Made by a program: the position numbers and the translations under genes
Shown here: positions 1 to 43,135 of the stretch, piece after piece
Layout of the letters: the number at the start of each line of letters is the position of its first letter
How positions within the stretch are numbered: position 1 is the first letter of the stretch
Notes under the pieces: model-generated
Told to the model about the DNA's origin: nothing
What the model saw: only the letters and a program-made list of their open reading frames with translations
Databases searched by the model: none
Source of the DNA: a virus
Virus record (IMG/VR): IMGVR_UViG_3300045988_012292
Span: 1-43,135 of that record
Reading direction: 5' to 3' (one strand)
Length of the DNA: 43,135 nucleotides

Positions 1-40
1 CTCCGCTGAAATTTACCCGCCAGTATCCGTCTTTGAAATA
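1..40. repeat. Terminal overlap copy 1 (identical to 43096..43135)
   Basis: ctccgctgaaatttacccgccagtatccgtctttgaaata occurs at both window ends (40/40 identical). This is most simply a circular-assembly overlap. Confidence 0.95.
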
Positions 41-55
41 AGTCAGTCGTTCCAT
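1..55 (-). CDS. 5' end (first 18 codons, MERLTYFKDGYWRVNFSG) of the wrap-around gene whose body is 42704..43135
   Basis: ATG at 53-55 is preceded by GGAGGTGGAGCG. The reading frame is continuous with 43135 downward once the 40-nt overlap is collapsed. Confidence 0.65.
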   Translation of the reverse strand, partial: MERLTYFKDGYWRVNFSG

Positions 56-186
56 CGCTCCACCTCCTCCTTCAACTCGTCATACAGTTTGCTGAACCGC
101 TTGTTCCACTTCCTTAGCCCGAAGAAACAGTACACGCCCAATACGATCCACAGCCCGCTGGCGAAGTTTTGCAACAGATTTTCCAT
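43..186 (-). CDS. Small membrane protein (47 aa), hypothetical
   Basis: Hand-read (below the ORF-track cutoff): MENLLQNFASGLWIVLGVYCFFGLRKWNKRFSKLYDELKEEVERWND. Its ATG overlaps the TGA of the upstream ORF. One hydrophobic helix. Confidence 0.45.
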   Translation of the reverse strand: MENLLQNFASGLWIVLGVYCFFGLRKWNKRFSKLYDELKEEVERWND

Positions 187-407
187 CACTCCACCTCCTT
201 CGGCGGTTCCGGCAGCGGCATCCAGTGGGTGATGTCCACGGCATCATCCACCAAATCAGGATCATCTTTCCCGTATTCCGACAACAGGTCGAGGACTATG
301 GGTGAATCCCAATACCAGCGTCCCCCGAAGAAACACGCAGTCCCTGAAAACGGAACTCCTTTTATTTTTTCGTAATACGGTTCCGGCACTCTGTTCACCC
401 ACACCAC
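186..407 (-). CDS. DUF551-like protein, C-terminal part (in frame behind a TAA; possibly one interrupted gene with 423..629)
   Basis: Ends ...ITHWMPLPEPPKEVE, the typical DUF551 tail. The GTG start has no SD. It is in the same frame as 423..629, separated by one TAA plus 5 codons. Confidence 0.5.
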   Translation of the reverse strand: MVWVNRVPEPYYEKIKGVPFSGTACFFGGRWYWDSPIVLDLLSEYGKDDPDLVDDAVDITHWMPLPEPPKEVE

Positions 408-422
408 GTTTACAAGTTCTCG

Positions 423-629
423 TTACTCCGGCAGCCGCTCTGTTACAGGAATCCACCGCTGCTTCTCCCGAAGCTCGTCAATCTCCTTCTGGTCGCGCTC
501 GATCTGGTCGGCGGCCGCATACACCATTCGTATGCACTCGCCAATGTCACACGGGCACGTTACACATTCGTGCTTTCCGCAAAACCGCAGCGCCTTGACC
601 AGTTCTTCCGGCTTCAAATTCATATTCAT
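423..629 (-). CDS. Cys-rich small protein ending at the opening of a DUF551-like domain
   Basis: MNMNLKPEEL..CGKHECVTCPCDIGEC.. and ends RWIPVTERLPE-TAA. The start is ATGA-coupled to the PAPS-reductase stop. Confidence 0.7.
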   Translation of the reverse strand: MNMNLKPEELVKALRFCGKHECVTCPCDIGECIRMVYAAADQIERDQKEIDELREKQRWIPVTERLPE

Positions 630-1516
630 AACAGATCCTCCCGAAATTCTTCTAATACTTCCTGCCCTGGAAGCACATCATTTTCCATCCACCAGTTAAA
701 TATATCCAATCCATTATCGCCCCATCGCATCCCGCCGTCCATCTTGCCCCGGCGTCGGCGTTCCTCCAGCATCCGATCAAATGCCCGGATATACGCCAGC
801 TTGATCTTTGGGTATCTCTCAAATTCCATCTTCCGGTGCTTCCCGGCCATCGGGCAGCCGATACAGCCAACCCGTTTCCAACCGCAGGCGTAGAGTGGGT
901 TCATCGTGATCTTTTGTTCGGCGCAGTAGCCGAGTACGTCTTCGTCTTTCCAGTCAACAATCGGATTGACTGTCCGCGTGCCTTTCATCTGGCAGTTTTC
1001 CAGGAGCATTCTTCGCTCGTCGTTATCATCCATGAGGATGATCCGCTTGTCTTTGTCTTTGTTGATAGTCTCCATAATTCCACGCGACGCTTTCCGCCTT
1101 GCGGATTCTGCCCAGCGGACGCCGGTTGCGATAAACCGCCCTCTCCCTCCGGTTTCCTTGAGTTCAGCGCAGCAGTAGCGCACAAGCCGTGTCGGCGGCA
1201 TGAGCTTACGCGGGATAAGATTCCACATGGTTGTGTTCGTTCCATCCGGCTTTTTGTGGGTATCGATGGTGCATTTCACCCCCCCAAGTTCCAACTTCCA
1301 GAACATATCTTTCACGTGCCGTACCGTTTCCGGCGCGTCCGCTGTTGTCAGCGAGTGCAGCGCCTCAAACGGAATGCCGCTGTTCTGCACCAGCCTGAGC
1401 AGGCAGTCGGAATCTTTACCTCCAGAATAGGTAATCACAAGCGGCTTCTTGTAGAGCCTCTGGCTCATGTCGGATGCAAGCCGCAGCCGCTCCATCGCAG
1501 TCTGCTCTAAATCCAC
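626..1516 (-). CDS. Phosphoadenosine-phosphosulfate (PAPS) reductase family / DndC-like PP-loop enzyme
   Basis: PP-loop YSGGKDS, RYCCAELK, GVRWAESARR, NPIVDWKDEDV and a C-terminal GCIGCP cysteine pair. 296 aa. Start is GTG 1516 or ATG 1495. Confidence 0.85.
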   Translation of the reverse strand: MDLEQTAMERLRLASDMSQRLYKKPLVITYSGGKDSDCLLRLVQNSGIPFEALHSLTTADAPETVRHVKDMFWKLELGGVKCTIDTHKKPDGTNTTMWNLIPRKLMPPTRLVRYCCAELKETGGRGRFIATGVRWAESARRKASRGIMETINKDKDKRIILMDDNDERRMLLENCQMKGTRTVNPIVDWKDEDVLGYCAEQKITMNPLYACGWKRVGCIGCPMAGKHRKMEFERYPKIKLAYIRAFDRMLEERRRRGKMDGGMRWGDNGLDIFNWWMENDVLPGQEVLEEFREDLL

Positions 1517-1683
1517 ATCAACCCCGCCTTTCTCAGCCGCTCCACGCTCTTACACCGCTTCTTCGCGTCCGCAGTGTAAGCGTCGCGTCTCCGTTCGCTT
1601 CTCTCGCTGCTTTTCCGCAGTTCCTTGATCCCTTCTTCAGGATTTGCCCTCATGGCCTCCCTGATCAGTTCTTTCGGTTTCAA
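1507..1683 (-). CDS. Small basic protein, junction-repeat family copy A
   Basis: Probable TTG start at 1681-1683 (LKPKELIREAMRANPEEG...). The C-terminus RRRDAYTADAKKRCKSVERLRKAGL is shared with 3389..3592. It ends overlapping the PAPS-reductase start. Confidence 0.55.
   Translation of the reverse strand: MKPKELIREAMRANPEEGIKELRKSSERSERRRDAYTADAKKRCKSVERLRKAGLMWI
1519..1607 (-). repeat. Junction repeat copy A (precedes the PAPS-reductase start)
   Basis: ctccacgctcttacaccgcttcttcgcgtccgcagtgta is shared identically (39 nt) with copy B. About 90% identity over ~70-90 nt by eye. Confidence 0.85.
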
Positions 1684-1685
1684 AT

Positions 1686-2546
1686 TTATAGCAAATCCTC
1701 CTGCCAAAATTCGTTGAATTTCTTCCCTGTGATAATCGGCCTGCACCATTCACGTTGAAACCTTCGCCACGCGGCGTCCGTTTTCCCTTCTTCATCCCGG
1801 AAAAGCATTGCGTATGGTACAAACCCGGCCTGCATGGTCTGTGTCAGCCGCAGCTCCGCGTCCTCAAAACTGTCCCCAGCATATTCAACAAGGACATAGC
1901 AGCACATGGCGTGACTCTTTGGCCGGAACCCCGCAAGGCGTAGCTTTCGCCCCATCGCAACCAGAGGTTCCAGATCATCCTTTGTGTCGTATGCTGTGTA
2001 AAGCCGCTTTGGTTTTACCTCCCGCAGCAAATCCGCCTGCCATTGTTGAAGCAAGGACGGTTCCAGTCCTCCGGTGAAGATTGCAAAATGCTCCTGCCGC
2101 TTGAGCATTTCGCATACCGCCCGAAAGTGCTGCTCTGACGTTCCGAGAATGTTGTCGTCGAGGATATTCCAGCCATCCACGATCGGCAGCTCCCGAATCA
2201 CGCCATGTGCGCAGCGCGGAACCGAGCAGAACCAACATTCCTTCGTACAGCCGCGCGACGTGAAGATATAGCCGTCTCGGAGATACATTCCCGGCGTGAA
2301 ATCACCCATGCGGTCATCAAATGCCGGGCCTCCAACTTCAACCGGAACACCGAGGATTTGCCACGCATAGTAGAGATCTTCTGCACGCGGAATGTCCCAT
2401 GTGAAGGTTGTAGAGATGTGCACCGCTTCAACTTCAGCCTTGATACAATCTGCGATATTCTCGATTGTCGGTGCACCGAAGAACGCTAGCGTATCCGTAG
2501 GCGATGCAGCCGTCTTTCTTGGGAATACCCGCGCAATCCGATTCAT
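1686..2546 (-). CDS. Radical SAM domain protein
   Basis: TSRGCTKECWFCSVP contains the CxxxCxxC 4Fe-4S/SAM motif. 286 aa. Its ATG overlaps the TGA that closes junction-repeat copy B. Confidence 0.75.
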   Translation of the reverse strand: MNRIARVFPRKTAASPTDTLAFFGAPTIENIADCIKAEVEAVHISTTFTWDIPRAEDLYYAWQILGVPVEVGGPAFDDRMGDFTPGMYLRDGYIFTSRGCTKECWFCSVPRCAHGVIRELPIVDGWNILDDNILGTSEQHFRAVCEMLKRQEHFAIFTGGLEPSLLQQWQADLLREVKPKRLYTAYDTKDDLEPLVAMGRKLRLAGFRPKSHAMCCYVLVEYAGDSFEDAELRLTQTMQAGFVPYAMLFRDEEGKTDAAWRRFQREWCRPIITGKKFNEFWQEDLL

Positions 2547-2550
2547 TTCA

Positions 2551-2640
2551 GCAACCCCGCTTTCCGTAGTCTCTCCACGCTCTTACACCGCTTCTTCGCG
2601 TCCGCAGTGTAGGCGTCGCGGCTCCGTTCAACTTCTCTCA
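2551..2640 (-). repeat. Junction repeat copy B (precedes the radical-SAM start; has no start codon of its own)
   Basis: Encodes ..REVERSRDAYTADAKKRCKSVERLRKAGLLK-TGA in the +1 frame relative to the methyltransferase, whose own stop (2628-2630) lies inside the repeat. Confidence 0.85.
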
Positions 2641-3392
2641 CGTCTTTTCTCCCTCTGCAATTCTTCCGCCAATGCCTTGAAAATCGGATATGCCTGCTGC
2701 GGCACTACCGCGTTTCCGAGGCATTTAAGTCTGTCCACCTGATTGGGAATCCCATGAGCCACTCCATAAGGGCGGGGTTCGACTTCCCACCGCTTCCACA
2801 GGTCAGGTTTTTCCGCTCCTCCTCCGTGACGACCCCCGCGTCTCTCAGTGCCACCATCTGCCGGAAGTTGTGTGTTCCGCCGCACAGCGGCGCGCCCGTC
2901 GTTGGCCGCGGCCACGATAAAGATTCTCTCTCCCTTGTGCAGTCCGCCGACATCCCAAGCCGCAGAACTGTAAGCCCTTGCTTCGTAGCCGACGCCTTGC
3001 AGTTCGGAAAGGATTCCCGCAAGCGCAATTCGAACAAGTCCAGAAACGTTTTCACCGACAACGCAACGCGGGCGCAGCTCGGTGATAACTCGGAGCATCT
3101 CCGGCCAGAGGTATCGATCATCCCCTTTGCCCTTTTGCTTTCCAGCCACGGAGAAGGGCTGGCATGGGAATCCGCCGGAAATAACGTCAACTGTTCGTAG
3201 GCCTGTCCTCTCATAAAAACTCTCCTTCGTCAAAGTCCGGATGTCACGCCAGCGCGGCACATCCGGCCAGTGCTTTTCCAGCACTTTTGTTGGGTAATCT
3301 GCAAATTCGCATTGCCCAACGGTTGTAAATCCTGCCCATTTCGCAGCAAGATCAAGTCCGCCGATACCCGAAAACAAACTCAGATGCGTCAT
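2628..3392 (-). CDS. DNA (cytosine-5) methyltransferase
   Basis: Motif I LFSGIGG, motif IV GGFPCQPFS, motif VI GENV, motif VIII GERIFIVA, and EPRPYGVAHGIPNQVDRLKCLGNAVVPQ (motifs IX/X). 254 aa. Confidence 0.9.
   Translation of the reverse strand: MTHLSLFSGIGGLDLAAKWAGFTTVGQCEFADYPTKVLEKHWPDVPRWRDIRTLTKESFYERTGLRTVDVISGGFPCQPFSVAGKQKGKGDDRYLWPEMLRVITELRPRCVVGENVSGLVRIALAGILSELQGVGYEARAYSSAAWDVGGLHKGERIFIVAAANDGRAAVRRNTQLPADGGTERRGGRHGGGAEKPDLWKRWEVEPRPYGVAHGIPNQVDRLKCLGNAVVPQQAYPIFKALAEELQREKRRERS
2705..3214 (-). CDS. Nested alternative-frame ORF (169 codons) inside the methyltransferase gene; WPxP / EWLMGFPxxWT-like sequence
   Basis: ATG 3212-3214 has AAGGAG (3222-3227) exactly 7 nt upstream. 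It reads MRGQAYEQLTLFPADSHASPSPW..TSGRRCSEL..WPRPTTGAPLCGG..NPALMEWLMGFPIRWTDL. Expression is unproven. Confidence 0.4.
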   Translation of the reverse strand: MRGQAYEQLTLFPADSHASPSPWLESKRAKGMIDTSGRRCSELSPSCARVALSVKTFLDLFELRLRESFPNCKASATKQGLTVLRLGMSADCTRERESLSWPRPTTGAPLCGGTHNFRQMVALRDAGVVTEEERKNLTCGSGGKSNPALMEWLMGFPIRWTDLNASETR

Positions 3393-3592
3393 TTCAGCAG
3401 CCCCATTCTTTTCAATCTCGCTACACTCCGTGACCGCTTTTCCGCGTCCGCAGTGTAGGCGTCGCGGCTCCGCTCAACTTCTCTCGCCCGATATTCCGCC
3501 TGTTTTGCTTCCTCGTATTCCAGATACGGCGCGCACCTGGCGTGACATTCCGCTGACCGCCCCGGACAGTCCCTCTCACACGGCGGCTTCAC
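3389..3592 (-). CDS. Cys-rich small protein, junction-repeat family copy C
   Basis: MKPPCERDCPGRSAECHARCAPY.. then AREVERSRDAYTADAEKRSRSVARLKRMGLLK. Its TGA overlaps the methyltransferase ATG. Confidence 0.75.
   Translation of the reverse strand: MKPPCERDCPGRSAECHARCAPYLEYEEAKQAEYRAREVERSRDAYTADAEKRSRSVARLKRMGLLK
3393..3487 (-). repeat. Junction repeat copy C (3' end of gene 3389..3592; precedes the methyltransferase start)
   Basis: cgcgtccgcagtgtaggcgtcgcggctccg(c/t)tcaacttctctc is near-identical to copy B. The catttcagca(g/a)cccc start-codon context is also shared with B. Confidence 0.8.
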
Positions 3593-3870
3593 CCCGCCAC
3601 CTCCACAACCTCATCCGCTCGCAGCAGCACCTTTTTCCCGGCCCGCTCGAAGATGTAGCCCGTGCTGTTATAGCTCTTCCGCTTCACCGCGTGGATCATC
3701 TCGCCCAGCCTTGGCCGCAGTTCCTTGTAGATCCTCGGAACCTTCACGCAGATCACCGTGACGGCAATGTTGTCATCCTTGTACCATTCCTCCGAACACT
3801 GTTCGCTGCAAAAGGAATTGAAGATCGCGCCCTTGCGCAGAATTTCTTTCCCGCACTGCCTGCACTTCAT
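3589..3870 (-). CDS. Zinc-ribbon protein, hypothetical
   Basis: MKCRQCGKEI...FCSEQC. 93 aa, with 4-nt overlaps on both neighbours. Confidence 0.7.
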   Translation of the reverse strand: MKCRQCGKEILRKGAIFNSFCSEQCSEEWYKDDNIAVTVICVKVPRIYKELRPRLGEMIHAVKRKSYNSTGYIFERAGKKVLLRADEVVEVAG

Positions 3871-4214
3871 GCTTCCCGTCCTCCTTCTCTGGCCGCTTCA
3901 TACTCCATGTGATCCTGCACATAGGCGTGCAGATAGATGTTCAATACGTTCACGGCCTTTCGGATGATAGCATCCATCTCCTTTTTCCGCAGTGAAAAAA
4001 TTCCCTTTACCGTAATTTCCGGTTCCAGTCCGCCCGTAATCACGATCTTTGTTTCTTCCGCTTTGTCTGCTTCATCAAACAAATTCTCCGGCCTTGTGAC
4101 GACCATCCGTGGCGGATATTGATTGCACTTTGCCTCTGCCGCCAGATCCAAGTCTCCGCACAGCTCACTGAAATCTAAAAATTCTGCGTCGAATACATCC
4201 ATGATTCTTCCCAT
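3867..4214 (-). CDS. Hypothetical early protein
   Basis: 115-aa ORF with SD AAAGGGGACGAGGCT before the ATG. It is the first gene after the 375-bp non-coding block. Confidence 0.7.
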   Translation of the reverse strand: MGRIMDVFDAEFLDFSELCGDLDLAAEAKCNQYPPRMVVTRPENLFDEADKAEETKIVITGGLEPEITVKGIFSLRKKEMDAIIRKAVNVLNIYLHAYVQDHMEYEAAREGGREA

Positions 4215-4591
4215 AGCCTCGTCCCCTTTATTTTTTCGCCCTCCCGGGCGTTTGGTATATGGTCATGCCACGGCGCGGTTCCCTTCGCGCCGTGGCAGCA
4301 GAGACGGCCCTCCCCCGTCTGCGCCCAGTGTTCCCAAAAATCCTGGGCGAGCCGCGCCTATCTGCGTCGCGCAGCTTCTCCTAGGAGGCCAGATGCCGTG
4401 CGCCGTGGATCTTCGGCGCATTGGATGACGTTCCTTTCCCGCACGTCTCACACGGGTTCATACGCTGCCCGGAGCATTGGGCCGTCTGACTTGTCCATGC
4501 TCCGGACGCGCAGCAAAAAGCCGGTTGATCCTTCGCAGACCGCGAATGGCGGCGCGGCCTGCGCATACGCCCACAAAAATGTAGATCCGGC
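4215..4591 (-). other. Hairpin-dense GC-rich non-coding block inside the early operon (candidate structured RNA or replication origin)
   Basis: No credible ORF. Perfect stems include 4267-4277/4286-4296 (11 bp), 4469-4477/4497-4505 (9 bp), 4399-4405/4414-4420 (7 bp) and 4322-4328/4343-4349 (7 bp), plus several 5-6 bp stems. Confidence 0.5.
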
Positions 4592-4792
4592 TCAGTTGCC
4601 CAGTTCATCAGTGCGCTGTCTCGGCGGCAAAATCTTCCGCCGCAGTCCGTCCTCGCACCTCGTCAGCGGCAGAGCTTTCCGCCGCGCATACTCCTCTTGA
4701 TTCCAGCCGCAATTTTCGCATTGCAGACCGCATCCAGCTCCACCATCTTTCAGCATACATCTTTGCACTTGCTCCGCCAGATTCATCTTCAA
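4592..4792 (-). CDS. Small Cys-containing protein, hypothetical
   Basis: 66 aa with GCGLQCENCGW. The start overlaps the DUF1064 gene stop by 4 nt. Confidence 0.65.
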   Translation of the reverse strand: MKMNLAEQVQRCMLKDGGAGCGLQCENCGWNQEEYARRKALPLTRCEDGLRRKILPPRQRTDELGN

Positions 4793-5241
4793 ACCTCCCG
4801 CACGTCGATCCCATACATCGACCGCATAAACTTCCTGTTTCGCAGATATTCCTTCGTCCGTGTCGGCCCGCTCTTCACGTCCTCCACGATCTTCTCGCCG
4901 GACACTTCCCGGATGTACGAAAAGTCCGCCGTGTACCGGATCGCGCGTACCCGCTCCCCGGTCTCCGTCACATAAGATTCCTGAATTGTGAATTGCGGCT
5001 GCAGCCGTAGATCGCGAATCTCCCCGGCGCGCAGCATCAGCAGCAGCTCGTCATATCGCCGCGCTTCCTTCTGGCTGTCAAAGTGAATCCCCCCGCGCTC
5101 CGCCTTCTGGTTCTGATACTTGGCCCTTTTCTGTTCTGGTTCCGGCCTTGCCTGCGGCATCTGCCCCAGCACCTTCTTCGCGTACAGATCCCGCATTCCG
5201 GCCGGCATGTCCGCCATGCTGTCAAATCGCAATCCGCTCAT
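4789..5241 (-). CDS. DUF1064-like protein (PD-(D/E)xK-type nuclease fold family)
   Basis: From MSGLRFDSMADM...: IHFDSQKEARRYDELLLMLRAGEIRDL..YTADFSY..VEDVKSGPTRTKEY matches the DUF1064 pattern. SD GGAAAGGACGGGAG. Confidence 0.7.
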   Translation of the reverse strand: MSGLRFDSMADMPAGMRDLYAKKVLGQMPQARPEPEQKRAKYQNQKAERGGIHFDSQKEARRYDELLLMLRAGEIRDLRLQPQFTIQESYVTETGERVRAIRYTADFSYIREVSGEKIVEDVKSGPTRTKEYLRNRKFMRSMYGIDVREV

Positions 5242-5258
5242 GGTCTCCCGTCCTTTCC

Positions 5259-5516
5259 TTATCCGATCACCAGCTCCGGATTCATCCGCAGTATCGTCAC
5301 CTTCGCCGTCTGGTGGTATTCCGGCCGCGTCCACTTGAATCCCCAGTGCTTCGCCGCGAGAAACAGCGCCGCCGTCTCATCCGCGCACCGCACATCCACG
5401 GTCTGCCCGGCGTATTGCACACGGAAATACTTCCCTCCGGTATATTCCGGCTGCCGGACAATCTCCGGCTTCTTCGGTCTGCACGCCGCCGGCGCCTCGT
5501 TATATCGCGTCGCCAT
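5259..5516 (-). CDS. Hypothetical early protein
   Basis: Start taken at MATRYNEAPAA (ATG 5514-5516), overlapping the end of the upstream membrane protein. 85 aa. Confidence 0.6.
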   Translation of the reverse strand: MATRYNEAPAACRPKKPEIVRQPEYTGGKYFRVQYAGQTVDVRCADETAALFLAAKHWGFKWTRPEYHQTAKVTILRMNPELVIG

Positions 5517-5703
5517 CCTCGTCGCTTCCTCCCATCGCATAGCCGAGGCACGCCACCGTCGCGAACGCAAGCAGCACGCCGCCCCAGTAAATCCCGAACC
5601 CAACGTAAAAGCCCATCGCCATAAAGCAGCCGCCGCTCGCGATCAGTGCCAGCCTCCGCAAGACCCGTACCCTCGCGTTGTCATGTTCTTTTTTCGAGAT
5701 CAT
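5500..5703 (-). CDS. Small membrane protein
   Basis: 67 aa with two hydrophobic segments (LALIASGGCFMAMGFYVGFGIYWGGVLLAFATVACLGYA). Confidence 0.65.
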   Translation of the reverse strand: MISKKEHDNARVRVLRRLALIASGGCFMAMGFYVGFGIYWGGVLLAFATVACLGYAMGGSDEDGDAI

Positions 5704-5900
5704 ACCTCATCCCGCTCCTTCTCTTTTTGTAAGTAATACCGCAGCTTGCCCAGCCGCGTCATGCTCTCCGCCGCCCGTTCCCGCAGCTCTTTCTTGTCGT
5801 GGAACAGCTCAATGGCCTCGGCCTCCGCAGCCTCCGCACAGATGATCGCGGCAATCAGGTCGCCAAATTGTTGCTCATTCACCCGCAGCGTGTAGTGCAT
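5700..5900 (-). CDS. Hypothetical early protein
   Basis: 66-aa ORF in the operon series with a helical, charged composition. Confidence 0.6.
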   Translation of the reverse strand: MHYTLRVNEQQFGDLIAAIICAEAAEAEAIELFHDKKELRERAAESMTRLGKLRYYLQKEKERDEV

Positions 5901-6078
5901 CAGCGTCCCTCTCTTTCTTCACATAGAACTCCACGCCCGGGAACATCGCCCGCAGATACCTCAGCTTCAGCTCCGTCGCCGCGATCCGCTTTTCCTCGAG
6001 CGTCAAATCGTCAAAGCGAACCAACTGCCCGTTTTTCGTCACATAGCTCTCCGTCCGGATCACCTGTTTTTTTCGCAT
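5875..6078 (-). CDS. Hypothetical early protein
   Basis: 67-aa ORF with SD GGGAGGGAGCAGA before the ATG. Confidence 0.65.
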   Translation of the reverse strand: MRKKQVIRTESYVTKNGQLVRFDDLTLEEKRIAATELKLRYLRAMFPGVEFYVKKERDADALHAAGE

Positions 6079-6120
6079 TCTGCTCCCTCCCTTTCCGTGT
6101 ATTCTATTCCGCCGGAGCGA

Positions 6121-6351
6121 TTACTGCTCCTTCTTCTGTCCAGCCGCCACAGCCACCATGCCCTGCATGAAGATCAGCGCCTTCTCTTTTTGTTCCGGCG
6201 TCAATTTTCTAACAGTCTTGCTCCATTCGCCATTTTCCTTCTCGTTGATTTCCACGAGCCGGTCTGCCAGTTTCGCGATCAGCGCCTGATCGTAACCCCG
6301 TAGCTTCGGGAATATCTCACTCATCCACGCCGAATAATCCAACTGTCCCAA
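6121..6351 (-). CDS. Small protein, 'EQK...FMQG' paralogue 1
   Basis: TTG start with GAAGGAGG 8 nt upstream. The C-terminal TPEQKEKALIFMQGMVAVAAGQ resembles 6355..6498 and 9521..9637. Confidence 0.6.
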   Translation of the reverse strand: MGQLDYSAWMSEIFPKLRGYDQALIAKLADRLVEINEKENGEWSKTVRKLTPEQKEKALIFMQGMVAVAAGQKKEQ

Positions 6352-6354
6352 GCC

Positions 6355-6498
6355 TTATGCCTCCTTCCGCTCGCACATCAGCTTTGCCGCCGCGGCCACG
6401 CCCTGCATATAGGCGATCATGACCTCGATCTGCTGCGCGTTCATGTGCTTCATCTCGTGCAGCACACCCTCGACTTTCTTCTTCTGTTCTTCCGACAT
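6355..6498 (-). CDS. Small protein, 'EQK...YMQG' paralogue 2 (47 aa)
   Basis: Hand-read: MSEEQKKKVEGVLHEMKHMNAQQIEVMIAYMQGVAAAAKLMCERKEA. SD GAGTGAGGTGAGGG before the ATG 6496-6498. Confidence 0.55.
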   Translation of the reverse strand: MSEEQKKKVEGVLHEMKHMNAQQIEVMIAYMQGVAAAAKLMCERKEA

Positions 6499-6514
6499 AA
6501 CCCTCACCTCACTC

Positions 6515-6543
6515 TTGTCATCCCGCGCCGCCCATGCTATTCT
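6515..6543 (+). promoter_or_regulatory. Sigma70-type promoter (TTGTCA-17-TATTCT, TGc extended -10)
   Basis: Read directly. It is 26/29 identical to the promoter at 7837..7865. It faces the plus-strand ORF 6577..6840. Confidence 0.6.
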
Positions 6544-6576
6544 GATAAGCAGGGGCGATGCGCATTATTTTTGCCT

Positions 6577-6840
6577 ATGGACTTACCAAATCTGAAGCTC
6601 TATTCACCCGAAGATGAATACACCCCATACAAGGAACTGCATATCCTCTGCCAGCACTATCACAAGGCGGAAACCGTCTATTTCCAACTTGTCATCCGTT
6701 CTGCCGAACAGTACGGATATGTGTTTAATGGCTGCGACGATCAGTCCGGCGACCACTTGTGCAAAGAGTGCCGCCGTCTGTCCTGTTCACAGTTTCTTGA
6801 ATCATTCCCGAATCTAAAGCTGCTCCACGCTGTCGATTGA
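6577..6840 (+). CDS. Plus-strand moron, hypothetical 87-aa protein
   Basis: MDLPNLKLYSPEDEY... lies on the opposite strand inside the early operon in a lower-GC patch. It has its own promoter. The SD is weak and the 3' end overlaps 6814..7200 by 27 nt. Confidence 0.5.
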   Translation: MDLPNLKLYSPEDEYTPYKELHILCQHYHKAETVYFQLVIRSAEQYGYVFNGCDDQSGDHLCKECRRLSCSQFLESFPNLKLLHAVD

Positions 6841-7200
6841 CGGCACATCCGAATAAACCTTCTCGACGCAGCGCATCGCCTCTTCAATCGTTTCCAAATA
6901 ACAGTCCTCGCCGTCCGGCCATCCGTCCACCGCAAACTGCCGCATCGCCCCGACGCTGTGATACCCGCGCAGCGTGCGCAGTGAGATCATGCTGTTTGCC
7001 GGATGATCCAGTTCTCCATCGTTTTCCATCGCTTTGAGCAGCGGATCATCGATCCCATGTACCCGGTTCATGCACCCAAGCGCCAGCCGCAGTGCCGCCG
7101 TATAGTTCGGAACCAGTATCGTGCTCTCGCCGAACCGCGTCATTCGCTCGTTGTGTCCGATCAGGCTTGCCAGCAGCTTCGCCTTTTCCAGTTCTGTCAT
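6814..7200 (-). CDS. Hypothetical early protein
   Basis: 128-aa ORF with SD GAGGTGAGAGGGAA before the ATG 7198-7200. Confidence 0.7.
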   Translation of the reverse strand: MTELEKAKLLASLIGHNERMTRFGESTILVPNYTAALRLALGCMNRVHGIDDPLLKAMENDGELDHPANSMISLRTLRGYHSVGAMRQFAVDGWPDGEDCYLETIEEAMRCVEKVYSDVPSIDSVEQL

Positions 7201-7207
7201 TTCCCTC

Positions 7208-7228
7208 TCACCTCACTCGTTTTATTCC
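7208..7228 (-). repeat. Leader repeat (AAAACGAGTGAGGTGA-type SD context), copy at gene 6814..7200
   Basis: tcacctcactcgttttattcc. Related copies are at 6501-6514, 7818-7836 and 8339-8358. Confidence 0.6.
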
Positions 7229-7413
7229 TTTTTACTTCTGACCCGCTCAAACGCAGCGCGCAGTCTTTCTTCCGCGCCCTCCGGTGTCCGTATTCCATTC
7301 AGAACCATCGTCACATACGCGGTCGACACGCCAAGTTCTTTGGCGACCTCCGCCCGGCTGATGTCTGCGTTGTGCATCTCTCCGATGAGTCTGCCCGTCC
7401 ATTCTTCCGGCAT
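7222..7413 (-). CDS. Cro-like small HTH DNA-binding protein (first gene of the minus-strand early series)
   Basis: ISRAEVAKELGVSTAYVTMVLNGIR is an HTH. 63 aa. SD GAAGGAGA. It faces away from the plus-strand regulators. Confidence 0.65.
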   Translation of the reverse strand: MPEEWTGRLIGEMHNADISRAEVAKELGVSTAYVTMVLNGIRTPEGAEERLRAAFERVRSKKE

Positions 7414-7441
7414 TTTACGCTGTCTCCTTCTGTTAATTTTG

Positions 7442-7470
7442 TTGACTTCACTTTGCAGCTATGGTACTCT
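7442..7470 (+). promoter_or_regulatory. Sigma70-type promoter (TTGACT-17-TACTCT)
   Basis: Same hexamers and spacing as the promoter at 8452..8480. It drives the sORF/short-transcript unit. Confidence 0.55.
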
Positions 7471-7511
7471 GTTGTCATGCCCGCTGTGGCAATCTCAAAG
7501 GAGGTGGTCGT

Positions 7512-7568
7512 ATGACCAAACTTTTGACCTTGCCAGTTCCAGACCGGAACCCCGGCGTCATGCGATAG
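7512..7568 (+). CDS. 18-codon sORF (MTKLLTLPVPDRNPGVMR) with a near-perfect SD
   Basis: AAAGGAGGTGG at 7497-7507, with 7 nt between GGAGG and the ATG. Translation is unproven. Confidence 0.35.
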   Translation: MTKLLTLPVPDRNPGVMR

Positions 7569-7765
7569 GGCAAGGGGCAGAGCCATAACTGCCAAAGTGA
7601 AGCGGCGCGCCACAGAAGCATGAGAACCATTCATGTCTGCCATCGTCTTATCCGGTACAGCCACACAGGAACATACCCTGTATAAAAAATGGGCCGTATC
7701 ACCACATGAAGAATGTGGGGCGTGGCGGTGCAGCGCGTTCTGGTAAAAAAACATGGAGGGAAATG

Positions 7766-7800
7766 CACGTATGATGGTTCCATGCGTGTGTTTTCTTTTT
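7766..7800 (+). terminator. Rho-independent terminator
   Basis: cacgtatg / catgcgtg 8-bp stem (one G-U), 7-nt loop, then tgttttcttttt. Confidence 0.6.
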
Positions 7801-7817
7801 CCCCGCACGTTCTTCTC

Positions 7818-7836
7818 TTATCACTCGTTTTATTCC
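7818..7836 (-). repeat. Leader repeat, degenerate copy abutting promoter 7837..7865
   Basis: ttatcactcgttttattcc. The SD part is degraded (GAGTGATAAG). Confidence 0.5.
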
Positions 7837-7865
7837 TTGCCATCCCGCGCCGCCCGTGCTATGCT
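7837..7865 (+). promoter_or_regulatory. Sigma70-type promoter (TTGCCA-17-TATGCT, TGc extended -10)
   Basis: Near-identical copy of 6515..6543. It sits 29 nt upstream of the ATG 7894. Confidence 0.6.
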
Positions 7866-7893
7866 TGTCTCAGCAATCGAAAGGAGCGCCGTC

Positions 7894-8325
7894 ATGTACT
7901 CTGCTTTTTATGAAATTCTATCCTTTGTCCGTGGCTGCGGTTCTGTCCAGCGCGTTTCCATCTGGAATCGCTTCGGCGTTCCAGACCAGCCAGAGACCGA
8001 GGACTCGATCAATACGCTCGTCTCTCGCGGTTGGCTGCGCTGCAAGAAGGGTAGCTCCCGCTATCTCGATGAGCTGACCGTCACCGCACTCGGCCTTGAA
8101 CAGCTAGATATGGCGGACAAAGAGCGCCGTAAATCCGCAAAGCGCCAGCGCGACAAGGAATCCACGGAATCCAAGCGCATGAAGGAACGCACTGAGGATC
8201 GTTCCGATGCCGAGCGTCGCTACCGAACGCAGAATAAGATCGCGATAATAATGCCGCTCGTCACGTTTGCGCTCGGCGTCCTCGTCGAATACTTCTTCCG
8301 CATCATCGAATTCTTCTTTTCCTGA
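7894..8325 (+). CDS. Plus-strand lysogeny-region protein, winged-helix-like N-terminus and C-terminal TM helix
   Basis: SD GAAAGGAG. MYSAFYEILSFVRGCGSVQRV...SRGWLRCKKG, a K/R/E-rich linker, then IAIIMPLVTFALGVLVEYFF. By hand count, third-position GC is higher than for the antisense ORF. Confidence 0.6.
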   Translation: MYSAFYEILSFVRGCGSVQRVSIWNRFGVPDQPETEDSINTLVSRGWLRCKKGSSRYLDELTVTALGLEQLDMADKERRKSAKRQRDKESTESKRMKERTEDRSDAERRYRTQNKIAIIMPLVTFALGVLVEYFFRIIEFFFS

Positions 8326-8338
8326 CCACATTTCGTCC

Positions 8339-8358
8339 TCACCTCACTCGTTTTGTTG
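8339..8358 (-). repeat. Leader repeat copy just beyond the stop of plus-strand gene 7894..8325
   Basis: tcacctcactcgttttgttg. It provides the SD for the probably spurious antisense ORF 8104..8331. Confidence 0.55.
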
Positions 8359-8451
8359 TCTCGAAAACATTCATTGTTGTTTTCGTAAACACAACGTATC
8401 ATAAATGTTTGTTTTTGTCAATACTAATTTTTCGCATTTTTCAAATTTATG

Positions 8452-8480
8452 TTGACTGTATAAACTTTTTGTGCTACTCT
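8452..8480 (+). promoter_or_regulatory. Sigma70-type promoter (TTGACT-17-TACTCT, TGc extended -10) for the XRE regulator
   Basis: Lies in the AT-rich 8332-8510 intergenic region, 31 nt upstream of the ATG 8511. Confidence 0.55.
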
Positions 8481-8510
8481 ACAAATGCAAAAACAGGAGG
8501 TGAGAAAAAA

Positions 8511-8876
8511 ATGGGAGATCGAATTAAGCAGATTCGCCTTTCCGCCAAACTGACACAGCAGCAATTTGCCGACCAGCTCGGACTTTCCAGAAACTTTATT
8601 GCCGTAATTGAAACCAGTGACCGCAAACCTAGTGACCGCACCATCTCTGACATCTGCCGCGTATTCGGTGTGTCCGAAGCGTGGCTGCGCGACGGCACGG
8701 AGCCGATGTACGTCCAGCGCAGTGAAAACGAGCGTATGGCCATGCTGTTCAACGACGTGCTGGCCGAAGCCGATGAATCCACCCGCAAGCGCGGCATCGC
8801 CGCCGCCCTCGATATGCCCCCGGAGTTTTGGGACAACATTCTCGAATACGCAAAAAAAATCACCGGAAGCGGTTGA
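8511..8876 (+). CDS. XRE-family HTH transcriptional regulator (candidate CI-like repressor)
   Basis: MGDRIKQIRLSAKLTQQQFADQLGLSRNFIAVIETSDRKPS is a classic XRE HTH. SD AGGAGGTGA. Confidence 0.8.
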   Translation: MGDRIKQIRLSAKLTQQQFADQLGLSRNFIAVIETSDRKPSDRTISDICRVFGVSEAWLRDGTEPMYVQRSENERMAMLFNDVLAEADESTRKRGIAAALDMPPEFWDNILEYAKKITGSG

Positions 8877-8895
8877 CCCGCTCCCGGTGATTTTT
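8861..8895 (+). terminator. Rho-independent terminator
   Basis: caccggaagcgg / ccgctcccggtg 12-bp stem (1 mismatch), then ttttt. It overlaps the XRE stop codon. Confidence 0.6.
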
Positions 8896-8914
8896 ACAAA
8901 AATGCTCATAGCTC

Positions 8915-8943
8915 TTGACGATTCTGTGATTCTTTTGTATTCT
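8915..8943 (+). promoter_or_regulatory. Sigma70-type promoter (TTGACG-17-TATTCT)
   Basis: Read directly, 21 nt upstream of the ATG 8964. Confidence 0.55.
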
Positions 8944-8963
8944 GAAATAAAGGAGGTATCAGT

Positions 8964-9485
8964 ATGAGCAGATTTTTTAAGAAATTATTGGAAGTGCATA
9001 CAGATCGCTGGCGATATATGTTTGGTGTCGGTTCATTCTGGTCTATCTTCATCCCGCTCATAATCGTCGCCGCCCTCGTTGCGAATATGATTATGACATC
9101 TAAGCACCAATATACTTCCGATGATTTGAGTGAAAGCTATTCAGAAGGATATAACAAAGCTTGCGATGAACATGCCAGTGATTATGACGAAGGTTATAAC
9201 TCCGGTTATGATGACAGTTTCGAAGAAACTTGGGACATCGCCTATGACGAAGGATATTCTGCGGCAGAATCCGATACTGAACAAGCAGTATATCGCGCTT
9301 TTGATGAAGGTTTTTCTGAAGGTCATCATATTGGGTGGAAAAACGCAACAGAGCATTATGGTATAACAGAGCGTCTCGGTTCAGATGCTCTCGCAGAATA
9401 TGAAACCAGCCTTATCAGCAAAGATGAATTTCTCGCTGGCGTTGATGCTCTAAAAGAAATTCGTTCTTCTCGTAAATCCGACTAG
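8964..9485 (+). CDS. Low-GC moron: N-terminally membrane-anchored acidic protein with (D/E)EGY(N/S) repeats
   Basis: SD AAAGGAGG. TM helix FWSIFIPLIIVAALVANMIM. Repeats are SEGYNK, DEGYNSGYDD, DEGYSAAE and DEGFSEG. It is clearly AT-richer than its surroundings. Confidence 0.75.
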   Translation: MSRFFKKLLEVHTDRWRYMFGVGSFWSIFIPLIIVAALVANMIMTSKHQYTSDDLSESYSEGYNKACDEHASDYDEGYNSGYDDSFEETWDIAYDEGYSAAESDTEQAVYRAFDEGFSEGHHIGWKNATEHYGITERLGSDALAEYETSLISKDEFLAGVDALKEIRSSRKSD

Positions 9486-9486
9486 C

Positions 9487-9525
9487 AAAAACGCCCGAAG
9501 CGGTGATTCGCTCCGGGCGTTTATT
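9487..9525. terminator. Bidirectional rho-independent terminator
   Basis: acgcccgaagcg / cgctccgggcgt stem flanked by aaaa and ttt. It lies between convergent genes 8964..9485 (+) and 9521..9637 (-). Confidence 0.55.
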
Positions 9526-9637
9526 CTGACTTCACGATGTTCCGCATAAACCCAACAATGATGTACTTCTGCTCCGGCGTGGCCTGTTCCCATAGCTTCT
9601 GCATTTCCTCGTCTACGGTTTTCGACATTTTTTCCAT
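9521..9637 (-). CDS. Small protein, 'EQK...FMRN' paralogue 3 (38 aa)
   Basis: Hand-read: MEKMSKTVDEEMQKLWEQATPEQKYIIVGFMRNIVKSE. GAAGGA lies upstream. It is isolated on the minus strand in the lysogeny region. Confidence 0.4.
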   Translation of the reverse strand: MEKMSKTVDEEMQKLWEQATPEQKYIIVGFMRNIVKSE

Positions 9638-9693
9638 TCCTTCGCCTTTCTCTTTCCAAAAAATATGGTCGTTTTTTTGTGCAACATCCTAAC

Positions 9694-9722
9694 TTGAATC
9701 GTTTCCAGATTCGTCCTATACT
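9694..9722 (+). promoter_or_regulatory. Sigma70-type promoter (TTGAAT-17-TATACT) for the XRE-TM / integrase operon
   Basis: Read directly. It is followed by a ~170-nt leader. Confidence 0.6.
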
Positions 9723-9740
9723 GGAAGTATCAAGAGATGC

Positions 9741-9772
9741 CCCGCCGCCATGTTCCCGGCGGCGGGACTTTT
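9741..9772 (+). terminator. Leader hairpin with U-tract (possible attenuator) upstream of the integrase operon
   Basis: cccgccgcc / ggcggcggg 9-bp GC stem, then acttttgg. A second 8-bp hairpin (ctgcaagc/gcttgcag) follows at ~9778-9805. Confidence 0.4.
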
Positions 9773-9900
9773 GGCCGCTGCAAGCGTGTGGGAGCTGCTT
9801 GCAGGTTTAGCCTACCACGAACGCACCAAATTTGTCGACCATCGGCCATGGGTTTCTTCATCCATGTCCGTTGGGAAATTCAAGAAAGGAAAGGATCGCC

Positions 9901-10344
9901 TTGAAACAACAACTTTGGGAAGTATGCCGCGACAAGAAAGATTCCGCAAATCCGCGTATCACCAACCAGCAGCTGGCCGAACGATCCGGCCTGTCCCAGA
10001 ACGCCGTCGGGCAATATCTCCGCGGCGAAACGCCGAACGCGCCGCTCTCCACGTTTGGCCCGATCTGTAAAATGCTTGGCGTCTCCGTCGACGAATACCT
10101 CGGGATCGAGCATCCCGCTCCTGCTTCTGACGCTTTGCAGGCCGTCCGCTTGGAGTGCGACCACTACAAGCGTGAGATCGAGCTGTATAAACGCTCCCTT
10201 CGCACGCACCGCATCGTCACTCTCATCCTCGTTCCCATCCTCGCCCTTGTCGTGATCTCGTTGGTCATCGATCTCCTCAACCCCTATGTCGGCTGGATTC
10301 GCGATACCATGTCCATTTTACGGGAGGTTTCCGTCTATGCCTGA
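9901..10344 (+). CDS. XRE-family HTH regulator with C-terminal transmembrane anchor
   Basis: TTG start with AAAGGAAAGGA upstream. HTH ITNQQLAERSGLSQNAVGQYLRGE, then a coiled segment, then TM IVTLILVPILALVVISLVIDLL. It overlaps the integrase start. Confidence 0.7.
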   Translation: MKQQLWEVCRDKKDSANPRITNQQLAERSGLSQNAVGQYLRGETPNAPLSTFGPICKMLGVSVDEYLGIEHPAPASDALQAVRLECDHYKREIELYKRSLRTHRIVTLILVPILALVVISLVIDLLNPYVGWIRDTMSILREVSVYA

Positions 10345-11782
10345 ACCACGCATTGCAGCCGCCTATATCCGCGTCTCAACCGATGACCAGATGGAGCTGT
10401 CCCCGGATTCCCAGATGGAGAAGATCCGGGAATACGCCGCGAAGAACGGCCTGCTCCTGCTCTCGGAATACATCTTCCACGACGACGGCATTTCCGGCCG
10501 GGCTGCCGAAAAGCGCCCCGGCTTCCAACAGATGATCGCCACCGCCAAAGACCCGTCCCATCCGTTTGATGTCATCATCGTCTGGAAGTTCTCCCGCTTT
10601 GCCCGCAATCAGGAGGAATCCATTTTCTATAAATCCATCCTGCGCAGCAAGTGCAAGGTCGATGTGGTGTCCGTCTCCGAGCCGCTGATCGCTGGCCCCT
10701 TCGGCAGCCTGATCGAGCGGATCATCGAATGGATGGACGAATTCTATTCCGTCCGCCTTGCGGAGGAAGTCAAGCGCTCCATGACCGTCAATGCAAAGAA
10801 TGGCACCCTGCAAGCTACACCATCCTTCGGCTACCGCGTAGAAAACCGGCAACTGGTCATCGTCCCGGAAGAAGCCGAGATCATCCGGGAGATCTTCCGG
10901 CGCTTCATCTCCGGTGATGCCATGTTTCGCATCGCGAAAGATCTGAGTTCGCGTGGCATCCGCACGCACCGTGGGAATCCCTTTGAAAACCGTACCATTG
11001 ATTATATTCTGAATAACCCCGTCTACCTCGGCAAGCTCCGCTGGACGCCGACCGGCAGGACACACCGAAATTTCAAGAACGAGGACAGCATCATCGCCGA
11101 CGCGCTGCACGAACCGATCATCGATGCCGAAACGTGGGACGCGGCGCAGGCTCGCTGTGCCGAACTAAAAAAATCCTATAAGCGCTACGGCAAGCCTTCC
11201 TCTGAGCGCAAGCACTGGCTGTGCGGTGTTGTCCGCTGCTCTACCTGCGGCGCGACGCTCATTTGGGCAAGTCCGCATTTTATGAAATGTAACAACTATG
11301 CGCACGGACGCTGCACGACCACCCAGCATATCGCCGTCGAGGCACTGGAAGAATCCTTCCTTGCCCAGCTTCAGCACGATTTGACGTTCGCGGAGTCTGT
11401 CGCTTGCGTTGTTCAAGCCGCAAAACCCGCTCATTCCGACCAGCGCTTGCAGCAGCAGCGTGCCCGTATCGTCTCCCGTATTGATCGCCTGCGTGAATCT
11501 TACTTAGACGGCGTCGAGACGCTGGAAACCTATAAAGCCGCCCGGCAGCAAATGCAAGCGCAGCTTGACGACCTCGACGCGCAAATTGCCGAATCCGCAG
11601 CCGTCCCCGTCGTCGATGCCGCCGCGCTGCTTCGAAATGCCATCGCCGCCGTCCTCGAAACGCTCCGTAGCCCAACAGCCACCGTTGCGCAAAAGTACGA
11701 ATCCGCCATGTCCATCATCGACCGCTGCACGTTCGACAAATCCCAGATGCTCCTCGCGATCTCTTATAAATTCATTTTCTGA
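10337..11782 (+). CDS. int: Large serine recombinase (phage integrase)
   Basis: AAAYIRVSTDDQ catalytic-serine motif, resolvase-like N-domain, recombinase domain, Cys cluster CGVVRCSTCGATL..MKCNNYAHGRC and a C-terminal coiled coil. SD GGGAGG. Confidence 0.9.
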   Translation: MPEPRIAAAYIRVSTDDQMELSPDSQMEKIREYAAKNGLLLLSEYIFHDDGISGRAAEKRPGFQQMIATAKDPSHPFDVIIVWKFSRFARNQEESIFYKSILRSKCKVDVVSVSEPLIAGPFGSLIERIIEWMDEFYSVRLAEEVKRSMTVNAKNGTLQATPSFGYRVENRQLVIVPEEAEIIREIFRRFISGDAMFRIAKDLSSRGIRTHRGNPFENRTIDYILNNPVYLGKLRWTPTGRTHRNFKNEDSIIADALHEPIIDAETWDAAQARCAELKKSYKRYGKPSSERKHWLCGVVRCSTCGATLIWASPHFMKCNNYAHGRCTTTQHIAVEALEESFLAQLQHDLTFAESVACVVQAAKPAHSDQRLQQQRARIVSRIDRLRESYLDGVETLETYKAARQQMQAQLDDLDAQIAESAAVPVVDAAALLRNAIAAVLETLRSPTATVAQKYESAMSIIDRCTFDKSQMLLAISYKFIF

Positions 11783-11789
11783 TGCCTTA

Positions 11790-11837
11790 ATTGTAGCAAG
11801 ATGGAGTATGGCCCACCATACTCCATCTTGCTACAAT
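11790..11837. promoter_or_regulatory. Perfect 22-bp inverted repeat with 4-nt asymmetric centre (candidate attP core; alternatively a terminator hairpin)
   Basis: attgtagcaagatggagtatgg-ccca-ccatactccatcttgctacaat lies immediately after the integrase stop. There is no U-tract on either side. Confidence 0.4.
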
Positions 11838-11845
11838 ATTTGAAA

Positions 11846-12307
11846 TCACTTTCTCAGCACAATCCCATGATAATACCCGGCCATCTTCGCCTCCGCCCCT
11901 CCGGCATCCTTATCCATGAGAAACGCTTTTGCAAGGTCGGCATAGAATTCTGGCCGGTCGAGGCCGTATTTCGCCGCCACGGAATAATAATCCGAGTACA
12001 TCATGTTCATTGCCGCCCACCAGATGCAGGACTTCGCATGAACACCTGTGATGTTGGCCACAGCGTCCGTCTGCTCCATTGTCCAGCGTGCGCCGGTCGT
12101 GCCGTCCTCGTTCTCCATGTGCGATACCCACTTTTCAGCGTCCTCGCGGGTGAATTCTGTGTCCTCTCCATCCTCGTGACTCCCCATCTTGTGCAGCGCA
12201 CAAATGGCATCCGCGTACACCGTGATTTCTTCCGCACGGCCAAGCGTCGCCGGGAGCTCCATGATCTCATGCAGTTGCCGTTTCAGTTCTTCAATATAAT
12301 GTTTCAT
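11846..12307 (-). CDS. Hypothetical accessory protein (cargo operon gene 3)
   Basis: 153 aa: ..EDAEKWVSHMENEDGTTGARWTMEQTDAV..NMMYSDYYSVAAKYG..FYADLAKAFLMDKDA. This looks like a recurrent Firmicute prophage protein type of unknown function. Confidence 0.7.
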   Translation of the reverse strand: MKHYIEELKRQLHEIMELPATLGRAEEITVYADAICALHKMGSHEDGEDTEFTREDAEKWVSHMENEDGTTGARWTMEQTDAVANITGVHAKSCIWWAAMNMMYSDYYSVAAKYGLDRPEFYADLAKAFLMDKDAGGAEAKMAGYYHGIVLRK

Positions 12308-12308
12308 C

Positions 12309-12647
12309 TCATGCCTCCTGAATGTATTTGTAAAGCCGGTCGACGTCGTTCACGTCAAATTTGAGTTCTCCAATGATCGGAATGTCCCACGGGATCTTCT
12401 TGCCGTCCACGCGCGTCCTCGCGGCGTTGTAGAGCCGGTCAAGGTCGATGTTTCCCTCCTCATCCATAATGCCCATCATCTTCACCGCCGGATGATCCTT
12501 TAGCGCGAGAATGCGGTTTTTGCCGCCGTCCAGGATGAGCGCCAGCGCGATCCCGGCTCCAATGCCCTTTCCGGTTGGCAGGTGCGGGATGATCTCATTG
12601 TCGGCATACTGCGCCACGCCGCGCATGGCCTGATCTATCGTCACCAT
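12309..12647 (-). CDS. Hypothetical accessory protein (cargo operon gene 2)
   Basis: 112-aa ORF 1 nt from the next gene. It has a Gly-rich hydrophobic patch, GKGIGAGIALALILDGG. Confidence 0.7.
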   Translation of the reverse strand: MVTIDQAMRGVAQYADNEIIPHLPTGKGIGAGIALALILDGGKNRILALKDHPAVKMMGIMDEEGNIDLDRLYNAARTRVDGKKIPWDIPIIGELKFDVNDVDRLYKYIQEA

Positions 12648-12670
12648 AAGGTTACCTCCATTTTTAAGGT

Positions 12671-12690
12671 GGGGCGGCTATTGCCGCCCC
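12671..12690 (-). other. Intra-operon GC hairpin
   Basis: ggggcggc-tatt-gccgcccc lies between cargo genes 1 and 2. There is no convincing U-tract. Confidence 0.3.
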
Positions 12691-12696
12691 TTTGGC

Positions 12697-13269
12697 TTAC
12701 TTTTTGCAGCAGCTCCCACACTGCGGGAGCGGATTGTAGAGCGTCTGCGCCGTGGTGCCGGTGCCGGTGGTGATGTCGGCAACCATTTTGGGATAAAAGG
12801 TCGCGTTCGCGTAGGTCACGATGCTGTTGTCGCCGCAGCAGCGCCGCTCGGCTTCCATCTCGATCTCGCGGTGCAGCTCGGACTTGACCGAAGCGATGTC
12901 CTGCCGGGCAAGGACGAAGCTGTCCTCGGTGCGCTGGTTATGCACGGCCTGATCGCAGATCGACTTACGGATGTCCTTGAGCTGTCCGTCAAGGTAGGCG
13001 TACATCTCCAGCGACTTCTGGTCGTTGTAGGTGTTGGCCTTCAGGAGCGCGATCTCGCTGTCCTTCGCGGCCAGCTGCTGCTCCCGGTCGAGCTCATAGC
13101 GCGTGACCGGCGTGTTCTCGCTGCACCCCGCAGCCACCGCAGCCGCAGCCGGATTTACACCCCAGCCGCCGCCGAGCAGATTGCCCAGCAGTCCAAGACC
13201 GACGCCCGCCGTGCCGATGATGCCCGTGGTCAGAGCCGCATTTGCCTTGCCGTTGCTTGCGTATTCCAT
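12697..13269 (-). CDS. Hypothetical accessory protein (cargo operon gene 1): Gly-rich hydrophobic N-terminus, coiled coil, Cys-rich tail
   Basis: Start MEYASNGK with SD GGAGGG 7 nt upstream. Contains GIIGTAGVGLGLLGNLLGGGWG, a coiled middle, and ends PLPQCGSCCKK. Confidence 0.7.
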   Translation of the reverse strand: MEYASNGKANAALTTGIIGTAGVGLGLLGNLLGGGWGVNPAAAAVAAGCSENTPVTRYELDREQQLAAKDSEIALLKANTYNDQKSLEMYAYLDGQLKDIRKSICDQAVHNQRTEDSFVLARQDIASVKSELHREIEMEAERRCCGDNSIVTYANATFYPKMVADITTGTGTTAQTLYNPLPQCGSCCKK

Positions 13270-13294
13270 AGAGTTTCCCTCCAAAAAATGTAGT

Positions 13295-13308
13295 GAACTG
13301 GCCAGTTC
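13295..13308. promoter_or_regulatory. Perfect 14-bp palindrome GAACTGGCCAGTTC (candidate operator)
   Basis: Lies in the divergent AT-rich region between the cargo operon and the TA operon. It shares the GAACT/AGTTC half-site with 13401..13413. Confidence 0.3.
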
Positions 13309-13400
13309 CTACGATTAGTATGAGGGATTTTGAAATTCCGTGGGACGCACGAATGACGCATTTGTGTCGCATTTCTGACGCAAATAGAAAAAGTCCATGC

Positions 13401-13413
13401 AGTTCAGTGAACT
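13401..13413. promoter_or_regulatory. Palindrome AGTTCAgTGAACT (candidate operator)
   Basis: Core of a 25-bp imperfect palindrome, 13395-13419. The half-site is related to 13295..13308. Confidence 0.3.
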
Positions 13414-13464
13414 ACATGGGCAAAATAGCCTTTTCAAAATAATCATTTTTGTCGAGTTTTTATA

Positions 13465-13493
13465 TTTACATTTCGCGACTTTTTGCATATACT
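13465..13493 (+). promoter_or_regulatory. Sigma70-type promoter (TTTACA-17-TATACT) for the TA operon
   Basis: Read directly, 26 nt upstream of the GTG 13519. Confidence 0.6.
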
Positions 13494-13518
13494 TGTTATG
13501 AAGAAAGGAGGTGCCAAT

Positions 13519-14010
13519 GTGGACAAGATTATCAATGTCGCCGCATATATCGTAAATAAGTACCGCGAAATCACAGGAGAATCGCTGGACGAAATGAAAC
13601 TGCACAAACTGCTATATTTCACTCAGCGCGAATCCATCGCAATTACAGGTAGCCCTGCAATCGATGGTGTGTTCGAAGGATGGAAGTATGGCCCGGTTTG
13701 CCGAGAAGTTCGCGATGCGTTTTATAACGGAGAAATCATCGTGCGAACGGATGATATTTCAGATACGCTGCAATATATCGCAAATAATGTCATTTATGAA
13801 TACGGCGCGCTTGAAACGTGGAAACTGAGTGAACTGTCCCATAAAGACATCTCGTGGAAAAATGCACGGAGGGGCTTGCTCCCACATGAAATCGGAACCG
13901 TTCCGCTTTCAAATGAAGATATTAAAGCCGATGCAGCCAAGCTCCGCCCATACGATCACGTGTGGGACATGTACTACGACGAATTTGAAACTGAGGGGGC
14001 CGTGTCTTGA
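13519..14010 (+). CDS. DUF4065/Panacea-domain (SocA-like) antitoxin
   Basis: GTG start 7 nt after AGGAGG. KLHKLLYFTQRESIAITGSPAIDGVFEGWKYGPVCREVRDAF matches the DUF4065 core. Low-GC island. Confidence 0.75.
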   Translation: MDKIINVAAYIVNKYREITGESLDEMKLHKLLYFTQRESIAITGSPAIDGVFEGWKYGPVCREVRDAFYNGEIIVRTDDISDTLQYIANNVIYEYGALETWKLSELSHKDISWKNARRGLLPHEIGTVPLSNEDIKADAAKLRPYDHVWDMYYDEFETEGAVS

Positions 14011-14384
14011 TCTCCATCGGTGAAATTCGAAAAACATTCACTCCATACTACGATAAGGTTTTGAAAAAACAATCTATCAAGTCACGCCCAGCCTTGATCG
14101 TAGGAATGGCAGATTCGAGTGACTATGTTGTACTTCCCGTGTCTAGAGTATCCATCCAATCTAACCGCGATGCAGACTATGACATTGAGGTAGATCCAGC
14201 GCAATATCCATTGCTTTGCCTTAATTCCGTGTCTTATATTCGCACGCACAAGCAAACCGTTATTCACGCGGCCGAAATCGGAGATGCCATCAGCGATTTG
14301 CGTAACTCCTACGAAGGTTTGTATTTAACTGTCATCGAAAAAAGAGATACGTTCAACCGTATTTTAACAGACAGAGCACTTTGA
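14007..14384 (+). CDS. Putative toxin, PemK/MazF-like small beta-barrel pattern
   Basis: TTG start overlapping the antitoxin TGA (TTGA) with GAGGGGG upstream. GEIRKTFTPY..KSRPALIVGMADSSDYVVLPVS..VSYIRTHKQTVIH resembles the MazF/PemK layout. Confidence 0.5.
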   Translation: MISIGEIRKTFTPYYDKVLKKQSIKSRPALIVGMADSSDYVVLPVSRVSIQSNRDADYDIEVDPAQYPLLCLNSVSYIRTHKQTVIHAAEIGDAISDLRNSYEGLYLTVIEKRDTFNRILTDRAL

Positions 14385-14545
14385 TTTCATTGACAACCTT
14401 TATGAACAGCTTCTCCGAGCAGGCTCCTTGCTGATTTAAGGCTTGCCAGCACTGAGAAGTTCATCACGTCCTGCCTTTCTCGAAGGTCTGCGCTTATGCG
14501 TGGAGTATTGATGTAGAGAAGGTGGGACGTTTTTCTGCATAAAAG

Positions 14546-14586
14546 CACCCCCGACAGGATCACTCCTGCCGGGGCGTTTGTTTTGC
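14546..14586. terminator. Bidirectional rho-independent terminator
   Basis: cccccgacagga / cctgccgggg stem with tttgtttt downstream (+) and a U-rich run on the other strand. It separates the TA operon from the end of the minus-strand late series. Confidence 0.6.
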
Positions 14587-14603
14587 TCAATATCTAGTGT
14601 GCA

Positions 14604-14873
14604 TCATTCAGTTTTTATCATTTGCAGCTTTGCAGCCGTGTGCCGCGCTCGTGCGTAGATCTGCGGCAGTCTGCGTGTGATCGTGCTCCGCGCCATGTCC
14701 AGCTCCACCGCAACATCAATCTGCGGTGTTTTATCCATGACATAGCGCCGGACGATCTCCGCGTCCTGCTCACTGTAGCCTGCCTGAGATATGATCTGCT
14801 CCCACTCGCCTTGCAGCAGGCCGGTCAAGTCATCCGGAATCCGCACCCTCGCGCTGATCGTCACCACCTCCAA
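14604..14873 (-). CDS. Sigma-70 region-4-like HTH protein (candidate phage late-transcription regulator)
   Basis: YSEQDAEIVRRYVMDKTPQIDVAVELDMARSTITRRLPQIY resembles sigma region 4 / ArpU-RinA-type regulators. 89 aa. Confidence 0.5.
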   Translation of the reverse strand: MEVVTISARVRIPDDLTGLLQGEWEQIISQAGYSEQDAEIVRRYVMDKTPQIDVAVELDMARSTITRRLPQIYARARHTAAKLQMIKTE

Positions 14874-14898
14874 TCCGGGTGGCGCGGCACACGGGGCG

Positions 14899-15600
14899 TT
14901 ACTGCTTATGATTCAGGATGGCGATGTTGCCCTTGTTCGACACCTCGAGATCCAGCGCCTTTGCGATGTCCCGAATTTTAATATAATTCGTGCCGTCCTT
15001 CAAGATGCGCTCGACCTCAATCTCTTTGCCGTCGACGATCATCTTCGATTTCGTGACCACCTCGTCCACCTCCTCCAAGAGTTTCTTAAAATCGGCCCAT
15101 TTCTTTTCGTCCACCAGCGGCAGGGGGCACAGCTTCATTGAGATGTCGTAGTGCCGCACCACGGCCTGCACGTTCGGCAGCTGCTTCAGCAGCATCTGAT
15201 AGAGCCGCGCAGCGTTGCGCATCGTCGCTTCCGGAATGTAATACTTACCGGATGCGTCCGTGTGGCTCACCATCTCGATACTGACGGTGTTGTAGTTGCC
15301 GTATACCTTGCCGTATTTGCCGCTCCTGCCGTCGCCCACGGCCCACGCAACCACATCCAGCGGCACACACTGGTAAACGGTGTCGCCCTCGTCTACCACG
15401 AAATGTGCCGACGCAGCGCGTCCCTCGGAGCCGTTCGCGAAATACCGGGCGTTCCCGATCGCCGTCGCGTGCAGGCCGGTATTGGCCGTGTAGTGGAACA
15501 CGATTGCCCGGATAGCCGAGAGCGGACGCTTTCCGCCCACTCTCGTTGCCCTTATGGTATCGTTAATTTTCAGTGCCATTTGCGCCTCCATAAAGCTCAT
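14899..15600 (-). CDS. Endolysin: N-acetylmuramoyl-L-alanine amidase (amidase_2/PGRP-type) with a C-terminal wall-binding-like domain
   Basis: IVFHYTAN..ASAHFVVDEG..SIEMVSH..VVRHYDISMKLCP is the amidase_2 pattern. The C-terminal DGKEIEVERILKDGTNYIKIRDIAKALDLEV is a Cu-amine-oxidase-N-like repeat. An alternative start is at 15579. Confidence 0.85.
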   Translation of the reverse strand: MSFMEAQMALKINDTIRATRVGGKRPLSAIRAIVFHYTANTGLHATAIGNARYFANGSEGRAASAHFVVDEGDTVYQCVPLDVVAWAVGDGRSGKYGKVYGNYNTVSIEMVSHTDASGKYYIPEATMRNAARLYQMLLKQLPNVQAVVRHYDISMKLCPLPLVDEKKWADFKKLLEEVDEVVTKSKMIVDGKEIEVERILKDGTNYIKIRDIAKALDLEVSNKGNIAILNHKQ

Positions 15601-15880
15601 GGTGGAGCGACAGCACCGCAGATTCGATCATCTTGTCCACGGTATCAGAATCAAATTTGATGCCTCTCTCGGCGAGGTAGTGCAGCACATACGCCTTTTT
15701 CTCGGCGCCCTCGTTGGCATTGTAAAGCTGCTCCGCCGCCTTGACCGCGATCTCCACATACGCCTGCCACTTTTTGAGCTTGTCCGCGCCGACGCGCTCC
15801 TTGATCCACGGGATCAAGAACGCCGATACCAGCGCCGAGATCAGCGCGATCACTGCCGAAATGATTTCTGTGTAGTCCAT
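15563..15880 (-). CDS. Holin (LL-H-type family)
   Basis: Start MDYTEIISAVIALISALVSAFLIPWI (TM), then VEIAVKAAEQLY..GAEKKAYVLHYL..IESAV, typical of LL-H holins. SD GAAGGGAG. Lies directly upstream of the endolysin. Confidence 0.75.
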   Translation of the reverse strand: MDYTEIISAVIALISALVSAFLIPWIKERVGADKLKKWQAYVEIAVKAAEQLYNANEGAEKKAYVLHYLAERGIKFDSDTVDKMIESAVLSLHHELYGGANGTEN

Positions 15881-15881
15881 A

Positions 15882-16133
15882 TTATGTACTCCCTTCGTCG
15901 TCCGATTTTTTTGCAAATACTCTCTTTGCAAGGAGCATCAGCAGCTCCCCGCCAAACGCCGCTCCGGCGTAGGTCAGGATGTCGGAAAGGTCTATGTCCC
16001 TGTCCATCACCAGTGCTGCGGTTTTGACCATCGCCGCCCAGAGCAGGACGCCAAACAGCACCCAGATGCAGAAATACACCAGCTGCCGTGCCATCTTCCC
16101 CTTCGTCAGGCGGCTCTTTCTAATTTGCCTCAT
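15882..16133 (-). CDS. Membrane protein of the lysis cassette
   Basis: Start MRQIRKSRLTKGKMARQLVYFCIWVLFGVLLWAAMV. Two hydrophobic segments. It overlaps the upstream stop. Confidence 0.6.
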   Translation of the reverse strand: MRQIRKSRLTKGKMARQLVYFCIWVLFGVLLWAAMVKTAALVMDRDIDLSDILTYAGAAFGGELLMLLAKRVFAKKSDDEGST

Positions 16134-16458
16134 GCCGTCCGGCCTCGCACTGCTCTTCGAGCTTATGGAGCGCCTTTTTGACATCCCCATTGCCACCGCG
16201 ATTGACGTACTTCTTCCCGGCGATCAGCCGCTCCGACATGGGCATCTCGTCCGACATGATCGTGAGGCGCAGAATGCTTAAATACTGCTCATCCTGCAAT
16301 CTCGTGATCTTGTCAATCTTCTCGTCGATGGCCTTCAGGTGCGCGCTCTGCGCGTCGCCCTTGCCTTTCTTCTTCTGGATCGCGCTGACGATTGCCTGGA
16401 CGATGGTCGTCAGCGCAGACGAGCCGAGGATCGCTACAATGATCGTGGTTGCATCCAT
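16120..16458 (-). CDS. N-terminally anchored membrane protein of the lysis cassette
   Basis: Start MDATTIIVAILGSSALTTIVQAIV with SD AAAGGAGAAAGAG. 112 aa. Confidence 0.6.
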   Translation of the reverse strand: MDATTIIVAILGSSALTTIVQAIVSAIQKKKGKGDAQSAHLKAIDEKIDKITRLQDEQYLSILRLTIMSDEMPMSERLIAGKKYVNRGGNGDVKKALHKLEEQCEAGRHEAN

Positions 16459-16471
16459 TTCTCTTTCTCCT

Positions 16472-16927
16472 TTATACTTCGGTAAAATACAGCCCCACCA
16501 GCTCATGAGGCAGGAACTGAAGCGTCACCTTGCCGCCCGGCTGCTCGCCCGTCCGTTCGCAGCGGTAGAGCTTGCCGTCTTCCGGATCGGTGTAATACAG
16601 GCCGTAGGTGTACTCCATGCCTTTTGCGGCTGGAATGGGGTCCTCCTGTGTGCCTGTGTGCTCCTCGTCGATAACCGTAAACATCGCCGGTGTCTTGTCC
16701 GGCTCCCAACCTTCCTGCGTCGTGTGCGCCTGTCCTTCGTTGACGCGGAACAGCCTGTCCGTGCCATTGACCGGGAACACAAGTCGGTCGCCCGCTTTGA
16801 TAACCAGACCAGGTTCCCAGCGTCGGTAAAGCTCCATTGCCTTTAGCGCGTCTGCATCCGTCAGACTGGCTGAAGCCTTGACGATATAGGGGCGCAATGC
16901 TCTTGCCCTTTCTGTATATGTCATCAT
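16472..16927 (-). CDS. Hypothetical protein with CBM5/12-like carbohydrate-binding pattern
   Basis: YRRWEPGLVIKAGDRLVFPVNGTDRLFRVNEGQAHTTQEGWEPDKTPAMF resembles the W..Y..GD.V...G.LY.C.Q.HTSQ..W.P pattern. ATGA overlap upstream. Confidence 0.55.
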   Translation of the reverse strand: MMTYTERARALRPYIVKASASLTDADALKAMELYRRWEPGLVIKAGDRLVFPVNGTDRLFRVNEGQAHTTQEGWEPDKTPAMFTVIDEEHTGTQEDPIPAAKGMEYTYGLYYTDPEDGKLYRCERTGEQPGGKVTLQFLPHELVGLYFTEV

Positions 16928-17235
16928 TCCGCCTCCCCAAGTAAAATTTTCGCCGCTGTCTCTGCATCCGTCAGCGGGATCGCCGCACCCATTTCCTCAT
17001 AGCTGCCCTCTGGTTCTGTACCTTTCAGCAGCTTGCCCGCAAGCCGGAACACCGTGTCAGACAGTGCCTGATACTCCTTCCCGTCCTCGTCGGTCAGCGT
17101 CACGGCCATCTTCGCACAAAAGCCCTCGGCCTCCGCTTCCTCGCACGGTACATAGCATCCGTTGCCGTGCAGTCGGATCAATACGATGCTGTCCGCATAC
17201 CCGGCAAACGCACCCTCTTTTTTTACTGCATACAT
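16924..17235 (-). CDS. Hypothetical late protein
   Basis: Start taken at MYAVKKEGAFAGY (ATG 17233-17235), overlapping the upstream stop. Confidence 0.55.
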   Translation of the reverse strand: MYAVKKEGAFAGYADSIVLIRLHGNGCYVPCEEAEAEGFCAKMAVTLTDEDGKEYQALSDTVFRLAGKLLKGTEPEGSYEEMGAAIPLTDAETAAKILLGEAE

Positions 17236-17591
17236 GATGCCCCTCCAAATTTCTCTTGATAGATTTTCTCCAATCGCTCTGTACTGGCCGTCCGTAACCG
17301 ATTCTTCCAATAGCCGTTTTCCTGTTCCGGCCACAGCTCATCTACAAAATCCTCTCCGCAGCCGTGTTTCATGTACCAGCGATAGAGCTTTTCTAGCATA
17401 TCCTGCCGGTATTTTCCCTCATCGGTCAGTGGTCGAAAATGATTCCAACCGTTTTCACTCGTCACGCAGCAGATCGGCCTTTCGTCGAGATAGAGGAACC
17501 CGCCTCGTTCCTGTAAGACTGTTCCGAATGGGATGTTGACTTCGCCGGAAATAGATTTGCCCTTGAAACGTTTGTATGTGATGTAGTCCAT
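17223..17591 (-). CDS. Hypothetical late protein
   Basis: 122-aa ORF in series after the fibre genes. Confidence 0.65.
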   Translation of the reverse strand: MDYITYKRFKGKSISGEVNIPFGTVLQERGGFLYLDERPICCVTSENGWNHFRPLTDEGKYRQDMLEKLYRWYMKHGCGEDFVDELWPEQENGYWKNRLRTASTERLEKIYQEKFGGASCMQ

Positions 17592-17600
17592 ATCCGTACC

Positions 17601-18761
17601 TCATACGCAAAAGCCGGGCGCGAAGCCGAGGGAAGTGTACGCGAGGTAGTTGTCGACTGCGCCGTTGGCGCTCACACTCGCGAAACCGTTGGAGGAGCTC
17701 GCAAGCGGGGAACGGAGCCACCAAATAGCGGCGGTACTCGTGCCGTTGTGCTTGTACTTGATTTTGCTATTCCCGGCGGAATAATAGGTGTACTGCGCTT
17801 GTTTGTTCTTCTCGTTCGTGTTTCCGTAGGAAATGCTACCGAAAACCTCGAACTCCGAGAGGAGGAAAAAGTAATCCGTCGTCGCTGTGATGTAGCTCGC
17901 CGTCGAGCCGCCGCCGTTTGCCGTATTGTCCGTGTACTTGGTAACGGACTTGAGGGTGGCACGGAGCGCTTCCGGAATGGCTGCGATAATCGTCCCGGCG
18001 GCGCTCGATAGGCTCGTCCCGCAAATGTTTGTACGCATTTGCGAGTTCGCCCATCCGCCGGAGTTCGTGCTGCTCGCGTTCATAGTGAAATAGCCCGCGC
18101 CAGCGGGGGACCATCCAATATCCGGCGCATATTTGCTATCGCATAGGCAAACGTCTGTACCGCCGGAGAGCGCGGTCTTTGCAAGCTGAAAATGGATGCG
18201 GTTTGCGCCCTCGACGCTCGCGTTATGGTTAAACCCGATAATGAAAGCGTAGGTCGTGACATTCGAGAGCGAGAGCTTTCCGACCGTGCCGTTAAGCGTG
18301 ATTTCCTTGCGGTCGCCGATGCTCCAATAGTTCGCGCCCTCACCCTTGTCGGATATTTTTTTGATGGTCGCCCAGTCGTTATCATTCAGCACAGCCGAAA
18401 CAAAAGAGAGCGTAACCGCGTAACGATCCGTAAAAGTGACGCTTTTCGTATCGGACGTTTGCCCGTTGAGCGTAGCCTTTACACTCCATGTACCGGCCTC
18501 CGGCACGGTCAGCGTACACGTTCCATTGACCGATGTACCGCTTACGACCTTGCTTCCTTTTGTCGCGGTAACAGTTGCACCAGATGTCACGGTTACAATG
18601 ATTTGCAGCTCTGTGCCGGTCTGAATGGCCTGAATGGCGGAGATAAAACCGGATGGGAATTGCAGATCGGCACTGGTGTTGCCCTTTGTCCGGATCGCAT
18701 CCGCGACCTGCGTCAGCTTCGAATCCAGCGACGCCGAATCAACGACCTTGTCGTATGCCAT
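17601..18761 (-). CDS. Tail fibre / receptor-binding protein
   Basis: Start MAYDKVVDSASLDSKL is A-overlap coupled to the collagen-like gene stop. It has an Ig-like Thr/Ser/Val-rich middle and a C-terminal ..IWWLRSP..GAVDNYLAYTSLGFAPGFCV typical of Firmicute phage distal fibre domains. Confidence 0.65.
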   Translation of the reverse strand: MAYDKVVDSASLDSKLTQVADAIRTKGNTSADLQFPSGFISAIQAIQTGTELQIIVTVTSGATVTATKGSKVVSGTSVNGTCTLTVPEAGTWSVKATLNGQTSDTKSVTFTDRYAVTLSFVSAVLNDNDWATIKKISDKGEGANYWSIGDRKEITLNGTVGKLSLSNVTTYAFIIGFNHNASVEGANRIHFQLAKTALSGGTDVCLCDSKYAPDIGWSPAGAGYFTMNASSTNSGGWANSQMRTNICGTSLSSAAGTIIAAIPEALRATLKSVTKYTDNTANGGGSTASYITATTDYFFLLSEFEVFGSISYGNTNEKNKQAQYTYYSAGNSKIKYKHNGTSTAAIWWLRSPLASSSNGFASVSANGAVDNYLAYTSLGFAPGFCV

Positions 18762-19948
18762 CAGTACGCACCTCCGCTCCACGTCGGCAGCGCCGCCAGC
18801 ACGTCATTGACCATGCTCGTCTGATCTGCCGCCGTCCAGTAATCCGTCCCCTTCACCGGCGTGTGCCCGGCGGGCCCCTGCGGGCCGGTCTCACCCGGAT
18901 TGCCCTTCGGGCCCTGCGGCCCTGTGCTGCCAGTGTCGCCCTTCTCACCTTGTGGCCCCTGCGGCCCAGTATCGCCGGTCTCGCCCTTGTCTCCGGGATT
19001 ACCCTTGTCACCCTTCGCGCCGCGCGAGGGCTTCGTCGTGTCCGTGCTTCCGAGATACCAGTTCCCATTCGCACCGATCGTCGGGGTTATGCCGTTCGTT
19101 CCGTTAGTGCCGTCCGCGCCCTTCGGCCCGGTCTCGCCCTGCGGGCCTTGCGGGCCGACTGCGCCAGTATCGCCCTTGTCGCCCTTGTCGCCCTTCGCGC
19201 CCTGCAAGGGGCCGTTGTTCACCCACGCATGGGTCACGCCATCGTAGATGTAAATGTCATAAGGCTCCGCCGTGCCGACGCCGTAGGCCATACCAGCCTC
19301 CGGGTTCGCCACCGCAGCGCTCAGTGCCGCAGCGGTCGCGTAGTAGCCGAGCACCTTAAAGCCGGAGCCGGTATCGCCCTTCTCGCCCTTCTCGCCTTGG
19401 ATGCCTTGCAATCCGCGCTCGCCCTGGATGCCCTGTTCGCCCCGAATTCCTTGGATGCCTTGTTCGCCCTGATCTCCCTTGTCGCCCTTGGCTCCGCGTG
19501 ATGGTTTCCCGGTGTCGGTTGTCCCGAGATACCAGTTCCCATTCGCGCCAATCGTCGGCGTCGTGCCGTCCGTGCCGGGGTCTCCCTTGGCTCCTGTGTC
19601 GCCCTTTTCGCCTTTCTCGCCGCGCTCACCTTGCAGTCCTTGCGCTCCCTGCTCTCCTTTTGCGCCGGTCGCGCCGGTGTCGCCTTTGTCGCCTTTGTCC
19701 CCTTTTTCGCCCTTTGCGCCCGTTGCGCCAGTGTCTCCCTTGGCCCCAGTGTCGCCCTTCTCGCCTTTCGCGCCAGTGTCTCCCTTCGGCCCCTGCGGCC
19801 CCATGACGGAACCCATATCCAGCTCTTTTCCGTCCGTCAGCGTAAAGATCAGATGGCCGTCCGCCTCGCGGACTTCAATGCCCTTCACGCCGCGCGAGGT
19901 CTGCCCGCTCAATGTGACCAAAATACTGTTCGGAATTTCAACCTTCAC
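18761..19948 (-). CDS. Collagen-like (Gly-X-Y) repeat tail fibre protein
   Basis: Four long GXY tracts (GPQGPKGDTGAKGEKGDTG...). Contains an internal duplication of TPTIGANGNWYLG(T/S)TDT.KPSRGAKGDKG. Confidence 0.85.
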   Translation of the reverse strand: MKVEIPNSILVTLSGQTSRGVKGIEVREADGHLIFTLTDGKELDMGSVMGPQGPKGDTGAKGEKGDTGAKGDTGATGAKGEKGDKGDKGDTGATGAKGEQGAQGLQGERGEKGEKGDTGAKGDPGTDGTTPTIGANGNWYLGTTDTGKPSRGAKGDKGDQGEQGIQGIRGEQGIQGERGLQGIQGEKGEKGDTGSGFKVLGYYATAAALSAAVANPEAGMAYGVGTAEPYDIYIYDGVTHAWVNNGPLQGAKGDKGDKGDTGAVGPQGPQGETGPKGADGTNGTNGITPTIGANGNWYLGSTDTTKPSRGAKGDKGNPGDKGETGDTGPQGPQGEKGDTGSTGPQGPKGNPGETGPQGPAGHTPVKGTDYWTAADQTSMVNDVLAALPTWSGGAY

Positions 19949-19957
19949 TGTCTCACC

Positions 19958-20314
19958 TCATTCCACCCGGACTTTGTTGTCCCGCGCCAGCGTCGTCCGG
20001 TCTCCGTGCGAAAATTCCACGTCGTAGGTGTATCTGCCCTTCGGGAACTTCGCGCTGATCTCCGCGTCGACCACAAGCGTCACCTGATTGTTCGCGACGT
20101 TCGAAAACGTCTTGCTCCAAACCTCCGCCCGCGTGTCGTCTCGAAACGTGATCTTCACCGTGTCCGTCGCCCCAATGTCCACGGCCGTTCCGTCCTGATC
20201 GACAAGATCCGCCTGAATGACGACGCTGAATGTATCTCCGGCATACCAGCACAGCACGCCGTTCGAGATTCGCGGGCTTGCGTATGCTCCCGGAATTGGA
20301 ATTCCCATTTTCAT
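19958..20314 (-). CDS. Small beta-rich (Ig-like) structural protein, hypothetical
   Basis: 118 aa: ..GDTFSVVIQADLVDQDGTAVDIGATDTVKITFRDD..GRYTYDVEF. The start is ambiguous (20314 or 20308). Confidence 0.6.
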   Translation of the reverse strand: MKMGIPIPGAYASPRISNGVLCWYAGDTFSVVIQADLVDQDGTAVDIGATDTVKITFRDDTRAEVWSKTFSNVANNQVTLVVDAEISAKFPKGRYTYDVEFSHGDRTTLARDNKVRVE

Positions 20315-20370
20315 CAACTCCTTTCCCTCAGTGTAACAGCTCCTACCGGCAGATTCACCCCACGCAGCAC

Positions 20371-20400
20371 TTGACGGCTCCGCCCTCCGCGCGCTATACT
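20371..20400 (+). promoter_or_regulatory. Sigma70-type promoter (TTGACG-18-TATACT)
   Basis: Read directly, 32 nt upstream of the ATG 20432. Confidence 0.6.
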
Positions 20401-20431
20401 GTTCTTATCTCAAACAGGAGGAGAATATTTT

Positions 20432-20734
20432 ATGCTGGACAAGAACGATTTGGCACTCATTAAGGATTTGCTCGACACGCAGACTTCCCGCATGATAGAT
20501 GTAATGGAGGCCCAGAAAAAAGAGATTCTTCAGGAGACCGCCGCCTCCACGCGCGTTCTTATCGAATCTTCAATTATGCCGAAATTCAATCTTCTTGCCG
20601 AAGGCCAACAGACGCTGCTTGAAACGCTCGCCCCGAAAAGCCGCGTGGAAGAGCTGGAGGAAGAGGTCGATTTCCTGAAATCCATTATCAAGCTGCACAG
20701 CGAGCAGATCGCCGAACTAAAAAAAGCCCAGTAA
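20432..20734 (+). CDS. Plus-strand moron inside the late region: 100-aa coiled-coil protein
   Basis: SD AGGAGGAG. MLDKNDLALIKDLLD...EELEEEVDFLKSIIKLHSEQIAELKKAQ. It has its own promoter and terminator. Confidence 0.75.
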   Translation: MLDKNDLALIKDLLDTQTSRMIDVMEAQKKEILQETAASTRVLIESSIMPKFNLLAEGQQTLLETLAPKSRVEELEEEVDFLKSIIKLHSEQIAELKKAQ

Positions 20735-20767
20735 AAAACCGGAGCGGTCATCCCGCTCCGGTTTTTT
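20733..20767. terminator. Bidirectional rho-independent terminator
   Basis: aaaaaa-ccggagcgg-tcatc-ccgctccgg-tttttt. It sits between the stops of 20432..20734 (+) and the giant gene (-). Confidence 0.8.
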
Positions 20768-20768
20768 G

Positions 20769-23700
20769 TTACTTGTCATCTTCCAGCCACTTGTCGATGT
20801 CCTTCTCTTTCTCCTTCCGGTCATACCCGATGGCGGCATAAGCGTCCAGCAGCAGCTTCTTCAGCCGCTTGCGCTCCGCGCTGTCCGCCGCAATGTACTG
20901 CTGCTTGTACTCGCTGGTAATTTCTCGTGCCAGCGTTTCAGCTTCTACACCGTTGTCCAGATACTCCTTTGCCGCCTTGGCGACGTCTCCGGCGCTTTCT
21001 ACCGTGGAAAGGAAGCTGTCGTATTTCTTGTATCCCTTGCCTCCCTTCCACTCGCGGATTTTCCAGTAGGCGTCGTTCTCGTCGTCTGCAAAGTCGTTTG
21101 CGACGAGTTTCTGGATCGCTTTCTGCTCGCTGATTTTTCCCTCGCCGAAATCTTCCCGGATGCTTTCCTTGAGCTGTTTGTCCTTCGCGTCCTGGATCTT
21201 TTTCTCCATATACGCGATACGCTCTTTCTCGGTCATCGGCTCCATTTCCTCTTTGTCCGTATCATTGGCAATGACATTGTAGAAATAGTCCGCCTTGGCC
21301 TTGTCGCTCACGCCCTTGTAGCTCCCGAGGAAGATCTTCTTGTTTGTGTCTCCGTCGATCTTCTTGACCGCCTTGATGAAGGCGAATGTTTCCCGCTGAT
21401 CCTCGTATTCCGTCATGGTCTCGTATGCCGTGGTCTCCTTGGCGTTCAGATTCTTAAACCCGCTTTCTACCCAGTCCTGCGCAGCCTTGGTCGAGCTTTT
21501 GCCGAATACAATGTTCGTCGTCCATGCCCGGATCTTGTCCGCCGTCGTGTCAGTGTAGACCGGGTATTGCAGGACGCGCTCGCCCTTGCTGTTCATCTTG
21601 TAGCTTCCGCCCGCCTTGGTTGCAGCGGCACCTTCAATGGATTTCTTGAGCTGTCCGCCGCCAAACGGCAGTACCCAGTATGCCGCTGGGTCTTTCAGCG
21701 ACAGCAGCAGCTTCTCGGTTTTCTGCTTCGCATCCAGATCCTCGGACGCCGCAATGCTGATCATATTTCCGATATCCGGGAATGTACTGGTGTACGGCAG
21801 CTTGCCGCCGCCCACAAGATTCCCGACAAACGGCAGCTCCTGCCCGATCTCTGTTGCAAAATCGACCGTCGTGTTCAGCCAGTGTTCATCCTCATCCTTC
21901 TCCGTCCACCATTTCTGGCCTGTTGCAAGTGCGCGGATGGCATTATTCCGGTCGTGCCCGGAATAGCTTGCCGCACCCTCGATGATAAGATCGATTGGGT
22001 CAAGCATCGGTCGTCGGCCTACTACTAGTTCATAGAACTCATTGTAGATCCAGCTTTCCAGCGCAAATTTGAGCAGCGCCCATGCAATCGCGCCGACGCC
22101 TTTCTTCCGCTGTTCTGCCGGGAGATCTTTGAACACATACGAAAACGTGTTGTTCACTTCGAGTTGGAACTGTGTGAACATTTTCAGCAGCGGATTCCGG
22201 GATTCAAACAGTGTCGGCATCGCGCCCTTGCTGCGGTCTGCCATGACACCCGCCGCAAAATCGTCTGCTTCCTCCATCGCGCTTTCCTCGCTCATGCCGC
22301 GCTGAATGTTTTCCATGTACCGCGCCCGGACGATGACGTTGGAGGAATACCAGTCGATCAGCTCCATCGGCTTCGACAGCACCTTGCTCGCGTTGTCCGC
22401 CCAGCTGTTGACCAGCGTATCACTGCCCGCTCTGCTGGTAAGAAAGTCGCTCCGCTCTGCGAAATCATCATGTACCCATGCGTTCGCCGCCTGCTGGTAC
22501 ATTGCTTTCGCTACAGACGTGATCTTCATCTGTGCCGCCGCCTGCGCAATGACGCCGAAGTTCGTCAGCCACGATCCCGGATTCAGCGCCACCATATTTG
22601 CCGCAACCTTCGTCTGCCACTTCTTCAGGAAACTGTGCACCGACCGGTTCAGCAGCGATTCCACATCGCGGTCGAGCGTGCTTTTTTTGTTCGCAAGCAG
22701 ATTGGTATACTCATCGACGTTCGCCACCCACAGAGACAGTGCATAGCGCCCTTCCCGCTTGATCTCGTCGATCTTATCTTTCTTGTCTTCCTCCGTCAGA
22801 TTTTCGTTCGCGCGGATGGCGTCGATCTGTTCCTTGATTCCATCGTTCGATGCAAGGTAGCGCGCATTTCTCGCCAAGGACCGCAGATTCTGAATGACGT
22901 CCGTGTAATAGATGACGCTCGCCGCGCCCTCGACGTACTTGTCGAATCCCTTCACCGCGTCGTATGCCGTGCGGAATCCCTTTCGTTCCTGTGCGTTGGC
23001 GAGCCACGGGATTCCGGGCTTGAAATTCTTTGTCTGTCCGTTGATCGTCGTGGGCAGCGCGTCAGGGCCGCGTTGTTCCTTCCGCTTTTTGAGCCACCAT
23101 GTGAAGATTCCCTTCGCATCATTCGGCAAAACTTCGATCCCAGCCTCGACGCCCATTGCCATTCCCATGAGGTTCAGGATTCCGTCCGACGTTCCAATCC
23201 CGAAGTGTGGGAAATACCCCGCCCGGTAGTTGACCGGCGCATAGCCGTTTCGGATGCGCGTCGCGTTCATCATCTTGTAAAGCTCATCATAGATCTTGCG
23301 GAACTCCTTCACCGCGTTCTGGATCTTGGCCTTGTCTAACCCCGGATTCTTGTTCCAGAGTTCCGAGACGATGCCTTCCCATTCTTCGAGTGTTTTTCCA
23401 TCCCGCTCCTTGATGCGCCCCTTGCTGGCTTCCATCACGCGGATGTTGTCCTGCGCCTCGCCGAGGATCTGCACGGCTGCGGCCTCGCTGACGATGTTTC
23501 CCTTTGCTCTGTGCCGGCTCAGCTTCAGCGCCTTTACGCGGGCGCGCAGATCGTTCTTCATCCGCGTGGCGTTCGCCGTCGCCTTTCGCACCGGTTCAAA
23601 ATAGCCCTTGTTGACCGCCTCGGCGTTCTCCTTCGGCGCGATGTCGCGGACGTTCCGCGTCTGCGTCTCCCTGGCATACTGGAATCCGGTCTTCTTGTCT

Positions 23701-26700
23701 TTCCACTGGTTGATGTCTCCGAGCGCCGTCTGCGCGTTTTTGTCCCGCTGTTCGTTGATGTGCTTGTTGTATTCTGCGATCTTCAAGGTCGTCAGGTCAT
23801 AGTCCGCCTTGGCCTCATAGACTGCAAGGATAGAATCCGCGTTCTCCATCCCGGCCACGCTCTCCGGCGTAATGTCGCCGCGCAGCAGCCGGTTCACCAT
23901 GCGGCGGTCTTCCGCCGTCAGAAGATACTTCTGCGCCTCCCGCTCATAGTTCCGTCTCTGGTCTGCTTGCAGATTATAGAGCGCCTGCACATCTTCTTCC
24001 GTCGTCGGCCCCTCATAGACCTTCTCTGTCCGTTTCTGCGCTTCGGCGTAGCGCCGCGCCACGCGCAGATCGCCCATCATGTCCCGGACGTTTGCCTCAA
24101 AATCGACCTGTGCCGTCCGCTTCCAGACCGCAGCGTTCTTTCCATTGTAGCTGCGCACGTTCTCTTTCGTGGTCGCCATGCGGTTCGCGCCCATCAGCAA
24201 AAGCATTTCCTGCTCCGCCGCATCGGTCACGCCACGCGGGAACAGCTCCGGAATCTTCCGGCTCATGATCTCATAGACCTCGCTCAGAGATTTCCCGCCG
24301 GATTCCACCACATTCAGCTTCCCTCTGGTGCGCCGCTTGAACTGCTCGTAGTTTTCAAGTGCCGCCCGCTCCTCTGCGCTCAGGGTGATCTCCGTCATCC
24401 GAAGCTGCGGCGCGACGCGCTCGATCTTCTCATAGAACGCCTTTTCCAGCTTCACGCCCTCTTCATAGACCTTTTCAAACGTTTTGTCCATCGTCTCTTT
24501 CGTGACGTCTCCGGTCTGGAGGTATTCGTTCGTCAGTTCGTCCAGCAGCTCCCGCGTCTTCTTGACGTTCTGCCCGAACGGCATCCGGAAGCTCCGTTCG
24601 AGTTGGTATAGGAAGTCATTCTGCGCTCTCCGCAAATAGGTCTGTGCCCGCTTCGGAATCGTGTTCAGCGTATAGCCGCCCTTCGGCACTTCCTGTTCCT
24701 CGGTCTGTTCCTTCGCCTCCTGCTCAGCATCTGCCGAGAATTTCCCATTGACATTTTCGACGTTCCGTGCTACCCTTGATTTAGGCAAGTCACCATTATC
24801 CGACCGCGTTTCATCCACAAGGGACGAAACGAAAGAGTTGGTATCGGTGACTTGCTCTATTTTTGTCATGCCATAGAACGTTGCGCCCATATCAGAGAGG
24901 CCGATGTTGAATACCCCTTCAAATGCTCTCCCGCCCACAACAAATGTGGTTTTATAATAATCAAACCCATCCGTTGCAAACGCATGATTTTTGTGATCGT
25001 CGGAGTGTCCGACATATTCAGCCGCTTCCAGCATTTCATCCAGATTGGCCGCAGCGCGCATCTTCGCTTGGAATACTGTGTCGCTATATTGACTCCCATC
25101 ATACGCATATTTCTTCGCGCCGTCGAAACTGTATTCTCCGCCACGCCGACGAACCGTCACAGCTGCATATTCTCCGAGCGGAAGCGTCTGGCCGGAGAAT
25201 TCCTCCTGGATGACCTCTTTCGCCAGCTTTGCGGCTTCCTTGTTGTTCAATCCGATAAACCGCCCCTGTTGCCGATCTACCAATACATACTTCCGGCCAT
25301 CCTCCGACGTTTCCAAACTAAACTTTCCTTTCGGCGGCGCTCTGGCGCTGTCGGTTTTTTCTGTGCTTTGGGTCTTTTCATTCGTCTGCCACAGCGCATC
25401 CATAGCTTCCTTCGAAAGTCCCCCAAACCGCTCGATCCCGGCATAAGCGTCCGCGCAGATCTCCTCGATGTAGTGTGCCAGCTCTTCCTCGGTGTAGCAT
25501 CCTTCATAAGCCTCGGCGTATCGTCGGGCCAGCGCCCGCAGCTTCTCCTTGCCGAGCTTCTTTGTGATCTGCTCCCGCACCGCATCCAGCATATCCGGCG
25601 CGCGGTCTGCCATGTTGTGAAATTCCTCATGCCGCCCGATCTGCTCCACACTGAGCCGTTTGTCGTTGGCCCTGACCCACACGGAATCGCCCATCGCCAC
25701 GCCGTTCATGTACCGCGTCACCTGAGACGCCTGATTGACGACGCCGATCTTCCCGACAAAGAAATGCACATTCTTGACGCCGTTCTTCTTCAGGTGCTCC
25801 GCCGTCTCCCGCAGCGCCGGTGTCCAGAGGCTTTCCGGCACTTCTTGAAAACTCTTTTCCGCCGAGCCGTTTTTGATCCCTATTTCTTTTCCACTGAGGT
25901 AGGGCTGCTTTGCATTGCGGACACGATTTTCGATGTCAGCGCGTTCCGCTGCCGCGCTCCTTTGCTGGGATCGCGCTTCTGTGCGGCCTGTGCCCGCTGC
26001 CACGCTTCCACTCTGCTTTCCGGAATCCATACCTGCATCCCGTTTGCCGCCGTCATCAGCAGCCGCTTTTCCTGTTCTGCCATTTCCGTTTTCCTTTCCG
26101 GCGGCCCATGCCGCCTGTGTGATCTTCGGCTGTACGCCCTGTGCGGCCCTCTGCGCCGCGTTCAGTGCCGCGCCGCTTGCGCCATATTGATAGGCCCGGT
26201 TCGCCGCCTCGGCGTACTGCGCCGCGCTCAGCTCCCCGCCTCCCCTTCTGATATATGCAGTATAGCCCTGTGCGACCGCATCCGTCAAGGATGCGGTCCA
26301 TCCATACTGTGCCGCCGCCTGCTGCACCGTGCGGCTCGCGCTTCGCTCCGTCTGGCGGTCAAGCGTCTCATCCGCCCGCTCCTGCTGGCTCCGCAGCCGC
26401 TCCCGTGCGTTGGCCGCGTCCTGCATAGCTTCCGCATCCTCTTGGATTTTCCGTGCGTTCACGCGGTCTGCCTCGCCCCGGTTGATGGCCTCATCGTTAT
26501 CCAGCACATCCAGCGCGGCTTCCGCCTGCTCGTGCGTGATCTCTCCGGCGTCCTCCGCGTCAAAGATCGCTTTCCGCTGCATATTGCGGTCATAGTCCGC
26601 CCGAGACTGCTGCACGTCCTCCACGGCCTTTTCATATTGGTTGTATGCTCTGCTGCTCTGCGCGGCCTCCGCAGCCTCCTGTGCCGCCTGTGTCTCCCCA

Positions 26701-28805
26701 GCGTCGTCCATCGCAGAGAGCACCCGCCCGATGTCTTCAATATCCGGCGTCCGACCGTAGTCCAGCTTTTCCTGCACGATGGCCGCAGCCTCGCGCACCT
26801 CCGTATTTTCAGACTGCGCACCTTGACCCGCGAGGATCTTCGCGTAATATTTTGTCTGCCGCTCCTGCTTCGCCTGCGTCAGCCCGCCCGGCATCCCGGC
26901 GAGGTCGCCCAGCGCCGCGAGGAACACGCCGCCGAGGAACGAATTGCCGAGACTTTCCCATGTCACCGAGCCTTTCAGACTTCCATTCAAAACGAGGCTC
27001 TGGAACGTCGGCTCTAAAAGCTCCGCGATCACTTCTTCCAGACCTTCCGACACGAAATCAAGCGCCTTGCTGTCCAGCACTTTCATGACCGTCTTGCTTT
27101 TCGTCAGCTTCGCCACAGCACGGTTCACCAGACCCACATCCTCATCATAGACCGGGTTTCCTCCGAACAGCTTTTCCGACAGGATCTCCACCGCCGCATT
27201 TTGCAGACCGATGAGCACAGCCTGTGTGTCCGTCGCCCCTGCATTGTGCGCGTCGAGCATAGCATTTCCGCCCGCACGAATTCCCATCACCGTCAGCGGC
27301 GTGAGCGCGCCGCCCGTCGCCGTAGACACCATCATGTCGCCCACCATCGCTCCGGCGGATGGAAGCTGCTGCAAGATCCACGTCCCGACCGGGCTGTGAT
27401 CCTGCAGCACCTCGTCCATGATCCGGTTATAATCATCCTGCCACAGCTGCGCGTCTGTATAGTCATACTCCGTCGCCATTCGGTCTGCCAGCGAACGCAG
27501 CTTCTCCGCGTATCGATCGCCGCCGAGCGCGTGCAGCATCGCAGAATCCGCAATGTCGCGCAGCGCCCACGCGACGCCCTGATTGACCTTCGTTTCCGCG
27601 ACGTTGTGCGCCATTTCAAACCCGCTCATCGACTGCGCATTGCTGCCCTCATAAAACGCCGTCAGCGCGTCATCCACAAAGTTCCCCGCCTTTTGCAGCC
27701 ATCCCGGCGCGATGCGGTTCTTCTGCCGTTCGAGTTCCTTCTTTTCCTGCTGCAAGGCCGCATCATATCCAGACGCGCCGCTCCGCGTCCATGCGTCCTT
27801 CTGCTGCGCGTCGATCTCATCGATCCGCGCCTGCATCTGCTCCGCCGTCCAGCCCGCATATTTGTCCTGTTCGGCCTGCCGCTCTGCCTGTCTCCCGGCC
27901 TTGTATTCCTCCTGCCCCTTCCAGTATGCGCGGTCGTCCAGCGAGCGGCGCTGTTCTTGCAGCGCCTTTTTCTCCTGCTGTAAATCGGCATCCCAGCCGG
28001 AATGGCCGTTCTGCGTCCATGCAGCCCTCTGGCGCGCGTCGATCTCCGCGATCTGCCGCTGCACGTCCGCGCTCTCGGCCCGCAGCGTGTCAGAGCTTTT
28101 CGCCTGTTCTGCTTCCCGCTTCGCCACAGCCTCATCATACCCGGCATACACGCCGCGCAGATAGTTGTCATACGAGCCATACTGTTCCTGCATCGCGCTC
28201 GACCGGTTGAATTCCTGCTCGCTCAGCTGCTCTTTGCGCTTCTTCTTCCGTTCCTCTCTCCAGTCTTCGTTTTCATGAACTGTTTTCAGTTTTCCGCTCT
28301 CTTGCGCAGCTGCGGCTTCTACGTTCTTATAGACATTTGTATTCAGGATCTTCTGCTCTGCCGGGGTCAGCGGTTTCCCGCTCATCTGTTTCTGCCGAAG
28401 CTCCTTCTGCTTGAGCGCGTATGTGTAATTCTGGTATGCCGTCTTCTTTGCCGCCGTCGGCATGTTCGACTGCCCATACCCCCTCGCCACAGCCCCCATC
28501 GCGTCCGCCCGGCGCTCATAGCCCTGCGTCACCTGCCGCTGCGCCTGTTGCTGCATTGCCGCGCGGTAGTTGGCAAATGCGTCGTAGTTCCGCTCCTCCG
28601 CGTTGTACTGCCGCTGCCGCATGGTCTGCGGAAAGTTTGTGGACTGCTCATATTCCCGTAGCGCGTCAGCGCCGCTGCGCTTCCATGTGCCGCTCTGCGT
28701 CTGCTCCTGCTGCTGCATTTGGGCAGCTCCGGTGTTCTTCGCATAGCTGCTCGCCTGTTCATACTCCCGCAGCGCATCCGCGCCGCTCCGTTTCCACTTT
28801 GCCAT
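20769..28805 (-). CDS. Giant (2678 aa) virion-associated polyvalent-like protein with an HExxH metallopeptidase-like module
   Basis: Single uninterrupted ORF. It has N-terminal tandem repeats, Gly-rich hydrophobic segments, HEEFH at aa 1059-1063 (nt 25617-25631) and a long C-terminal region with hydrophobic/Gly-rich stretches. It lies in the structural operon. Confidence 0.8.
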   Translation of the reverse strand: MAKWKRSGADALREYEQASSYAKNTGAAQMQQQEQTQSGTWKRSGADALREYEQSTNFPQTMRQRQYNAEERNYDAFANYRAAMQQQAQRQVTQGYERRADAMGAVARGYGQSNMPTAAKKTAYQNYTYALKQKELRQKQMSGKPLTPAEQKILNTNVYKNVEAAAAQESGKLKTVHENEDWREERKKKRKEQLSEQEFNRSSAMQEQYGSYDNYLRGVYAGYDEAVAKREAEQAKSSDTLRAESADVQRQIAEIDARQRAAWTQNGHSGWDADLQQEKKALQEQRRSLDDRAYWKGQEEYKAGRQAERQAEQDKYAGWTAEQMQARIDEIDAQQKDAWTRSGASGYDAALQQEKKELERQKNRIAPGWLQKAGNFVDDALTAFYEGSNAQSMSGFEMAHNVAETKVNQGVAWALRDIADSAMLHALGGDRYAEKLRSLADRMATEYDYTDAQLWQDDYNRIMDEVLQDHSPVGTWILQQLPSAGAMVGDMMVSTATGGALTPLTVMGIRAGGNAMLDAHNAGATDTQAVLIGLQNAAVEILSEKLFGGNPVYDEDVGLVNRAVAKLTKSKTVMKVLDSKALDFVSEGLEEVIAELLEPTFQSLVLNGSLKGSVTWESLGNSFLGGVFLAALGDLAGMPGGLTQAKQERQTKYYAKILAGQGAQSENTEVREAAAIVQEKLDYGRTPDIEDIGRVLSAMDDAGETQAAQEAAEAAQSSRAYNQYEKAVEDVQQSRADYDRNMQRKAIFDAEDAGEITHEQAEAALDVLDNDEAINRGEADRVNARKIQEDAEAMQDAANARERLRSQQERADETLDRQTERSASRTVQQAAAQYGWTASLTDAVAQGYTAYIRRGGGELSAAQYAEAANRAYQYGASGAALNAAQRAAQGVQPKITQAAWAAGKENGNGRTGKAAADDGGKRDAGMDSGKQSGSVAAGTGRTEARSQQRSAAAERADIENRVRNAKQPYLSGKEIGIKNGSAEKSFQEVPESLWTPALRETAEHLKKNGVKNVHFFVGKIGVVNQASQVTRYMNGVAMGDSVWVRANDKRLSVEQIGRHEEFHNMADRAPDMLDAVREQITKKLGKEKLRALARRYAEAYEGCYTEEELAHYIEEICADAYAGIERFGGLSKEAMDALWQTNEKTQSTEKTDSARAPPKGKFSLETSEDGRKYVLVDRQQGRFIGLNNKEAAKLAKEVIQEEFSGQTLPLGEYAAVTVRRRGGEYSFDGAKKYAYDGSQYSDTVFQAKMRAAANLDEMLEAAEYVGHSDDHKNHAFATDGFDYYKTTFVVGGRAFEGVFNIGLSDMGATFYGMTKIEQVTDTNSFVSSLVDETRSDNGDLPKSRVARNVENVNGKFSADAEQEAKEQTEEQEVPKGGYTLNTIPKRAQTYLRRAQNDFLYQLERSFRMPFGQNVKKTRELLDELTNEYLQTGDVTKETMDKTFEKVYEEGVKLEKAFYEKIERVAPQLRMTEITLSAEERAALENYEQFKRRTRGKLNVVESGGKSLSEVYEIMSRKIPELFPRGVTDAAEQEMLLLMGANRMATTKENVRSYNGKNAAVWKRTAQVDFEANVRDMMGDLRVARRYAEAQKRTEKVYEGPTTEEDVQALYNLQADQRRNYEREAQKYLLTAEDRRMVNRLLRGDITPESVAGMENADSILAVYEAKADYDLTTLKIAEYNKHINEQRDKNAQTALGDINQWKDKKTGFQYARETQTRNVRDIAPKENAEAVNKGYFEPVRKATANATRMKNDLRARVKALKLSRHRAKGNIVSEAAAVQILGEAQDNIRVMEASKGRIKERDGKTLEEWEGIVSELWNKNPGLDKAKIQNAVKEFRKIYDELYKMMNATRIRNGYAPVNYRAGYFPHFGIGTSDGILNLMGMAMGVEAGIEVLPNDAKGIFTWWLKKRKEQRGPDALPTTINGQTKNFKPGIPWLANAQERKGFRTAYDAVKGFDKYVEGAASVIYYTDVIQNLRSLARNARYLASNDGIKEQIDAIRANENLTEEDKKDKIDEIKREGRYALSLWVANVDEYTNLLANKKSTLDRDVESLLNRSVHSFLKKWQTKVAANMVALNPGSWLTNFGVIAQAAAQMKITSVAKAMYQQAANAWVHDDFAERSDFLTSRAGSDTLVNSWADNASKVLSKPMELIDWYSSNVIVRARYMENIQRGMSEESAMEEADDFAAGVMADRSKGAMPTLFESRNPLLKMFTQFQLEVNNTFSYVFKDLPAEQRKKGVGAIAWALLKFALESWIYNEFYELVVGRRPMLDPIDLIIEGAASYSGHDRNNAIRALATGQKWWTEKDEDEHWLNTTVDFATEIGQELPFVGNLVGGGKLPYTSTFPDIGNMISIAASEDLDAKQKTEKLLLSLKDPAAYWVLPFGGGQLKKSIEGAAATKAGGSYKMNSKGERVLQYPVYTDTTADKIRAWTTNIVFGKSSTKAAQDWVESGFKNLNAKETTAYETMTEYEDQRETFAFIKAVKKIDGDTNKKIFLGSYKGVSDKAKADYFYNVIANDTDKEEMEPMTEKERIAYMEKKIQDAKDKQLKESIREDFGEGKISEQKAIQKLVANDFADDENDAYWKIREWKGGKGYKKYDSFLSTVESAGDVAKAAKEYLDNGVEAETLAREITSEYKQQYIAADSAERKRLKKLLLDAYAAIGYDRKEKEKDIDKWLEDDK

Positions 28806-28814
28806 AGCTCCCCC

Positions 28815-29963
28815 TTATTCCAGCGGAATGCCAAACCCCGCCTTGTTCAAGATGCTCGCCAGCTCGTTATACTGCTTCTTGCCGGTCGCGTTTCCGAGAT
28901 TGAGCTGGTGCACGACGCCTTGGAACAACTCATACGCCTTGTCCTTCTGCCCCATCGCCAGCCATTCATACATCCCTCGCTTGAGCTGATCATACGTTTT
29001 CGACTGCACCCCGCCGACACCACCTTTGTTGTAGGTGTTGTCGATGTAGCCTTTTCCGCTCTGTGCGGTCGTCTCCTTGCTCTTGCTGCTCCCGCCCGAT
29101 CCGCCGCTCGCCCTGCTCTGCGCCGCGAGCTGCTGCAAGTAGGCGCTGTTCTCGTTCGCCGCCTTCTGCGCCCAATAGCTGAGCTGGTCGCTCCACTGGT
29201 TGTAGTCCCGCGAATAGGCGCTGTCGTAGGCGCCGCGCGCGTCGGAGAGGTCGGAGTAGTAGTCGTTCACCGTGTCGCGGTACCGGCTGTACGCCTGATT
29301 CTCGCGGTCGCTGAGCAGTCCATACTGGTTGTAGAGGTCTGTGCCCTCGTCGCGGTAGCGGTTGTATGCCGCATTGTAAAGATCCGGCACAATGTCGTTC
29401 AGGTTTTGCAGATAGGCATTGTACGCCTGCTGCCCCACCTGTTCGCCGTAGGTGCTTCCATAACCGCCGGTCAGCGCCGCCGCCTGGCCCATCGTGTCCT
29501 GCATCGCGAGCCGCCCCTGCCGCTGGTACTGCTCACGGTACTGCTGATATACCGGGTCTGTCCCAATGTCATAGCTGAACGGCTTCCGGTTCGCGATCCG
29601 GTTGTAAAGCTCCGTCAGCTCGCCGTCCCACTGGCTTTGATATTCCCCCGGTCTGCGGGACTGCACCTGATTGAGATACGCCTGCGCTTGCTGCACAGCG
29701 GAGCCTGGCGTGTAACCGCCTTCCAGCCCATTGACTTTGTTTTGCGTATACCCGCTCACGCCCTGCGAGAGCAGCGGACTTTGCCGCTGCGTATATTGCC
29801 CCTTGTAGTTGTAGGTCGTCTGTTTCTTGTTGCTCACCTGGCTCTTGTAGCTGCCGTCGGCGTTGACACCTGTGATCCGGTATGTTCCGCCGCCGGTCAC
29901 GACCTCGTCGCCCGCCGAAAGGCCGGCCGGCGCCTTTCCGTTCTCTACGCGATAAATTGCCAT
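28815..29963 (-). CDS. Q/Y/N-rich structural protein, hypothetical (possible internal/ejection protein)
   Basis: 382 aa, rich in repeated YNxY/QQ motifs (YNAYLQNLNDIVPDLYNAAYNRYRDEG..). It lies between the adaptor and the giant gene. Confidence 0.7.
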   Translation of the reverse strand: MAIYRVENGKAPAGLSAGDEVVTGGGTYRITGVNADGSYKSQVSNKKQTTYNYKGQYTQRQSPLLSQGVSGYTQNKVNGLEGGYTPGSAVQQAQAYLNQVQSRRPGEYQSQWDGELTELYNRIANRKPFSYDIGTDPVYQQYREQYQRQGRLAMQDTMGQAAALTGGYGSTYGEQVGQQAYNAYLQNLNDIVPDLYNAAYNRYRDEGTDLYNQYGLLSDRENQAYSRYRDTVNDYYSDLSDARGAYDSAYSRDYNQWSDQLSYWAQKAANENSAYLQQLAAQSRASGGSGGSSKSKETTAQSGKGYIDNTYNKGGVGGVQSKTYDQLKRGMYEWLAMGQKDKAYELFQGVVHQLNLGNATGKKQYNELASILNKAGFGIPLE

Positions 29964-29975
29964 GTCTTCACCCCT

Positions 29976-30353
29976 TTACAGTTTGAAATACGTCGCCGCC
30001 TGCCGCGGCATGTGTGCCTGATTGTATGCGTTCCAAAATCCCTGCCAGTAGCTGTTGTACTTTGCAGCGGCGTTGTTGTACTTCGTCAGCTCGCCGTTCG
30101 CGTCGCAGATCTTCATCTCCAGATACCAGCGGTAGATGTCCTCGTACGGAAACGGGATCATCAAAATCGTGTCGAGGTCTACCCCCGGCGGATAGCCGGT
30201 GAATTCCCCCATATCCTCTTCCCGCTCATGCGCCCGGAATACCTCACGATCTGCAATGCCGTCCAGCTCACTGAGCCAGTGCACCTTGTCATCCTCGCCG
30301 TACTGATTCGGCATCAGCCGGTCGATTGTTTCAATCGCTTCCCTGATTCTCAT
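29976..30353 (-). CDS. Putative head-tail adaptor/connector-type protein
   Basis: Start MRIREAIETIDRLMPNQYGEDDKVHWLSELDG.. with SD GAAGGAGGG. Contains FPYEDIYRWYLEMKICDANGELTKYNN. This pattern recurs next to capsid genes in Firmicute phages. Confidence 0.5.
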   Translation of the reverse strand: MRIREAIETIDRLMPNQYGEDDKVHWLSELDGIADREVFRAHEREEDMGEFTGYPPGVDLDTILMIPFPYEDIYRWYLEMKICDANGELTKYNNAAAKYNSYWQGFWNAYNQAHMPRQAATYFKL

Positions 30354-30424
30354 AAACCCTCCTTCTACGGAAAAGAGGGAGCTTTGCAGCCCCCTCCCGT
30401 CCATGCCGCACTGGCATTTCGTTG

Positions 30425-30664
30425 TTACTTCGGTTCGCTCCTGCGGTTGGCCTCAAAGGCTTCCTGCTGCGCCGCCTGTGCCTCCATCAGGCACTCGTAG
30501 ACCGGCAGCGGTACCTGCGTCCGCTTGCCGCGCGGCACCTGAAATGTCCGGCCGTTCACGCCGACAAGCTGGAACTGCTGTTCGTTGTTGCCCGCCCGCG
30601 GCAGCGTGATCTCCCGCATGTCCTTCCACGGGTCATACGCTTCGGTCACTTCGGTCTTTACCAT
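30425..30664 (-). CDS. Small head-module protein, hypothetical
   Basis: 79 aa, directly downstream of the capsid gene. Confidence 0.65.
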   Translation of the reverse strand: MVKTEVTEAYDPWKDMREITLPRAGNNEQQFQLVGVNGRTFQVPRGKRTQVPLPVYECLMEAQAAQQEAFEANRRSEPK

Positions 30665-30679
30665 TGCTGTGCTCCTTCC

Positions 30680-31774
30680 TTAGTTCGCCGGGTCTGTCGC
30701 GGAATACGCGCTCAGGCTTTCAATGCGCACCATGCGATCCTCGTATAGGATCTTCGCCGCGCCCTCATACTTATAGCCGACGGTGCTGAACTGGTTCAGC
30801 GGGCCGCCCGCCTCGTCCTTCGTCTTCACGATCATCTCCATGTTGCCGCCGTCCGGGTCGATCATCGCAAAGGCGTCCTTGCCCATGACCAGCGTCGCGT
30901 ACACGCTGTAATAGACCGCCGGGTTGCCGCTCGCAGCCTCCGTCTTGACCGGGCATGTGCTGTCGTTCCAGATCTTCTGGTTCGTCGATTCGATGAACCG
31001 CACGCCGTGCAGCTCGCCGATCTCGCCGTTGAACATCTCGGTCGTCGCAGCGTACTTGTGCGCCTCGATCCATTCCTTGCTCTGCCGCAGGTCGTATGCG
31101 ACGGACGGATGGATGACGGCGACATACTTGCCGTTGATCGTCGGCGCGTGCATCTTCTTCAGCGTGGTCACGGCCTTGTTGATCTCCGTCGGCGTCAGAA
31201 CCGACGTCGTGTCCATGCCGCTTCTCGTGGTCACTTCGGTGTGCACGCCCGTCGTCGCGTTCACCTTATCGCACAGCTGCTTCACCGTGCCGCCCACGAC
31301 CTCGTTGCGCACCATCTTGTCCACGCTCATGCCGCCGGACGCGCCGAGCTCTTCGGTCGCGCCGAGGATGGCGTTGTCAATGGCGTGCAGTTCCAGCTGG
31401 TCGGAGATCGTGACGTACAGGCCCTTCTGCACGATGTCCTGCGTCATGCTGGACATGCCGAGCTTCTGGCCCGTCGGGATGACGCCCTCGGTCAGCGTCT
31501 CCGCCTCCGGCAGCGTGTTCCACTTGCGCCATTCCACGCTCTTGCCGTGGTTGCGCGGAAGCGCCTGTTTCTTCGCCAGCTGCGCGAAAATGAGTTCCGG
31601 ACGCGCATTCTCCAAGAGCTGCGTGTCATAAAACGTCTTCATCGTCGGCGTCAGTTTGTTGGTCGTGTCAAACGCCGTAGTCGTGCCCGTGTATGCGTTC
31701 ACATAGTTGCCGGTCGCGTTGACCAGCGTACCCGCATCCGCGAAAAACTGGAATCCAATGTTGCTGTTACCCAT
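30680..31774 (-). CDS. Major capsid protein, N4-gp56-like (HK97-fold) family
   Basis: Start MGNSNIGFQFF with SD GAAGGAGGAAAAAATC. Contains MKTFYDTQLLENARPELIF..GKSVEWRKWNTLPEAETLTEGVIPTG..YVTISDQLEL..GEIGELHGVRFIEST. The longer ORF-track N-terminus is Arg-rich junk. Confidence 0.8.
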   Translation of the reverse strand: MGNSNIGFQFFADAGTLVNATGNYVNAYTGTTTAFDTTNKLTPTMKTFYDTQLLENARPELIFAQLAKKQALPRNHGKSVEWRKWNTLPEAETLTEGVIPTGQKLGMSSMTQDIVQKGLYVTISDQLELHAIDNAILGATEELGASGGMSVDKMVRNEVVGGTVKQLCDKVNATTGVHTEVTTRSGMDTTSVLTPTEINKAVTTLKKMHAPTINGKYVAVIHPSVAYDLRQSKEWIEAHKYAATTEMFNGEIGELHGVRFIESTNQKIWNDSTCPVKTEAASGNPAVYYSVYATLVMGKDAFAMIDPDGGNMEMIVKTKDEAGGPLNQFSTVGYKYEGAAKILYEDRMVRIESLSAYSATDPAN

Positions 31775-31793
31775 GATTTTTTCCTCCTTCTTC

Positions 31794-32651
31794 TCAGAGG
31801 ACGATTTTTTCCCCCCTCTGAACCCTTCTGATGATGTCCTCGCGCTGCTGCTTCGACCAGCTGCGCGGGTCTGTGTTTGTGAATTGCCCGCCGTTGGCGT
31901 TCCCGCCGATCTCGGCAGGCCGTGCGCCCTGCGCGGCAATGGTCTGCATGACGTTGTTTCTCGCCTGTGCTGCCACCACCTGCGCTTGCGCTGCCTGGAT
32001 CTCTGCCATGTGTACCACTTCGTAGGCTGTCTTCGGCGGGACGTTCGCCGCAATCAGCCTGGCGAAGTCTTCGTTTGCCATCTCGGCCTCAAAGCTCGTC
32101 CCGTACTGCCCGGCAACATCCCGGTCAAATGCCGACCGGATGCCGTTGAACTGCTCCTGAAGCTGGTACTCCTGCAGCTGGCGGCGCATCCCTGCGGTTT
32201 CCGCGCGAGAAGCATACTCGCTGCGCACCGCGTCAGCCGTCGAGCCGCGTTCCATGGCTTCTGCTTCGTAGAGACGGTTATCCGCACCGAACTTCTGCGC
32301 CAGCGCCGCATAGTCGATCTTTCTCGGGTCTGAGGTGTCAATTCCATAGAGCACGCCCAGCCGGTCGACCACCGGAGCCATCGCTTCGATCTGCGCCTTC
32401 ATCGCCCCCTGCCCTTTGAGCCGCTGCTTCACGGCCTTCTGTACCGCCGCGCCGACTGCGCTGTCGTACTGCTGCTTGTACTTTCCCGCGATCAAGCTCT
32501 CAAAGGTCTCCTCCTGCTGTCCCTGAGCGTCCGGGACGTTGGCCTGCTGCTGCGGCGCTTGCGCCTGTGCCGGAGCTGCCTGCCCGCTCATCTGCTGACC
32601 GGCGACGTCAGCCGCGCCCACCTGGGGCGCTCCTGCCATAAGTTCCTCCAT
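31794..32651 (-). CDS. Scaffolding protein
   Basis: 285 aa, Q/A-rich and helical, between portal and capsid. The C-terminal ..RPAEIGGNANGG..SKQQREDIIRRVQRGEKIVL is typical of Firmicute phage scaffolds. Confidence 0.7.
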   Translation of the reverse strand: MEELMAGAPQVGAADVAGQQMSGQAAPAQAQAPQQQANVPDAQGQQEETFESLIAGKYKQQYDSAVGAAVQKAVKQRLKGQGAMKAQIEAMAPVVDRLGVLYGIDTSDPRKIDYAALAQKFGADNRLYEAEAMERGSTADAVRSEYASRAETAGMRRQLQEYQLQEQFNGIRSAFDRDVAGQYGTSFEAEMANEDFARLIAANVPPKTAYEVVHMAEIQAAQAQVVAAQARNNVMQTIAAQGARPAEIGGNANGGQFTNTDPRSWSKQQREDIIRRVQRGEKIVL

Positions 32652-32733
32652 AAAGCAAGTCCTTTCTGACTTTCTAATTTCAGTCTACCATGCGTTTTTT
32701 GTGATTTCACCCCACGCCGGCAGATCGGTTTTT

Positions 32734-34668
32734 TTATTCCGGCTGCGTGGCCTTCTGCGCCTGTTCCCGCGCGTTTTGTACCTTCGTCGGCTCCTGCTGC
32801 TCGCCGGTTTTGATCTCTGCCAGCTTTTCATCCTGCGGAGCCTGCACGGCCTGTCCGCCCTCCATCAATACCTGTTCGGCCAGCGCCTGCCCGAGCGAAG
32901 GATCATATCGATCTGCCACGGCAAGCGCCATCTGCTGCCACTGCGCCAGACGCTCCGCAAGGTCGGCGTTCTCCTGAATCTTCTGCACGATGCTGTCCTT
33001 CCCGTCGAAGTCCATCATGTCCAGCGTCGCGAGCGCCTGATCCACCATTTGCGGATTGAAGAAGCCCAGCTGGAAGAATTGCAGCGCCAGCTCGTTCTGC
33101 GCCATCGCCGTATATTCGCTCGCCTTCTGTGCCGAAACTTCGATATCAAATACCGGCTTCCGCATCCCGTCCGGCTGCCCGTCCTTGCCATAGAGCGGCT
33201 GCATCTGCAGCCCTTGGTTGGAATACTGCACGAATTCTTCCGCGCCGCGCTGCCCCACAATGCGGAACTGACGCGGCAGATCGTAGAATTGCCGAATTCG
33301 CTCAATCACCATGCGGATGAGCCGCGCATAAGCCCGGTATGCCGACTTTGTGCTGTCCTTGCTCGACCGGCCCGATGCTTCCTGCAGCGCCGCAATCGCG
33401 GAGGCCGCCGTCACACCGGAGCTTGTCGCGCCGTTGTTGACGTCCGTGTTGCCGGTCGTCCATTTCAGTTCCTCGATCTTGTTCTGCAAAATTGTGATGT
33501 AGTTCGCGCTCAACGGGTTTACCTGGATCTGCATCAGCGAGTCCTGACTGAGATTGCCGTCCACGTGCACAAAAGGCTTCGTCCAGTCCGCAAATTCTTC
33601 CTCGTTTACCGCGCCGTCGCTGCGCCGAAACCACCGGGGCGACGCCGCCATAATTGCGTTCTTGATGATCGCCTGATTCATCCGGTCGATCTGCTCCTGC
33701 GCGCTCTTGCCGATGTCGATGTAGCCATAACCGGCGATGCTGCCCTCCACCGGGAACAGCGCATCCACCACAAACGGATAATCCCCGTCGTCGTAAAGGC
33801 CCGTCTCCGCCATGGGGCTTCCGACCGGCGTCTGCACAACCGAGCCGTCCGGCATCTGCTGCGTGCTATATTTCTGCTCGCCGTCGTTCTCGGTCGCCAG
33901 CAGTACGTTGTCTCCGACGAATTTGCAGAAATGCAGCACACTCTTGCCGCCCCGCCACTTCTTGTAGTACCAGTCCACCACCATGCTTTTGTTGTCCGTC
34001 GGCACGGTGTCATCTGTGTTGTACTGCTGCATGATGTTGCCGGTCGATTTCAGCTTCCCTTCCAACTCCGGATACTTGGCCGTCAGGATGTCGTTGTCGA
34101 CCAGCTCCGTCACAAAGACGTTTTTCGATTTCTGAATGTCTGTGATCCCCGGCTCCCAGAAAAAGCTCAGAATGTCTACCGCGTTCACGGCGATGTCGCC
34201 GATTCCGTTCAGCTTGGAGCTGTCCCAGCTCACGTGCCAAACGAGCGTTCCCTGCTTCAGCTTCGTCCACTGGCTGTCCGAGTAGACTTCCTCGAAATCG
34301 TTCTGTTCTAGGATCACCGGCAGGATGGACGAGAGCCGCTTGGCTTCTCCACGGTCGTCCGGCTCCCTTGGCCGGACGGCGGGCGCAGGGTATGCCGCGA
34401 TCGCGTCCGCGTGCTTTCCCATGATGACGTTAAAGAGCCATGCGCTCGCCCACTTATCGTCCATCGGATTCCCTTTTTGAATCTGCCGCCAGCTCTTGAG
34501 CCGCCACCAGTTTTCGCTCGCCGTCACGCGCGCTTCAAGGTTTGCCTTGCCCGCCTTGTATTTTTGCAGCGTGGCAAACGCCTGCCGCACCTGCGCTTCA
34601 CCGATCGGCTGCGTCAGCACCGGCGCCATCTGTTCATTCTCCATCGTCTGCATGTTCTGTTCCTGCAT
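32734..34668 (-). CDS. Portal protein
   Basis: Start MQEQNMQTMEN with SD AAGGAGGAAGCCG. 644 aa. N-terminal LQKYKAGKANLEARVTASENWW. Position (portal, scaffold, capsid order) fits. Confidence 0.75.
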   Translation of the reverse strand: MQEQNMQTMENEQMAPVLTQPIGEAQVRQAFATLQKYKAGKANLEARVTASENWWRLKSWRQIQKGNPMDDKWASAWLFNVIMGKHADAIAAYPAPAVRPREPDDRGEAKRLSSILPVILEQNDFEEVYSDSQWTKLKQGTLVWHVSWDSSKLNGIGDIAVNAVDILSFFWEPGITDIQKSKNVFVTELVDNDILTAKYPELEGKLKSTGNIMQQYNTDDTVPTDNKSMVVDWYYKKWRGGKSVLHFCKFVGDNVLLATENDGEQKYSTQQMPDGSVVQTPVGSPMAETGLYDDGDYPFVVDALFPVEGSIAGYGYIDIGKSAQEQIDRMNQAIIKNAIMAASPRWFRRSDGAVNEEEFADWTKPFVHVDGNLSQDSLMQIQVNPLSANYITILQNKIEELKWTTGNTDVNNGATSSGVTAASAIAALQEASGRSSKDSTKSAYRAYARLIRMVIERIRQFYDLPRQFRIVGQRGAEEFVQYSNQGLQMQPLYGKDGQPDGMRKPVFDIEVSAQKASEYTAMAQNELALQFFQLGFFNPQMVDQALATLDMMDFDGKDSIVQKIQENADLAERLAQWQQMALAVADRYDPSLGQALAEQVLMEGGQAVQAPQDEKLAEIKTGEQQEPTKVQNAREQAQKATQPE

Positions 34669-34852
34669 CGGCTTCCTCCTTTTCCTCTTTTTTGTGGATC
34701 TGCTCCGCTTGGATCTGCCCAATCGCCATCCCGTGCAGCTCTGCCATGAGCGGCTGCAGCACCAGTTCCACCACCACAGGCGGCAGACCGGATTCATTGA
34801 TGTCCTTGATCAGCTTCTCCCGCAGCGCCTCGATCGCCATTCCAATTCCCAT
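34634..34852 (-). CDS. Small acidic protein upstream of the portal, hypothetical
   Basis: 72 aa. It overlaps the portal start by 35 nt. Confidence 0.5.
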   Translation of the reverse strand: MGIGMAIEALREKLIKDINESGLPPVVVELVLQPLMAELHGMAIGQIQAEQIHKKEEKEEADAGTEHADDGE

Positions 34853-34863
34853 GTTGCTCCTCC

Positions 34864-36099
34864 TTATGTAACCTTCGTTCCGTTAACGTATAGCCCGGAT
34901 TCAGCGTAGATGCTGACCATCCCGCCGCCAATGGTGATCGATCCATTCGTTCCGCCGCCCTGTGCACCAAGATAGACGTTTCCAGCAGACGTCAGTCTCA
35001 GTCCGTTCGAACCGTACACTTCCATGCCCGGGTTTCCCTGTGAATTATAACTCCCATACAAAATCCCTTGCGACCCAACCGTGACCGTGTTCCCCGCCAG
35101 ATTCCCGCTGTACTGCCCCTGCGCTGTAACATAGCCCATCAGCGCGCTCAGCTGCGAATACACCGTTTGTGTCAGATAGTTCAGCTGTGTCGCGATCTCG
35201 TTCCCACCGACATACAGACTGCTCGCCGTAATGGTCCCCGAAATGCTTGCGCCGCTCGCCGTCAGATTCCCGCTCGCGTCGACCTTGAAATTGCTGCCGA
35301 GGCTCAGCCCGCTCGTTCCGAAATACAGTCCGCCGGACGCGCCCCATGTGTTGTGGGTACGGTAGATGCTGCTGTCCGATACCGTCCACGGCCCGATCGT
35401 CGATCCGCTCGCCGCCGTCAGCGTCCCGGATAGCACCGCATTTGTCGCTTCCAGCGTGCCGGACGGGAAGTGCAGCTTCTTATCCGTGAGATACGCCACT
35501 TCGCTTCCACTTTGCCAGAAGGACAGCCTCCCAGGCGTCACGGTCACGAGCTCATTTTTCTTCTGGTCTACCACGGTCTCGCCGTCTTTCGTCACCGTGG
35601 TCTCGATGTTGCCGACGCCCACGCCGTAGACCGGCACTGCGCCGTTGTAATAGAGCAGCCCGGTCTTCACATATTGCTGTGACTTCACCGTGAAATCATT
35701 GTTGATGCCCGCCGCGTAGTCATAAAGCTGCCGGATGCCGAATTCGTTTCCGTCAATGGTCATCGTGGCCTTCTGCCAGTACTTCCCGAAGTCCGATACC
35801 GCGACATAATTGCCCGAGAGCTTCGTCTGAAATTCCTCGCTGTTCGCGGCGGCGTAGTCCGCCGTCTTGATAATCAGCGCCTTGAGCTGCCCAAAATTCC
35901 CGAGCTGCGTCTTCCGCTCCGCGTCCGGCAGGCTGTCCGCATCAATGGCCCGCGACACTTCCTGCAGCACCGCGCCCGCCGACCAGTCCGCGAGGTTGAG
36001 CTGATCCGTCAGCGTGCGGAGGTAGCGCCGCATGGATTCCAGCTGCTCCCCGCTCGTCTTTCCGGCAATGGATGGGTACGCCAATTTCATGCTGCCCAT
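34864..36099 (-). CDS. Tail fibre/spike-like structural protein
   Basis: 411 aa with an N-terminal helical part, then Gly/Ser/Thr-rich beta-like repeats (GTLTAASGSTIGPW, ASGNLTASGASISGTITASSLYVGGNEIA). Confidence 0.55.
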   Translation of the reverse strand: MGSMKLAYPSIAGKTSGEQLESMRRYLRTLTDQLNLADWSAGAVLQEVSRAIDADSLPDAERKTQLGNFGQLKALIIKTADYAAANSEEFQTKLSGNYVAVSDFGKYWQKATMTIDGNEFGIRQLYDYAAGINNDFTVKSQQYVKTGLLYYNGAVPVYGVGVGNIETTVTKDGETVVDQKKNELVTVTPGRLSFWQSGSEVAYLTDKKLHFPSGTLEATNAVLSGTLTAASGSTIGPWTVSDSSIYRTHNTWGASGGLYFGTSGLSLGSNFKVDASGNLTASGASISGTITASSLYVGGNEIATQLNYLTQTVYSQLSALMGYVTAQGQYSGNLAGNTVTVGSQGILYGSYNSQGNPGMEVYGSNGLRLTSAGNVYLGAQGGGTNGSITIGGGMVSIYAESGLYVNGTKVT

Positions 36100-36115
36100 C
36101 GTCGCACCTCCTTTC

Positions 36116-37876
36116 TCATGCGTCGCTTCCCGCTTCCAGCACGCGCGTCAGGCCGTATAGCTTGATCTCGCCCTTGCCCGTCATGCGGAATTGCATGTGG
36201 TCGCACCGGCAAGGTCGAATCGGCAGCAGGAACGTCCGCAGTCCTTTCCCGTCCAGATGTCCGCTGTGCCGCCACTGTCCGTCTGAATCGTACTGAATCC
36301 AGAAATCCATGCTGCTTCCTTTCGGCAGCTGCATCCGCAGATCGAGCCGCGTGATGTACTTCTTCCCGGCGAGGCCGTATGTCATCATCCCGGTTTCCGC
36401 CATCCACTCGACGGCCCCTTCCAGTTGTCCGGACGACCCATACAGACAGTCTACGTGCTTCTCGCTGTCCAGGCAGTAAAGCTCATCGTCCACGCGGGCA
36501 AACTCTGCCGCGTGCAGGCTGTCCTCCTTGTGCCAAAGTCCGCGCCGCGTGTCGTAGCAGAAGAGCGCCCAGACGTTTTCTCCATCCCGCATCGAGATGT
36601 AATACTTCCCGCGCGCCCCTCCGGCCACGGCCTCATAGTAGAGTGTGTTTCCGAACGCGCTGCCGATGTTCTCCGGCATCCCGCCCGTGTAGACGCAGAC
36701 GCCCATGCGCGACTTGTAATAGAGCCGGTCATCTACCACAACGAGGCTCTTTTCCGATCCGCGCTGCACGCCCTCACATTTCTGCACGACGACCTGATGT
36801 GCGCCCTGTGCAGATGGGTATACCCGGTGGAAGCAGTCCTCCTTGAAGAAGATCGGGCTGTCAGCCAGCGTCGCCGCGCCCGTCCATCTCCCATCCGTGC
36901 CGCAGCTCGCGCGCCAGCTGTCCGTCGCCACGCCCTCATAGCACTCCCAGTTCTTGAAGTCCCCAAGCTTGCAGCAATAAAGCTCGTTCACGGTCTCGCC
37001 GTCCACCACGCCATACTTGCAGCCCCAGAGCCGGTTTCCGCTCTCGGTCACATGGTCCATGTCCGGCACCTTCCGCTCAGTCTTTACCGTCCCGCTCGTC
37101 AGCTCCGTCGTCTGGTCGACAAGGCCCACGATCACGATGTAGCTTTCCGCCACGTCGTATAGGATGTGCGAGCCGTTGAGCGCTTTCACCTGCTCACTTC
37201 CGGTCAGCCCGCTCAGCTGGATTCCATCGTACTTGGAAAATCCCTGTCCGATGCCGTCCGCCGCGAGCTTGAGATAGACCGTCGGCACCGACACCCATTG
37301 CGAGGTTGTCGCCGCGTACTGCTTCAGCGTGTGCACGCTTCCGCTCGTGTCGATCCAGTATTGGCCGTTTGTCGCGTTCTCCGGCTGATTGCTCTGCGTA
37401 TAGCTCACCGTGATTGCCGTGCCGTCCACCGTGCAGAGCGAAATGCCGAGCTTCCGGCTCGCGCCAAGCGCCACGCTGTTTGCGTGCCCCATGTAGCCGT
37501 TGTCCGAATACTTTTCCGTGTTAAAGTAAATGCCGTCCGGGAAGATGCAGAGATACGCGCCCATCGACACGATCTGCTTCTTCCCGCTCGTGATCTGCAC
37601 CGCCGTCATATACTCTGCCATCGAATAGCCGGAGATGTAGAGCTGTTGGTTGTCGATCCAGCAAAGCGCATCCCGCGAGATAAGCGCCTGCGGGCTGTTC
37701 AGCTGCCGGTCAAAGCTCCGCTTCGGCCTCTGGCTCAAAAGCGGGTAGTGCTCCGAGCACAGATTTTTCATGTCGTAAAACTCGCCGTCTCCAATTTCGA
37801 GATTGTGGTTGTACCCTCCGAAGGCTTCGGTTGTCACCGAGCTTTTCTCGGTATCTGTCAATGCTGGCATCAGCAT
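36116..37876 (-). CDS. Large tail-associated structural protein (beta-propeller-like repeats)
   Basis: Start MLMPALTDTEKS with SD AGGGGTGGGG. 586 aa. It has repeated ..LY.. / W..G.. blade-like segments and an N-terminal GGYNHNLEIGDGEFYDMKNL. Confidence 0.5.
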   Translation of the reverse strand: MLMPALTDTEKSSVTTEAFGGYNHNLEIGDGEFYDMKNLCSEHYPLLSQRPKRSFDRQLNSPQALISRDALCWIDNQQLYISGYSMAEYMTAVQITSGKKQIVSMGAYLCIFPDGIYFNTEKYSDNGYMGHANSVALGASRKLGISLCTVDGTAITVSYTQSNQPENATNGQYWIDTSGSVHTLKQYAATTSQWVSVPTVYLKLAADGIGQGFSKYDGIQLSGLTGSEQVKALNGSHILYDVAESYIVIVGLVDQTTELTSGTVKTERKVPDMDHVTESGNRLWGCKYGVVDGETVNELYCCKLGDFKNWECYEGVATDSWRASCGTDGRWTGAATLADSPIFFKEDCFHRVYPSAQGAHQVVVQKCEGVQRGSEKSLVVVDDRLYYKSRMGVCVYTGGMPENIGSAFGNTLYYEAVAGGARGKYYISMRDGENVWALFCYDTRRGLWHKEDSLHAAEFARVDDELYCLDSEKHVDCLYGSSGQLEGAVEWMAETGMMTYGLAGKKYITRLDLRMQLPKGSSMDFWIQYDSDGQWRHSGHLDGKGLRTFLLPIRPCRCDHMQFRMTGKGEIKLYGLTRVLEAGSDA

Positions 37877-37988
37877 CGGCCCCACCCCTTTCATTCATGT
37901 ATTCACCGTTATGCGCCCATTCTCCGGTCTTTCCTCCGGGAATTTTTGTGCCTTCTCGCATATTCATTCGCTTTTCTGTGCATATTTT

Positions 37989-39347
37989 TCATTGCTTTTT
38001 CATCTGGTTCAGCGGATCAGCCCAAATCGGCTGCGCCGGAGCCGTCTGCATCGGGCGAATCGGCCTGCTCATGCAGAAGTACCGCCATTCGTCCGCCACA
38101 TGATCCTCCATGCTCGTGTCGAGATCTTCAACCTTGTGCTCGTCGTATACCAGAATCGGAATCGTGCGGATAAACGCCTCGCAGTTGCGGAAAACATACA
38201 TCCGCGGGTATCCGTTCTCGTCGAATTGCAGCCGGTAATGGCATTGCATCCATCCCGCGATGCGCTCGTTGTCGCCCTTGGTGAAATACACGCCGTACCG
38301 TGCCGCTGTCTGCTCGATGCTCTCGCCGCGGCTCGCGTCCCAGATTGCCGGGTCTGCAATGCCTGTGATGTCCTTTCCCTTGAGCCATGGGTGCTGCCGC
38401 TCGATCTTCGCGATCTCCGCAAACTGTTTGTCCGGTGTCCATTTCACACCTTCGTTCGGTGTCTGCGTGCAGCCGTACAGCTCCAAAATGCGGTAGATCA
38501 CGCCGTCGTAGTCCACCGCCCACCATGCGCAGGAGAACGGTTTCCCATAGCCGAAGTCGTAGCTCCGGCAGATCGTCCACCCGCTCGGAATCTCGAACGG
38601 ATCGATGACGTGCGTGCCTTGCCGCGTCTGGTATCCGTCCGGGTTGTTGACGAAATCCTCGAAGAACTGTCCCTCGTAGACGTCCCATCGCCCGTCGAGC
38701 CACGCGGCCCGCAGCTTCGGCGGCAGATTCTCCAAACTTCGGATGTAGTCCGGCTGCTCCCGCAGCAGCGCCTTGTTGTCCGTGACCTTCGCTTGTATGA
38801 AGGAATAATCCTCCGGATACTCGTCCGGATTGAAAATGCGATCGACAAACAGCCGCTTGAAATAGCCATGGCTCGGCCCACCTGGGTTCAGCGTGTAATA
38901 TGTCCGCTTTGGGAAACTGTTCGCGCCGCGTACGCAGGCATTGATCTTCTTGATCCATTCCTCGCGGAGCTGCGCCGCTTCGTCGATGAAGATCACGTCA
39001 TACTCCGCGCCCTGATACTGGTAGAGGTCGTTGTCCTTTGCGCAGTAGCCGAACGCGATGCTGCTGCCGTTCGGGAAACGGAAGATCTTTTCCGTCTGGT
39101 TGTACTTTGCAAATCCCTTCAGCTCTGTCCGCAGCTGGTCGATGTGGTTGTTGCGCAGCTCCGGCCTCGTCCGGCGCACGATCAGCTCCTTGATCCCCGG
39201 GTATCGCAGCGCCAGCAATTTTGACTTTGCGCGCACCGCCCAGCTTTTCCCGCCGCCGCGCGCGCCGCCGTATGCGATGTGTCTGTGCTTGTCGGTCATA
39301 AAGAGCCACTGCTTCGGCTGTACCGTGCCGATTGTCAGCGTTCTCAT
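37989..39347 (-). CDS. terL: Terminase large subunit
   Basis: Walker A GGARGGGKS, Walker B DVIFIDEA, and a C-terminal RNaseH-like nuclease region (SYDFGY..ADPA..DHVADEWRY). Confidence 0.9.
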   Translation of the reverse strand: MRTLTIGTVQPKQWLFMTDKHRHIAYGGARGGGKSWAVRAKSKLLALRYPGIKELIVRRTRPELRNNHIDQLRTELKGFAKYNQTEKIFRFPNGSSIAFGYCAKDNDLYQYQGAEYDVIFIDEAAQLREEWIKKINACVRGANSFPKRTYYTLNPGGPSHGYFKRLFVDRIFNPDEYPEDYSFIQAKVTDNKALLREQPDYIRSLENLPPKLRAAWLDGRWDVYEGQFFEDFVNNPDGYQTRQGTHVIDPFEIPSGWTICRSYDFGYGKPFSCAWWAVDYDGVIYRILELYGCTQTPNEGVKWTPDKQFAEIAKIERQHPWLKGKDITGIADPAIWDASRGESIEQTAARYGVYFTKGDNERIAGWMQCHYRLQFDENGYPRMYVFRNCEAFIRTIPILVYDEHKVEDLDTSMEDHVADEWRYFCMSRPIRPMQTAPAQPIWADPLNQMKKQ

Positions 39348-39778
39348 TCGCTGCTCTCCTCCAGCTCCCGGTCAATCTCAATCTTCACGCCTTGCGTCTC
39401 CCGGTTCTTGCTGTCCTCTGTGTCCCGCGCATATCCAAACCCGTATGCAAGTGTGAACTGTGCGCCGCGCTGTGCATCCCGGTCAAAGAGCCGTTCGGCT
39501 GCGTATTGTTCCACGCGCAGGCGCGCGCGCGTCACCGTGTCCACAAATTCGCGCTTTGCCTTGTAGTTGAGCAAGCTCTGCCGCGAGGTAAACCCGAGCG
39601 CCAATGCAAGTCCCTGAATGGTCATCGGCCTTCCGCCGACGTATACCGGCTCGCCGTTCTTGTTCAGCATCGGCGTTCCATCTCCATCTCGCAGCAGCTC
39701 CGGCTCGCAGCTTGCAAAATAGGCGTCGATCTTCTCCTGCATTTCCTCTGCCGATGTGAATGTCGGTTTCCGTCCCAT
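39344..39778 (-). CDS. terS: Terminase small subunit
   Basis: MGRKPTFTSAEEMQEKIDAYF..MTIQGLALALGFTSRQSLLNYK (HTH). ATGA overlap with terL. Confidence 0.8.
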   Translation of the reverse strand: MGRKPTFTSAEEMQEKIDAYFASCEPELLRDGDGTPMLNKNGEPVYVGGRPMTIQGLALALGFTSRQSLLNYKAKREFVDTVTRARLRVEQYAAERLFDRDAQRGAQFTLAYGFGYARDTEDSKNRETQGVKIEIDRELEESSE

Positions 39779-39838
39779 CCGGCGTCACCTCCCTTCGCTT
39801 TTAAGCATAAACCATGCTTTTCGGCTTTTCACCCCACG

Positions 39839-39870
39839 CCAAAAGAGCGCCCGGGCACCCCCGCGCGCTT
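39839..39870 (-). terminator. Probable terminator between the early/middle genes and the packaging operon
   Basis: On the minus-strand RNA, a GC-rich hairpin (gcgcgcggggg..cccgggcgc) is followed by UCUUUUGG. Confidence 0.4.
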
Positions 39871-39887
39871 CCTCTGTGCCAATATCT

Positions 39888-40094
39888 TTATGCCTGCCGG
39901 TCGAAATATCGCAGCTTTGCCGCCGCGACGCTGCACTTCCGGTAATCATAGCTTGCGCAATACCGGCTGATGTACTCTGCCGTGTCGCAGCTCTCCCGGA
40001 AGCAGAGCGTGCAGCCGTCTTCGCACTTGATCGTCTTTTTGCCAGCTGCCGCCCAAAATGGGCAGATGTACGCCCTGTGCCAGTAGTCGCTCAT
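39888..40094 (-). CDS. Cys-rich small protein, hypothetical
   Basis: Start MSDYWHRAYICPFW with SD GAAGGAGG. Eight Cys in 68 aa. Confidence 0.6.
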   Translation of the reverse strand: MSDYWHRAYICPFWAAAGKKTIKCEDGCTLCFRESCDTAEYISRYCASYDYRKCSVAAAKLRYFDRQA

Positions 40095-40136
40095 GCTCCG
40101 CCTCCTTCGTCGTAAAACTTTACTCATTTACAAGGC

Positions 40137-40907
40137 TCAATCTAAGCGGCGTCCCGTCCGCTTGCGTTCCTGCTCCTTTTCCGGCACACATACATATTTA
40201 TAATATTGATATCCGTACTTCGTCGCCCGGCACTCCGCCAGCACATATCCGCGTGGCGCCACCGGCGGCCGCTTCGGGCTGTACTCGCGCACGGCCTCGG
40301 TCGGCGTCTCCGCCTCCGGCATCCGGCACGTCCGGCTTGCCTTCCAGCGGTGCCCGCCGAACTCCTCCCGCCAGTGGTCAAAGAGATAATTCGCCAGCGC
40401 CGTGTAGTCCTGCCCGTGGTCGACGAGCTGCCCGCTCTCATTTTTATAATAGTTGTGCCTCCGCAGCGGCTTCACGTCGATCACGCTTCCCCTGCCCCAG
40501 AGCTTCCCGATTTCCTCCTCCGGCACGCCGTCCGAGATCATGTGCAGGTGGAAGCGCCCCGTGTGCTTGCCCTTGCCGTACACCAGATAGATCTTCGCCG
40601 CCGGATATTTATATAGTATGCGGCGGTAAAAATTGTCCCGTTCCCGCTTGCACTCCGCAACGGTATGTACTTCGCTGTCCAGATCAAAGGTCAGCGTCGA
40701 ATAAAGCGAGGCGGGTGAGAAGTTCGCATTGACAAGCCGCGCATTCTTCCGGCGGCTGATCGCCTCGCGGTGCGCAGCCCGGTCTTCTTCGTTTTCAAAG
40801 CGCGGCTTTCTCGGCTTCGCCGTCCTGATGTCCGCGCTGTCTCCGACGTTGTATATGATCTGCTCGCAAACCGCGCCGCAGAAGATCCTCTGCTTCACTC
40901 TGCGCAT
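40137..40907 (-). CDS. HUH-superfamily rolling-circle Rep-like protein
   Basis: Ordered motifs are YSTLTFD (motif 1-like), GRFHLHMISDG (HUH) and DYTALANYLFDH (Tyr motif candidate). 256 aa. Confidence 0.5.
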   Translation of the reverse strand: MRRVKQRIFCGAVCEQIIYNVGDSADIRTAKPRKPRFENEEDRAAHREAISRRKNARLVNANFSPASLYSTLTFDLDSEVHTVAECKRERDNFYRRILYKYPAAKIYLVYGKGKHTGRFHLHMISDGVPEEEIGKLWGRGSVIDVKPLRRHNYYKNESGQLVDHGQDYTALANYLFDHWREEFGGHRWKASRTCRMPEAETPTEAVREYSPKRPPVAPRGYVLAECRATKYGYQYYKYVCVPEKEQERKRTGRRLD

Positions 40908-40977
40908 CCCCGCTCACCCTTTCTCTTTTTTCTGCCGGTTCAAAGCAGCGCCGGTCGTCCGGCGCTCCGTTCAGCCG

Positions 40978-41343
40978 TCATGTTCCTCTCTCGCCCCGTG
41001 GATCAACCCCCAGCGCACCCGGAGGCCCTTTTGTGCCACAATCGCCGTTTCTGATCCCGAGGCGTTTCATCCAGCGAAGCATCTTCCTTTCTACACCCTC
41101 CGGTGGCAGATCTAAATTCAGTACACCCGTGCAAATAATCACATCAAGATATTCTTCGCAAAGATCTCTTCGACACTCTTCCACCGTCTTTGGCGTCGGA
41201 TTCTTTCCATCCAGCGCCCGCCGCAGCTTCAGCGCCGCCTGTGCCAGCTCCGCGCATTCCTCGGCCAACTGTGCCAGCACTTCCGCTTCCCCCAACCGGC
41301 CTTTGATCTTCTCAAAATTTTCATTCACCTTCGTTCCCTCCAT
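40978..41343 (-). CDS. MazG-like nucleotide pyrophosphohydrolase-type small helical protein
   Basis: Start MEGTKVNENFEKI. LAQLAEECAELAQAALKLRRA..CEEYLDVIIC resembles the EExxE/helical MazG-like pattern. Confidence 0.4.
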   Translation of the reverse strand: MEGTKVNENFEKIKGRLGEAEVLAQLAEECAELAQAALKLRRALDGKNPTPKTVEECRRDLCEEYLDVIICTGVLNLDLPPEGVERKMLRWMKRLGIRNGDCGTKGPPGALGVDPRGERGT

Positions 41344-41614
41344 CCACCAGATCACCGCAGTTGGGGCAGTAAGAAAAGCTGTTTGCTCCGCAGTCAAAGC
41401 CACATACAGAGCATTTCACCAGCATTGAACCCGAGATCCCATTGTCACCCCACTTCCCATGCACCACCGGCGCAACGTCGGCGGCGGGCAATGATAAAAT
41501 CTCACTTGCGATGCAATCCGCCAGTCCAGTATGCCGTCCCAATGCAGATCCGTTCGCAAGCCCGTACTTTTCGGCGATTTTAACCGCATCTGTGCGCTTG
41601 ATGTAATCAGTCAT
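41321..41614 (-). CDS. Hypothetical protein with C-terminal zinc ribbon
   Basis: Start MTDYIKRTDAVKIAEKYG with SD GAAGGGAG. Contains CSVCGFDCG..YCPNCG. Confidence 0.6.
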   Translation of the reverse strand: MTDYIKRTDAVKIAEKYGLANGSALGRHTGLADCIASEILSLPAADVAPVVHGKWGDNGISGSMLVKCSVCGFDCGANSFSYCPNCGDLVDGGNEGE

Positions 41615-41810
41615 AATCCATATACTCCCTTCCGATTCTGTTTCGCATTTCATACGGCAGTGCAAGCAGCGGCGTGCATCTACTCAGGATCTCTGCTTTC
41701 AAAAGCCGCTCCGCCTGCCGCTTGGTCAGCCGCCGCTCTCGCTTCTTCGGCGGCAGCTCGCCTTTTGCCGCCGCAATAGCGGTCGGGTTGTGCTTATGTT
41801 GACCCATCAT
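41607..41810 (-). CDS. Hypothetical basic protein
   Basis: 67-aa ORF with SD AGGAGGG. Confidence 0.55.
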   Translation of the reverse strand: MMGQHKHNPTAIAAAKGELPPKKRERRLTKRQAERLLKAEILSRCTPLLALPYEMRNRIGREYMDYD

Positions 41811-41967
41811 TTACCCTCCTGTTCCATGCCTCTTTCGCTTCCAACCTCGTTGTGAGCGGATTTGTGACGATAAACATGCCGCCGCACTGCTTGCATTTTA
41901 TCGATTGCGTTTCTCCCAAAAACGCCGCTTCTCCGCCGCAGAACGGGCACGGCTTTAACTTATCCAT
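41794..41967 (-). CDS. Lar-family (restriction alleviation-like) zinc-ribbon protein
   Basis: MDKLKPCPFCGGEAAF...KCKQCG..AWNRR matches the Lar-type LKPCPFCGG pattern. Confidence 0.55.
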   Translation of the reverse strand: MDKLKPCPFCGGEAAFLGETQSIKCKQCGGMFIVTNPLTTRLEAKEAWNRRVNDGST

Positions 41968-41972
41968 TATCA

Positions 41973-42182
41973 TCATCTCCACCCAAAATTCCGTCCGCAC
42001 AGCGGGCAGTACCGAATGTTTACGATGTCCTGTGTCTCAAAGTCGCCGTTTGGAGCGCACCCAGCTCGGACGCGGAGCATCCCTTGCCGATTCAGTGCCA
42101 TTTCAATGCCGCTGTATTCTTTGGTTTGATTCATCGGCACGAAGCTATTGTCTTTTCCACCGCAATAGTCGCATTTAATCAT
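41973..42182 (-). CDS. Zinc-ribbon protein, hypothetical
   Basis: MIKCDYCGG...YCPLCG. 69 aa. Confidence 0.6.
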   Translation of the reverse strand: MIKCDYCGGKDNSFVPMNQTKEYSGIEMALNRQGMLRVRAGCAPNGDFETQDIVNIRYCPLCGRNFGWR

Positions 42183-42357
42183 CCTTCTTGTCCTCCTCGG
42201 TCGGTTTTAGCCATTCACGAATGCGCATCCCGCATGAACAGCAAAGCTCGACTTCTCCCGTGTTTTCGCAATATGCGCCCCTTACGTTTACATACGTTGC
42301 CGAACTTGTAGGGTTTATTTCGGCTCCGCATCGGTCGCAGATTCTTTTTACCATCAT
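42175..42357 (-). CDS. Zinc-ribbon protein, hypothetical
   Basis: ICDRCGAE...CCSCG. 60 aa. Confidence 0.55.
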   Translation of the reverse strand: MMVKRICDRCGAEINPTSSATYVNVRGAYCENTGEVELCCSCGMRIREWLKPTEEDKKDD

Positions 42358-42377
42358 TTGCCCTCCATTTCTTCAAA

Positions 42378-42707
42378 TTAGAACTTGATCGGCTTTTCGT
42401 TTTCAACTACATTCCCGTAAACCACGCCCACCTTGTAGATGTAGTTCTCGCGGAGCTTGCGCGGAATCTCTGCAATATACCGCCGGAATGTTTCCAGAGA
42501 ATTTGCCCGCTTGTAGTGGTTGCACATCCGGCAGGATGGCATGAGGTTTGAAATATCATCCGTTCCGTCATCTTCAATACCCCATGCTCTGAGTGGTAGA
42601 AAGTGATCGACCTGCATATCCTTGATGTCGATAGCCCGTCCGCAGTAGGCACAGTGGCCGTCATACTTCGCATAGACCGATTCCCGCGTTTTCTTGCCGA
42701 AGCTCAT
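42378..42707 (-). CDS. HNH endonuclease
   Basis: CAYCGRAI..QVDHFLP..NLMPSCRMCNHYK is the HNH motif set. Confidence 0.85.
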   Translation of the reverse strand: MSFGKKTRESVYAKYDGHCAYCGRAIDIKDMQVDHFLPLRAWGIEDDGTDDISNLMPSCRMCNHYKRANSLETFRRYIAEIPRKLRENYIYKVGVVYGNVVENEKPIKF

Positions 42708-43135
42708 GCCTTTCCCTCCATTTCCGCCAGCGCCTTTTCAGCTCCCTCTTGGTTGAGGAACCAATCTATCCCGCATCTATCTCCCCATGCAGATTCAACA
42801 GGATACCCGCCAAAGTGTAAGACAACACGGCTTTTTGGTGTAATTGAAATTCCTTGCACTCTGACATTCGCAACGGTTTTGGATTCAATGTCCGGGATAT
42901 ACACTCTAGCGCCCACCTTACACGGCAAGACGATCACGCGCCCCTCTTGATCTGCCACGGCCAGCTCCCGCAAGCGCATCAGCGTCATGCCGTCGCCCAT
43001 TCTCAAAATTGCGTGCAGATTTGCCGCATCCTCCGGGGATAGTCTGCTGTCCTCATAGGCTGCGAGACGGTCAACAAAATCTGCCTGGTACTGCACTCCG
43101 CTGAAATTTACCCGCCAGTATCCGTCTTTGAAATA
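42704..43135 (-). CDS. Hypothetical early protein; 5' end wraps to 1..55 (148 aa in total)
   Basis: The frame stays open to the window end and continues at 40..55 to ATG 53-55. The ORF-track 'M' at 43096 is an internal GTG. Contains FVDRLAAYEDSRLSPEDAANL. Confidence 0.7.
   Translation of the reverse strand, partial: YFKDGYWRVNFSGVQYQADFVDRLAAYEDSRLSPEDAANLHAILRMGDGMTLMRLRELAVADQEGRVIVLPCKVGARVYIPDIESKTVANVRVQGISITPKSRVVLHFGGYPVESAWGDRCGIDWFLNQEGAEKALAEMEGKA
43096..43135. repeat. Terminal overlap copy 2 (identical to 1..40)
   Basis: Exact 40-nt match to the window start. Confidence 0.95.

Follow-up and report, generated by a model that had tools for sequence, protein, structure and literature searches.

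Phage accessory regions are hotspots of variable, often counter-defence genes lodged between conserved core genes (bioRxiv 10.1101/2023.04.06.535777), and phage mosaicism has been modelled as a product of illegitimate and homeologous recombination (PMC2327257). PeSLs are non-coding promoter and stem-loop terminator motifs, many per genome, which as short repeats between non-essential genes offer homology for gene insertion, deletion and replacement; exchange between neighbouring direct repeats removes the gene in between. In integron arrays, single genes without promoters stand in tandem, with a repeated sequence ahead of each, next to an IntI tyrosine recombinase and attI; the attC of integrons is an imperfect inverted repeat with a hairpin fold. 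The locus described here lies in a temperate Oscillospiraceae-type phage represented by a 43,135-nt IMG/VR record, analysed over its whole length (the window), and is a clear example of an already known kind of phage mosaicism. As in phage accessory regions, it has a fixed position, conserved flanks and contents that differ among close relatives, and its cargo includes DNA methyltransferases, a classic anti-restriction cargo, here identified by family assignment only. Unlike in those regions, its borders are nucleotide-exact, the left one being a stop/start overlap and the right one a ribosome-binding site (RBS) within the last codons, and as many as three cassettes follow one another, separated by duplicated pieces of the border. 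Its repeats resemble PeSLs in providing homology between genes, but they consist of a coding gene end with a translational-coupling junction, no promoter-like or terminator-like site is present inside any of the three copies in the window, most genomes hold a single copy and the extra copies have a traceable single origin. In line with the recombination model, a 7-nt microhomology junction would have made the arrangement and recombination between diverged repeats (75-97%) would have reshuffled it; unlike in that model, a search of the window with PHROGs recovered no phage recombinase, Red/Gam-like or otherwise. The tandem layout, in which every single gene lacks a promoter and follows a repeat, recalls integron arrays. 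In contrast to integrons, however, the slot region contains no IntI-type integrase, the repeat is neither an imperfect palindrome nor attC-like in its folding, and homologous and microhomology recombination account for the junctions.

The window carries three direct repeats of about 100 nt, each of which reaches the start codon of a different enzyme gene. All lie on the minus strand, spaced 846 and 1033 nt apart, as direct repeats bracketing an inserted unit; copy A leads into a PAPS reductase, copy B (2543-2641) into a radical SAM enzyme and copy C into a C5 cytosine methyltransferase (MTase) (Table 1). A repeat search recovered them as one 97-nt family (1510-1606, 2543-2639 and 3389-3485) in which copy B shares 75% identity with copy A and 80% with copy C, and found no other repeat family longer than 26 nt in the first 6 kb. 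Searching the entire window with a sequence model of the element returned exactly these three copies, all in one operon. Repeat search and alignments thus agree with the initial annotation, made from the sequence alone, which had described a repeat of about 90 nt running into three enzyme starts; its 39-nt run identical between copies A and B maps to 1540-1578 and 2573-2611. Copies B and C share the 24-mer CGCGACGCCTACACTGCGGACGCG (2597-2620 and 3443-3466) and, as also proposed there, the same stop/start overlap, CTGAAATGA, at 2543-2551 and 3389-3397. An independent ENA metagenome contig (L215) contains the same three-copy arrangement at 98.8% identity and therefore the arrangement is not an assembly artefact. 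The enzyme assignments of the initial annotation are borne out by Pfam, PHROG and NCBIfam matches: the MTase matches PF00145 (E 1.3e-35) and exceeds the cut-off of TIGR00675, the radical SAM protein has a PHROG match at E 2.2e-17 and a CxxxCxxC motif, and the PAPS reductase matches its Pfam family at E 2.6e-17.

Table 1. Features of the variable slot and its borders, in window positions
Feature	Positions	Strand	Description	Basis
d68	423..629	-	right-border gene, dX family; N-terminus MNMNLKPEEL..	ORF list, locus comparison
Cassette 3	626..1516	-	PAPS-reductase-family (DndC-like) enzyme, 296 aa	PF01507, phrog_424, NCBIfam
Copy A	1507..1607	-		repeat search, alignments
dX' scar	1601..1689	-	first ~29 codons of the gene natively after the slot (MNLKPEELIREAMRANPEEGIKELRKSSE..)	
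Cassette 2	1686..2546	-	radical SAM enzyme, 286 aa	phrog_9298
Copy B and junction tag	2543..2648	-		ORF list, alignments of junctions
Cassette 1	2628..3392	-	C5 cytosine DNA methyltransferase, 254 aa	Pfam, PHROG, NCBIfam matches
Copy C	3389..3487	-	primary copy; corresponds to SM67 codons 36-67 (helix 2)	repeat search, alignment
SM67	3389..3592	-	conserved 67-aa gene, left border of the variable slot	listed ORF, homologues

The element is the 3' end, about 100 nt, of a coding gene, SM67, and specifies helix 2 of a predicted helical hairpin. Copy C, the 3' third of this gene, is 100% and 99% identical to its counterparts in L087 and L041, respectively, and contains a GCGAGAG site at 3481-3487; the SM67 stop (TGA, 3389-3391) overlaps the MTase start (ATG, 3390-3392). 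SM67 is 66-67 amino acids long among relatives and is predicted to comprise a Cys4(+His) knuckle followed by the hairpin, with helices at residues 21-36 and 38-62 in an AF2 model (pLDDT 80.8). None of its 326 homologues in the protein collection is named or carries a Pfam domain, and no relatives were found in Pfam, PHROG or PDB. Full-length homologues (70-100% identity) lie to the left of the slot in 55 of 59 IMG/VR loci.

Directly downstream of SM67 comes a hypervariable slot that receives genes for DNA-modification enzymes. On the left, the SM67 stop codon overlaps the ATG of the slot occupant, as ATGA at copies B and C and as TAATG before the PAPS reductase in relatives. On the right, the resident gene closes with five codons (..EDL(L/I) and stop) that encode the RBS and the overlapping start of the d68/dX/c0-family gene that forms the right flank across relatives (N-terminus MNLKPEEL), and three unrelated enzymes share the border GGAGGAT(C/T)TG.TATGAATTTGAAACC. 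The radical SAM gene ends in ..QEDLL, its last codons supplying the right-border gene with its Shine-Dalgarno site, GGAGGAT, and the PAPS reductase ends in ..REDLL, encoded by GGAGGATCTGTTATGA (626-641), with its stop overlapping the d68 start (ATGA). Five enzyme families begin at the same nucleotide after the element. Directly after the primary copy we found the C5-MTase at 10 loci, the PAPS reductase at 21, c51 (a second MTase-like family) at seven, c213 at one and the radical SAM gene at 10, with a further five truncated; at another five the slot is empty and the right-border gene itself follows. Single, double and triple arrangements occur among close relatives. Different enzyme genes thus do follow the element in related phages, the comparison that the initial annotation had suggested for recognising a cassette linker.

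Copies A and B are scars in which SM67 sequence is joined to a fragment of the right-border gene. Upstream of copy A lies dX', which matches, at 94-96% identity, the sequence immediately after the PAPS reductase in ten loci (L041, L051, L053, L059, L070, L072, L077, L082, L092 and L093); its ATG is mutated to ATA (1687-1689). The breakpoint is GCGAGAG (1601-1607), 7 nt common to native dX (L077, L053 and others) and SM67. Native dX reads ..GGAAAAGCAGCGAGAG followed by TACAAC, SM67 reads ..TATCGGGCGAGAG followed by AAGTTGAACGG, and copy A, ..GGAAAAGCAGCGAGAG followed by AAGCGAACGG, is the exact recombinant. A 1-nt deletion in copy A (AAGTTGAACGG to AAG-CGAACGG) brings the element into frame with the dX' fragment, and the stop of copy A (TAG, 1507-1509) is located 7 nt beyond the PAPS reductase start (GTG, 1514-1516). 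The N-terminus of this small ORF, regarded in the initial annotation as unrelated to the other, is a 5' fragment of the gene normally located after the slot. In copy B, the native MTase C-terminus ..QREDLL is replaced by ..QRE/KRRERS, the MTase stop (2628-2630) falls inside the copy, and a dX-derived tag, AAAAGACGTGAGAG, occupies 2635-2648. Copy B was thought to lack a start codon, but a GTG at 2639-2641, preceded at about 6 nt by a Shine-Dalgarno-like AGGGAG, opens a 32-codon ORF whose stop (TGA, 2543-2545) overlaps the radical SAM ATG (2544-2546). In copy B, as in the copies of L063 and L090, the MTase codons QRE are followed by one and the same dX tag, AAAAG(A/C)(C/A)G(T/C)GAGAG, which points to a single ancestral event. 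In annotation, the small ORFs 1507-1749 and 2543-2641 should be recorded as the chimeric scars they are, not as genes in their own right.

The arrangements surrounding each scar recur separately in other phages. The comparison set comprised 63 related IMG/VR contigs of Oscillospiraceae-type phages (59 loci from one search, L008 and three later finds), most of them from a single dataset (3300045988), so that sampling is narrow. One element copy, nearly always the end of an intact SM67, is present in 56 of these contigs, and two copies are present in the other seven (L036, L042, L052, L054, L063, L087 and L008); the three-copy arrangement was seen only in the window and the ENA contig. From SM67 through the MTase the window is 100% identical to L087. 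It matches L036 across the MTase (99.5%), copy B (100%, L036.2) and the radical SAM gene (97.9%), and L052 and L054 across the radical SAM gene (97.9%), the scar (100%), copy A (100%, L052.2 and L054.2) and the PAPS reductase (99.4-99.9%). Copy B is also 96.9% identical to the primary copies preceding the radical SAM gene in L046 and L059, and copy A 96.7% identical to the L077 primary copy. By these identities, the window array is a mosaic of arrangements that other contigs carry separately. In L087/L015 the MTase is followed by a hybrid of the copy B 5' end and the copy A 3' end and then by the PAPS reductase, and the radical SAM gene, absent there, has been lost through this hybrid, much as exchange between neighbouring PeSLs removes a gene. 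In L008 an A-type scar precedes c51 in place of the PAPS reductase.

We consider it highly probable that the element is the end of an SM67 gene bordering the slot and that the extra copies are recombination scars left by cassette stacking. Cassettes would be swapped between phages by homologous recombination in the conserved slot borders. Stacking would result from an unequal (illegitimate) crossover that joined the 5' portion of one genome's dX with the middle of another genome's SM67 at the GCGAGAG microhomology, to give cassette 1 - dX'::'SM67 - cassette 2, the 'extra' element being the partial SM67 copy within that scar. The border duplicated in this way would supply direct repeats as substrates for further homologous exchange and deletion, and the MTase-B-rSAM-A-PAPS reductase array of the window may have been built by such exchange from an L036-like and an L052-like part. 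We infer the order of these events from extant sequences. Because every A-type and B-type scar has the same junction, the stacking step is supported by a single ancestral event together with two further, independent partial fusions, in L042 and L091-93. Both parental sequences and several intermediate or derived states survive in related phages, which makes the locus an unusually legible natural record of the growth of an accessory-gene hotspot. The cassette-linker behaviour proposed in the initial annotation is supported, as a by-product of recombination, by the variable downstream genes, the common start nucleotide and the B/A hybrid without the radical SAM gene. The contrasting picture given there, a repeat that is only the translated end of an ordinary conserved small gene, fits most relatives, which carry it once and in that form. 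Being mostly single and the end of an ordinary small gene, the repeat is not a dedicated mobile or regulatory module.

The element evolves as ordinary coding DNA with freely variable synonymous sites. Across 46 unique SM67 genes, pN/pS is 0.26 in the element half and 0.27 in the 5' half, pS is higher in the element (0.42 versus 0.28), third codon positions are the most variable, and K/R swaps occur via two to three nucleotide changes. These values do not support the nucleotide-level selection offered as one cause of the conservation of copy B; the other suggested cause, recent exchange, accounts for its intact appearance. A cis-acting nucleic-acid signal under such selection, whether an RNA leader or structure or an attC-like recombinase site, is largely refuted and in our estimate barely conceivable. 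A small hairpin around TACACTGCGG does appear in single-sequence folds and RNAalifold yields -7.1 kcal/mol (z = -3.3 versus column shuffles), but fold stability is no better than that of shuffled sequences (z-scores only -0.45 to -1.14), neither candidate hairpin has a single compensatory pair (0; pairing equals shuffled controls), the element has no Rfam match at E<=1, and the sole integrase, the only recombinase found, is of the large serine type, 7 kb away on the other strand (10286-11782). Gene conversion within the genome, raised in the initial annotation and able to account for the long identical runs (39 nt between A and B, 30 nt between B and C), is extremely improbable as the cause of homogenised copies: within the window the copies are 75-80% alike while each is 97-100% identical to copies preceding the same downstream gene in other phages, and copies C and B hold different 3'-half alleles (EKRSRSVARLKRMGLLK versus KKRCKSVERLRKAGLLK). 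We also think it very unlikely that copies A and B are functional paralogues, small SM67 C-terminal-helix proteins kept for a peptide activity. The copy B peptide is a K-type SM67 C-terminus differing from the L059 primary copies only synonymously, and the database contains in-frame fusions of the helix to several other N-termini (P0131, P0134 and P0191); against this, scar ORFs form three clusters compared with 326 for SM67 (in a protein search that finds in-frame cases only), scars are lost in relatives, and half a predicted helical hairpin would be unlikely to fold alone. A mobile repeat of the MITE, IS or REP-like kind was considered and rejected given just three copies in 43 kb, all in one operon, and no inverted-repeat pair flanking them in the window by repeat search.

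A possibility that we rate somewhat below even, and that is compatible with a scar origin, is that the extra copies are kept as portable translational-coupling adaptors, translation of the element to the overlapping stop/start letting ribosomes re-initiate on the enzyme gene. Scars keep the native overlap; they probably leave the downstream gene coupled and may contribute to expression. All five cassette families begin at an ATG overlapping the element's stop, and within the element the Shine-Dalgarno pairing energies are weak to moderate (MTase -4.7, radical SAM -7.9 and PAPS reductase -7.9 kcal/mol, compared with -10 to -12 kcal/mol for SM67, u93 and d68). In addition, four lineages have acquired different small changes that each make the element frame translatable: GCG to GTG with AGGGAG upstream in B-type copies, the loss of 1 nt that joins dX' to the element in A-type copies, another 1-nt deletion by which an MTase remnant is fused to it in L090, and an in-frame rSAM'::element fusion behind GGAGGG-N5-ATG in L091-93. 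Against a requirement for the element, the PAPS reductase lies without it behind the radical SAM right border (GGAGGATCTGTAATGG) in some loci and elsewhere behind MTase or c51 3' ends bearing their own GGAGGA, the partial copy in L042 has no usable start in the element frame (read by hand), A-type scars lose the dX' ATG (ATA in the window, GAA in L008), and the independent lineages are few. A coupling role of the element is plausible but unproven. The locus offers a concrete system for asking whether translational coupling constrains where cassettes join and how often direct-repeat scars delete or circularise cassettes. More speculatively, and in our opinion improbably, the SM67 3' end could be a selected portable expression adaptor, such that a gene acquiring it could enter the slot of any SM67 phage through homologous recombination of the ordinary kind and would be translated immediately by coupling, and repeated unequal crossovers would build integrase-free arrays of counter-defence enzyme cassettes. 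Such an adaptor would explain both the independent frame-restoring or start-creating mutations in the scars and the nucleotide-exact junction of five enzyme families.

The repeated element corresponds to the end of SM67, a conserved gene that forms the left border of a variable enzyme slot. A repeat search identified a single three-copy direct family of 97 nt (A 1510-1606, B 2543-2639, C 3389-3485), with copies A and C being 75% and 80% identical to copy B, and all other repeat families in the first 6 kb measured 26 nt or less. A sequence model of the element found exactly three copies in the 43-kb window. Alignment placed the 39-nt identical run of A and B, the 24-nt identical core of B and C and the CTGAAATGA stop/start overlap at the positions given in the initial annotation. 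Using an nhmmer profile over all loci, we detected a single copy in 56 of 63 related IMG/VR contigs, corresponding in nearly all 56 to codons 36-67 of SM67; in loci L090-L093 the single copy is a scar, that is a join of foreign sequence to the SM67 end, without intact SM67. The 24-nt core is found in 34 IMG/VR contigs and full-length SM67 relatives (70-100% identity) in 55 of 59 IMG/VR loci. The 326 relatives in a large protein collection are all unnamed and lack Pfam domains, and one GTDB genome, an Oscillospiraceae MAG, carries the gene. SM67 matched no Pfam or PHROG family, and BLAST against GenBank phages, with the region and SM67 as queries, returned only a 7.9-kb faecal fragment lacking annotation and weak matches to Faecalibacterium phages. 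The AlphaFold2 model of SM67 (pLDDT 80.8) has two helices, 21-36 and 38-62, behind a short Cys knuckle, and the element encodes the second of these predicted helices; Foldseek retrieved no PDB structure for this model (0 hits). SM67 has a modular build of its own: the Cys-knuckle N-terminus of some relatives is swapped for unrelated sequences or lost by in-frame deletions, with the C-terminal helix retained (proteins P0131, P0134, P0180, P0191, P0147, P0164 and P0195; loci L008, L086, L088 and L089). Variation extends to the gene immediately upstream of SM67 (L036-L093, about 5000-6000), which can be an ASCH-domain protein, one of two N6/N4 MTase families, a RusA-like gene, the 93-aa ORF or others; SM67 is therefore a conserved island between two variable segments.

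The minus strand is the sense strand for all genes in the slot part of the window, and this three-cassette arrangement recurs in an independent ENA contig at 98.8% identity. The window is a temperate phage that carries a repressor-like gene, an endolysin and an HNH endonuclease together with the serine integrase listed in the table. A PHROGs search of the early region found no RecT, Erf or Red-like phage recombinase. The first and last 40 nt (1-40 and 43096-43135) are identical and in the ENA contig L215 position 1 is continuous with 43135; this marks the window as a complete genome assembly, circular or circularly permuted, whose ends overlap.

Genes of the slot region in sense order, and the integrase
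Feature	Position	Strand	Remark
115-aa ORF	3867-4214	-	first in sense order
93-aa ORF	3589-3870	-	second
SM67, 67-aa Cys-rich ORF	3389-3592	-	third
C5-MTase	2628-3392	-	fourth
32-codon GTG ORF (copy B)	2543-2641	-	fifth
Radical SAM	1686-2546	-	sixth
80-codon ORF	1507-1749	-	seventh
PAPS reductase	626-1516	-	eighth
d68, 68-aa ORF	423-629	-	last
Serine integrase	10286-11782	+	carried by window

In related phages the slot occupant starts directly after the primary copy, at an ATG overlapping the SM67 stop. The proposed association of the element with variable downstream genes was borne out, with several enzyme families or an empty slot among these phages: the slot holds the C5-MTase, an intact or truncated radical SAM gene, c51 (a second, weakly Dcm-like family), the PAPS reductase, c213 (an unclassified gene occurring once) or nothing, in which case the right-hand gene directly follows SM67. 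The right border is as sharp as the left. MTase, radical SAM and PAPS reductase have a common C-terminus, ..(Q/R)EDL(L/I)*, and the right-border DNA, GGAGGAT(C/T)TG.TATGAATTTGAAACC, supplies the next conserved gene, a member of the d68/dX family with the N-terminus MNLKPEEL, with its Shine-Dalgarno site and its overlapping start. The bearers of this C-terminus are three unrelated enzymes, the MTase case being seen in relatives. Since the shared codons are at once the ribosome binding site and start of the following gene, the right border reaches into the cassette coding sequence. The ..EDL(L/I)* codons (GGAGGATYTG.TATGA) lie at 626-641 and 1686-1701 in the window and are also present in L066, L081, L045, L077 and others. 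The single c213 cassette (L060:6201-6920) ends ..CGGAAAGCGGGGGTTCTGAAATGAATTTG and therefore has a short copy of roughly the last 25 nt of the element on both its flanks, right and left; the one on the right is another kind of border duplication. In five loci (L037, L044, L058, L061 and L079, about 6200-6980) SM67 is followed by only the first codons of radical SAM, in a 47-aa ORF, with the PAPS reductase ~560-770 nt beyond. These remnants are decayed cassettes inside the slot.

The extra copies probably originated in a crossover between dX, the gene natively following the slot, and SM67. Between the stop of radical SAM and copy A lie 86 nt (window 1601-1689) that match, at 94-96% identity, the stretch immediately following PAPS reductase in ten relatives; in those relatives this stretch represents roughly the first 29 codons of native dX. 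With a slash at the junction, native dX reads ..GGAAAAGCAGCGAGAG/TACAAC, SM67 reads ..TATCGGGCGAGAG/AAGTTGAACGG and copy A reads ..GGAAAAGCAGCGAGAG/AAGCGAACGG, which makes copy A the product of a crossover between dX and SM67 at the shared heptamer GCGAGAG. Such a join is expected from unequal exchange, whether between two genomes or between two sister molecules, and the exchange would leave the slot tandemly duplicated with a scar, the dX 5' fragment fused to the SM67 end, at its centre. A dX-derived tag, AAAAG(A/C)(C/A)G(T/C)GAGAG, is common to copy B, the L063 second copy and the L090 copy and comes after ..QRE of the MTase, a point from which other alleles of the enzyme gene read on ..DLL*; this common tag suggests descent from the same event as copy A, followed by deletion. 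Independent fusions occur in L042, where a PAPS reductase 5' fragment is joined to the element at CTGCGG, and in L091-93, where ten radical SAM codons are in frame with the middle of the element. L036, L059 and L090 possess an independent element-less junction of radical SAM to PAPS reductase at CTGT.ATG. Separate from this is the element-less MTase-to-PAPS-reductase junction of L038, L055 and L062, which reads ..GAAGAACTGGGAGGAAGCAATGG and has its own Shine-Dalgarno site; reading of the DNA ruled out that it represents a trimmed element. A metagenome scan with the junction tag AAAAGMMGYGAGAGAAG, a pattern too low in complexity, matched 120 environmental contigs that are unrelated and do not contain the element.

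Sequence comparison indicates that the window slot is a mosaic whose copies recombine. The stretch from SM67 through MTase is closest to L087 (100% identity), MTase, copy B and radical SAM are closest to L036 (99.5, 100 and 97.9%) and radical SAM, scar, copy A and PAPS reductase are closest to L052 and L054 (97.9, 100, 100 and 99.4-99.9%). L087 (the same locus as L015) has the same MTase and PAPS reductase as the window, lacks the radical SAM gene and carries between the two a single hybrid copy with its 5' end from B and its 3' end from A. In L008 an A-type scar precedes c51 instead of PAPS reductase. Gene conversion, proposed earlier, would homogenize copies within a genome, but they are less alike there than each is to foreign copies, which argues against it. 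The locus agrees with published descriptions of phage accessory regions and works like PeSL-mediated modular shuffling in T4-type phages, except that the repeated unit is a coding gene end with a coupling junction instead of a promoter-terminator motif. It is unlike an integron, having neither IntI nor an attC fold. In joining at a microhomology and then recombining between diverged repeats, it matches mechanisms discussed for phage mosaicism, and it is a very clear case of this known type.

The initial annotation described copy B as lacking a start codon and attributed its conservation to selection or recent exchange at the nucleotide level. Copy B does possess a start, a GTG at 2639-2641 preceded by AGGGAG with 6-nt spacing and -9.0 kcal/mol anti-Shine-Dalgarno pairing. 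Exchange was upheld and nucleotide-level selection was not: among 46 unique SM67 genes, pN/pS is 0.26 in the element half and 0.27 in the 5' half, with synonymous diversity of 0.42 and 0.28, respectively. Most variation falls at third codon positions, and several K/R and Arg-codon swaps need 2-3 nucleotide changes. The 3' half of the element has two allele classes, EKRSRSVARLKRMGLLK and KKRCKSVERLRKAGLLK, that recombine freely, neither being tied to one downstream gene. Copy B shows synonymous differences only to other phages' primary copies preceding radical SAM. For copy A, identity to the primary copy of L077, itself followed by a PAPS reductase of 93.7% identity, is 96.7%. The supposedly untranslated copy thus looks intact as a result of recency and exchange. 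Scar-ORF protein searches find in-frame fusions only, by construction, and were excluded as evidence for selection.

A function as an RNA element did not hold up in folding and covariation analysis. The element had no Rfam match at E<=1, its fold z-scores were weak (-0.45, -0.87 and -1.14) and RNAalifold yielded only a weak 9-bp hairpin with a covariation term of 0.7 kcal/mol. Two explicit candidate hairpins contained no compensatory pair and equaled shuffled controls, and no promoter or terminator pattern was found within the copies. Translational coupling of the downstream gene through the element is a plausible candidate role. Every cassette family has kept the stop/start overlap, the Shine-Dalgarno pairing that the element offers is weak for the MTase (-4.7) and moderate for radical SAM and PAPS reductase (-7.9), and the element frame was made translatable by different small changes in four scar lineages: a C-to-T change that creates a start (B-type), separate 1-nt deletions in the A-type and L090 lineages and an in-frame fusion (L091-93). 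However, PAPS reductase is also found behind at least three other kinds of upstream sequence, the L042 scar is without a usable start and A-type scars have lost the dX start codon.

Within the MTase, a 169-aa alternative-frame ORF (2705-3214, minus strand) matches phrog_1008 'DNA methyltransferase' (E 1.4e-12), and the ENA gene caller called it in place of the MTase in L215. Dual coding was rejected: among nine MTase alleles pN/pS is 1.33 in the shifted frame versus 0.34 in the main frame, so the shifted frame is not coding here. The MTase occurs in forms of 251-256 aa and 286-324 aa (window 2628-3392 versus L038, L062, L063, L081 and L091) that differ between the catalytic core and the GNAVVP motif, a variable region that is presumably the target-recognition part.

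Follow-up and report, generated by a model that had tools for sequence, protein, structure and literature searches.

A nested +1 reading frame in a phage cytosine-5 methyltransferase gene that probably encodes the second subunit of the enzyme

Introduction

The closest described systems to the locus reported here are two DNA (cytosine-5) methyltransferases made of two polypeptides: M.EcoHK31I, an alpha/beta C5-methyltransferase reportedly described by Lee, Kam and Shaw in 1995, and M.AquI, whose two genes are said to be consecutive and not nested. According to two reports, M.EcoHK31I (E. coli HK31, recognizing YGGCCR) was found experimentally to need both polypeptides for activity, with motifs I-VIII, motif X and a predicted target-recognition domain (TRD) on alpha, and motif IX on beta, whose whole coding sequence is contained in that of alpha, in a different frame (PMC2836561, PMC3404938). 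The same sources describe the first 42 residues of beta as dispensable, and internal Met codons as able to initiate its translation (PMC2836561, PMC3404938). M.AquI (Agmenellum quadruplicatum, recognizing CYCGRG) is a natural two-polypeptide C5-methyltransferase whose split falls past motif VIII, in the variable region (PMC3404938).

Here we analyze a methylase locus in IMG/VR virus record IMGVR_UViG_3300045988_012292, taken at its full length of 43,135 nucleotides (hereafter, the window). Sequence comparisons indicate that the product of this locus is probably a DNA (cytosine-5) methyltransferase made of two polypeptides, of the same type as M.EcoHK31I, with the inner gene most likely supplying the DNA-recognition part of the two-piece enzyme. 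The nested mechanism is already known, from the 1995 precedent of one E. coli enzyme; here the layout is common to hundreds of phage and prophage genes.

Results

Two open reading frames on the same DNA

Both ORFs are on the minus strand. The outer one (alpha, frame A, 254 aa; 2628..3392) is predicted to encode the large-domain subunit of a C5-methyltransferase, with motifs I, IV, VI, VIII and X. The inner one (beta, frame B, 169 aa; 2705..3214) is in the +1 frame and lies wholly within alpha; the first and second codon positions of frame B are the second and third of frame A, and its third position is the first of the next A codon. These coordinates had been given in an earlier, sequence-only reading of this DNA, and were confirmed, as was its placement of a Shine-Dalgarno sequence, AAGGAG (3222-3227), 7 nt 5' of the beta ATG (3212-3214). 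All the peptide strings quoted in that reading were found in the sequence. The methylase gene is bracketed by a 97-nt direct repeat (downstream copy at 2543-2639, the other at 3389-3485), which is context and forms no part of the enzyme.

On its profile matches, alpha is a predicted member of the C5 cytosine DNA methylase family. Pfam PF00145 matched it with E=1.3e-35 and 123.8 bits (cut-off 22), aa 1-167 covering positions 1-166 of the 324 in the profile; TIGR00675 matched with 105.4 bits (cut-off 100.65), in the N-terminal half only; and phrog_363 was also matched. M.HhaI and M.HaeIII, which have solved structures, align only to aa 4-162, up to motif VIII. In frame A we identified motif I (FSGIGG, AdoMet binding, invariant among homologues; 3357-3374), motif IV with the catalytic Cys (GGFPCQPFS; 3150-3176), over which frame B reads an unselected ADSHASPSP, motif VI (GENV; 3045-3056), motif VIII (GERIFIVA; 2910-2933) and motif X (LGNAVVPQ, within RLKCLGNAVVPQ; 2697-2732), which hhalign places on FGNSVVVP of E. 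coli Dcm. The sequence-only reading had credited frame A with the full series, but motif IX is missing from it. Between motifs VIII and X alpha has instead a linker (aa 162-220, AANDGR...GVAHGIPNQVD; 2733-2909), open and with unselected residues, that includes the tryptic peptide NTQLPADGGTER; its GVAHGIPNQVD is the -1-frame shadow of a motif IX found in frame B.

That motif is part of the region of beta that is under selection (aa 101-163; 2726-2914), about 63 codons running from WPRPTT to EWLMGFPIRWTDL, where the pN/pS of frame B is 0.24-0.33. We read this stretch as a target-recognition domain (WPRPTTGAPLCGGTHNF...) followed by the equivalent of motif IX (NPALMEWLMGFPIRWTDL; 2726-2779), which is kept in the +1 frame. 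The frame B peptide sequence includes SNPALMEWLMGFPIR. The preceding part of beta (aa 1-100; 2915-3214) is an N-terminal passenger, open but with no selection at the level of residues.

Profile and structure comparisons

Searches of Pfam, NCBIfam and PDB with sequences or profiles gave no match for frame B alone, for the hybrid C-terminus or for a profile of 39 B sequences. The sequence-only reading had proposed that the lack of a profile match should count against frame B. No Pfam match was found, and we take this as a consequence of what the libraries contain, not as evidence that the gene is absent. Beta was matched by phrog_1008 (E=1.4e-12), a family that is most likely made of B-frame ORFs itself, and hence circular as functional evidence. 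Beta-type ORFs have been called as proteins in 1416 clusters at 50% identity, always unnamed or annotated as "hypothetical". A tblastn search of GenBank phages with the 71-aa TRD-IX segment gave no match, and the TRD type of the window is known from metagenomes only.

In local profile comparisons with E. coli Dcm, the profile of B by itself matched motif IX alone and that of A motif X alone. A hybrid profile running from B into A covered Dcm 401-451 in order, from RLTPRECARLMGF (motif IX) through FGNSVVVP (motif X). Within this alignment, NPALMEWLMGFP of frame B falls on Dcm 401-413. The alignment is short and weak (best score 27.5, probability 25%), with its positions exactly canonical. AF2 models built from shallow alignments reached a mean pLDDT of 54 for a natural fusion (P0001) and 52 for alpha, too poor for fold searches; we used them solely for the disordered linker, as aa 166-214 of the alpha model, itself of low confidence overall, had no secondary structure and a pLDDT of ~30.

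The frame read by selection changes twice

We computed pooled Nei-Gojobori pN/pS in both frames on a gap-free alignment of 32 distinct sequences of the window's TRD type. From motif IV to motif VIII the ratio was 0.51 in frame A and 0.98 in frame B; in the linker after motif VIII it was 1.71 in A and 0.24 in B. Over PDLW..WTD the values were 0.63 (A) and 0.33 (B), and past the beta stop 0.43 (A) and 1.51 (B). A sliding variability profile provided the same picture at the level of codon positions. The most variable position is the third of frame A up to KGERIFIV; variability then flips to the first position of A, i.e., the third of B, from IFIVAAAN (SLSWPRPT in frame B) through NQVDRL (IRWTDL in frame B), and it returns to the third position of A at RLKCLGNA. 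The hand-off from A to B is at the 3' end of motif VIII, where IVA in frame A lies over SWP in frame B. The same two flips are seen in another, independent subfamily (21 loci, of which 19 come from bacterial genomes and 2 are viral), whose TRD differs and whose motifs IX and X are 116 nt apart.

Nucleotide diversity (pi) at the third position of frame A is 0.00-0.30 where frame B reads WPRPTT..WTDL, compared with 0.4-0.55 elsewhere. This collapse is the constraint on synonymous sites of frame A that the sequence-only reading had suggested looking for under frame B. Two of its remarks were also borne out: specific wobble bases of frame A are needed under EWLMGFP, and the stretch of frame A that it called low-complexity is the linker with the pN/pS of 1.71.

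The overlap is thus real but partitioned: selection acts on frame A from motif I to motif VIII, on ~63 codons of frame B, and again on frame A from motif X. Dual coding in the strong sense is rejected, because nearly every position has only one frame under amino-acid selection. Of the "true dual coding" that had been proposed, what holds is that two ORFs use the same DNA; what does not is that the same positions would be selected in both.

Several motif-like strings can be explained as shadows of the selected frame. LFPxDSxAS and SGxxCxEL had been put forward as evidence for frame B, but they vary exactly as the wobble of frame A allows, with P, H, L and R all occurring at one site; the variation of the LFPxDSxAS and MTVTSGRKC strings of B is confined in the same way to what that wobble permits. 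These strings read as by-products of the catalytic region of alpha (motif IV and the DDRYLWPE stretch), not as conserved residues of B. Similarly, the SETP-type tails of beta are a shadow of LGNA in motif X. In the other direction, sequence logic, supported by the variability profile, identifies the EPxxGRVAxGxPxRVDRL of alpha as the LNPxWVEWLMGFPxGWTDL of frame B read one base earlier, and the residues of A that vary there (H/N/D/Y, P/S, I/V/L/F) are those set by third positions of B. The other frame B motifs of the sequence-only reading fared better, as WP[TR]P and EW[LM]MG[FY]P stay in the +1 frame in relatives down to ~36-45% alpha identity.

The start of beta

The window's clade keeps a GGAG-type element and an NTG 38 nt before motif IV, at a site where the residue of frame A varies among Y, H, N, D and F: the Y, H, N and D codons are always NAT followed by G, and F gives TTG. 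In two loci (L042 and L050), both frameshifted, the Y/H/N-type codon ends in C, not T, and the NTG is lost. Across all lineages this signal is of moderate strength, with an ATG at position -38 in 16 of 42 and an NTG in 21 of 42, and many B-type ORFs in databases start at the homologous position. Other ATGs of frame B are by-products of the DD and ENV motifs of alpha. ATG 3214 is the best candidate for the start of beta. Two other starts were ruled out, as close relatives keep neither of them: Met88 (2951-2953) and a start immediately ahead of WPRP, where the window has no start codon.

Distribution of the layout among relatives

A search with frame A yielded 80 IMG/VR loci; most of them read motifs I, IV and X in frame 0, whereas their WPTP and EWLMG[FY]P are in the +1 frame. 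The distance from EWLMGFP to LGNAV is usually exactly 44 nt, both in the window's TRD type and in most other relatives, and it is 116 nt in one subfamily. Fourteen loci missed by the first pattern were inspected by eye, revealing variant motif IX strings in the +1 frame (e.g., FVEEMMGFPKNWT and YVEQLMGYPIGWT), and with relaxed patterns the layout was present in 103 of 124 classifiable viral loci. The window's TRD type comprised 41 loci, 35 of which gave an in-register segment; the distance from motif IV to motif IX was exactly 412 nt in 27 of the 29 loci of this type where it could be measured.

Sampling one genome per bacterial species gave 80 loci: 62 of them place motif IX in +1 and motif X in frame 0, most of the others are truncated, and none reads the two motifs together in frame 0. 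Oscillospiraceae and other Clostridia are the closest hosts, and the loci with the layout come from Bacillota, Bacteroidota, Actinomycetota and other groups, among them Acidobacteria and Proteobacteria, the clade in these data spanning Clostridia, lactobacilli, Paenibacillus, mycobacteria, Bacteroidota and others. Three cultured phages have it: Paenibacillus phage Lily, in whose record the inner ORF is labelled "g62 internal gene", Mycobacterium phage Zerg and Lactobacillus phage Lc-Nu. In the literature that we searched, we found no paper presenting the layout as general for phage methylases.

We ruled out that two compensating indels, or sequencing errors, had disrupted a canonical methylase, given that the same layout is found in nearly all relatives, in independent assemblies and in cultured phages. 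A frameshift relic, one of the options raised by the sequence-only reading, is rejected because in hundreds of relatives the B ORF has stayed open and evolves under purifying selection.

One chain or two

To compare the openness of the two frames with expectation, we counted stops in 41 lineages that share less than 80% nucleotide identity, and took the expectation from 300 simulations with resampling of synonymous codons. Across the region selected in B, frame A is stop-free in 41/41 lineages, while only 5.4 were expected (maximum 12). Frame B, counted over 88 codons starting at motif IV, has no stop in 37/41 lineages, against 7.1 expected (maximum 15): the +1 ORF does stay open in homologues, a point on which the sequence-only reading had wanted its proposal to be checked. 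The +2 frame, used as control, behaved as simulated in both regions, with 4.49 stops per locus observed and 4.35 simulated in the B-selected region, and 4.88 and 4.94, respectively, over the 88 codons. That both frames are open outside their selected parts, which only two independently translated ORFs would require, argues for such a pair over ribosomal frameshifting.

A single polypeptide could nonetheless be imagined, produced through two programmed frameshifts: a +1 shift at the end of motif VIII and a -1 shift after WTDL, with ...RIFIV-PRPTT... and ...WTD-LKCLGN... read across the junctions and a canonical I-VIII / TRD-IX / X order as the product. The selected frame does follow precisely such a path, with sharp hand-offs and neither overlap nor gap, and the hybrid sequence aligns in order with motifs IX and X of Dcm. 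Against it, no slippery heptamer, in-frame stop or homopolymer was found at either hand-off in the window, and the junction bases differ among relatives (CTTAAAT in the window, CTTAGAT in L001); what characterizes programmed frameshifting, a conserved slippery site or stimulator and a zero frame that is closed downstream, is not seen here. Such a chain would need neither an open frame A in all 41 lineages nor a frame B open for ~90 codons upstream in 37 of them, and we know of no precedent for two efficient, opposite frameshifts in a single gene. We consider this explanation quite improbable. Even less credible, to the point that we give it hardly any weight, is that frame B is a non-functional by-product of DNA with 56% G+C, consisting of shadows of frame A, or an old frameshift relic. 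The first 100 residues of B are indeed shadows of alpha motifs IV-VIII, with a pN/pS of 0.98, and B has no Pfam model; but over the C-terminal 63 codons of B the roles are reversed, with selection on B and A as its shadow, the EPxxGRVAxGxPxRVDRL of A being fully predicted from the LNPxWVEWLMGFPxGWTDL of B. An open and conserved B is seen, moreover, all the way from Clostridia phages to mycobacteriophages.

Alternatively, alpha alone might be a working methylase, and the nested ORF a non-obligatory partner: an accessory or regulatory protein, or a specificity isoform generated by indels or phase variation. This possibility, which we judge unlikely, is raised by fusion proteins in the databases. 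Our first database query was an artificial A-B-A hybrid sequence, and besides frame-A-type proteins of ~251-254 aa it retrieved shorter fusions in which the N-terminus of alpha runs into frame B and ends in ...EWLMGFPIGWTDL; these topped the search because the query was a hybrid. The DNA of two fusion loci differs from the window by single bases (in L001, within a G6 run), and the C-terminus of frame A with motif X is still recognizable downstream. Also in favour of such isoforms, relatives have poly-G tracts at recurrent sites, with lengths of 7 and 10 in intact loci versus 8 and 9 in frameshifted ones. The fusions have at least six different junctions, however, and are therefore independent indel variants; none of them retains motif X, in unbiased locus sets they account for a minority of 15 among 124 viral loci, and, with their high rank owed to the hybrid query, they were ruled out as the real form of the enzyme. 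The window itself has no homopolymer at its junctions. Finally, alpha by itself lacks motif IX, and at the expected site of the TRD it has only the unselected, low-complexity linker.

Discussion

In the two-polypeptide enzyme that we favour, alpha (2628-3392) would provide the catalytic and AdoMet-binding large domain, with motifs I-VIII and then X, its two parts joined by a linker of ~59 residues whose sequence would be free as long as it stays open. Beta would be translated independently from the same mRNA, most likely from ATG 3214 behind the AAGGAG. Its first 100 residues would form a leader, unconstrained and overlapping the catalytic core of alpha, and its last ~63 residues the target-recognition module and motif IX; by docking onto alpha, beta would rebuild the canonical I-VIII / TRD-IX / X arrangement. 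The enzyme may methylate the phage DNA, at a presumed recognition sequence, as an orphan, anti-restriction methylase. The orphan role is suggested because of the phage context. We identified no restriction nuclease beside the methylase: the flanking ORFs either have no Pfam match (four of them no match at all), or match PAPS_reduct or DUF1064. A leader of 100 unconstrained residues, such as that of beta, is unusual.

For specialists, the interest of this locus would lie in how broad the clade is and how cleanly selection is partitioned. We see an even balance for and against a wider proposal: that across a whole, taxonomically broad clade of C5-methyltransferases from phages and prophages, the DNA-recognition module and motif IX are obligatorily read in a +1 frame nested within the gene of the catalytic subunit. 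If this were true, the beta subunit would be missing from standard annotation or present only as a "hypothetical" protein, and the annotated "variable region" and the EP..RVA.G.P.RVDRL "motif" would be shadows of a sense that is not translated, instead of functional sequence. Specificity modules, sometimes in tandem, would be swapped on beta, while alpha would need only to stay open. The TRD would have to be placed on beta, against what is assumed for M.EcoHK31I, and the family would rank with the largest and oldest same-strand nested gene pairs of prokaryotic viruses.

If the two-subunit reading is right, the annotation of this common phage methylase family would be systematically incomplete, with the specificity subunit uncalled or hypothetical. 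Any prediction of specificity from the annotated protein would then be meaningless, because its region between motifs VIII and X would be a passenger. Protein databases and family libraries are populated by motif shadows and frameshift fusions of this methylase clade. The clade is frequent in prophages of gut Clostridia and in mycobacteriophages, which affects how anti-restriction and epigenetic host range are read. The locus also offers an unusually clean example of overlapping genes, with sharp hand-offs, two passengers that avoid stops, and enough diverged relatives for quantification.

The alternation seen here has partial parallels in several known systems. As in prfB, dnaX and the phage tail chaperone G/GT, the selected frame changes along one mRNA; unlike in these, the locus has neither a slippery site nor a stimulator, its two frames remain open well past the switches, and the frame switches twice. 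The catalytic core is that of the monomeric M.HhaI, M.HaeIII and E. coli Dcm (PF00145), and when the locus is read A-B-A it gives their order, I-VIII, TRD, IX and X. Those enzymes are encoded in one frame as one chain, whereas here the TRD and motif IX are in the +1 frame. Unlike in M.AquI, alpha retains motif X and has beta nested within it.

The closest match is M.EcoHK31I. Judged against its description, the window gene has every architectural feature of the EcoHK31I type that can be assessed from sequence: beta lies wholly inside alpha in another frame (2705-3214 within 2628-3392, +1), motifs I-VIII and X share a single frame on alpha, and motif IX is off alpha and on the second ORF, where the alignment with Dcm that identifies it is short and weak. 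The dispensable N-terminus of M.EcoHK31I beta fits with the unconstrained leader of beta here. The differences are also clear. The window gene is a predicted orphan phage gene, with no restriction enzyme identified nearby; its beta has 169 aa compared to 117 aa, and starts upstream of motif IV with a long leader. And while the predicted TRD of M.EcoHK31I has been placed on alpha in the literature, in this locus selection places the TRD-like module on beta.

Genomic context of the methylase gene

The methylase gene is flanked by a 97-nt direct repeat, whose downstream (2543-2639) and upstream (3389-3485) copies are 80% identical and spaced by 846 nt in the window. A small ORF rich in Cys (3389-3592) has the upstream copy as its 3' end. 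The last ~32 codons of this ORF are repeated, about 70% identical, in the downstream copy, as is the ATGA in which a stop codon overlaps the start of the following gene (1686-2546). Since the flanking repeat carries both the ORF end and the ATGA overlap twice, the methylase gives the impression of a cassette that was inserted where two genes join, with duplication of the translational-coupling junction. The sequence-only reading had pointed out that a repeat copy continues in the frame of the nested +1 ORF (frame B, 2705-3214, minus strand) past its TAG (2705-2707), and the downstream copy is indeed in frame with B there; this position looks coincidental, because the sequences at that place differ in relatives.

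Two genes lie downstream of the methylase on the minus strand. One encodes a protein with a PAPS reductase domain (626-1516; PF01507, E=2.6e-17), and the other a 286-aa protein (1686-2546) that had no match in our Pfam search and contains CTKECWFC, which fits the CxxxCxxC motif typical for radical SAM enzymes. Together with the methylase, these two proteins may constitute a DNA-modification module. We also observed an antisense ORF of 148 codons (2754-3200, plus strand) overlapping the methylase gene, probably a chance ORF given DNA of 56% G+C.

The nested frame in databases

In Paenibacillus phage Lily (KP296792.1, 37980-38471; locus L125), a nested ORF within the C5-methyltransferase gene is already annotated in GenBank, as LILY_63, "g62 internal gene", and is named "DNA methyltransferase" in RefSeq; we found no paper discussing it. 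More than 1400 protein clusters (50% identity) match the B ORF, counting standalone ORFs and fusions together, and among the matches listed those with a name are always "hypothetical protein". The PHROG family phrog_1008 ("DNA methyltransferase") matches B residues 4-107, a mere shadow of the motifs of the methyltransferase frame (alpha). Many products of this family in public protein sets are read in the "wrong" frame combination (P0001, P0003-P0008, P0013, P0023, P0025, P0027, P0030, P0200 and phrog_1008). Protein databases contain at least six alpha-to-beta fusion junctions and one beta-to-alpha fusion (P0200), beta being the frame B product.

Variation among related genes

The variable region of related genes contains poly-G tracts of 7-11 bases at recurrent sites, +379 nt and roughly +501 to +510 nt relative to motif IV of alpha; the window has no tract of this kind. 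We compared loci with frameshifts (L021, L025, L042, L045, L049) and intact loci with the two-frame layout (L010, L022, L026, L019, L029, L082). At +379, G7 and G10 occurred in intact loci, and G8 and G9 in broken ones. At +501 to +510, tract length did not follow frame state in this way, since G9 was found in intact L029 and also in broken L042 and L049. The length differences look like phase-variable switching, affecting both subunits simultaneously; homopolymer assembly error is the alternative explanation.

Loci that differ considerably in their beta modules can have near-identical alpha N-terminal halves, a pattern suggestive of module swapping. Some family members (P0205, P0209, P0210 and P0217; loci L019, L029 and L080) have two tandem frame B modules, each with a terminal NPxxxEWLMG[FY], reminiscent of the tandem target-recognition domains in multispecific Bacillus phage methylases.

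Follow-up and report, generated by a model that had tools for sequence, protein, structure and literature searches.

Polyvalent proteins were defined as a class by Iyer, Burroughs, Anand, de Souza and Aravind in 2017 (J Bacteriol; PMC5512222), and in that article the zincin peptidase is described as a central hub, with autoproteolytic domain release being predicted. The same article assigns a zincin-like peptidase domain to phage N4 gp50 and a C-terminal zincin peptidase to DdrB, which is proteolytically processed (PMC5512222). The protein gp47 (vb_24B_48, ~2800 aa) of the Stx phage phi24B is abundant in virions by proteomics, was left unresolved by cryo-EM and has been put forward as an ejection protein (bioRxiv 10.64898/2026.04.10.717836). 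Prophages phi1 and phi4 of Clostridium clostridioforme LM41 carry an ORF of ~8 kb that occupies almost 20% of the prophage (PMC11318856). Temperate Oscillospiraceae phages abound in the gut of humans and animals and have hardly been studied. In this study, we analyzed a stretch of viral DNA of 43,135 nucleotides (IMG/VR record IMGVR_UViG_3300045988_012292, hereafter the window), focusing on the domain organization, conservation and possible role of one giant protein.

This protein belongs to a class that is already known, as an uncharacterized phage-type polyvalent protein. It resembles the proteins of Iyer et al. in being a giant multidomain protein encoded among virion genes, in its zincin-like hub and in its extensive domain mosaicism, and its orthologues contain ART-PolyVal, MuF-C/PBECR and LPD domains. 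It differs in bearing one cassette, whose LPD3 match is sub-threshold, and in that its 1100-aa core, like its peptidase and its N-domain, has no match among the Pfam models of that work. Neither cassette positions nor the [KR][FY]S motif described below were found by term searches of PMC5512222. Similar 8-kb ORFs have already been reported: those of LM41 phi1 and phi4, compared by description only, are like the window gene in size, in genome share and in being carried by a gut Firmicute prophage, but LM41 is a Lachnospiraceae isolate and PMC11318856 gives no domain anatomy for them. As for phi24B gp47, it is similar in size, comes from a temperate podovirus and has LPD and MuF-C/peptidase domains, whereas the phi24B host is Gram-negative and the gp47 gene ends the late region, the window gene lying between capsid and fibre. 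Homology to gp47 was rejected, as hmmsearch with the C-terminal core and phmmer with the whole protein both gave negative bit scores against vb_24B_48.

Other comparisons concern function. The virion RNA polymerase gp50 of phage N4 is likewise giant, and it is capsid-packaged and injected; no single-subunit RNA polymerase domain was detected in the window protein by Pfam, PHROG and PDB searches, and there is no similarity to gp50, which is reportedly packaged unprocessed. T7 gp14, gp15 and gp16, which are helical, stored in the capsid and ejected as the envelope conduit of a short-tailed phage, offer a functional analogy only; they are separate, smaller proteins, gp16 has a transglycosylase, and the window C-terminal core has no significant Foldseek match in the PDB. 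MuF/SPP1 gp7-type toxins and P1 DarB/DdrB are comparable as head-internal carriers of variable effector domains into the host, and Pfam detected no MuF (Phage_Mu_F), DarB methylase-helicase or ParB domains in the window protein.

Genomic context of the giant gene

The two ends of the window share a 40-bp terminal direct repeat, and the genome is therefore a circle of 43,095 bp. The giant ORF accounts for 18.6% of this circle, in agreement with the estimate of about 19% made in an earlier sequence-only reading. The gene and its upstream signals are as follows.

20769..28805, minus strand: giant ORF with ATG start, 2678 aa plus stop codon (ORF list and translation)
28808..28814, minus strand: ribosome-binding site GGGGGAG, 5 nt 5' of the ATG, read directly from the sequence
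28815-28817, minus strand: TAA of the preceding gene, 9 nt 5' of the giant ORF start

The gene order is terminase, portal, capsid, giant gene and collagen-like fibre, so the placement in a structural operon, first proposed from the letters of the DNA, was borne out. The portal is P22-like, and the phage encodes a serine integrase and its own Amidase_2-type endolysin. Prophage copies lie on MAG contigs of 100-575 kb. A near-twin protein, P0001 (99% identical), is encoded on a 42.5-kb contig, and the synteny of the giant gene is kept in the relative L003, whose protein bears different cassettes. Among the larger ORFs (up to 592 aa), Pfam, PHROGs and NCBIfam gave no match to tape-measure, tube, sheath or chaperone families, which is in line with the earlier statement that none of the first three is recognizable. 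Neighbours of 142, 382, 411 and 592 aa are unannotated, and no tail-tube, adaptor or nozzle gene was recognized among them. These data support placing the giant gene in the virion module, the phage being temperate and tail-less in appearance (podovirus-type). The carrier part of the protein is conserved over a very large phage family, temperate and podovirus-like, whose hosts are Oscillospirales, and the window phage is a gut Oscillospiraceae phage.

A different role would be that of a late-expressed, unpackaged cytoplasmic protein that acts, in the producing cell or the lysogen, as a hub for anti-defence or superinfection exclusion. The temperate lifestyle, with serine integrase and prophages in MAGs, would suit such a role, and cassette turnover suits any arms-race function; however, the gene is translationally coupled within the virion operon with conserved synteny, its fold class includes the 'Structural protein' of Cellulophaga phage phi14:2, and phi24B gp47, an analogue matched in size and class, is abundant in virions. 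We consider this role highly improbable.

Sequence searches and modular organization

The whole protein had no match in PHROGs, NCBIfam or PDB sequences, and in Pfam only a sub-threshold match to LPD3. PDB profile searches with alignments of the core and the peptidase returned only chance matches to choline-binding protein A (E 0.1). By tblastn, one unannotated faecal contig (MT835607.1) was found among 50,697 phage records, and no part of the protein matched any of 72,556 plasmids; the distribution of the protein is, as judged by sequence similarity, phage-specific. Four separable units with independent distributions were recognized in 270 proteins, namely the C-terminal core (all 270), the N-domain (240, jackhmmer), the peptidase-like domain (154) and the cassette (66).

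The N-terminal part

Five features precede the peptidase, as listed below.

28644..28796, minus strand: exact duplication of WKRSGADALREYEQ, aa 4-17 and 41-54 (exact string search)
28161..28223, minus strand: single copy of the unit SEQEFNRSxAMQxQYGSYxNY, aa 195-215 (regex scan)
27723..28052, minus strand: second duplication, aa 252-285 and 328-361, 22 of 34 residues identical (hand count of the two strings)
26706..27668, minus strand: conserved N-domain, aa 380-700, Gly/Ala-rich and mildly hydrophobic
25971..26708, minus strand: charged Ala/Gln-rich linker, aa 700-945 (composition)

Both duplications that had been read from the translation were thus recovered, the first of them exactly; self-BLAST gave no short N-terminal repeats, but the exact string search did confirm them. 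The doubled WKRSGADALREYEQ motif is present in 44 of the 270 family members. The regex unit occurs in one to three copies in 105 of the 270 proteins, always confined to the N-terminal 10% of the sequence, many homologues having it repeated two or three times.

The N-domain had no family match in Pfam, with nothing at E<=10. The Gly-rich hydrophobic stretches noted earlier are real and mild: the highest Kyte-Doolittle 19-residue means, at aa 491-509, 624-642, 1875-1893 and 2236-2254, reach only 1.2-1.4. No window exceeds 1.4, and therefore none resembles a classical transmembrane helix; helices of that type were rejected on this ground.

In the linker, BLAST alignments break at query positions 904/905, where homologues have inserts of ~180 aa. 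The window protein has nothing at this first cassette position (near aa 905), which is filled in homologues such as P0006, P0007 and P0078.

The zincin-like domain

The putative peptidase follows the linker.

25389..25961, minus strand: zincin-like metallopeptidase (MPTase-like) domain, aa 949-1139 (AF2 model and conserved motifs)
25617..25631, minus strand: HEEFH, aa 1059-1063, putative zinc ligands and catalytic Glu, the sole HExxH in the protein
25437..25466, minus strand: EEICADAYAG, aa 1114-1123, putative third zinc ligand on a gluzincin-type Glu helix (alignment and model)

In the AF2 model (pLDDT ~90), five strands of a mixed beta-sheet (model residues 68-101) directly precede the HExxH helix, HEEFH is located on helix 109-124 and EEICADAYAG on helix 162-178, giving the order sheet, HExxH helix, Glu helix. 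Both motifs are kept in all aligned homologues, down to 26% identity. The sequence-only reading had located the HExxH at these nucleotides and had asked whether it is conserved: it is intact, as is the downstream Glu, in 154 of 154 domains detected by jackhmmer. No HExxH is present in the N-terminal part of 41 family members. The metallopeptidase-like module proposed in that reading thus gains support from the conserved motifs and the model, and the HExxH is best regarded as belonging to a zincin-like domain that is conserved and modelled with confidence. Gluzincins of the HExxH type are endopeptidases acting on proteins or peptides.

The domain had no Pfam match at E<=10, and a PDB profile search with the peptidase alignment gave no zincin. 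Foldseek of the peptidase model against the PDB, with a query that included 220 low-confidence residues, likewise gave no zincin (best E 0.16), and its top matches (cystatin and NTF2-like sheets) were dismissed as meaningless, being located on the low-confidence cassette. Because Foldseek against the PDB yielded no significant match, the zincin assignment is based on the motifs, on the predicted topology and on the homology to other unannotated domains. With hhalign, the domain showed homology to a HELTH-type domain that other family members carry (probability 95%, E 3.6e-8). This HELTH-type domain is itself unannotated and is the only homology found for the zincin-like domain.

The exchangeable cassette and its junctions

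Downstream of the peptidase a cassette is bounded by two short motifs.

24744..25325, minus strand: exchangeable cassette, aa 1161-1354 (~194 aa), LPD3-like below threshold
25317..25325, minus strand: junction motif 1, KFS, aa 1161-1163, left breakpoint just after SARAPPKG (P0002 alignment)
24735..24743, minus strand: junction motif 2, KFS, aa 1355-1357, right breakpoint within ENVNGKFSAD

A pairwise alignment with P0002 shows an overall identity of 81% to the window protein, the clearest break being the cassette, with breakpoints at APP|KGKFS and ENVNGKFS. The cassette has a GC content of 0.50, the gene as a whole one of 0.58. In P0078/P0079 the cassette is 85% identical, compared with 37-38% for the C-terminal core and 54-58% for the N-terminal part. 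At the cassette positions of orthologues there are ART-PolyVal (93 bits), MuF_C (56), PBECR5 (192), PBECR3, LPD3 (36 bits) and LPD23 domains, the last also being clear. ART-PolyVal, MuF_C/PBECR, LPD3 and LPD23 domains at this position place the window protein among the polyvalent proteins, and the resemblance to such proteins that had been suggested earlier is to that extent supported by orthologues on the same carrier. The best explanation is that unrelated domains are swapped into the cassette position through recombination, the short [KR][FY]S motifs being the junctions.

The cassette of the window protein itself matched Pfam LPD3 (PF18798) with 22.2, 23.8 and 24.3 bits (E 4e-5 to 2e-4, profile positions 39-97 of 114), below the gathering threshold of 27 bits, and had no homology detectable by hhalign (probability 1.1%) to a bona fide LPD3 cassette of the P0077 type (36 bits); on both grounds its classification as LPD3 was rejected. 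The AF2 pLDDT of the cassette is <50, and the alignment of its family contains no invariant polar residues. A homologue search with just the cassette as query gave no match, the parent proteins included, which we attribute to the handling of short queries by the word index. The cassettes of the window protein, P0002 and P0008 were also considered as three independent types, which was rejected since jackhmmer searches converge on one family; the hhalign scores of 100% among them are trivial for the same reason. The earlier description of an effector-type module therefore holds for the position, which carries polyvalent effector domains in orthologues, and not for the cassette at hand, for which the effector label is a guess. 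"Multi-effector protein" was an overstatement, as there is a single cassette. The domain-by-domain profile and Foldseek comparison that had been recommended produced the sub-threshold LPD3 match and the HELTH-type homology, and no significant PDB match for either model.

Cassettes begin with a [KR][FY]S motif. In the stretch from the first HExxH to the core, this motif occurs 164 times against 23.7 +/- 5.4 in composition-preserving shuffles, a ~7-fold excess among sequences that are related and not independent; in the upstream region there are 70 occurrences against 36 in shuffles. The stand-alone core protein P0239 begins with MYEGQPRFSF. Instead of a cleavage site, the motif could be a structural element at the domain start or a scar left by recombination.

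Possible roles of the peptidase and proposed mode of delivery

Our preferred reading, which we regard as probable, is that of a conserved carrier (N-domain, zincin-like peptidase and all-alpha core of ~1100-1300 aa) with one exchangeable payload, packaged in the virion and ejected, whose peptidase may release the cassette. The data establish the domain anatomy, the conserved catalytic motifs, the exchange of cassettes, the enrichment of the junction motif, the setting in the virion module and the prophage hosts. Packaging, self-cleavage, ejection, channel formation and any cassette activity are inferred; ejection, channel formation and proteolysis are proposed by analogy with phi24B gp47, N4 vRNAP and T7 gp15/16, and packaging by analogy with the gp47 proteomics and from the 'Structural protein' label of a structural relative in BFVD. 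The protein would be made late with the virion proteins and then packed into the capsid; on infection it would exit via the short tail, ahead of or together with the DNA, and amphipathic Gly-rich helices of the N-domain and the C-terminal core might help to open or bridge the envelope. The built-in peptidase might then cut at the [KR][FY]S junctions, where a cut before the aromatic residue would fit the P1' preference of thermolysin-type enzymes, and cleavage would free the cassette domain into the cell and part the two carrier halves.

Alternatively, the peptidase may itself be an effector that cuts host proteins (defence, translation or envelope) or aids in breaching the wall, [KR][FY]S marking mere domain starts or linkers. 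Phage wall hydrolases, however, are usually of other folds, and the phage already has its own endolysin of the Amidase_2 type. An effector role of such peptidases is given as an alternative by Iyer et al. (PMC5512222), wall degradation was proposed for the gp47 peptidase by the phi24B authors (bioRxiv 10.64898/2026.04.10.717836), and [KR][FY]S is still present in 11 of the 41 family members without an N-terminal HExxH. Against this, the peptidase is always directly upstream of the cassette array, in which the motif is enriched. We judge the effector reading rather unlikely; processing and effector roles are not mutually exclusive.

A bolder form of the carrier reading, which we put forward only tentatively, is that of a plug-and-play polyprotein system of dsDNA phages, in which the embedded zincin would read [KR][FY]S as a code for self-cleavage, a domain of any kind would be packaged, injected and automatically released once recombination has put it into the cassette position, and the core would represent a new, widespread ejection or conduit family of Gram-positive gut podophages. 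If the junction motif is a real processing site, the autoproteolysis idea of Iyer et al. becomes a defined sequence rule, and the motif could serve for loading phage particles with proteins of choice. The family offers a testable picture of protein delivery into a new host, with a conserved carrier, payloads of fast turnover, among them ADP-ribosyltransferases and nucleases, and a candidate cleavage motif.

The C-terminal core and tail

The remainder of the protein is made up of two parts.

21306..24665, minus strand: conserved all-alpha C-terminal core, aa 1381-2500 (alignments, profile and AF2)
20772..21305, minus strand: variable, highly charged C-terminal tail, aa 2501-2678 (homologue sequences; BLAST end-points at query positions 2587 or 2676)

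Invariant motifs of the core include GYFPHF, DEYTNLLAxKKSxLDR, ADRSKGxxPT, TQFQLEVNN and PFGGGQ, and 3483 clusters (at 50% identity) are matched by the core profile. Searches of Pfam, PHROGs, NCBIfam and the PDB gave no match to the core; as the first three offer no model for a family of thousands of members, it is a clear annotation gap. An AF2 model built from a 40-sequence alignment of the shortest representatives is all helical (pLDDT 75.9, pTM 0.66) and forms a compact multi-helix body instead of one long coiled coil. Foldseek with this model gave nothing significant in the PDB (best E 1.2); in BFVD it matched C-terminal pieces of other giant proteins named after polyvalent domains, as well as the phi14:2 'Structural protein', and the majority of its structural relatives are labelled Podoviridae sp.

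A further reading is that the protein is purely structural, a tail or tape-measure-like component that would set or build a tail or needle and deliver nothing, the cassette being decoration or a receptor-binding insert. The length and almost wholly helical nature of the core, the position of the gene just upstream of the fibre genes and the failure to recognize separate tail-tube, adaptor or nozzle genes among the four unannotated neighbours would all agree with such a protein. Against it stand the absence of nearby tape-measure, tube, sheath and chaperone families among the scanned ORFs, the P22-like portal with mostly Podoviridae-labelled structural relatives, the compact core model, and the ADP-ribosyltransferase and nuclease domains in orthologue cassettes, for which Iyer et al. 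give intracellular targets. A purely structural protein seems very unlikely to us. The sequence-only reading had allowed for profile searches yielding a tape-measure-like coiled coil and nothing else, and what was found is a compact core together with a zincin-like domain. The C-terminal tail, in turn, is present in homologues as one of at least two alternative versions.

The phage and its virion module

The 40 nt at positions 1-40 of the window and those at 43096-43135 are identical, so the window corresponds to a complete genome of 43,095 bp that is circular or was assembled as a circle. Its main identifiable genes are listed below.

Genes of the window (coordinates, strand, product)
37989-39347, minus, large terminase
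36116-37894, minus, 592-aa protein matching a PHROG labelled 'internal virion protein'
32734-34797, minus, P22-like portal
30680-32053, minus, major head protein
18761-19948, minus, collagen-repeat fibre with five Collagen repeats
17601-18782, minus, DUF6273/Hoc-like protein, following the fibre gene
14899-15600, minus, amidase-type endolysin
10286-11782, plus, large serine recombinase/integrase (phrog_95, E 7e-111)
626-3392, minus, PAPS-reductase-like (phrog_424), radical-SAM (phrog_9298) and DNA methyltransferase (phrog_363) genes

Relatives of the giant protein come from MAGs of Oscillospiraceae, Butyricicoccaceae, Acutalibacteraceae and other Clostridia in human, rabbit and rumen samples, and several are prophages, as they lie on MAG contigs of 100-575 kb. 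Gene order is kept in the related phage locus L003, whose giant protein has different cassettes. Based on the neighbouring genes, the MAG hosts, the prophage contigs and this synteny, the element is a temperate, podovirus-type phage of gut Oscillospirales; its temperate nature is also indicated by the serine integrase gene, which lies on the strand opposite the virion genes.

Architecture of the giant protein

The giant ORF reported by the sequence-only reading was recovered in the ORF list and by translation (20769..28805, minus strand, ATG start, 2678 aa) and takes up 18.6% of the circular genome. A ribosome-binding site, GGGGGAG, lies 5 nt 5' of its start and the stop codon of the preceding gene 9 nt 5' of the ORF, which makes translational coupling of the two genes within the virion operon probable. 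The features proposed in that reading were found as well: the duplication of WKRSGADALREYEQ at aa 4-17 and 41-54, a second duplication at aa 252-285 and 328-361 (22 of 34 residues identical by count), a single HExxH motif (HEEFH, aa 1059-1063, nt 25617-25631) and the AKMRAAANLDEML... module at aa 1247-1304. The Gly-rich hydrophobic segments are present but mild, with best 19-residue Kyte-Doolittle means of 1.2-1.4, and every 19-residue stretch of the protein stays below what a classical membrane helix would show. As a whole, the observation was confirmed.

In a 5.8-billion-protein collection, a search found upwards of 2000 relatives (2600-3400 aa), and Pfam ART-PolyVal, MuF_C, LPD3 or PBECR5 domains are present in some of them. 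BLAST of the window protein against 120 of them was used to map break points: the N-terminal ~900 aa and the C-terminal ~1300 aa are common to the relatives, and the alignments break near aa 905 and between ~aa 1160 and 1380.

Regions of the window protein
aa 1-380, repeat-bearing, charged N-terminus
aa 380-700, conserved N-domain
aa 700-945, charged linker containing the first cassette position, empty here
aa 949-1139, HExxH domain
aa 1161-1354, cassette
aa 1381-2500, C-terminal core
aa 2501-2678, variable charged tail

Polyvalent proteins and their peptidase hub were defined by Iyer et al. 2017 (PMC5512222), and in essence the present observation had already been made in a gut Firmicute in culture, with the 8-kb ORFs of Clostridium clostridioforme LM41 prophages (PMC11318856). 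The window protein very probably belongs to the polyvalent class and to the virion module, as an uncharacterised addition to a class already known; the points of note are its junction motif, its defined cassette positions and a very widespread C-terminal core without annotation.

The HExxH domain

In a 17-sequence alignment reaching down to 26% identity, every domain-bearing sequence keeps HExxH and, downstream of it, E-[EI]-[IV]-x-A-D-A-Y-A-G. We take the ExxxD after HExxH to resemble the gluzincin third-ligand helix of thermolysin. The domain was detected by iterative search in 154 of 270 core-bearing proteins, with HExxH intact in all 154; conservation in homologues, on which the earlier proposal depended, is therefore present. 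Many other members have a HELTH-motif domain at the same position, which is homologous to the window domain (hhalign probability 95%, E 3.6e-8, HExxH and Glu helices aligned).

The AlphaFold2 model of aa 949-1139 (pLDDT ~90) has the order N-terminal helix, five-stranded sheet, HEEFH helix, two inserted helices and EEICADAYAG helix, and matches the zincin core with variable inserts between two catalytic helices that Iyer et al. 2017 describe for polyvalent-protein peptidases (PMC5512222). The domain gave no Pfam match at E<=10 and no match in a PDB profile search, and Foldseek of the model against PDB found no zincin (best E 0.16); the name zincin-like therefore reflects its motifs, the topology of the model and the family context rather than a database hit. 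An active peptidase seems rather likely.

In some of the larger members, such as P0129 and P0131, the HELTH domain is followed further downstream by another HExxH-type motif, HEIQHAIQxAEGF, which in P0131 is close to the LPD23-matched region. This region may be a second peptidase-like domain.

The exchangeable cassette

The window protein is 81% identical overall to its homologue P0002, and the clearest break is a single block: identity collapses directly after SARAPP and returns at ENVNGKFS. Other relatives have one to four blocks at this position.

Domains at the cassette position in relatives
ART-PolyVal, 93 bits
MuF_C, 40-56 bits (a PBECR nuclease domain according to Iyer et al. 2017, PMC5512222)
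PBECR5, 192 bits
LPD3, 36 bits
PBECR3 and LPD23, in more distant members

The window cassette is 85% identical to that of the homologues P0078/P0079, compared with 37-38% for the core and 54-58% for the N-terminal part of the same proteins, and its GC content is 50% versus 58% for the giant gene; both features fit a recent horizontal exchange. Its LPD3 score of 22-24 bits is under the 27-bit cut-off, hhalign found no similarity to a cassette passing the LPD3 threshold, its 66-member family has no invariant polar residue, and its AF2 model is unreliable (pLDDT <50). Binding or inhibition is no less probable as its role than enzymatic activity, and an effector function aimed at a host target is conceivable, at somewhat under even chances. 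The interpretation in the sequence-only reading is partly supported: the polyvalent class and the peptidase hold up, while 'multi-effector' overstates a protein with one cassette and 'ejected' stays a proposal for this member.

The first cassette position, empty in the window protein, lies upstream of the peptidase, at aa ~905 (nt ~26090). The homologues P0006, P0007, P0078 and P0095 have there a block of ~180 aa starting AAQYSIS...ILKEHPEI.

The junction motif

Every block starts with basic, aromatic and serine residues (APPKGKFSLE, ENVNGKFSAD, NNPDIRYSAS, KQKYSA, LNGVRFSAQ), and this context, typically DIR[YF]S[ILV][ST][ED], also occurs in distant representatives. Across 211 members, which are related so that the counts are not independent events, [KR][FY]S[AILMVTSP] was observed 164 times from the first HExxH to the core, against 23.7 +/- 5.4 in composition-preserving shuffles, and 70 times upstream of HExxH, against 36 expected. 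The stand-alone core protein P0239 (1315 aa) begins with the motif, MYEGQPRFSF, which would fit a carrier naturally split at a junction or could be a gene-calling artefact.

Thermolysin-type enzymes usually prefer a hydrophobic P1' residue, and a cut before the junction aromatic would fit this preference. Cleavage by the peptidase at [KR][FY]S is put forward tentatively. Iyer et al. 2017 predict peptidase-driven release of polyvalent-protein domains, and no defined cleavage site was found in the passages of their paper on linkers and cleavage (PMC5512222). Action of the peptidase on host targets, which is compatible with self-processing, appears unlikely.

The C-terminal core

An eight-sequence profile of the all-alpha core, run against 1.84 billion representatives, hit 3483 clusters at 50% identity, and 2060 of these reached E<=1e-30. 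Among the best 150, most are proteins of 2000-3900 aa that carry the core at their C-terminal end, and a few are no larger than the core. Dozens of residues are invariant, including GYFPHF, DEYTNLLAxKKSxLDR, ADRSKGxxPT, TQFQLEVNN and PFGGGQ. No model in Pfam, PHROGs or NCBIfam covers the core, and no PDB sequence matches it. Its AlphaFold2 model (40-sequence alignment, mean pLDDT 75.9, pTM 0.66) is almost all helical; Foldseek found nothing in PDB (best E 1.2) and 65 matches at E<=1e-3 in BFVD, the best being C-terminal fragments of other giant viral proteins named after polyvalent domains.

BFVD matches to the core
'PolyVal ADP-Ribosyltransferase', E 4e-45
'Phage MuF C-terminal domain-containing protein', Podoviridae sp., E 4e-13
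'Structural protein', Cellulophaga phage phi14:2, E 4e-5
'Nuclease', 'Type I restriction enzyme', 'DNA methylase' and 'Helicase'

The TM-scores are low (0.25-0.55), as expected for large flexible helical proteins, and the matches are read as a shared carrier fold, not as precise superposition. A purely structural tail or tape-measure-like protein, to which the long helical core might point, is very improbable; in agreement with the sequence-only reading, no tape-measure, tube or sheath family was matched by the larger ORFs scanned (up to 592 aa).

Iyer et al. 2017 describe the payload domain families as common in conjugative elements (PMC5512222), whereas tblastn of the window protein against 72,556 plasmids matched no part of it. 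This points to a phage-specific carrier, in keeping with a role tied to the virion.

Proposed role and comparison with phi24B

The window protein is most likely packaged and ejected, as the carrier of an exchangeable payload. Packaging, exit via the short tail and perhaps envelope crossing would be tasks of the conserved N-domain and the core, while the embedded zincin would release the cassette by cutting at the junctions. In the Stx phage phi24B, gp47 (2811 aa; 2807 aa in the gene annotation) carries LPD5, LPD1, LPD38 and MuF-C/peptidase, is abundant in virions by proteomics and invisible by cryo-EM, and was proposed by the authors of a 2026 preprint to be an ejection protein (bioRxiv 10.64898/2026.04.10.717836). 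It has no sequence homology to the window protein; the two are alike in class and size and count as analogues rather than demonstrable homologues. Packaging and ejection of the window protein are probable; a late, unpackaged protein is highly improbable next to its place in the virion operon and the gp47 analogy.

Other features of the genomes

As listed, the major-head ORF (457 aa, TTG start) shares 260 nt with the 285-aa gene upstream of it (31794-32651, minus); its PHROG match begins at residue 114 and the L003 homologue has 364 aa, and the true start is probably ~90-110 codons further in. Four virion-module genes, at 36116-37894, 34864-36099, 28815-29963 and 29976-30404 (all minus; 592, 411, 382 and 142 aa), gave no informative family match, the label on the 592-aa protein being the sole one, and presumably include unrecognised adaptor, nozzle or tail parts. 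In L003, a HicB-like antitoxin gene and a small partner (24376-24968, minus) lie on the opposite strand inside the fibre region; this pair, absent from the window, looks like a moron. The collagen-repeat fibre and the DUF6273/Hoc-like protein (17601-19948, minus) are likely receptor-binding proteins, and the cluster at 626-3392 (minus) may be a DNA-modification or anti-restriction module.
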